From positions 12,715,374-12,767,181 of the forward strand of contig NC_069002.1 in NCBI RefSeq assembly GCF_001194135.2: 51,808 nucleotides of DNA. Direction: 5' to 3'. The notes below the pieces were generated by a model. That model had not been told where the DNA came from. It worked only from the letters and a program-made list of their open reading frames with translations, and ran no database searches. Position numbers and translations under genes: made by a program. The stretch comes from Octopus bimaculoides (taxonomy: Eukaryota). Positions 1 through 51,808 of the stretch are shown here, piece by piece; position 1 is the stretch's first letter, and each line of letters starts with the position of its first letter.

Positions 1-367
1 GGGAAAACACAATAAGGATATGTAACAGGATATCCAGAGAAACAACAATGAAATCATTGAACAAGAAAGCAAATCAGCAAACAAATGTATCAAACCTCCC
101 TCCCACTACTACCACCACATGAAAGCCACATGCATAAGTTCAGAAGAAGCCGACTGCAAGTGCAGATTTTGGTAATACACACACACACACACAAAGACAC
201 AATCCAAGCTACATATTTTCCCTTGAAAGTAATAATTACTCAACAAGGGGTACTCCACTAGCACCTTGTACATCTATAAACTATTGCTGTTTATGAAATT
301 TGTTTTTTATATCTACCACAGACTGCTCAAAACTTACTATCTTCCTACACCTAGATCCTTGGATCTT

Positions 368-384
368 ACAATTACATACGTACA

Positions 385-427
<43 letters not shown>

Positions 428-499
428 TTGCTTATCTATCTGCCTATCTATCTATCTATCTATCTATCTATCATCTATTTATCTATCTATCTATCTATC

Positions 500-533
<34 letters not shown>

Positions 534-632
534 TTATCTATCTATCTATCATCTATTTATCTATCTATCTATTTATCTATCTATCTATCATCTATTTATC
601 TATCTATCTATCTATCTATATATATATATATA
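368..632. repeat. (ATCT)n microsatellite running into (AT)n and a gap
   Basis: Direct reading. Confidence 0.95.
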
Positions 633-1217
633 NNNNNNNNNNNNNNNNNNNNNNNNNNNNNNNNNNNNNNNNNNNNNNNNNNNNNNNNNNNNNNNNNNNN
701 NNNNNNNNNNNNNNNNNNNNNNNNNNNNNNNNNNNNNNNNNNNNNNNNNNNNNNNNNNNNNNNNNNNNNNNNNNNNNNNNNNNNNNNNNNNNNNNNNNNN
801 NNNNNNNNNNNNNNNNNNNNNNNNNNNNNNNNNNNNNNNNNNNNNNNNNNNNNNNNNNNNNNNNNNNNNNNNNNNNNNNNNNNNNNNNNNNNNNNNNNNN
901 NNNNNNNNNNNNNNNNNNNNNNNNNNNNNNNNNNNNNNNNNNNNNNNNNNNNNNNNNNNNNNNNNNNNNNNNNNNNNNNNNNNNNNNNNNNNNNNNNNNN
1001 NNNNNNNNNNNNNNNNNNNNNNNNNNNNNNNNNNNNNNNNNNNNNNNNNNNNNNNNNNNNNNNNNNNNNNNNNNNNNNNNNNNNNNNNNNATATATATAT
1101 ATATATATATATACATACATACATCACTGAAGTGAACAAGGGCACTAATCAGCACCAATATTGCTAGAAATAAGAGTCAAAACAACTCAATAGCTCTCCC
1201 TATGCTCAAACTCCCTT

Positions 1218-1345
1218 GAGAGAAAAGTTGGGCATAAGAGGAATCAAATGTAGCATGCAAGAGAGAAGATTATGTTGGTTTGGACATGTGATGCGTATGT
1301 ATGAGGACAGCTGCATAAAGAAGTGCCGACCACTGAAAGATTGAA
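1218..1345 (+). mobile_element. RTE-clade LINE ORF C-terminal fragment
   Basis: GIRGIKCSMQERRLCWFGHVMRMYEDSCIKKCR (RLxWFGHVxR motif); same family as 27400-28150. Confidence 0.75.
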
Positions 1346-2188
1346 CTTGAATAGAGTCAACTTATATCTTGAACCATTTGAAGTTTACGTTAGTTTTGCT
1401 CTAGTTGTGCTGTTGTAATTAACCTCATTACTTTTGTTGCTGTTATTGTTAACTCTCATGGTTTATTTGTCCTGTATATTACAGTCACACAATATATTCA
1501 ACAATAAACGAAGCCAAACGGTTTCAATACGGTTTTAACAGAAAGATTTGGAAGAATTAGATGTAAGTTCTCCAGTAATTTTCTTTCATGTAAATTAATG
1601 TCTATGTTAATTTTAAAATTTGCGAGCAAAATCTTATGAAATGACAACGTTCTAAAAGATGTACATGTTTATATGTTATATATGAAAAAAAAAAAAAAAA
1701 TCTAATTATAACAAGTGTGCGCGCGCGCGCGTTTGTGTCTTTGTGTTGTGTGTGATGCGTATATGTTTGAATAGGATGTAAATGTGGGATGTGGGGGTGT
1801 ATAAAACACACACATATACATAAATACACAGAAAAGCACACGCATGTCAGTTCGCAATATACTTTTTAGATGTAAGCTTTAGTTTCCTGTCACGCTCTCT
1901 CTCACTCTCTCTGCTCTGTGACATGGCCAGAGCCTCAACTACTTAAGATGACACATTTCGAAATAGACGGAGGTAAAAATTAGAGCTAGAAAATAAATCA
2001 TGAAATAAAAACTGATAAAATACTTATGCTATCTCTCATAACTCTCCTTTTCACTTTTGTCCAACACAGACCCACATATATATAATAATATATTGACAGA
2101 GAAATATACACGCATTCACTTCTGGATATATAAAACTTGGGTTACCCCTGTATACGTAAATATAAGAACACAACATTCTTGTAACTAG

Positions 2189-2227
2189 CTTGGAAGACAA
2201 GATTGTCACGATGTCTGATACTCAAAG
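2189..2227 (+). CDS. Candidate start exon a (ATG 2211, MSDTQ, ends phase 2)
   Basis: Acceptor ttgtaactag, ATG TCT GAT ACT CAA AG, donor GTAAGA. No phase 2-to-1 linking exon was found, but one could lie in a gap. Confidence 0.4.
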
Positions 2228-2892
2228 GTAAGATGAGAAAAATTTGTTTTAAAACTTTATTCTTTGTTTTGTTCTGTAGTGATTGTTGTTGCTGTTGTAT
2301 TTCACTGTCTATTTACATTTGAATATTAAATACTTAGAGATCAAACAATACATTTGATACTTGAATAAGCGATCTGCAACCGTGAGACAATAATGAAGTT
2401 TATTTTCTCGAGTGTAATGCTATATTTTTAATTAGACACCTGACAGGTCTGAAGGAGAATGCACACACGCCCAAAACAATACTATGCTAAAAATAACAAC
2501 TGTTATTATTGTTTCGGTCCTTCAACCCTTCAAATCAGTCCTCCAAAGACATTCTTGCTTTCACCATTCCATCCGTTTAGGAGGACTGACTACGTTTTCT
2601 CTATTACGATGTGATTTCAGGGACTTTGGCTACTATTTCTAGCAGGTTAAGCAACTACATAGAGGTCTACTTTGTTGACATGATTATTGCTGTTTCTACA
2701 AACTCACGAATGGAAATATTCCGGTTTCGACCATCCCATCTTTTTATATACTTGTATATTACACTGTTCAATGTTTTCGTTTTTAAATGGTGTGTCAAGG
2801 GGTTCAACATGTCTTAAAATAATTTAGATGCAGTTTATTATAAAGTTTGTTGACTTGTTTGACAAAAAATGTACCCACTATCCAAAATATCG

Positions 2893-3105
2893 GTTTTAAA
2901 TTTTGGCACAAGTCCAGCAGTTTGAATGTGGTGGGCTAGTCGATTACATTGACCCCAGGACACCACTGATGCCCATTTTACCGACTCCGTAACGACCACA
3001 GGTCAAGTCGACCTCGGTGGGATTTGAACTTAGATCAGAACGTAATGGACAGACGGAACACCGCTAAGAATTGTGTCCGGCGTGCTACTGATTCTGCTAG
3101 TTTGT
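2893..3105 (-). mobile_element. SINE-like family C copy
   Basis: Reverse complement of the ggcgagctggcagaa...gagttcaaattccgccgaggtcgac...ctggggtcgatgtaatc motif, seen in more than 8 copies. Confidence 0.8.
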
Positions 3106-3136
3106 CTAAATACCTTGGGTTAGGGTTAATATAATG

Positions 3137-3338
3137 AGGGCGGCAAGCTGACAGAATCTTTGACATACCGATCTAAGTCTTCCGGTTTTACGATCTAAGT
3201 TCAAATACCGCTGAAGTCGATTTTGCCTTTTATCCTTTCGAGGTCGATAAGATAAATACCATTTGAGTGCTGGAGTCGATGTAAATCAACTTACCCTTCT
3301 TCTCAAAGTTGCTGGATTCGTGCCAAAAATTGAAACAG
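3137..3338 (+). mobile_element. SINE-like family C copy (head-to-head with previous)
   Basis: Same motif on + strand. Confidence 0.8.
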
Positions 3339-3914
3339 TACTTCAAGGACAACGATGGGATGGAATGGGCTGTTCAAATTATTTTGGGGTAGGCGTGGGG
3401 CAAAATTAGTAACCCGGACAAAAAGAGTAGCTTCTGATTTCTTGTTATTTTTTTCACTAGCTGTTTAAAATCATTGCATTGCAAGTATTGCATCATTATC
3501 TGTACTGCTGCATCATTTTTAGGTCTAAATATTGATCAGCATAGTTGTTGTTGAGAGTTCGAAACACAGTCAGGTGACAGGTCCACTGTTTTCAAAAACA
3601 TTTTCCTCAAATTTGAACCGATTGTAATTGAGGTTGCTAATAAAATATTTAGATAATTTTTAGTGTTTAGCAATCATTATTCTTTTGTCTGTTGGATTCC
3701 AAGTCAATTTTTTCCCACGCTAATGTCTAGTTTGAAAATTTTCAAGTTTCAAAAAATGCCTAAGATGGGGTAAAATGAGTAATGTCTAATTTGTCTTTTG
3801 TATGCTCAAAGAGAACGGTGATAATTTTCTGAAATTGTGATCAGATTATATTATAATGCTTTTAATGCATTTAGGGAAGGCCATTTGTTTAAAGATCGCC
3901 GTTTTTGTTTGGTA

Positions 3915-4098
3915 CTTTTTTACTTGTTTCAGTCATTTGACTGCGGCCATGCTGGAGCACCGCCTTTAGTCGAGCAAATCGACCCCAGGACTTATTCTAT
4001 CGGTCTCTTTTGCCGAACCGCTAATTACGGGGACGTAAACACACCAGCATCGGTTGTCAAGCGATGTTGGGGGGACAAACACAGACACACAAACACAC

Positions 4099-4157
<59 letters not shown>

Positions 4158-4184
4158 CATATATACGACGGGCTTCTTTCAGTT
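3915..4184 (-). mobile_element. SINE family B, 3' part with internal (AT)n
   Basis: Matches 6243-6612 and 35711-36272. Confidence 0.85.
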
Positions 4185-4566
4185 NNNNNNNNNNNNNNNN
4201 NNNNNNNNNNNNNNNNNNNNNNNNNNNNNNNNNNNNNNNNNNNNNNNNNNNNNNNNNNNNNNNNNNNNNNNNNNNNNNNNNNNNNNNNNNNNNNNNNNNN
4301 NNNNNNNNNNNNNNNNNNNNNNNNNNNNNNNNNNNNNNNNNNNNNNNNNNNNNNNNNNNNNNNNNNNNNNNNNNNNNNNNNNNNNNNNNNNNNNNNNNNN
4401 NNNNNNNNNNNNNNNNNNNNNNNNNNNNNNNNNNNNNNNNNNNNNNNNNNNNNNNNNNNNNNNNNNNNNNNNNNNNNNNNNNNNNNNNNNNNNNNNNNNN
4501 NNNNNNNNNNNNNNNNNNNNNNNNNNNNNNNNNNNNNNNNNNNNNNNNNNNNNNNNNNNNNNNNNN

Positions 4567-4725
4567 NGAGTGGTTGGCATTAGGAAGGGCATCCAGCTGT
4601 AGAAACTCTGCCAAATTTAGATTGGAGCCTGGTGTTGCCATCCGGTTTCACCAGTCCTCAGTCAAATCGTCCAACCCATGCTAGCATGGAAAGCGGACGT
4701 TAAATGATGATGATGATGATGATGA
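4567..4725 (+). mobile_element. RTE-family 3' end with (GAT)n tail
   Basis: ggcattaggaagggcatccagctgtagaa...ggacgttaaatgatgat; follows RTE coding relics at 8720 and 9590. Confidence 0.8.
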
Positions 4726-4799
4726 TATATATGAACATCTGAATTCCAGAATGCAAGAGACATTGATAAAGTAGTTGGTGGAAATAATAATAATAACAA

Positions 4800-5790
4800 T
4801 GCTCTTAATAATGTGTGTGTTTCTGTTATGGATGATATGTTTTTCATTATTCTAACTAAGTCAGCTATCAATATAATAATTTTCACATTGTGTGAACTCT
4901 TATGGATCACGTATTTCGAGGACATGGGTTTCATATAGTGTGATTGGAGAATTTGAACCTTGTTATAATGGTCTCTAGCCGAAGCTCTGTGTCAAGGACC
5001 GGGAGTCTGTTGTTTGGGTGCCTTGTTGGGTGATCTATAGTTACCCTGATGCTTTGGTGTACAGAATTAGCTATACACTGGATGCTTTCCATCATGATCC
5101 TCTCATTCTATTCAGTTTGACTGTTCGATTGCGTCTTGACTATGATGTTGATGTCATCCACATATCTTCCGTACAGTCTGATTGCTACCAAGTGTTTGTT
5201 TCAGTTTTCTGTCCCACCAGGTCATGAAGAGGCCTGCCACGTCCCCAGCCACACTGACACCGATGGCTGCCCCCTTGACTTGCACATATAGGTTCTCATT
5301 GAATTTAATTATATGGTTCTGTAGGGTGGGCTTTAGACTTGCGCCCACTACATATGCAACCATTTTCCATGTCTGGATGTTATCCCCTGGGCCGTGGGTG
5401 GGTGCATTCCATCCACTCCAGCGCTCCACGGTGTCTTTCCTAGCTGCTGATGTGATTGTGGGTAGCCTACCTCATTCCAACCTGATGGGGCAGAATCTAC
5501 TTACGTCGTAGTGATCTAAGTATTCTCTATCATAAACAAGCTTCAGGAAGAGGCCCAGTTCCTTCATGTTCACCTCATGGAAGACTCCTTTGTTTTCGGA
5601 GATAATTTCCACACATTTTTCTACAGCAAAGTCAATGTCGATAGATGGGTAAAGTGATACCACATCCATACTACCTACCATACAATCTGACAGGTCATGA
5701 GAGTGGTTACATTCATTAACCCTGCTGAAGAGGTCCTCTATGCTTTCACAAACATCTGGAGACATCTCAATGAGTGCTCTTAACACTTAC
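4800..5790 (-). pseudogene. Penelope-like element reverse transcriptase relic (stops, frameshift)
   Basis: SMDVVSLYPSI, LYVQVKGAAIGVSVAGDVAGLFM, RYVDDI (5153-5164, shifted frame), TIDHPTRHPNNRLPVLD, KPMSSKYVIHKSS. Confidence 0.9.
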
Positions 5791-6242
5791 GAGAGGAAGT
5801 ATGATAGTCTATAATTGCTGGCAATATTGGCACCACAAAATTTCATTTAAAGTTACATTATGCTGGTCACCAGTTATGGGATTAGATATTGCCTTGGTTA
5901 GGCATGTATGTGCGTGTGTGTGTGTGTATATTTGTGTGTGTATGTATATGTGTGTGTGTGTGTGTGTGTATGAGTAAAACACTTCATATTACATTGCTTT
6001 GCAGTCAATTTGACTCCTGGTACATGATACGTTGTACACCTCTTCAGACACATGATACATTGTACACCTCTTCAGACAATGTCGATTTGATAGAGAGATT
6101 GAGTTAATGCACAACATAACATTTAATCACTATAAACAAATCATTTGCACAGGTCATTCAGCAAAAGCTAAATGTTCATACATCCTCTTTCACAGGAGAG
6201 TCTATCATATGCACGTATGTATATATATTTGTATATATACGC

Positions 6243-6404
6243 GCAGGAGTGGCTGTGTAGTAAGTATCTTGCTTACCAACCACATGGCTCTGGGTTCATT
6301 CCCACTGCGTGGCACATTGGGCAAGTGTCTTCTACTATAGCCTCGGGCCGACCAAAGCCTTGTGAGTGGATTTGGTAGACGGAAACTGAAAGAAACCCGT
6401 CGTA

Positions 6405-6442
<38 letters not shown>

Positions 6443-6612
6443 TGTGTCTGTGTTTACGTCCCCGTAACTTAGCTGTTCAGCAAAAGAGACCGATAGAATA
6501 AGTACTAAGCTTACAAAGAATAAGTCCTGGGGTCGATTTGCTCGACTAAAGGCGGTGCTCCAGCATGGCCACAGTCAAATGACTGAAACAAGTAAACGAG
6601 TAAAAGAGTAAG
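6243..6612 (+). mobile_element. SINE family B (tRNA-like head, internal AT run, aaagagt tail)
   Basis: caggagtggctgtgtagtaag head with box B-like ggttcattccc. Confidence 0.85.
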
Positions 6613-7092
6613 NNNNNNNNNNNNNNNNNNNNNNNNNNNNNNNNNNNNNNNNNNNNNNNNNNNNNNNNNNNNNNNNNNNNNNNNNNNNNNNNNNNNNNNN
6701 NNNNNNNNNNNNNNNNNNNNNNNNNNNNNNNNNNNNNNNNNNNNNNNNNNNNNNNNNNNNNNNNNNNNNNNNNNNNNNNNNNNNNNNNNNNNNNNNNNNN
6801 NNNNNNNNNNNNNNNNNNNNNNNNNNNNNNNNNNNNNNNNNNNNNNNNNNNNNNNNNNNNNNNNNNNNNNNNNNNNNNNNNNNNNNNNNNNNNNNNNNNN
6901 NNNNNNNNNNNNNNNNNNNNNNNNNNNNNNNNNNNNNNNNNNNNNNNNNNNNNNNNNNNNNNNNNNNNNNNNNNNNNNNNNNNNNNNNNNGACCCTCTCC
7001 GTGACTTTCATTACCTGATCTAACAACTTGATACCTCTAATTATTTGTATCTAAGGCGTCACTTTTACCTTTGTAGCAGTTGACTCAAAGAA

Positions 7093-7102
7093 GCCTGTCG
7101 TA

Positions 7103-7140
<38 letters not shown>

Positions 7141-7312
7141 TGTGTCTGTGTTTACGTCCCCGTAACTTAGCTGTTCAGCAAAAGAGACCGATAGAATAAG
7201 TACTAAGCTTACAAAGAATAAGTCCTGGGGTCGATTTGCTCGACTAAAGGCGGTGCTCCAGCATGGCCACAGTCAAATGACTGAAACAAGTAAACGAGTA
7301 AAAGAGTAAGAG
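7093..7312 (+). mobile_element. SINE family B 3' part, near-exact copy of 6400-6612
   Basis: Shares the same internal deletion as the copy across the gap. Confidence 0.8.
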
Positions 7313-7670
7313 TATATGTATATGTGTGTGTGAGTATGTGTGTGTCTATATACACATATATCTATTTATAAAAGAAAGTAAGAAAATGGAGATATAACAT
7401 TTGATAAAAATTTATTATTTGCAAAAATAAATCATAGTCCCTTACAGCTGTTTCAATTAAGCCTAATGTCAGGTTGAATAAAAACCAAGCAACGTTTTGA
7501 ACCATGAAGAATTTGTACCTAAGTTTTGTAAAGTTTTGAATTTTTTCTAAATATTCCATTTCTTTTTTTTTTTTTTTTTTCTATTGTCTGATATTACAGA
7601 CATAGACTTGCCCAAATGCATCAATAAACTAAAATTAATATTCTTTCCACCGTTGTTACAATCATCTGAA

Positions 7671-8670
7671 ATGGAACTGTCAAAGTGCGATATTCGAGCA
7701 ATTTTGCTGTTCAACTACAAAAAAGGATGTGAAGCAGCTGAAACTGTTCACGATATCAATGGAATGTTTGGCGGGGAGGTGACCAGTGAGTGGTCAGCTC
7801 GAAAATGGTTTAAACGATTTCATAGTGGAGACCTGTCTTGAAGATCATGAACATAGTGAATGCCCATCTGTCATCGATGACGGTCAATTAAAGACCATCA
7901 TTGAGAAAGATCCACATAAAACCGCTCGAGAACTGGCAAAAGAACTTCAAGTGAGCCAGAAAACTACCTGCAACCATTGGCATGTGAACGGAAAATCAAA
8001 AAACTTGATTTGAATGAAAATCAGAAAATGCGTAAATATGAAATTTGCTCATCACTTCTTCTCTGTAACCAGACCGATCCATTTCTTGACCATATTGTAA
8101 CTTGCAATGAAAAGTGGATTCTGTACAATAATAAAAAACATTCCTCATAGTGGATGGACCAAAATGTAGCACCGAAAACTCTGCCTAAACCCGAGCTCTT
8201 CAAAAAGAAGGTTATGGTGACTGTTCGGTGGTGTACTGCTGGACTCATCCACTATAACTTCTTAAAACCCAGAAGAACCATTACTCCTGAAACATATAGC
8301 CATGAAATTGTCAAAATGAACGAAAAATCACAACTTCTCCATCCCAGACTGGTCAACCGAAGAGGGCCAATCATTCTACATGACTACTTGACCATACGTT
8401 TCACTAATGACACTCCAGAAATTGAGGGAACTTGGCTACAAAGTTCTTCCTCACCCAGCTTATTCCCCTGACCTTTCTCCTACTGACTACCACTTTTTCA
8501 AGCACCTTGATGGTTTCCTGTGAGAAAAGGGGTTCAAAATTCAAACTGATGCTGAAAGTCCATTCAAAGAGTTCATCAGCTTCAGAACTCCAGATTTTTA
8601 TGTTACCAGAATAAACAAACTTGTAACTCATTGACAAAAATGTGTTGATTGTAATGGTATTACTTTGATG
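7671..8670 (+). pseudogene. Decayed mariner (DD34D-type) transposase
   Basis: MELSKCDIRAILLFNYKKG...WFKRF; IVTCNEKWILYNN; KKVMVTVRW; YSPDLSPTDYHFF; KCVDCNG. Several frameshifts; WVPHEL motif deleted. Confidence 0.93.
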
Positions 8671-8719
8671 AATAAAATACTTATACACGCATATAAGCAC
8701 AAGCATAGTTGTATAAAGA

Positions 8720-8982
8720 AGCGCCAATCTCTAACTGTAGAGAGAACTTGTGGAAGAGGTAGACCCAGGAAGACATGGGATGAGGTGGTGAAGCATGATC
8801 TTCAAATGTGGGGGTTTCACAGAGGCAATGACAAATGATCCTGACCTTTGGTGATTTACTGTGCTTCAGAAGACTTCATAAAGCCAATTGAAATCGTAGT
8901 TGTGGAATGTAACAGGCACCTGTTATGGTGGCATGTAAAAACACTTGTGCTGGTGACTAACTGATGATGATGATGATGATAC
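8720..8982 (+). mobile_element. RTE LINE 3' fragment
   Basis: TCGRGRPRKTWDEVVKHDLQ followed by shortened 3' UTR and (GAT)n. Confidence 0.75.
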
Positions 8983-9589
8983 ATATACATACGGAAAAAA
9001 CAACAAGACACAAAAGGATGTACACATTGAATGTAGCAGTAGATTGAGAAAGTTTTAGATGGAAAAAAGAGTGAGGCAAGATGTTTTGAGCATGACTCTT
9101 TATCGGAAAGAGGAAAAAGTCCAAGGAGAAGGAAAAGGATTGTCTGAGAGAAGCATGTGTGTCATTACATGAGCGAAAAATATCTGACTGCAAGTGGTGA
9201 GAGATAGAGAAAGTTTTTGAAGGCAGGAAAATGCAAAAATTGCCAGTGAATGTGTGTGGTAATATCTGTGTGCATTTTTGTTTGTGTTTATGTGAGGGAG
9301 TGAAGACAATAGGTTAGTAGCAGTAGGAAGATATAGTGGTGGATGGATATGTTGTGGAGAGGCAAAGTGATGTGTGTGAGTGTATGTGTTTGCGTGTGTG
9401 TGTGTGTGTGTGGATGAAGAGTTTTTGTACTTGCTAGGATATAGAAAAATGTGTGTGTGTGTGCATGATAGATAGATAGATAAATAGATAGATAGATAAA
9501 TAGATAGAGAGATAGATAGATAGATAGGTAGGTAGATAGATATGTATGTGTCTTTGTGTTGTCCCTTCACTGTTTGACAACTCCCAAAC

Positions 9590-10305
9590 AGTGGAAGGAA
9601 CCCATAGTAGAGGGAGACCCAGGAAGACATGCGATGAGGTGGTGAAGCATGACCTTCGAACGATGCAATGAGAAAAGACTGAGACCTCTGGAGATATGCT
9701 GTGACTGAGATGACCCGTCAAATAAAGTGAGATCACAGCTGTTGCTTACACCAGTGTTGCATAACCAGCCCACTCAAAAAAGTACCTTTGGATCGTAGGG
9801 CGACATGCCATGCTTGAGGAAACCTATTGAGTCAACTACATCAAGATCAAATCAAACCACAATCAAATGGAAATTGTAGTTGTAGCTGATGCCAGCGCCG
9901 CCTGACTAGCTCCTCATGCTGGTGGTATGTAAAAAGGACCATCTGAATGTAGTCGGTTCCAGCCTCCTCACCTGACTGGCTCCTGTGCCAATGGCATGTA
10001 AAAAGTACAATCCGAACATGGTCAATGCTAGTGCCACCTTGACTGGCTCCCGTGCTGGTGGCACACAAAAAGCACCATCCAAACGTGGTCGATGCTAGCC
10101 CCCTCTGGCTCCTGTGCCGGTGGCACATAAAAAGCACCCACTACACTCTCAGAGAGGTTGACATTAGGAAGGGCATCCAGCTGTAGAAACACTGCCAGAT
10201 CAGATTGGTGTCTGGTGTGGCTTCTTGGCTTCCCAGACCCCAGTCGAACCATCCAACCCATGCCAGCATGGAAAACAGACATTAAACGCTGATGATGATG
10301 ATGAT
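9590..10305 (+). mobile_element. RTE LINE 3' end with internal ~60-bp tandem units
   Basis: GRPRKTCDEVVKHDL, repeated gctggtggcacgtaaaaagcac units, (GAT)n tail. Confidence 0.8.
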
Positions 10306-10597
10306 ATATATGTATATATCTATATATATGTATAAGTATATATTGCAGATATATATGTATATGAATAGAAGCCTGCCATATATAATTATATATTTATGAC
10401 AGGCTACTTTCAGTTTCCATCTACCAAATCCACTCACAAGGCTTTCGTTGTCCTGGAGTTACAGTAGAAGCCACTTGCCCATTGTGCACACTGTAGGACT
10501 AAAGCCAATCCATGAGTCAGTCTAATATTTTATACATGTAAAAGTTTTATTTGTGTAAGACTCGTCTGTAAATATGATCATTCAACAATAAATTTAG

Positions 10598-10930
10598 TTT
10601 ACCCTTTAGCATTTAAACCTACCAAATTCAGCTCAAGTATTCTACATGTTTTACATTCAAACTGACTACATCTAACCTCTCACACATAACTTACACTAAC
10701 ATTCTGACGCCTTTGATGGGAACCCAGTAAGGTTCGAAAATCGATTAAGGTTGCTCATGGTTTTAACAGCGGTGCATCAGCATGGCCGCAGCTCTGAGCT
10801 GAAACTAGAGGGGAAAAAAAAACAAAACCATATCTTCAAAACCCGCAAAGCTATAAGATAAAGCATGATTAGTTCAAAACAATTTGAATAAAAAAGAATT
10901 TCATTTGACAGAGTAATCTGAATACTAAAG
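10598..10930. mobile_element. Degenerate TTAA-type MITE with internal insertion
   Basis: Similar to 39352-39580. Confidence 0.55.
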
Positions 10931-10972
10931 AAGAGTACAACTATCAGAAACAATGTTAGTTATTTCCTGTAG

Positions 10973-11032
10973 GTTTGTGTGTCACTCGCTCTTAATTGAC
11001 TCATGTTCTGTGATAATGACTGAAAAATTAAT
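10973..11032 (+). CDS. Candidate start/internal exon b (ATG 11016, MTEKL, ends phase 2)
   Basis: Acceptor tttcctgtag, donor GTAAGA. Open in phase 2-to-2. Donor flank resembles that of exon 2189-2227. Confidence 0.3.
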
Positions 11033-11183
11033 GTAAGATTAGAAAATAAACAGTTTAATTGACTGGAAATTCCAACTTTGGGTGCAGTCTTAGTGATAAA
11101 CCCCTAGATTTGACCCTACCCTGTCATGCCATATTCCTGTTATAATGAGAATACATTGAACATTATCTCTACCAGATCCCTGT

Positions 11184-11439
11184 TGTTGGCACTCCGTCGC
11201 TTACGATGCCAAGGATTCCAGTTAATCTGATCAACGGAACAGCCTGCTCGTGAAATTAACGTGCAAGTAGCTTAGCACTACACAGACATGTGTACCCTTA
11301 ACGTAGTTCTCGGGGATATTCAGCGTGACGCAGTGTGTGACAAGGCTGACCCTTTGAATTACAGGCACAACAGAAACAGAAACCGCGATCCTATGAACAC
11401 GAGTCCGCTGCCCTAACCATTGAGCCATTGCGCCTCCAC
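11184..11439 (-). mobile_element. SINE family A, internally deleted
   Basis: Head and tail match 50830-51219. Confidence 0.85.
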
Positions 11440-11547
11440 CATATGCTGCTAAGTCACAGAGAAAGAATAAATTTCTAAATATTTTTATTTTATTGGCTTT
11501 CAGTCTGTAAGGTGTTTTTGCACTATAGATGTATTCTTTCTTTTATT

Positions 11548-11875
11548 CTTTTTTTACGTGTTTCAGTCATTAGACTGCGTCCATGCTGGAGCACTGCCTT
11601 AAAGAAATTTAGTCAACTGAATCAACCCTAGTACTTTTTTTCAAGCCTGGTGCTATTAGTCTCTTTAGCCAAACTGCTAAGTTACAGGGACATAAGCAAT
11701 TCAACACCAGTTGTCAAGCAGTGAGGGGGACAAACACAGACACACATGTTTCTGTCTACTAAATCCAGTCACAAAGCTTTGGTCGGCCCAAGACTATAGT
11801 AGAAGACAGTTGCCCAAACTACTATATAGTGAGACTGAACCCAGAACCATGTGGTTGGGAAGAAAGCTTCTTTGC
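11548..11875 (-). mobile_element. SINE family B, diverged
   Basis: Similarity to other B copies. Confidence 0.75.
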
Positions 11876-24395: not shown

Positions 24396-27300
24396 CTCTC
24401 TCCAAGCAAATTCGTTACAAAGTAGATGAGAATGGTGAAAATAGCAAGGAGAACAGTTGAGAGAAAGAGAGAGAGAGAGAATTTGCTGTCCACGATCAGG
24501 ATAATATTGAACTCGTGAGATTCCTTCATTGACACTTGGTGGAAGTTCTTCATCAGAAACCCTATATCATCATTTATTTGTATATTGTCCATACGTTTTT
24601 ACCTCATTTGATTTTTGTCGCTTGATATTTGTGTAACCCTCCACACTTGGCGAATTAAAGACACCATCATCACCACCTCCTACCTCCACTATTACTGTGA
24701 CCACCACTGCCATAAAGCACTGCCTCCTAACCTTACCACCCACCACCACCACCATTATCCTCCTACTTCTCCCCAAGCTGCTCAGGCCGTCAACATCAGT
24801 TTACACTTATTTCTTTCATAATTTTCTCCATCAAAATTATTTAGACATTTTTGGAGAGAGAATAGAGGATTAAAAACATCTGGATGTTTCTCTTAATGAG
24901 GGGAGGCACAGTTATTTTTTCCTATTGTCTATATCTAAAGGAGTGGAGGTGCAATGGCCCAGTGGTTAGGGCAGCGGACTTGCGGTCATAGGATCGTGGT
25001 TTCGATTCCCAGACCGGGCATTGTGAGTGTTTATTGAGCGAAAACACCTAAAGCACCACGTGGCTCCGTCAGGGGATGGTGGTGAACCCTGCTGTACTCT
25101 TTCACCACAACTTTCTCTCACTCTTACCTCCTGTTTCTGATGTACCTGTAATTCAAAGGGTCAGCCTTGTCACACTGTGTCACGCTGAATATCCCCGAGA
25201 ACTACGTTAAGGGTACACGTTAATTTCACGAGCTGGCTGTTCCGTTGATCGGATCAACTGGAACCCTCGACGTCGTAAGCGACGGAGTGCCAACAAACAA
25301 TATCTAAAGGATAAATAGTGTTTTAAAAAATATCAACAAATTTGTTGTTTGATGCAGGAAGATTGTTAAGAAGCAGCCATGAATGCAGTTAATAAGGAAC
25401 TAAAGTAGATATAAGTAACACATATACATAGAACCCATTTAAAATTTTGGCCTTGTTACTATGGAAGAGATTCATCATCATCATTATTGTTGTTGTTATT
25501 GTTGCGTCATCATCACTGCCGCCATCATCATCATCATCATTTAATGTTCCTGCTTCCATGCTGGCATGGGTCAGATGGAATTTTTTGAGGCATGAATTTC
25601 TACAGCTGGGTGCCCTTCCTGTCACCAATCCTCACTTGTCTCCGAGTGATGCAATATTTCCTCATGTTTCTCAGGGCAAACTGGAAAAGAACAACATCAC
25701 TTGTATAAAGGTGACATCTCATAATGTTAACCATCACATAATGTCAAGACAGTAGAGGCACAATGTCCCAGTGGTTAGGGCAGCGGACTAGCGGTCGTAG
25801 GATCGCGGTTTCGATTCCCAGACCGGGCACCGTGAGTGTTTAATGAGCGAAAACACTTAAAGCTCCACGAGGCTCCGGCAGAGGATTGTGGCGAACCCTG
25901 CTGTACTCTTCCACCACAACTTTCTCTAACTCTATCTTCCTGTTTCTGTTGTGCCTGTATTTCAAAGGGTCAGCCTTGTCACACTGTGTCACGCTGAATC
26001 TCTCCCGAGAACTACGCTAAGGGTACACATGTCTGTGGAGTGCTCAGCCACTTGCACGTTAATTTCACGAGCAGGCTGTTCCGTTGATCAGATCAACTGG
26101 AACCCTCATCGTCATAACCGACGGAGTCCCAACCACAATGTCAAGACAAGAGTAAAAAAAGTTAAAAAGAGTAAAGACCCCTTTTGTCAGGAATGATCAT
26201 GGGATTGCACCTAGAAAGTTCCCCTCTGAGGTACAAGTCTTGGCAAGGTTGTTTATGGAAGACCAGCAGTTGCCCAAGCATACCAGCCACTTCATGCCAC
26301 TGAAGTTATCCGAGGGAAAGGCAAAGGCCAATACAACTTGGCACCAGTGACATTGCAACTCATTTCTACAGCTGGGTTAACTGGAGCATCGTGAAATAAA
26401 GTGTCTTGCTCAAGAACACAACACTCAGCTCAGTCTGAGAATCAAACTCACTACCTCATGATTGTGTGCCTGACACTTTAACCACTGAGCCATGCACCTT
26501 CCCCCTGCTTGATGCTCTAACCACTGAGCCATGTGCCTTCACATAAAAGTATTGCATGACAAGACATGGGTATACACAAATACATACACATATGTGATGG
26601 GCTTCTTTCAGTTTCCATCTATCGTATCCACTTAAGTGGAGACACGTGGCTTAGAGTGCTGGACTCATGATTGCAAGATTGTGGTTTCAATTCCTGGACA
26701 GGGCAATGCATTGTGTTCTTGAGCAAAATACTTCATTTCGTGTTACTCCAATCCACTCAGCTGGCAAAAATGAGTAATCCTGCTATGGACCGGCACCCCA
26801 TCCAGGTGGGGAGTATCTATCCTATGGAAACCAGGAAACCAGGCCTTATGAGTTGGTAGGACTCAAGAAGGTGACTTTACCTCTTTATATCCACTTAAGA
26901 TGCTTTAGACCAGGCTTTATCTTATAAACGCTTATGAAATTTATACATAAATATTTGCTTAAAATAACATATATTTTTGCATTTATTTATTTAACAGTAT
27001 TTAACAAATAGGTTTATTGTCAATTAAAAAATTTTGATTAAAAAACATAGATAAAATCAAATTGCTTTAGACAACTTGAAGCTATAGCAGAAGACACTTA
27101 TCCAAAGTGTTACACAGTAAGACTGAACCTGAGACCACCTGTTTGGGAAGCAAACTTCTTAACCACACAGCCATGCCTGCATCTATGTAAGAAATTATGA
27201 ATTTTAAATTAATTATGTAATAATTAAAATTATCATTTTCAATATGTTCACAGGTAACAACATAAAACCACCTCCAATTCCTCCAATACGTAAAAAACAT

Positions 27301-28532
27301 AGCGTGCACATTACGAGGGAACAGAATAAATTTAGTTCAGAGGCAAATGTAAGTTTATTTATGGTTGTTGTTGTTGTAGTTTTTAGTCAGCCCCGGTCAG
27401 CTCTGATTGAGAAGATTTAGGATCAAAGATTTTCCAGCCATGACTGTTTCACCTTTTTCTGTACCCAGGATTACAGTATTTAACACATCCTTCCTTTTTC
27501 ACGACAATCGGTTGTGATTTTGGACAAGAGGGTGTGATTTTGTTTCTTATTTCTAGCAGACACTGTCCTCATCCATATGCATCACATGTTTGCACCAGTG
27601 TAGTCTTCTTTCTTGCTCACTGCACTTGATTCCTTTCAGCATATTTATGCTATGTTGTTCATGTACATTGACATTGCACATCAAACAAATCAAGCTCACT
27701 TTATTACTTTCCAGTCTTCTCATGCCCTCTGCATTCAAGGCCCATGTCTCACTACCATGGAGCATTGCAGTTCTAACACAAGCCTCATACAATCTGCCGT
27801 TCACTTTTAGAGAAAGTCCTTTGTTGCCAGCAGTTGTAGCAGCTGCCCTGAAATTTGTCCAGCCCTTTTCTTACTCTGGTTACAATTCTATCAGAGGAAC
27901 TACCTCCCTTGTTAATTACATTTCCAAGCTAACAAAGGCTTTCAGCTACTTCTAGTGAGCCATCTGGGCAACTCAGAGAGTTCATTTCCTGTATGTACTG
28001 CTTCAGTACATCTATCACATACAAAGTTTATGTTCTCTGCGAGTCTGTCTGTGACGCCAACATGTCAGAACTGCTTTTCCCTTTTGAATGCTTCAGCTCC
28101 TTGCTCCTTCTGGAGTCCTTGTTAGCAGCTGTATGTAACCAATAAGAACCAGACTGTATGAGTGGCTGTTCTCCCACTTTGTGGGCACACACACACAAAT
28201 TGTTTATAATGAATGTGATATATGGTGATGGTTAAAAACCCTACAGATATGCAATATAAAACCAAAAAGGAAATATTCAGTTGTCACTAATTGTGACTGA
28301 GGATGCTGGTTAGCACTTATATTGCTAGAAATAGAAGTTTAAAAACCCTTAAAGCTGCAAGGAAGCACTTTCCATATATTGACAGAGGAGATAATGGCGA
28401 GATCACTATACTAATCTAGTTTCGTTTAAAATTAAAGCTCATCAGTAGTGACTACTCCATCGCTGGATGGTTTGGCTAAATCCTGACTGTCAGTATATGG
28501 TATATATATATATATATATATTTATGATGATG

Positions 28533-28578
<46 letters not shown>

Positions 28579-31500
28579 CATCATCATAATTATAAATATA
28601 TAGATATATATTATGTGTATGTATGCACGTGAAAAGATCAAAATAGAAAGGACATACTAATGGATGTAGAAAAATAATTTGTAGGTGCAGAAAAAGACAG
28701 GCATGGCTGGAAAGCTGGAATTCCTTTAATTATAGGTTGTTGTCTCAGTCAGTGTGACCTTGGGCTAAACTGCAATGACAATATTATAAATCAAATTAAC
28801 TGAAAAGCATTGGAGTATCAAACTAAACGTATTTAGTTTCCATTCTTCAAGTGCTCAGTTCAAATTCCACCCGACTTCACTTAACTTTCCAGTGTAAAGG
28901 GTTGATCAGAATCAATTTAATTTTCAATTTATCTCCAAATTTGGGACACTCGTGGCAAGGGACAAAATCATTATTGTTTATATTATTTTCATTTCTTCTC
29001 AGAGCAGACAATTTTCCAAAGATCATAGTAAAGCCCCTGAACATTTAACACAAGCATTATCAAAACTGAGACCAGTTGCAACTAGTTGTAAGGAAGATGA
29101 TGAAGGTTGGTAAATATTTCTTTCCAATTCCTATAAAAGTGCTATCAAGTTTATATTATCTACGGATAATTTTATCTCAGCTCAACCATCAAGCTTGTTA
29201 CTTTGTCCCACTTTTTTTATGGAGGTTTCAACAAAACCAAAGGTCTCCTGAGATCTTAATTGCAAACCGCAATAAATATATGCACCTGTTACCATTTTAT
29301 ATTTCTTTTGTCTGGTACCGAACTCTGGTTTTCAGATGACTGATAGCATAACTAACATCATCCCAATATGCAGACATTGCTTTTCTCTTAGCAATGGTTC
29401 TGATGTGAAAGAAAGGGGTGTGACAAAATAAGCAGAGGAGAGGATGAAACATCTTGCAGTATTTTGGTTCATCTCTTTATGTTGAGAGTTCAAATCCTTT
29501 TCCATCCTTCAGGAATTGATAAATTAAAATATTAACGAGATATTGAAATAGATATAATTGGTAGTTCTTTCTACTCAAAATTTCCTGGTGTAGGCATTGA
29601 ACGAGTACATACACAACAGTTTCATTGTTCTGCACACATTTGGGACAAGCACATTCAATGGAACTCCCACGTCTGTAGAGTTTGCCTCAAAGTGATGGCA
29701 TCCTTTGGTAGCACTGGTTGTCCAAGAAGTTTTGGAAATTATCCATAGTAGTCTCCAATTGGAAAGTCCTCTGAAACAGACTCACCAGTGTGCTTTTGGT
29801 GTTACCCAGAATCTCCTTTAGAACTTTGTTACTAATCCCCTACAGATTGCTAGAGTGGAACCTCTTGCTTGATTAGTTGAGGCCAATCAATGCCTGATAA
29901 CATTCTCAGTGCGTCAGGCACCTCGTCTTGATCTTTGCTTCACACAAGACTGTGGCTCTATCAAGATGAGCTGTACAGAGGTGCACCTCAGAAACAGCAC
30001 CCATGCATGCTCACTGTATATGAATCTTTGCAGGTGGTGCAACATCGACATGTCTGCACATCAGCAGCTATAGTTTACCTAAGTTGCCATGCAGTGGGTT
30101 CCGGCAGCTGATGGATCACCTAATCTGTGAAATGTATCACTTCTACAAGAAACTGAATAACAGACACTCAAGTCTCATCAGGCAGTATCTGGGGCATGAT
30201 AGCCAAGCGCTAAACAATAATGGAGGCAATGTAGGCCACCCTTTCAGAGACAGCTTCCTCTCTACCAATTTCTGGATAAGATTGGCCACTCTGTTCATCA
30301 CCTCAACCCAGTTCTTATCCACCTGAAAGTTGGGACCAAACCAGACACCAAGCAGTTTGATCAGTCCAGCATCTTATGATGGCATCGTCTTTCCTCTCCA
30401 GATGCCCATCCGCAAGCTTGCTGACTTGTTCATATTGATCTGCTGCCATTTCATATCCCTTTAGTATCATACTGACCATCTCCACTTTGGTTGCATCCTA
30501 TATCATAACTATGATGTCATCCATGTATACCAACATGGCCTTCTAAGTTCACGGTTTGAAAGGGATTCCGCTCAACTGATTCAGCTTCCACAGCAGTTGC
30601 TTGAGAGCCAACATATACAGGAGAGGCAAGAGGGAGTAGCCCTGGTTGACCAAACAAGCAATATAAAATGGTTCCAAGAGGTGGCCATTCAGTTTGACCA
30701 CTGAGAAGGTATCACTGTGTATTGCAGCAATCCAGCCTCTGAAAATAGGTTCAGACCTACACAATTTCAGGACAGTTTCCATGTAAATATGGTCAACCTT
30801 ATTGAAAGCTTTTAACTGATCCAAGTTTGATTAGGGCTCTACTGGAGCCAGCTTTGGTTCCAACCTTCTCTGTGATGTACCATATAAGGTGGAGATTGTT
30901 GTGGATGGACCTGTTTGGGATCATCCACATTGCACTTCCCAGACCAGGCTACCAACAACAGGTGCCAACCTTTTCTCTAATATCTTGGCCAAAGTCTTAA
31001 ACTCTGTGTTTAGCAGAGTTATGGGTCAAAAATTTCCTAGCATACCCCCTTTGTCAACAGCATTACTACATCCCAGCTAACAACACTAGACATCTGTCCA
31101 AAAATCAGTAAACAAATCTGAGACAAACTCATAGCATTTGTAGCACAGGCCATTCAAACTGGAGGATTTGTACCCTGTGGAACTGCTCATTGCCTCCAAT
31201 ATTTCAGAAGCTGTTATCAGCTTTTCACAGAATTTTGCATTTACTACTGAAAGCCACAGAAGGTTGTCCAGGTATGAAAAAAATCCACTACCATTGCTGA
31301 TCCATTACCCTCCCCAAACAGTTGCATAAAGTGTTGTTGGAAAGTTATACACACCTGATTGAAACTGAGTAGCATGTGTGTGTCCCAGTCTATCAAAGTC
31401 CTGATTGTGACTCTGTCGTCATGTAACACCTCCTCTGCTTGGGCCCATTGGATAGCTTTGGTTCTCATGTAGAAGTGCACAGGCCTTAACTCTGACAATG

Positions 31501-34500
31501 CAACTTTCATGTTTCACCTCGAAAAGATGGTCAAAGGCATGCTTGCCATTCGCATGTTGGTTGTGATGCCTTTCTTTACCAATTGCCTCTTCTAGATTGC
31601 TAGCTCATTCTCCCTCTGAATTATCTCTGTTGCTAGCTTTTTGCTAAACATATTAATTCTGCTTTACTCACTCTTCAGGCTGCTCCATCACTAGCTTCAT
31701 GAATTACTGCTTAACTAGTACATAAATCTGGTTCCTGTAGCCTTTGCATGCTGGTAGGAATGCACTCAACTTCCAATGAACAAGTCCCTGTCTAGAGTCC
31801 TATATAAATCAACTGAGTACATCACAAATTTGTGGTCTGTGTAGCCAACCAGTTTGAACTGTGGACATCCTATGCCATCCCATTCCCCTGGCACAACAAA
31901 TACTTTATCTAGATATGATCTGGATGACCCACTGTGGATGATCCATATCCATACTGTCACATCAAGGAAATCTAGCTGGTACCTATCAAAAAGTTGGAAA
32001 CAGTTGGTGCAAGTTTCTGAGACTTCTGCACCTCTTTCTCCTATGGGCTAACTCTCCCACAGTCATTCTATACATCTAGAAGACAATTCCACTCACCCAT
32101 TTATACTAAAGGGCAAGATGTTCCAAGGAAACTTTCTAGATGCCTGAAGAAATTAGGCCAATTTGTTCTGGTCTGAGTATAGATGGCCATCAGTCTGAAG
32201 GGTCCACTTTTCCTACCATTCATGTCCAGGATCACCAAATTACCATTCAGGTCCAGGAAGATTCTTTGTATATCAAGGTTCAAGGATTTCCGGAACGGCA
32301 CTGCTACCCCACCACTCAAACTCAACGAACTGCACGATAAGAAAATTTTGTAAGCATTGGAAATGGGTGTCAGGATGTGTGGTGCTCCAGAAATCTTTGT
32401 CTCACTAATGGCTGACACATCTATATCAAGCGACTTGAATTCATTGAGCAAGTGACCCTGCTTCCAAACTAAATCCAGGCCCTGAACGTTTACACAATGT
32501 ATTCTAAGTGTAGCCTTTTAGGCAAGAGATACCGACCCTCTTATTCCTTATTCCTGCCAACATTACCACTTCTACCACCACACCGTATTCCCACAACTGT
32601 TCCCACTACTGTACTCTCACCACCACCACCACCAGCATTATTCTCCTCCAATCCCAGCTGTTCTGATCATTAACATCAGGGATCCATAAATTTACACCAT
32701 TTTTTATAAATTTTCTCCACCAAAATTATCTAGACATTTTTGGTGAGAAAAAGAAGATTAAAAACCTCTGAATGTCTCTCCTAATGAGGGTGGGCACAGT
32801 TATTTTTCCCTATCATTTATATTTAAAGGAGAAATGTTGTTATTAAAAACGTCAACAAACTCGTTTGAGGCAGGAAGATTATTATGGAGCAGCTATGATA
32901 GGCATGAATACAGTTAATAAGGAACTAATGTAGATATAAGTAACACATATATATAGAACTCATTTAAAATTTTGGTCTTGTCAGTATGGAAGAAATTCAT
33001 CATCATCATCATCATCGTTGTTGTTGTTATTGTTGCGTCATTGTCATTTCATCACCACCATAATCATCATCGTCATTTAACATTCACATCCCTATGCTGG
33101 CACGAGTCAGGTGGAATTTTTTTGAGGCATGTTTTTCTATCGCTGGATGCCCTTCATGTCACCAATCCTCACTTGTTTCCATGCAGTGTAATATTTTCCC
33201 ATGATTCTCAGCAAACTGGCAAAGAACAACATTGGTTGTATGAAGGTTACGCTCATTTACAACCATCGCATGATGTCACGACGAACATATATACAAATAT
33301 ATATGCATGCACACACACATACATATACATGAATATAATTGCCTTTTGGATGTACAAATTTTTATATACATCAGTAATGACATTTTCACTGTTAATGCCT
33401 TCTCTGTATATTGCATAAATGTAATTTTTTTTTCCCAAATAAATTGCACTTCATATTCGAGGTTCTGATGAATCTATAGGATGTTATTTAGGCACTCAAC
33501 TACAAGTCCACAACATCTTATTGCAGAAACAGTTGTAAGCAAATGAAGTTCATAACATAACCATCGTTTTCTTGTGTCATATCTTTTTCTTTACATAAAT
33601 ATATGATATGTATATATATATGTGTATCATCATCATTATCATCATTTAACATCCGCTTTCCATGCTAGCATGGGTTGGACGATTTGACTGAGGACTGGTG
33701 AACCAGATGGCTACACCAGGCTCCAGTCTGATTTGGCAGAGTTTCTACAGCTGGATGCCCTTCCTAACGCCAACCACTCCGAGAGTGTAGTGGGTGCTTT
33801 TATGTGCCACCGGCATGAAGGCCAGTCAGGCGGTATATATATGATGGGCATCTTTCAATTTAACGTCTATCATATCCACTTAAGAGGTTTTGGACGACCT
33901 GGGGCTATAACAGAAGACACTTATTCAAAGTGTTGCACCTGAGACCACCTGGTTGTGAAGCAAACTTCTTGACCACATAGCTATGCCTACATCTATGTAA
34001 GAAATTGTGAATATCAAATTAATTATGTAAAAATTATAAATATCATTTTCAATTTATGTTCACAGGTAACTACATAGTACCACCTCCAATTCCTCCATCA
34101 CGTAAAAAACAGAATTTGTCCAAACCAAAGGAGCAGAAAAAAATTAGTAAAGAAGCAAATGTAAGTTTATTTATGGTTGTTGTTGTTGTAGTTATGCCTT
34201 TTAGATATATANNNNNNNNNNNNNNNNNNNNNNNNNNNNNNNNNNNNNNNNNNNNNNNNNNNNNNNNNNNNNNNNNNNNNNNNNNNNNNNNNNNNNNNNN
34301 NNNNNNNNNNNAAAAAGTGTAGGTGGTTAGCTGTGGACTCGAACTCACATCCCCATGATTACGTGTCACAATGCTTTGACTGATTAAGCTAAACTACCCC
34401 ACTACAAATTCCTCTGCAAATTTAAGATGTATAGAAATCTCGCTTTATGAGACGTTATCATATGTTAAATTCAAATTACGACAAACATAAATAAACAAAC

Positions 34501-35872
34501 GAAGTTTGCTGTTAGAAGCGTTGAGATGTCTTATTATTTTCATTTCTTCTCAGGGCAGAAAATTTTCCAGAGATCCTAATAAAGCCACTGAAAATTTATC
34601 ACAAGCAATATCAAAATTGAAACCAGTTGCAACTGGTAAGAATGATAAAGGTTAGTATATATTTCTTTTGATTTCCTATAAAAGTGCTATTGAGTTTATA
34701 TTATCTACAGATAAGTTTCTCTCAGCTCAACCATCAAGCTTGTAACCTTGTCGGAGTTTTTTTCTGGGGGCTTCAACAAAACCAAAGGCCCCTGAGATCT
34801 TAACTGCAAACTTCAATTAAAATATGCACCTGTTACCGTTTTTTATTCTTTTAGTCTGGTACCAAACACCTTGGTTTTCAGACATCTGATTGCTTAACTG
34901 TGACATCATCCTAATATGCAGACACTGTTTTCTACTGAACTAAATAACTCTTAACCCTTTTGATACCAAAATGATTGAGACCGCCGTGGTCTGTGATACA
35001 AACACCCTGTTTTAAAGAGATTAAAACTTCCATCATAATTCCATGTTAGCATATGTTCTATATACCAGCTAGTGGAGGCGCAATGGCCCCGTGGTTAGGG
35101 CAGCGGACTCTCGGTCATAGGATCGCGGTTTCGATTCCCAGACCAGGCGTTGTGAGTGTTTATTGAGCGAAAACCCCTCTAAAAGCCCCACGAGGGTTCT
35201 GGCAGGGGATTGTGGCAAACCCTGCTGTACCCATCAAGTACTGGGGTTGATGCAAATGACTTGTCCCCTCTCTTCAAAATTGCTCGTCCCAAACCCTGCA
35301 ACCGACTGGCATCCCTTTTGGGGGGGAATGTTGTGGCCTCAGTCACTTCTACACTATGAAAATCAGATAACTGGCAATAAGGGATCTGGGTCTCAAGGAA
35401 AATAAAACAGAATAACCCTTATTTTTCTTATCACTAATATCAGTCTTTTCTGTTTTCAGTAGACTATGTGCTTCCAGTAAATAGTGTAAGTATATTTTTA
35501 TTGTTCCTTTTTTTCTCTTACTGGGTTTAATCCTTGAACTATGGCTATGCTGGAGCATGCCTTCAGGCTTTATTTATTTATTTTATAAGCTTTCATGGGT
35601 TCCTGGACAGACAAGTCTGACTATCCCTATTTATTTTCAAAGGATTATATTTTTATGTATTTTTCTCATGACTGAGAACTACATTACCTAGAATCATCAA
35701 CAAACATGGCGCAGGAGTGGCTGTGTGGTAAGTAGCTTGCTTACCAACCACATGGTTCCAGGTTCAGTCCCACTGTGTGGCACCTTGGGCAAGTGTCTTC
35801 TACTATAGCCTCGGGCCGACCAAAGCCTTGTGAATGGATTTGGTAGACGGAAACTGAAAGAAGCCTGTCGTA

Positions 35873-35913
<41 letters not shown>

Positions 35914-38900
35914 NNNNNNNNNNNNNNNNNNNNNNNNNNNNNNNNNNNNNNNNNNNNNNNNNNNNNNNNNNNNNNNNNNNNNNNNNNNNNNNNNNNNNNN
36001 NNNNNNNNNNNNNNNNNNNNNNNNNNNNNNNNNNNNNNNNNNNNNNNNNNNNNNNNNNNNNNNNNNNNNNNNNNNNNNNNNNNNNNNNNNNNNNNNTGAC
36101 AACTGATGCTGGTGTGTTTACGTCCCCGTAACTTAGCGGTTCGGCAAAAAGAGACCGATAGAAGTACTAGGCTTACAAAAGAATAAGTCCTGGGGTTGAT
36201 TTTCTCGACTAAAGGCGGTGCTCCAGCATGGCCGCAGTCAAATGACTGAAACAAGTAAAAGAGTAAAAGAGATAGGTTCTGACATCATTAAAAACATTGT
36301 TACATGAATACAAGTCTGTTTTTCATAATGTAACACTATGTTACTTAGTGAAGGCACATGGTTTAGTGGTTAGGGTGTTTGGTTTACAATCATAGATTCA
36401 TGAGTTCAATTCCCGGTGATGTGTTGTGTCCTTGAGAATGACACTTTATTTCATGTTGCTCCAATCCACTCAGCTGGCAAAAATGAGTAGAACCTGTATT
36501 TAGTCAAGCAATAGATATTTTGAATCTGGTCAATACATTCCATATCCATATATAGTAAACACACACAACAATTTTGTTGTGACTCAATTAGGAAAGAATG
36601 GGCTTGTTTTTTCTTTTGTTTATTTTTAGTTACCTGTAGAACTGGTAATGGTACTACATAAAAAGCATTGGTGCTGGTGCCATGTAAGAAGCACCCAGTA
36701 CACTCTTTAAAGGGACTGGCATTAGAAAGGGCATCCAGCTGTAGAAACCATGCCAAAACAGACTATGGAACCTGGTGCAACTCCCAGCCTTGCCAGCATG
36801 AGAAATGAATTTTAAATAATGTCACTGCTGCTGCTGATGGTGATGCCAATGATGATGATGAGGCATAATCATCGTCATAATATAATTATTTTTGTTTCTT
36901 CTTTCAGAGTAGAAAACATTGCAAAGAGAATACTAAAATCTCGGAAAGTTTAGCTCTGGCACTGTCCAAACGGATTGGTTCCGATGAAGAGGATGGAGGT
37001 TGGTAAAGGTTTCCTTTCATTTCACCTAAAGACACATAATCTCCCATTAACCCATTTGTGTGTGTTACTGACTATCGGGTTCCTATTGACCTGAAAATGT
37101 GAACCAAACCAAACCCCACTCCGCCTTCCCCTGAAATGTCTTATTTTTCGAATGTCAAACCGGACCCGATTCAAAGAGAGTTAGAACCCACTAGACTTCT
37201 ATTCCAGGCAATATAGTCTTTAAATTGAAGGGTCATCAAAGTAGATGTAACATATCGAGTGTCAGAAATTATTATGTGCCACAAGGAAACATCACATTCA
37301 GAAACTCTCTCCTTCACACTTCAAGAGATAAAAAAAAATCAAATGAAGAGCCTAAGATTTATCCGAGGTCAAATTATTCATGTATGACAAGTATGGAAGT
37401 AAATAGTGAAGCCGTTTTCACGTGATAAGCGATTACACACACATCTCTGTTTTATATATAGTATAGATATATATATATACAAACATATATAAAGGTTAAT
37501 GAAGCTTTTCCTTTACACATTGTAAAAAGCTCTGCCTCTCCAATTTTTTGTTATTTTACTTTAAATTTGAACTCTTTAGACATTTATATATTGTTTTGTT
37601 TCTTCTATCTAATATTCATCTTTTCTACTTTCCATAGACTATGTGGTTCCTGTAAATAAAGTAAGTACATTCACAAAAGTATATAGATGTTTATGTAAAT
37701 CTTTGTATATGGATATGTGTATATATGCGTATATGTATGCATGTGAGCATGTGTGTGTGTGTGTGGCATGTAAAAAGCACCCATTACACTTTTGGAGTGG
37801 TTGGCATTAGGAAGGGCATCCAGGTGTAGAAACCCTGCCAAATCAGACTGGAACTTGGTTCAGCTCTCCGGCTTACCAGTTCTCGTCAAACTCTAACCCA
37901 TGCCAGCATGGAAAATGGACGTTAAATAATGATGATGGTGATGATGATGATATATATATATATATATATATATATANNNNNNNNNNNNNNNNNNNNNNNN
38001 NNNNNNNNNNNNNNNNNNNNNNNNNNNNNNNNNNNNNNNNNNNNNNNNNNNNNNNNNNNNNNNNNNNNNNNNNNNNNNNNNNNNNNNNNNNNNNNNNNNN
38101 NNNNNNNNNNNNNNNNNNNNNNNNNNNNNNNNNNNNNNNNNNNNNNNNNNNNNNNNNNNNNNNNNNNNNNNNNNNNNNNNNNNNNNNNNNNNNNNNNNNN
38201 NNNNNNNNNNNNNNNNNNNNNNNNNNNNNNNNNNNNNNNNNNNNNNNNNNNNNNNNNNNNNNNNNNNNNNNNNNNNNNNNNNNNNNNNNNNNNNNNNNNN
38301 NNNNNNNNNNNNNNNNNNNNNNNNNNNNNNNNNNNNNNNNNNNNNNNNNNNNNNNNNNNNNNNNNNNNNNNNNNNNNNNNNNNNNNNNNNNNNNNNNNNN
38401 NNNNNNNNNNNNNNNNNNNNNNNNNNNNNNNNNNNNNNNNNNNNNNNNNNNNNNNNNNNNNNNNNNNNNNNNNNNNNNNNNNNNNNNNNNNNNNNNNNNN
38501 NNNNNNNNNNNNNNNNNNNNNNNNNNNNNNNNNNNNNNNNNNNNNNNNNNNNNNNNNNNNNNNNNNNNNNNNNNNNNNNNNNNNNNNNNNNNNNNNNNNN
38601 NNNNNNNNNNNNNNNNNNNNNNNNNNNNNNNNNNNNNNNNNNNNNNNNNNNNNNNNNNNNNNNNNNNNNNNNNNNNNNNNNNNNNNNNNNNNNNNNNNNN
38701 NNNNNNNNNNNNNNNNNNNNNNNTATATATATATATATATATATAAATAATTTTCTTCATTTTTGCTTCAGTCCACCTGGCAGCAGTCAAAAGGTAAGTT
38801 GAAAATAAATTTCTCCTCTCAATAGAATTATTTTATTCTTTTATTCTGTTGAAGGCTTCCCTCATTGGGTTGCCACCATGTGATACTGTGATCTTCAAAG

Positions 38901-41900
38901 GTTTTTTTTTTCATTATTGATCAATCAACCACATTTCAGTCTCATAGTTTCTTTTTATTTGATTTGGTTAAGTCTTAGCTTTTTTTTTTTTTTTTTTTGG
39001 CTTAAAGGCAAACTCGTTGAAGCACTAGTTTACACACACTCTCACGTAGACAAGCACAAATGTACTCATACATAAATACAAACACACACACAAATACTGA
39101 CAGACTCGCATACAAATACAGACTGACAGACATACTATACACTAACAAATGCAGACACTCACTCAAGTATACACATATACACATGAACATACACACAATT
39201 ACAGACAAACACACACACATGTAAATATATACACATGCACAAATTGAACAATACACCAACATTACAATAGTCTTAATTAATGCAACAGTATAACAATAGT
39301 GACTCAACAATGTGAAAACTGATAAATAATTCAATAATATTTGCAATAAATTTAATCCTTTAGCATTTAAACCAACTATGTCCAAGCAAAATATTCTACC
39401 TGCTCTATGTTCAGACTGGCCAGATCCAGTCTCTCACACCTACTCTACCATGTTATTTCTAAAATTAGACAACAACATTGTTGAAATCTCAAAGCAACAA
39501 GATAATACAGGATTAATTCAATGCAATGTGAATAAATTAGCATTACATTTGATAGAGTAATCTGAAGTCTAAAGAGTTAAAGTTTAAAATAAAACAAACA
39601 AAGCAAATTATCTGGTTTCTCTTTTCAGATTCATTAATCTCACCTATGACACACAAAGAAATGTCTGTAAGAAAGAAGTTACCAATTCCACCATTGTTCA
39701 ATACTTCAAATTATAATGGTGAGTAGTTCTACCTCCTTCTTTTTTTCATTTCTTTAGTTCTTTCCTGCTTTTTTCTTCCTTTATTTCAGAAGTCCTATGA
39801 TTTTTACCTTTATATAAATGGTATTTCCTTTCTTGAGGTTTTCCCCATGACTTTTCTCCCAAAACAGAATTATGATAAACATCTTTTAACATCTATAACA
39901 CTATTGTTGTTGGCATGCCGTCGCTTACAACGTCGAGGGTTCCAGTTGATCTGATCAACGGAACAGCCTGCTCGTGGAATTAACATGCATGTGACTGAGC
40001 ACTCCACAGACACGTGTACCCTTAACGTAGTTCTCGGGGATATTCAGCGTGACATAGTGTGACAAGGCTGGCCCTTTGAATTACAGGCACAACAGAAACA
40101 GGAAGAAAGAGTGAGAGAAAGTTGTGGTGAAAGAGTACAGCGGGTTCACCACCATCCCCTGCTGGAGCCTCATGGAGTTTTAGGTGTTTTCGCTCAATAA
40201 ATACTCACAACGCCAGTCTGGGAATCGAAACCGTGATCCTATGACCAAAACTCCGCTGCCCTAACCACTGGGCCATTGTGCCTCCTATAACACTATATTG
40301 AACTGTAAAACATCAAGTCATTCCAGTTTAATTCTTTTACCTTAATGTTTATTAGCTTAAAAGCTGCACTCTATGTGGACTTCACTCTAACTTCTGCAGC
40401 AGGACAATTGGGCTTGCAGCCCAAAACTAAAGAGAGCTAAATAACATGACTATAATACATTTATAATGATTCTATGTCCCGGCGATGTTTGACCAGAGGT
40501 TAAGGATGGATGAGAATTAATTCTGTACTATTCTATTGTTCCAGTCACAAGTTGAATTCCAACTGTTAGCGAATTTGTCACAAAATTCTTATCTTGATGT
40601 AAAATTAACAAAGCAAATGTCATTTATCTCCCGCTTGATCTCTGACTTTATATAACAAATGCCAACCAAGATGGTGTGACTCAGCCTGCTAGAAATAGTA
40701 ATCCAAATGCTTTTAAATCAGATCCCAATGCTGGATGTTCAAAAACCAAATGAAGAGCAGATTTTCAATTCCGGGATCATCCTGATTCCAAAAAGGTATA
40801 TGTCTATGTAGAGCAAATATAGACTGAGATATAGGGGTCCCAGACAGACAGAATTTCACTTTTAATATTATAGATTATTTTGTTTTGATAAATAGTTGTT
40901 GTTATTGTTGTTGATGTTATTATTGTTATTATTACTTATCTATTTTTTCAAGAGCTTATTTTTGTAATGTGTATTATCTTTTTCATTTATTTTTGTCTCT
41001 TTTTCATTGTTTTTTTTTTTCCATTTATTTTTATTTTCTAGAAAGTTCACATCAACAAGATCCCCAGACCGTAAGTTGTTGATTCTGTATCTCCTTCTCT
41101 CCCTCCATGCATATTATAACATTCATAACAGTTATATTATATAAACAGTAGAATCACAGAAACTACTGTTCTGACCCATCACAAACTACCATCAAAATCC
41201 ATAATTAATATCAACCCAATAGCTACTGATAAAAGCAAGTTTTCAATGTTTTTACCTAAGACCTAATTGGCCAGCTGCTTGCTGATGTCATTAATCTCAA
41301 ACAAAATCTTATTTAGATGTTATTTTTACATCTGAATGCAGTGATTTGGGTGACACAGCTGCTAGAGCCATGTCTGTCAACCATTTTTCACCTATGGGCG
41401 CCTTTGGTTCTTAATCTTACTCAGATGGACTGTCCCTAGCCCTTCAGTGTTTAAAAACATCATATATTTTTATAATTAAATATTATTAGTGATTGTATGA
41501 AAAAAAAGTTGCTAAAATATTCCATGAATTGTAGATGCATAACAAATTTATTGCAGATAAAAATTTTAACAACAAAATCTTATATGGACCCCAGTTGAGA
41601 ACCACTGTTCAAGAGGGTTCAAGATCATCATCATCGTTTAACGTTCACTTTCCGTGCTAGCATGGGTTGGACGATATGACTGAGGACTGGTGAGACCAGA
41701 TGGCTACACCAGGCTCCAATCTGATTTGGCAGAGTTTCTACAACTGGATGCTCTTCCTAACGCCAACCACTCCGAGAGTATAGTGGGTGCTTTTACATGC
41801 CACCGGCACGAAGGCCAGTCAGGCGGTACTGGCAACGGCCACGCTCAAAATGGTGTATTTTACGTGCCACCTGCACAGGAGACAATCCAGCGGCACTGGC

Positions 41901-43112
41901 AACGATCTCAAATCACTAATGTATGTTATATGGTATTTGATATATCTGTGTCTGTCAATATATTTCAAATACATGATACTGGCCACTCTGAGTTATTTCC
42001 CTTTGTTCTTTTTTGCTTGCATTATGCATATTACCTAGGCCATAAACATGTTCTACTCCTTTTTATATAAACCTAAGTTTCTTGGCTACTAGATGTAATG
42101 TCGGGCAATTGTTGCACTGATGATGGCTATCGGGCCAGAAACATGTGTACAAATGTCATCTTATCTCCAGATAATTGTGTCCTCTTCCTTTACGACATGT
42201 CAACTGTGGAGCATTCTTGATTTTTATTATCTCCCCTTTTCATGTGAAGCTGGCCTTAATTGCCGTTTGGTAATTATGATTCATCCTCTAGAAGTGAAAA
42301 TAATTTTAATAAATCAAGAAGAATTTATGTTGTATGGTATTTAATATGCCTGTATTTATCTATGTTATTCAAATACAAGCTACTGACTGCTCTGCTATTT
42401 CTTTATGTCATATTTGTTTAAATTATGCAAAATACCAACATCACAAGTGTGTTCTACTCTTTTATATATATATAACAATACAATAACCTAAAAATAATTG
42501 AAGAAAGTCATTTAAAAATATTTTTATCAAATCTTTTCCAGTTTGAATGGTTCCATAGCAAAAGCAATCGGGAAGTAATCAAAGAACAGTTACTTCAACA
42601 TGAAATGGTATTTATTGGTTTTCTTGGTTTCTCTCCCCACCCCCATCTACTTACAGTTGACAACTAAGTGGAATTGAATGTTAGAATTTCTAATAAAATT
42701 TTGCTGATTTAAATAAGGTGAATGTATGCTTAAAACATTTACTTCCCAACCATATGGTTTTGGGGGTTCAATCCCACTGCTGGGTGCCTTCTGCTATGGT
42801 CTTAGGTCATCACTGCTTGGTAAGTGTAATTTCATAGACAGTAACTGTATGGAAGCCCATTGTGTGTGTAGTTTGCTGCCTGTTCCGTTAAGGGAAGATC
42901 AATGAAAAAGTATTCCATCCAGTTAGGGATAAATATCATCTAATGTACACAGTATAAAGATATGAACTACTTATAGTTTCTTGCTGTGAAGACATGTGGC
43001 TTGGCAGGTCTCTGGAATCACAAGGCATGTTACAAAAACCTGCCTAGACACTTGTCTTCAGAGCAAGAAACTGTTAGTAACTCTTATCTTTATACTATAT
43101 GCATAAAATGAC

Positions 43113-43144
<32 letters not shown>

Positions 43145-43657
43145 CATACACACACACATCCGTCCCTACATTCCGAGTTCAAATTCCGCCAAAGGTTGAC
43201 TTCACCATGCATCGGGGTCAGTAAAATAAGTACCAGTTGAACACTGAGGTCAATGTAATCAACTTACTGGTTCCCCCACTCCACTCCTGAAATTGCTGAC
43301 CTTGTGTCAGAATTTGAAACCAATATTATGACAATATCATTTGGGAAAAAATTGTAATTTTATAATGCTATTTTCTTCCTTTCTATATAGGATGGAATGT
43401 TTGCCGTTCGAAAAAGCAACCAAAAAAGCAGTTTACATAGTTATTCTTTGACATTTTACCATAAAGGCCAAATATATAACTTCCCAATACGCACTCGAGT
43501 ATCAGATATGAAATTTGCCCTGGGCTACGAGAAACCAAATGAACCTGTGAGTAATTTTATATTATATATATTTCCCGAGCGTCCAATAACACTATCTGTA
43601 TCACGTCCTCACCTTGTTGTTTTTTTGTTGTTGTTGCTTTTTGTGTTTTTTTGAACT

Positions 43658-43701
<44 letters not shown>

Positions 43702-44136
43702 TATGGGTACAGGACGTCACCAACAGTGCAAATAACATGAAATACATAAACAAACGAAGGAGAAACAAGTGAAATACGTGAACAACAATATATATATTAT
43801 TTACTATTATATATATGTATGTAATCATCTTTGTCCTTCATCAACAAAAACCCTCAAGTACTGTAAATTTGAGGCCTTTGAATACCAATGTTAGAAATCT
43901 GTATTAAGCTAGAAACATAGATTATTAAATAAGAACAATATACAAAATTATAATTAATTTATTACAGAAATTAGTTTCAGTCTATTTCTTTACTTGCTTA
44001 TTCATTTATTTATTTTTATCTTTTGCAGGCTTTTTCCAGTTTAGAGAAACTTGTGGCTTATTTCAAAGAAAACAGGATCAAACTTGCTAATAATGAGCTG
44101 GCTATTTTAACAAAACCCCTGCCAAAATTCAGCTGA
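16508..44136 (+). CDS. Multi-exon gene: SLP-76/BLNK-family adaptor protein with C-terminal SH2 domain (5' end incomplete)
   Basis: 17 candidate exons with GT-AG ends; phases chain consistently from 27254 to the stop. The last three exons give FEWFHSKSNREVIKEQLLQHEM-DGMFAVRKSNQKSSLHSYSLTFYHKGQIYNFPIRTRVSDMKFALGYEKPNEP-AFSSLEKLVAYFKENRIKLANNELAILTKPLPKFS*. This is an SH2 with family-type motifs (YNxPxR, F/YALGxxK), compared from memory with BLNK/LCP2. Upstream are an acidic DWSD motif, PxxPxR and YxxP motifs. Orthology to a specific member is not resolved. Confidence 0.88.
18643..18680 (-). ncRNA. Minimal type I hammerhead-like motif, Penelope-type 3' end (core variant CTGCTGA)
   Basis: ctgt-CTGCTGA-acgggaatgt-GAAA-ctctgag-TA-acag; stem I is ctgt/acag; AATAAA downstream. 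Confidence 0.65.
19812..19896 (+). CDS. Exon SDVESSGNEMDDGYSAQRYLQLNEVKFP, phase 0-to-1
   Basis: ttttgttttag acceptor, CAG|GTGGGT donor. Only this frame is open. Acidic with DDGY. Confidence 0.75.
20245..20550 (-). mobile_element. RTE-family 3' UTR fragment
   Basis: Family sequence with tandem units. Confidence 0.75.
20563..20728 (-). mobile_element. SINE-like family C with 12-bp TSD ggcaacattctt
   Basis: TSD at 20551-20562 and 20729-20740. Confidence 0.88.
20840..21085 (+). mobile_element. SINE family E-related, diverged
   Basis: Similar to 26637-26887. Confidence 0.65.
22585..22682 (+). ncRNA. Type I hammerhead ribozyme motif (intronic, sense)
   Basis: CTGATGA 22600-22606; perfect 8-bp stem II gctataag/cttatagc; GAAA 22661-22664; palindromic stem III CAGCTG; GTA triplet ending 22672. 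Confidence 0.7.
22797..22833 (+). CDS. Exon (E)KRPTSPALPPR(T); tandem donors after 22829 and 22833
   Basis: ttgttttcag acceptor; PxxPxR motif; donors GTACGT and GTATGT 4 nt apart. Confidence 0.75.
23580..23646 (+). CDS. Candidate exon open in two frames (FSMDQSLIQYIWDSKTLTREEL or VFNGSITDPIHLGQQDTDKGRV)
   Basis: ttgattacag acceptor, TTG|GTAGTT donor. The frame in use is ambiguous. Confidence 0.5.
24225..24393. repeat. (GTA/GCA)n compound repeat
   Basis: Direct reading. Confidence 0.9.
24943..25299 (+). mobile_element. SINE family A with 12-bp TSD atatctaaagga
   Basis: TSD 24931-24942 / 25300-25311; empty paralogous site 32819-32830. Confidence 0.92.
25752..26136 (+). mobile_element. SINE family A with 12-bp TSD aatgtcaagaca
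   Basis: TSD 25740-25751 / 26137-26148. Confidence 0.92.
26175..26545 (-). mobile_element. SINE family E
   Basis: Matches 14312-14608; head end duplicated. Confidence 0.85.
26637..26887 (+). mobile_element. tRNA-head SINE (E-related) with 12-bp TSD tatccacttaag
   Basis: TSD 26625-26636 / 26888-26899; empty site 33872-33883. Confidence 0.9.
27254..27348 (+). CDS. Repeat exon A1 (G)NNIKPPPIPPIRKKHSVHITREQNKFSSEAN, phase 1-to-0
   Basis: 95 nt, gttcacag / GTAAGT; paralog of 34066-34160. Confidence 0.85.
27400..28150 (-). mobile_element. RTE LINE ORF C-terminal relic
   Basis: GRLYEACVRTAMLHGSETWAL...QERRLHWCKHVMHMDED. Confidence 0.88.
29003..29105 (+). CDS. Repeat exon B1 SRQFSKDHSKAPEHLTQALSKLRPVATSCKEDDE, phase 0-to-1
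   Basis: ttcatttcttctcag / GTTGGT; paralog of 34554 and 36908. Confidence 0.85.
29600..32520 (-). pseudogene. L1/Tx1-like LINE ORF2 relic (APE endonuclease + RT)
   Basis: IHCVNVQGL...DVSAISET...SGGVAV (APE); DQLKAFNKVDH, NQGYSLLPLLY, VYMDDI (RT); many stops. Confidence 0.9.
33450..33548 (+). ncRNA. Degenerate second copy of the 22585 hammerhead unit
   Basis: CTGATGA 33465-33471, GAAA 33526-33529; stem II is broken. Confidence 0.55.
33625..33832 (-). mobile_element. RTE-family 3' end
   Basis: Family sequence with (CAT)n tail. Confidence 0.85.
34066..34160 (+). CDS. Repeat exon A2 (G)NYIVPPPIPPSRKKQNLSKPKEQKKISKEAN, phase 1-to-0
   Basis: 95 nt with the same splice flanks as A1; YIVP motif. 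Confidence 0.87.
34312..34532 (-). mobile_element. Second copy of the tRNA-cassette repeat
   Basis: Reverse complement of the 15263-type unit start plus tRNA-like cassette; abuts the B2 pyrimidine tract. Confidence 0.85.
34554..34650 (+). CDS. Repeat exon B2 GRKFSRDPNKATENLSQAISKLKPVATGKNDK, phase 0-to-1
   Basis: Acceptor identical to B1; donor GTTAGT. In-frame alternative donor GTAAGA after 34635. Confidence 0.85.
35071..35230 (+). mobile_element. SINE family A 5' part fused to a family C-like tail
   Basis: gtggaggcgcaatggcccc head. Confidence 0.75.
35460..35485 (+). CDS. Micro-exon C1 (V)DYVLPVNS, phase 1-to-0
   Basis: ctgttttCAG TAG tandem acceptor, GTAAGT donor; paralog of 37638. Confidence 0.8.
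35711..36272 (+). mobile_element. SINE family B spanning a gap
   Basis: Head before the gap, tail after it. Confidence 0.87.
36351..36860 (+). mobile_element. SINE family E fragment followed by RTE 3' end
   Basis: gtgaaggcacatggtttagtgg head; family 3' end at 36640-36860. Confidence 0.7.
36908..36998 (+). CDS. Repeat exon B3 SRKHCKENTKISESLALALSKRIGSDEEDG, phase 0-to-1
   Basis: tttcttctttcag / GTTGGT; diverged paralog of B1/B2. Confidence 0.83.
37638..37660 (+). CDS. Micro-exon C2 (D)YVVPVNK, phase 1-to-0
   Basis: ctactttccatag / GTAAGT; near-identical to C1. Confidence 0.8.
37765..37950 (+). mobile_element. RTE-family 3' end
   Basis: Family sequence plus (GAT)n. Confidence 0.8.
38772..38793 (+). 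CDS. Micro-exon STWQQSK, phase 0-to-1
   Basis: ttttgcttcag / AAG|GTAAGT; phases fit both neighbours. Confidence 0.75.
39352..39580. mobile_element. TTAA-bounded MITE (piggyBac-like ends)
   Basis: ttaatcctttag ... ctaaagagttaa; related copy at 10598. Confidence 0.7.
39629..39718 (+). CDS. Exon (D)SLISPMTHKEMSVRKKLPIPPLFNTSNYN, phase 1-to-1
   Basis: tttctcttttcag / GTGAGT; RKKLPIPP SH3-ligand-like motif. Confidence 0.8.
39905..40284 (-). mobile_element. SINE family A with 12-bp TSD ctataacactat
   Basis: TSD 39893-39904 / 40285-40296. Confidence 0.92.
41042..41070 (+). CDS. Micro-exon (E)SSHQQDPQT, phase 1-to-0
   Basis: Long pyrimidine tract + TAG / GTAAGT. Confidence 0.75.
41625..41905 (-). 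mobile_element. RTE-family 3' end
   Basis: Near-identical to 13123-13400. Confidence 0.85.
42542..42607 (+). CDS. SH2 exon 1 FEWFHSKSNREVIKEQLLQHEM
   Basis: SH2 start W-F-H with Arg at W+7; tcttttccag / GTATTT. Confidence 0.92.
43165..43325 (+). mobile_element. SINE-like family C fragment
   Basis: gagttcaaattccgcc motif. Confidence 0.7.
43391..43546 (+). CDS. SH2 exon 2 (DGMFAVRKS...YNFPIR...FALGYEKPNEP)
   Basis: FLVRES-type motif FAVRKS; ttctatatag / GTGAGT. Confidence 0.95.
44029..44136 (+). CDS. SH2 exon 3 / terminal coding exon, stop TGA 44134-44136
   Basis: AFSSLEKLVAYF helix-B motif; tcttttgcag acceptor. Confidence 0.92.
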   Translation, partial: AFSSLEKLVAYFKENRIKLANNELAILTKPLPKFS

Positions 44137-44557
44137 ATTTCATCACCTCCAACAAGCATATTCTCTGTAAATACTAATTTCACATAGGAATGTTTAATGA
44201 ATATATAAACAGATGTTGAAACAATGATGATGATGACGACGACAATGATGATGATAATGATGCCAACGACAATGATGAGGACAGTGGTGATGATGATGAC
44301 GGTGTGATTCAAACTTGCTGTGTAGGTGGATCCAGTGTTTGGATGAAGGGAGCTTCTCTGCAAGAGAGTATTAAGAGCAGGTCATTTAGTAATTTCCATT
44401 TTGTCATGGCTTCCTACTCACATTTATCCTAAAGAGGCAATGACAGCTTGGAGCTTCTTGCAGTAGAACGAGACAAGCTAAGTGGACATTCTACGTGTTT
44501 TGGTAATTGTAGTTTTTGGAACTAGAGGCAAAAACTCACACACATACACACTTACAG

Positions 44558-45190
44558 ATAAGGCAGTGAGCTGGCAGAATTGTTAGCATGCTAGGCAAAA
44601 TGCTTAGCAGCATTTTGTCCATCTTTACATTCTGAGTTCAACTTCCACCAGGATTGATTTTACCTTTCATCCTTTCAAGGTCGATAAAATAAGTACCAGT
44701 GAAACACTGGGGGTCAATGTAATCAACTAGTACTTTTCCCCATAATTTCAGGCCTTGTTCCTTTAGTAGAAAGGATTATTATTATCATTATTATTAAGGC
44801 AGTGAGCTGGTAGAATCATTAACACGGCAGGTGAAATGCTTAGCGGCATTTCACCTGTCGCAATGTTCTGAGTTCAAATTCCGCCAAGGTCGGCTTTGCC
44901 TTTCATCCTTTCAGGGCCGATAAATTAAGTACCAGTTGAACACTGGGGTCGATGTAATTGACTAGTCCCCTCTCACAAAATTTCAGGCCATGTGCCTTGA
45001 GTAGAAAGGATTATTATTATTGTTGTTGTTGTTATTATTATTAAGGCAGAGAGCTGGCAGGATATTTAGCATGCCAGGCTCAGTGACGTTTCATCCGTCT
45101 GTACATTCTGAGTTCAAATTTCGCCAAGGTTGACTTTCATCCTTTCAGGTACTGGCTTTGGCCTTGTGCCAAAGTCTGAAATCAATATAC
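44558..45190 (+). mobile_element. Three head-to-tail family C SINEs separated by (ATT)n tails
   Basis: Heads near 44560, 44797 and 45044. Confidence 0.85.
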
Positions 45191-45689
45191 ACTTACAGAT
45201 AGAAAGAGAAAAAGAGAGACTTTATAATTTATTAATTGACTACAAGTGACATAAACACTTTGCCTCTTCTCAAATACTCACACATATAAATGGAGAGAGG
45301 GGTGGAGAGAGAGAGAGAGGGAACAAGGGAAACATTAAAACATCTAATGTCAAACAAGTCAGCATTGAATCAGTGATGCCAAATGAATATCAATAAAATG
45401 GTTGCCAAAATATTTCCCTGCTATGAGTAACAGGGCATTGATTTTGCTCGTACTTCATATCAATGTATTTAATTGGCAGAGCACGGTTTAATTTCAGTGT
45501 GTATTTATTTAGATAGCAAAGCTGAATAAATATTTATCGAACATTCATAAGTTAATTATTCATTTATATACTTCTTCAGCTATTTTGTTTAATGCCTGTG
45601 GAATGCAATGATATGAAAAGGTACTGAGATGTACAATGATCCTGCATTTCCTATTAAGTAAATGCATTTAAAAATAATAATAAATACGC

Positions 45690-45925
45690 CCTTTTAAAGC
45701 CTAGCCAAGCTCATGGGCCCAGTTTCAATGGCGTATGTATTCCCCAGCTGGACGGGACGCCAGTCCATCGCAGCATTACTCATTTTTGCCAGATGAGTGG
45801 ACTGGAGCAAGGTAAAATGAAGTGTTTTGCTCAAGAACACAACGCGTCGCCCGGTCCAGGAATCGAAACCACAATCTTATGATCATGATGCTGACATCCT
45901 AACCACTAAGCCACACGCCACCACA
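45690..45925 (-). mobile_element. tRNA-head SINE (E-related)
   Basis: Reverse complement of gtggcgtgtggcttagtggttaggatg. Confidence 0.8.
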
Positions 45926-46639
45926 AATGCATTTTTACTCAGCATTTATTGCAAGTAACTCTAAGCTGTTCTCTCTCTCTCTTTTCCCCTCCCTTCCTCT
46001 TTCTCTCTCTCTCTGACAAACATCAGTGAATATTCTTAACAAGAGGTTAACTTGTCCAAACTAATAAGTTCCAATTGAACACTATGTTCCAATTGAATGT
46101 AATCAACTTATTGGTTCTCCTGCTCCATTACTGAAATTGCTGACCCTGTGTTAAAATTTGGAACCAATATTATGAAAAGAGGTTTATCTCCCTTACAATT
46201 ACCAAGGTATGCTCACCTTTTGTAGAATCCAATCTTGAAAAAAATCAAGTAGAAGACTTTCGCTAATTTCATCGACTGACAAGCAGTGATAAATATATAG
46301 TTCTTGTCCTTCCAGTGGATTCATGGCTTTTGTCATTCTGAAACTGGTGATTATACTGCATAAAGGCGCATGGTTTGTACAAAGTAGGCGTAGGAGTGGC
46401 TGTGTGGTAAGTAGCTTGCTTACCAACCACATGGTTCCAGGTTCAAATTCTTCTCAAGTCAGCTTTACCTTTCATCCTTTCAGGGTTGATAAAATAAGGA
46501 CCAGTTGAATTCTAGGGTTGATGTAATCAATTTATCCCTGCTCCCAAAATTTCAGGTCATGTGCCTATAGTAGAAAGGATTATTATCAAGATTATCATTG
46601 TCATCATCATCATCAGTTTCTTGATTCCAAATTGATCTT

Positions 46640-47040
46640 ATTCTTGGCAGAATTTCTGTGGATAATGAGATACAACCTGTAACCTTAGATGTCCACATGA
46701 TTTCAATAAGCCATCAGGTGCTTAAAACTTTGTTCCAAAGAGGTAAATCTTCTGTAGGTGCTATACAAAACATTCCTGTTCCAATCTCCTTTAACCATTT
46801 GTCTATGTTATCACTCACAGTCCCCTAATGCACCAATTGTCACAGGTACAACCTTTGCCAATTTTATGTTTCAGATCCTCACAAGCTCAAATTTTAAGGG
46901 GTTGTATTTTTCCCGATTTTCTTTGTCTCTTGCTGTAATATCTGCTTGTTATGTTCCAAAATACCTCCTTGATCATACTAAACAAAAGTATTCTCCATAA
47001 TTACTAATTTCATTGATATACCATGTCATCTTGTATCATC
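46640..47040 (-). mobile_element. RLE-type (R2/R4/NeSL superfamily) LINE C-terminal relic
   Basis: Minus frame reads DKENREKYNPLKFELVRI*...KVVPVTIGALG...DKWLKEIG. Confidence 0.75.
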
Positions 47041-47177
47041 AACTACAAAAAAATAAAAAAAAAAAACCCAGAAAAATTCTCACAAAATTCAATGCAATTA
47101 ATCTCATTTTTATTTTTGCTTTTTTTTTTTTAATCAAAATTCTTACCTGGTTTCAGTATTATTTCTTTATAAGTGTA

Positions 47178-47395
47178 AGGTGCTGAACTGGCAGAATCAA
47201 TTAGCACATCGAGCAAAATGCTTAGTGGTATTTTATCCATCTTTATATTTTGGGTTCAAATTCCGCCGAGGTCGACTTTGCTTTTCATCCTTTCAGAGTC
47301 GATTAAAATAAGTACCAGTTGAGTACTGGGGCTGATATAATGAACTTGCCTGCTCCACCAAAATTGCTGAACTTGTGCAAAAATTATCATCATCA

Positions 47396-47430
<35 letters not shown>
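47178..47430 (+). mobile_element. SINE-like family C with (ATT)n tail
   Basis: Family motif. Confidence 0.8.
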
Positions 47431-49177
47431 TAGTTTTATTTTTATCACATGATTTCACTGCACTACCGAGTGCAGCTCTGTGTGCCTTGGGTATGTGCTG
47501 TGGTGCTCTTACTTTTACTGTGTTGAAAGTGTTTTACATAGGATGTGTGCAATGCCTAATCATGCTATTTTCTGTATGTTATATATACTTGTAAGTCCTG
47601 GTGTTTTTGTTATGCATTTGAATGCTTTTTATCATACCTACTATAATAGGACTGTTTCTGTTTTTAGTCTCCACATCCAAGTTATCTCTATTTCAAGATT
47701 TTTGTATTTTGAGTTTGGGTCAGGTTTTCTGTTTCTCTTAGAGAAACATTGTCATCTGTTGGTATTGATACATCGATTATTATTATTATTTATGCTATTT
47801 AAAAAATTTTGGGGAAAATTCATGATTTTTATCAACCCTAAACCTTACTGGTCATGAGATATGCCAGAAACAACAGCCAAATCTCCCTTGAATCATGCAG
47901 TTTTTTTTCCTGAAAATATTTACTTATTTTTTTTCACAGAAACAGGTCTATAGTATAGTATAGTGTGTAGTTCCCAAAAAAATTCATCGTGCATAATGCC
48001 CACAAAATTAGTCCAGAGAGNNNNNNNNNNNNNNNNNNNNNNNNNNNNNNNNNNNNNNNNNNNNNNNNNNNNNNNNNNNNNNNNNNNNNNNNNNNNNNNN
48101 NNNNNNNNNNNNNNNNNNNNNNNNNNNNNNNNNNNNNNNNNNNNNNNNNNNNNNNNNNNNNNNNNNNNNNNNNNNNNNNNNNNNNNNNNNNNNNNNNNNN
48201 NNNNNNNNNNNNNNNNNNNNNNNNNNNNNNNNNNNNNNNNNNNNNNNNNNNNNNNNNNNNNNNNNNNNNNNNNNNNNNNNNNNNNNNNNNNNNNNNNNNN
48301 NNNNNNNNNNNNNNNNNNNNNNNNNNNNNNNNNNNNNNNNNNNNNNNNNNNNNNNNNNNNNNNNNNNNNNNNNNNNNNNNNNNNNNNNNNNNNNNNNNNN
48401 NNNNNNNNNNNNNNNNNNNNNNNNNNNNNNNNNNNNNNNNNNNNNNNNNNNNNNNNNNNNNNNNNNNNNNNNNNNNNNNNNNNNNNNNNNNNNNNNNNNN
48501 NNNNNNNNNNNNNNNNNNNNNNNNNNNNNNNNNNNNNNNNNNNNNNNNNNNNNNNNNNNNNNNNNNNNNNNNNNNNNNNNNNNNNNNNNNNNNNNNNNNN
48601 NNNNNNNNNNNNNNNNNNNNNNNNNNNNNNNNNNNNNNNNNNNNNNNNNNNNNNNNNNNNNNNNNNNNNNNNNNNNNNNNNNNNNNNNNNNNNNNNNNNN
48701 NNNNNNNNNNNNNNNNNNNNNNNNNNNNNNNNNNNNNNNNNNNNNNNNNNNNNNNNNNNNNNNNNNNNNNNNNNNNNNNNNNNNNNNNNNNNNNNNNNNN
48801 NNNNNNNNNNNNNNNNNNNNNNNNNNNNNNNNNNNNNNNNNNNNNNNNNNNNNNNNNNNNNNNNNNNNNNNNNNNNNNNNNNNNNNNNNNNNNNNNNNNN
48901 NNNNNNNNNNNNNNNNNNNNNNNNNNNNNNNNNNNNNNNNNNNNNNNNNNNNNNNNNNNNNNNNNNNNNNNNNNNNNNNNNNNNNNNNNNNNNNNNNAGG
49001 TTAAAAATGAAAAAATATTTTCTAAGCAAAATTTTCTAAGTGATAAATATGTAAAGGCAATTTACTTAATATTTATTTTTCACTGACGTTATTACTCTTA
49101 TTTCTTTATTTTCTGCAAACAAAGTGCACAAAAAAGCTACACGTTTGCATTATGTTATATATACAATAATAATAAAG

Positions 49178-49350
49178 GACGTTACCGTATATACGATTAC
49201 AAACCAAGGACGTTATATAGACCGTCTTCACTCAAGTTAGAGAAGGGGTGCGTATTATACACAAGGTTTAGGTTTCTCAGAGGTACAGCCCCATAAAAAT
49301 CCCCTGCATATTATACTCAAGGGTGGACTATACTCGAGGATTTACGGTAT
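49178..49350. mobile_element. Short DNA-transposon derivative with TA-CCGTA...TACGG-TA ends
   Basis: taccgtata...ctcgaggatttacggta; repeated tattatac subterminal motif. Confidence 0.55.
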
Positions 49351-49778
49351 TTAGAATTACTACCCTCCAAAACATGTCAGAGACCATGTCTTGCTTGTAC
49401 ATTCTATTTTCAACCTGTCTTCTATGACTGGATGGCCTTTTTAATACCTAACCCCTTTACAGAATGTACTAGGTTTTAGAGAGAGATTGTCTTGTCCTCC
49501 ATAAGACTAAACAGTCCTTTTGCCCTGTGCTGTCTTTGTTTATTAACCAACTCTTTCAGTGAATCTAGTTGTGTACATTATCAGTGTCCCAACACTAGAT
49601 ATGTTGCCTCTACAAACGATATATATATATATATATAAAGCAAATAAGTAAGAACGGGTGTCCAGGTATCAGTGCATTGCAGTTGTTTCATGTGGCTCCA
49701 TTTAATCAATCAATGCAAACATTACATCAATTTGAAATAAACCACTCTCGTCAGGAGCATACGACCATACAGATTTCT

Positions 49779-50003
49779 TATTTCTTTATTGCCCACAAAG
49801 GGCTAAACATAGAGGGGACAAACAAGGACAGACAAAGGGATTAAGTCGATTACATCGACACCAGTGCGTAACTGGTACTTAATTTATCGACCCCGAAAGG
49901 ATGAAAGGCAAAGTCGACGTCGGTGGAATTGGAACTCAGAACGTAACGGCAGACGAAATACCGCAAAGCATTTCACCCGGCGTGCTAACGTTTCTGCCAG
50001 CTC
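49779..50003 (-). mobile_element. SINE-like family C with 18-bp TSD acgaccatacagatttct
   Basis: TSD 49761-49778 / 50004-50021. Confidence 0.92.
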
Positions 50004-50142
50004 ACGACCATACAGATTTCTACCGTTATAATTTTTTAGCAATTTTTTCATCAGTACTAGATAGTAAAAAAATTACATTGCTTCTTTTTGCTATTATTGT
50101 AGCAGAATGAATCTAGGGAAAATAGCAGAATGAATCTAAACA

Positions 50143-50533
50143 TGCCATGCTTGAGGAGACCTATTGAGTCAAATACATCAAAATCAAATGGAAATTGTGG
50201 TTTTGATCCCCGTGCTGGTGGCACATAAAAAGCACAATCCGAATGTGGCCGATGCCAGCGCCGCATTGACTGCCTTCCATGCCAGGGACACTTTAAAAGC
50301 ACCAACCGATCATGGTCGTTGCCAGCCCCCTCCGGCCCTTGTGCCAGTAGCACATAAAAAGCACCCACTACACTCTCGGAGTGGTTGGCATTAGGAAGGG
50401 CATCCAGCTGTAGAAATACTACCAGATTAATCTGGAGCCTGGGGCAGCCTCCTGGCTCCCTAGACTCCAGTTGAAACGTCCAACCCATGCCAGAATGGAA
50501 GAAAGACGTTAAACGATGATGATGATGATGATA
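50143..50533 (+). mobile_element. RTE-family 3' end
   Basis: Family sequence plus (GAT)n. Confidence 0.85.
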
Positions 50534-50829
50534 TCCGCTTCATAGTAGCCCACATCTTCTGTATAAAAGCTTATGTAGGATGGAACTATTGAAGAGTTTG
50601 GCATGCACGGTATTGTCTAACATTGTTTTGAATACATCCTTTAGTGAGTTTTAAGTGAAAGTAGTTGAATGAATGCAGCGTGGTTTAAGCTCTGATAATA
50701 TAATGTCTTCAGATTAATAGGATTCAGGATGAATAATCATTAAGAAAATACAAAGGTAAGTTAAGATTGACCACACCTCAACGTTTACCTACGATGCTAA
50801 AGTGGAATACATCAACTGGCATACCAAGT

Positions 50830-51219
50830 TCGTTCGTCGGCACTCCGTCGCTTACGACGTCGAGGGTTCCAGTTGATCCGATCAACGGAACAGCCTGCTC
50901 GTGAAATTAACGTGCAAGTGGCTGAGCACTCCACAGACACGTGTACCCTTAACGTAGTTCTCGAGGATATTCAGCGTGACACAGAGTGTGACAAGGCTGG
51001 CCCTTTGAAATACAGGCACAACAGAAACAGGAAGATAGAGTTAGAGAAAGTTGTGGTGGAAGAGTACAGCAGGGTTCGCCACCATCCCCTGCCGGAGCCT
51101 CGTGGAGCTTTTAAGTGTTTTCGCTCAATAAACACTCACAACGCCCGGTCTGGGAATCGAAACCGCGATCCTATGACCGCGAGTCCGCTGCCCTAACCAC
51201 TGGGCCATTGCGCCTCCAC
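50830..51219 (-). mobile_element. Full-length SINE family A with 12-bp TSD ggcataccaagt
   Basis: TSD 50818-50829 / 51220-51231. Confidence 0.93.
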
Positions 51220-51808
51220 GGCATACCAAGTAGAACTCTGTTAAAAGCATTACATGGTTTCAAAATGTTTCTTGAAGTTGAAGATAAATGTTGGATAAAA
51301 CACAAAACATAGTGTCAAAGATTCTGCTTTCAAATCTCTCCTTGCTACAGCTGCTACTTTCATGTTGAAAATCAAAACTTGTGTGTAACAAACTCACCTC
51401 CCTCAAGAATTAGGGGGGGGGGGATCGTCCCTTAAATAGCTGATATAGGGACTCTTGGCTAAGCTATCACGTTAAGGGGTGGACAGTCTGTGTACAGCTA
51501 AATGGACTTGACCATCACATGATGAACCAAAATGGGTAAGGTAATAAGGTAAAATGCAGATACCTAAAGGTAAAAGAACGATCATGCTTCTGCTACAAGT
51601 TAAATGTTTTCCATCCTGCTATGGCAAACAGTCATGGAAAGATCCATGCTAGGAATATGGTAGAGATGGACTATATGTAATCTGAACCTTTCCCCCCCTT
51701 ATTTATTAATTTTTTTGGTGGAGATGGAGTATATGTAATCTGGGTATACCCCCCCCCCTTTTAAATTTTGTTTTTTTTTACGCAATCCTGTTTCAGACCA
51801 GGGAGAAT

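What the first reader, a model, noticed from the sequence alone, without database searches (positions are those of the whole stretch)
27254..37660. Adaptor grown by serial duplication of a phase-symmetric two-exon phosphotyrosine cassette
Order is A1-B1-A2-B2-C1-B3-C2. Every B exon (phase 0-to-1; SR/GR...E.L..A(L/I)SK...acidic end) is followed by a phase 1-to-0 exon starting with (D/N)Y(I/V)(V/L)P, so each junction assembles an acidic-YxxP site typical of Syk-family substrates. The pair is frame-neutral, so it can be duplicated or skipped freely. There are two layers: a young A/B duplication with alignable introns, and an older B/C one visible only in exons. This is a tunable docking-site array, the best candidate for an undescribed system in the window.
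Basis: partly seen in the sequence, partly recalled or inferred. Interest (0 to 1): 0.78.

Follow-up and report, generated by a model that had tools for sequence, protein, structure and literature searches.

The report
Octopus BLNK-like adaptor, duplicated docking exons
The seven small exons are real and form the linker of an octopus signalling adaptor of the vertebrate BLNK/SLP-76 family, in which tyrosine and proline docking motifs were multiplied by tandem exon duplication and can be skipped in frame; this is an unstudied variation on a known protein family, not a new system.

Summary
All seven exons (A1 B1 A2 B2 C1 B3 C2) have AG/GT sites and the stated phases. Spliced together they reproduce RefSeq isoform X1 of Octopus bimaculoides LOC106881179 exactly. 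The gene ends in an SH2 domain. Its closest relatives are mollusc "lymphocyte cytosolic protein 2-like / B-cell linker-like" proteins and vertebrate BLNK. Both gaps named in the finding lie in introns. The gapless O. vulgaris locus has the same seven exons and no hidden copies. Both duplications predate the O. bimaculoides/O. vulgaris split. RefSeq isoforms X3 and X4 already skip A1+B1 in frame. Cuttlefish RNA assemblies differ by one 48-nt exon encoding DDG-NYLLPV. A pipefish BLNK microexon has the same size and phase as C1, so the C exon is probably ancient rather than new. A1 has no tyrosine in any octopus, so the A exons are mainly proline-rich SH3-ligand exons. The B2 end is not acidic. 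The cassette region evolves near neutrality (dN/dS about 1, against 0.13 for the SH2 domain). Phosphorylation, binding partners and any "tuning" remain inferred. Verdict: a lineage-specific variant of a known adaptor family, of moderate interest.

The parts
16508..16527 (+). Upstream exon (xWSDSHF, phase 1->0) that is missing from the RefSeq model
   Evidence: It has AG/GT sites. It matches the SDDGWSDDHF exon of O. sinensis, O. vulgaris and Argonauta.
19812..19896 (+). Exon Ea (SDVESSGNEMDDGYSAQRYLQLNEVKFP, phase 0->1). The RefSeq start codon is at 19839.
22797..22829 (+). Exon Eb (EKRPTSPALPPR, 33 nt, phase 1->1). It is skipped in RefSeq isoforms X2 and X4.
   Evidence: It is tandemly duplicated in O. 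vulgaris.
27254..27348 (+). Exon A1 (NNIKPPPIPPIRKKHSVHITREQNKFSSEAN, phase 1->0). It is proline-rich and has no tyrosine.
29003..29105 (+). Exon B1 (SRQFSKDHSKAPEHLTQALSKLRPVATSCKEDDE+G, phase 0->1)
34066..34160 (+). Exon A2 (NYIVPPPIPPSRKKQNLSKPKEQKKISKEAN, phase 1->0)
34212..34311 (.). Assembly gap inside intron A2>B2
   Evidence: The homologous O. vulgaris intron is 5.8 kb and holds no cassette exon.
34554..34650 (+). Exon B2 (GRKFSRDPNKATENLSQAISKLKPVATGKNDK+G, phase 0->1). Its end is not acidic.
35460..35485 (+). Microexon C1 (xDYVLPVNS, 26 nt, phase 1->0)
   Evidence: A pipefish BLNK microexon has the same size and phase.
35914..36096 (.). Assembly gap inside intron C1>B3
36908..36998 (+). 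Exon B3 (SRKHCKENTKISESLALALSKRIGSDEEDG+G, phase 0->1)
37638..37660 (+). Microexon C2 (xYVVPVNK, 23 nt, phase 1->0). It is 100% identical in O. vulgaris.
38772..38793 (+). Exon D1 (STWQQSK, phase 0->1)
39629..39718 (+). Exon D2 (DSLISPMTHKEMSVRKKLPIPPLFNTSNYN, phase 1->1)
41042..41070 (+). Exon D3 (ESSHQQDPQT, phase 1->0)
42542..42607 (+). SH2 exon 1 (FEWFHSKSNREVIKEQLLQHEM)
43391..43546 (+). SH2 exon 2 (DGMFAVRKS...EKPNEP)
44029..44136 (+). SH2 exon 3 with the stop codon

Best explanation
The region is the central linker of the Octopus bimaculoides gene LOC106881179. This gene is the cephalopod orthologue of the SLP-76/BLNK family of cytoplasmic scaffold adaptors.

The family builds its unstructured docking region from many small exons, typically with one tyrosine or proline motif per exon. 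In the octopus lineage two tandem segmental duplications multiplied this layout. The older one duplicated a B exon plus a YxxPV microexon, giving B2-C1 and B3-C2. The later one duplicated a proline-rich A exon plus a B exon, giving A1-B1 and A2-B2. Both events happened before O. bimaculoides and O. vulgaris diverged.

The result is three (D/N)Y(I/V)(V/L)P sites interleaved with two PPIPPxR(K)K SH3-ligand motifs and three conserved B-exon motifs (L..A.SKL(K/R)PVA in B1 and B2; B3 keeps only L..ALSK in O. bimaculoides, though the full motif survives in O. vulgaris B3).

Every adjacent A/C+B pair is a multiple of 3 nt, so pairs can be added, lost or skipped without breaking the frame. The annotated isoforms skip A1+B1.

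Inferred, not shown: the tyrosines are phosphorylated by a Syk-type kinase and recruit SH2 proteins. pY-V-V-P and pY-I-V-P resemble the BLNK sites that bind PLC-gamma. If so, the number of included cassettes would set the docking valency of the scaffold.
For: - Exon model: it is verified and identical to RefSeq X1.
- SH2 domain: Pfam PF00017, E = 1.3e-10. The best single-domain PDB match is the BLNK SH2 structure 2eo6 at 41 bits.
- Relatives: searching 1.84 billion representatives with the SH2 exon returns cephalopod orthologues, then Haliotis 'lymphocyte cytosolic protein 2-like / SH2D6-like', Lottia and Mizuhopecten proteins, and fish BLNK. A profile search returns O. sinensis 'B-cell linker protein-like' at 82% identity, Haliotis and Mytilus LCP2-like proteins with SAM plus SH2, and vertebrate BLNK only.
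- SH2 intron positions (..M|DGMF.. and ..EP|AF..) are shared with pipefish BLNK and with Lottia.
- Pipefish BLNK carries a 26-nt phase 1->0 microexon, DFYEVPDQE, preceded by an exon that ends in phase 1 with G. This is the same size, phase and tyrosine/proline register as C1.
- Duplication layers and their age. Orthologous intron flanks are 92-99% identical and paralogous flanks 84-92%.
- O. vulgaris has the same seven exons in a gapless assembly.
- Skipping: X3 and X4 lack exactly A1+B1, 198 nt.
- RNA evidence in a relative: Sepia esculenta transcript assemblies differ by one exact 48-nt block encoding NYLLPVFQRQSPGQVK after ..KDDG (the species comes from PMC11917092).
- Mytilus edulis has at least 49 predicted isoforms that differ by tyrosine-motif blocks.
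- BLNK YxxP sites are Syk targets that dock Vav, BTK and PLC-gamma2 (PMC9994718, PMC1971124).
Against: - No phosphorylation or binding data exist for any mollusc member in the searched literature.
- The cassette region evolves at dN/dS 0.99 (bootstrap 0.55-2.07) between O. bimaculoides and O. vulgaris, against 0.13 for the SH2 domain. Most cassette residues are therefore unconstrained. Only short motifs and the C exons (96-100% identical) look conserved.
- The B2-C1 site lacks the acidic context.
- A1 has no tyrosine.
- The cephalopod proteins lack the SAM domain of SLP-76.
- The octopus isoforms are RefSeq predictions, and I could not inspect their RNA support. No octopus transcript contigs were in the collection.
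- Argonauta has no recognisable B/C array.
Confidence: 0.75

Rival explanations
1. Neutral exon duplication in a disordered linker. The copies are tolerated because they are frame-neutral, but they add no regulated function. There would be no 'tunable array', only drift in a fast-evolving spacer.
For: - dN/dS is about 1 for the cassette region and for paralogue comparisons.
- Exons A2, B2 and B3 diverge at least as fast as, and B2 and B3 faster than, their flanking introns.
- Argonauta does without the B/C array and instead expanded a 27-nt repeat inside the A-like exon.
- The B2-C1 site has lost its acidic context.
Against: - The C microexons are 96-100% identical between species.
- The Y-hydrophobic-hydrophobic-P-V motif is shared with Sepia and, as I recall the human sequence, with BLNK DYVVPV.
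- The motif cores (PPIPP.R.K and SKL+PVA) persist in all copies and all species.
- All copies keep intact splice sites in two species.
Confidence: 0.2
2. Assembly artefact. The repeated exons, or their number, result from mis-assembly around the gaps (collapsed or falsely duplicated haplotypes).
For: - Three gaps sit in or next to the array.
- O. bimaculoides introns here are about 2.6 to 15 times shorter than in O. vulgaris.
- O. sinensis isoforms X1 and X2 contain an extra A-B pair that is 100% identical at protein level to its neighbour, which is typical of false duplication or a very recent event.
Against: - The O. bimaculoides copies are only 62-86% identical to each other.
- The same seven exons, in the same order, occur in the gapless O. 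vulgaris assembly.
Confidence: 0.04
3. A different kind of SH2 adaptor, for example SHB/SHD-like or a Cas-like substrate, rather than a member of the SLP-76/BLNK family.
For: - There is no SAM domain and no BLNK-type N-terminus.
- PLC-gamma2 gives the best whole-sequence PDB E-value, because two of its SH2 domains both match.
- YxxP arrays also occur in Cas and SHD proteins (from my own knowledge).
Against: - The best single SH2 match is BLNK.
- All vertebrate hits in the profile search are BLNK.
- The mollusc orthologues carry the SLP-76 architecture of SAM plus SH2.
- SH2 intron positions and the tyrosine microexon are shared with fish BLNK.
Confidence: 0.05

Closest known systems
BLNK (SLP-65/BASH), the vertebrate B-cell linker protein
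   Same: - C-terminal SH2 domain, the best structural-database match.
- No SAM domain.
- An acidic/proline-rich linker with several YxxP sites, which in BLNK are phosphorylated by Syk and dock Vav, BTK and PLC-gamma2 (PMC9994718).
- The DYVVPV motif. The human sequence is recalled from memory, and only its SH2 part aligned.
- A 26-nt phase 1->0 tyrosine microexon and the same SH2 intron positions in pipefish BLNK.
- NCBI names the O. sinensis orthologue 'B-cell linker protein-like'.
   Different: - SH2 identity is only about 35%.
- The N-terminus is unrelated.
- The octopus tyrosine sites are multiplied by exon duplication and interleaved with B exons that have no recognisable vertebrate counterpart.
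- The pipefish microexon is constitutive in all listed isoforms.
- There is no functional evidence in molluscs.
SLP-76 (LCP2) and the mollusc 'lymphocyte cytosolic protein 2-like' proteins (Haliotis, Mytilus, Mizuhopecten, Lottia)
   Same: - An orthologous SH2 domain with the PLPK tail.
- An acidic tyrosine-motif linker made of small cassette exons.
- Many predicted isoforms that differ by tyrosine-motif blocks.
- Tyrosine microexons in Lottia.
   Different: - The gastropod and bivalve proteins keep the N-terminal SAM domain (PF00536/PF07647). The cephalopod proteins do not.
- Their motifs are of the YE(D/E)P type and not Y(V/I)(V/L)P.
- They have no A/B/C array.
Tandem exon duplication in general, and YxxP substrate arrays such as the p130Cas substrate domain
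   Same: It works like a multivalent phosphotyrosine docking array, and it grew by duplication of symmetric exons. Both are established phenomena (from my own knowledge).
   Different: Cas arrays lie largely within large exons and belong to an unrelated family. Here each site sits on its own microexon paired with a spacer exon.

Membership tests
SLP-76/BLNK/CLNK adaptor family | A single C-terminal SH2 domain with intact phosphotyrosine-binding arginines | tested here: met
   PF00017 covers residues 266-349 of the model, E = 1.3e-10. FEWFHSKSNRE and FAVRKS retain the alphaA and betaB arginines (read from the sequence). The domain is the last one before the stop codon.
SLP-76/BLNK/CLNK adaptor family | The SH2 domain is closer to family members than to other SH2 families | tested here: met
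   The best single-domain PDB hit is BLNK 2eo6 at 41.2 bits, against 28.2 bits for the PLC-gamma2 N-terminal SH2. In the profile search the vertebrate hits are named BLNK or unnamed, and the mollusc hits are mostly named LCP2-like or BLNK-like. No formal phylogeny was made.
SLP-76/BLNK/CLNK adaptor family | A linker upstream of the SH2 domain with multiple YxxP tyrosines in an acidic context | tested here: met
   EDDEGNYIVP, KVDYVLP and EEDGDYVVP, plus DDGYSAQ further upstream. Two of the three cassette sites are acidic.
SLP-76/BLNK/CLNK adaptor family | Those tyrosines are phosphorylated by Syk/ZAP-70-type kinases and recruit SH2 effectors | not testable with these tools
   This needs kinase assays, phosphoproteomics or pull-downs. 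No mollusc data were found.
SLP-76/BLNK/CLNK adaptor family | A proline-rich region with SH3-ligand motifs | tested here: met
   At motif level only: PALPPR (Eb), PPIPPIR and PPIPPSR (A1, A2), and KKLPIPP (D2) fit the PxxPxR, PxxxPR and KxxPxxP consensus patterns (sequence; the consensus patterns are from my own knowledge).
SLP-76/BLNK/CLNK adaptor family | N-terminal SAM domain (SLP-76 and the invertebrate members) or N-terminal leucine zipper (BLNK) | tested here: not met
   Full-length O. sinensis, O. vulgaris, Argonauta and Sepia orthologues carry only PF00017 and no SAM sequence. There was no SAM hit in the window with an SLP-76 N-terminus recalled from memory. Vertebrate BLNK and CLNK also lack SAM, so this does not exclude membership. 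A leucine zipper was not tested.
SLP-76/BLNK/CLNK adaptor family | Shared gene structure | tested here: met
   The two SH2 intron positions and the 26-nt phase 1->0 tyrosine microexon are shared with pipefish BLNK. The SH2 introns are also shared with Lottia.
Tandem exon duplication array | Adjacent exons of equal phase class with significant sequence similarity that extends into the introns | tested here: met

The most novel reading that the evidence does not exclude
The 23-26-nt acidic-Y-x-x-P microexon would be a bilaterian-old, independently splice-able docking module of the SLP-76/BLNK family, homologous to the BLNK DYVVPV site. Cephalopods would use it as a regulated switch: alternatively included in cuttlefish, duplicated to two or three copies in Octopus, possibly still varying in copy number in O. 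sinensis, and replaced in Argonauta by repeats inside an exon. Scaffold valency for PLC-gamma-type effectors would then be set by splicing and copy number. That would give a natural series for testing how docking-site number shapes signalling in an invertebrate immune or neural pathway.
Probability: 0.25. Interest if true: 0.6.

Novelty: new variant of a known kind. Interest (0 to 1): 0.4.

Why it matters
BLNK and SLP-76 are central scaffolds of vertebrate antigen-receptor signalling. Their invertebrate relatives are annotated but unstudied.

This locus shows the docking region being built and rebuilt from exon-sized modules. One tyrosine microexon is probably shared with vertebrates, and it was duplicated in octopuses. 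The neighbouring proline-rich exon was also duplicated; its two copies differ by a single AAC/TAC change (NNIKP against NYIVP), which either made or removed a YxxP site. Annotated or observed skipping of such units occurs in two cephalopod lineages.

If the sites are functional, the locus offers a natural allelic and isoform series for asking how the number of docking sites controls scaffold output. If they are not, it is a clean example of near-neutral exon shuffling in a disordered linker.

Practically, the work also corrects the gene model, which is truncated at the N-terminus, and gives a family assignment to an 'uncharacterized protein'.

Tried and rejected
- Word-indexed protein searches with the cassette peptide and with the C-terminal 164 aa found only an old truncated model (P0001) or nothing. 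The exhaustive representative search and a profile search were needed instead.
- The look-up of encoding contigs returned no record for P0001, P0067 or P0015. It returned no DNA for the 113-kb O. sinensis gene. The extra O. sinensis cassette copies could therefore not be checked at DNA level.
- The newer O. bimaculoides assembly is the same sequence with the same gaps, so it could not close them.
- My exact spliced-mapping script failed on pipefish and then timed out. Exon boundaries in pipefish and Lottia were read from tblastn hits plus the splice-site context instead.
- A first SH2 dN/dS estimate used wrong exon coordinates. It was redone.
- No further A, B or C copies were found elsewhere in the window.
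- No SAM exon was found in the window. I did not run a Pfam scan of the upstream translations.
- Rejected: that the array is chance ORF noise, that it is an assembly artefact in O. bimaculoides, and that the A exons are primarily phosphotyrosine exons.

Full report
**What the window is**

The window is AT-rich eukaryotic DNA with nine N-gaps. It is identical to Octopus bimaculoides assembly GCA_001194135.2, chromosome CM046622.1, and has the same gaps.

**The observation**

I located the seven exons by their boundary sequences.
- All seven have a polypyrimidine/AG acceptor and a GT donor.
- Lengths for A1, B1, A2, B2, C1, B3 and C2 are 95, 103, 95, 97, 26, 91 and 23 nt.
- B exons run phase 0->1. 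A and C exons run phase 1->0.
- Any neighbouring A/C+B pair is therefore a multiple of three.
- The three junctions read EDDEG|NYIVP, GKNDKV|DYVLP and SDEEDG|DYVVP.

- The B2 end is not acidic.
- A1 reads NNIKP and has no tyrosine.
- Part of the alignable intron upstream of A1 and A2 is a dispersed SINE-like repeat.

**The gene**

- An old truncated model (P0001) already joined A1-B1-A2 and then ran into the intron at the first gap.
- Downstream on the same strand I found three exons that encode an SH2 domain and end at a stop codon at 44134-44136.
- Pfam gives PF00017 at E = 1.3e-10.
- The best single-domain match among solved structures is the BLNK SH2 domain 2eo6, at 41 bits.
- An exhaustive search with the 52-residue SH2 exon returned P0002, which is 100% identical.
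- Together with its cluster members, P0002 is RefSeq 'uncharacterized protein LOC106881179', isoforms X1-X4.
- My 16-exon model, all with AG/GT sites, contains X1 residue for residue.
- X2 skips the 33-nt exon Eb. X3 skips A1+B1 (198 nt). X4 skips Eb, A1 and B1.
- The exons are therefore co-spliced in the reference annotation, and in-frame skipping of one cassette pair is already annotated.
- I could not inspect the RNA evidence behind these predictions.
- The RefSeq start is an internal methionine. An upstream exon at 16508-16527 matches the conserved SDDGWSDDHF exon of other cephalopods.

**Family assignment**

The next-best hits to the SH2 exon are:
- Argonauta hians (76% identity);
- a set of transcript contigs that one SRA run ties to Sepia esculenta (58%, PMC11917092);
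- Haliotis 'lymphocyte cytosolic protein 2-like / SH2D6-like', Lottia and Mizuhopecten proteins;
- fish BLNK.

A profile built from five mollusc sequences finds:
- O. sinensis 'B-cell linker protein-like' at 82% identity;
- O. vulgaris;
- Haliotis and Mytilus LCP2-like proteins carrying SAM plus SH2;
- among vertebrates, only BLNK.

Other family-level evidence:
- The two intron positions inside the SH2 domain are shared with pipefish BLNK and with Lottia.
- A sea-star BLNK-like protein with SAM and SH2 domains has been reported (PMC11593052).
- The cephalopod proteins lack SAM, as vertebrate BLNK does.

I conclude that the gene is a member of the SLP-76/BLNK adaptor family. In this family, YxxP tyrosines in an acidic/proline-rich linker are phosphorylated by Syk and dock Vav, BTK and PLC-gamma2 (PMC9994718, PMC1971124).

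**The gaps**

- Both gaps named in the finding lie inside introns: A2>B2 and C1>B3.
- A third gap, 37977-38723, lies in intron C2>D1.
- Frame continuity depends on splice phases, which are consistent, and not on the unread letters.
- The gapless O. vulgaris locus (L009) has exactly A1 B1 A2 B2 C1 B3 C2, with no extra cassette exon in the homologous introns.
- O. bimaculoides introns here are about 2.6 to 15 times shorter than their O. vulgaris counterparts, so the gap sizes are underestimated.
- A hidden copy in O. bimaculoides cannot be formally excluded.

**Duplication history**

| Comparison | Result |
|---|---|
| A1-B1 flanks vs A2-B2 flanks, O. bimaculoides | 82-84% over 318 and 410 nt |
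| A1-B1 flanks vs A2-B2 flanks, O. vulgaris | 81-83% over 334 and 515 nt |
| B1 vs B3 | 67-72% over about 150-160 nt |
| C1 vs C2 | 79-82% over 73 nt |
| Orthologous intron flanks | 92-99% |
| Paralogous intron flanks | 84-92% |

- Because orthologous flanks are more alike than paralogous flanks, both duplications predate the split of the two species.
- The simplest history is A-B-C, then A-B-C-B-C, then A-B-A-B-C-B-C.
- O. vulgaris B3 keeps the LSKLKPVAHG segment, which O. bimaculoides B3 has partly lost. This makes the homology of B3 with B1 and B2 plain.

**Variation among relatives**

- O. sinensis isoforms X1 and X2 each contain one more A-B pair, identical at protein level to a neighbouring pair and in different combinations. 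X3 has the seven-exon layout.
- The O. sinensis gene is 15.5 kb longer than the O. vulgaris gene.
- This pattern fits either a very recent tandem duplication or a false duplication in that assembly. I could not obtain the DNA.
- Argonauta has no recognisable B or C exons. It has one long A-like exon expanded internally by a 27-nt unit repeated 4.4 times (PPxPPSYxA).
- Sepia transcript assemblies come in two forms that differ by one exact 48-nt block. The block encodes NYLLPVFQRQSPGQVK after ..KDDG. This is RNA-level evidence that a YxxPV exon is alternatively included in a decapodiform.
- Mytilus edulis has at least 49 predicted isoforms that differ by tyrosine-motif blocks.
- Cassette number is therefore neither constant nor ancient across molluscs. 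The modular design, however, is a property of the whole family.

**Origin of the C exon**

- Pipefish BLNK has a 26-nt, phase 1->0 microexon, DFYEVPDQE. It is preceded by an exon that ends in phase 1 with G.
- C1 has the same length and phase, with tyrosine and proline at the same codons.
- Lottia has a 29-nt phase 1->0 microexon, YIKYNPNNQ, after ..SDDG, and a 22-nt microexon, DVYIDPD.
- The tyrosine microexon therefore looks inherited, and the octopus novelty is its duplication.
- In pipefish the microexon is present in all listed isoforms.

**The A exons**

- A1 is NNI(K/I)PPPIPPIRKK in all three Octopus species.
- Sepia has DNIPKPPARRKK at the corresponding place.
- A2 is NYIVPPPIPPSR(K/S)KK.
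- The two copies differ at this position by AAC against TAC.
- Sepia suggests that tyrosine was gained in A2. The SYIAPP repeats of Argonauta leave loss in A1 possible.
- Either way, the A exons are primarily proline-rich SH3-ligand-type exons. This is a motif-level inference.

**Selection**

- Between O. bimaculoides and O. vulgaris the cassette region has dN/dS 0.99 (bootstrap 0.55-2.07).
- The SH2 exons have dN/dS 0.13 (bootstrap 0.04-0.28).
- C1 and C2 are 96% and 100% identical, and the short motif cores persist.
- The region behaves like a disordered linker in which only short linear motifs are constrained.

**Mechanism**

Shown:
- the exon structure and phases;
- co-splicing in the RefSeq annotation;
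- the duplication history;
- the family relationship;
- skipping, from annotation in Octopus and from RNA assemblies in Sepia.

Inferred from what is known of the family:
- phosphorylation by a Syk-type kinase;
- recruitment of SH2 effectors, with PLC-gamma-type the most likely given pY-V-V-P and pY-I-V-P;
- SH3 binding by the proline motifs;
- dependence of signalling output on cassette number.

**Novelty**

- The gene and its family are known, and tandem exon duplication is a common process.
- I found no paper on mollusc members of this family, or on this exon-cassette architecture, in the searched literature.
- I classify it as a new variant of a known kind, of moderate interest.

Noticed in passing
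window 16508-16527 and upstream: The RefSeq models start at an internal Met (19839). An unannotated exon (xWSDSHF, AG/GT sites, phase 1->0) matches the conserved SDDGWSDDHF exon of other cephalopods. The still earlier 'IYQDMS' exon was not found and may lie in gap 15341-15859.
   Followed up: partly
window 22797-22829; L009 about 49.5 kb and 50.6 kb: Exon Eb (33 nt, phase 1->1, PALPPR) is single in O. bimaculoides. In O. vulgaris it is tandemly duplicated 1.1 kb apart, and both copies are used in the O. vulgaris and O. sinensis proteins. This is a second frame-neutral exon duplication in the same gene.
   Followed up: partly
window 34161-38771 compared with L009 66872-89095: Introns around the three gaps are about 2.6 to 15 times shorter in O. 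bimaculoides than in the gapless O. vulgaris assembly, so the stated gap lengths are probably large underestimates.
   Followed up: partly
L008 19208-19650 (Argonauta hians): The A-like exon is expanded by a 27-nt unit repeated 4.4 times (PPxPPSYxA) and by a 21-nt unit repeated 2.4 times, all inside one exon. It is followed by a (GTT)n array that resembles the ggttgttgttgttg just after the octopus A-exon donors. This is a different way of multiplying a similar motif.
   Followed up: partly
window 7551-8520 (+): Remnant of a Mos1/mariner-type transposase (HTH_48, E = 2.6e-14; Transposase_1, E = 1.4e-16).
   Followed up: yes
window about 30549-32451 (-): A decayed non-LTR retrotransposon fragment in intron B1>A2. 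The RVT_1 match (E = 9e-4) is below the Pfam cut-off. It accounts for much of the 5-kb spacing between the two A-B units.
   Followed up: partly
O. sinensis proteins P0069 and P0044: Isoforms X1 and X2 are both 483 aa but use different extra pairs (A1-B-A1-B-A2 against A1-B-A2-B-A2), and the extra copies are identical at protein level. This is either a very recent duplication of about 15 kb or a false duplication in the assembly.
   Followed up: partly
L015 8723-8752 and 9873-9896 (Lottia gigantea): The limpet orthologue also places tyrosine motifs on microexons: 29 nt for YIKYNPNNQ and 22 nt for DVYIDPD.
   Followed up: partly
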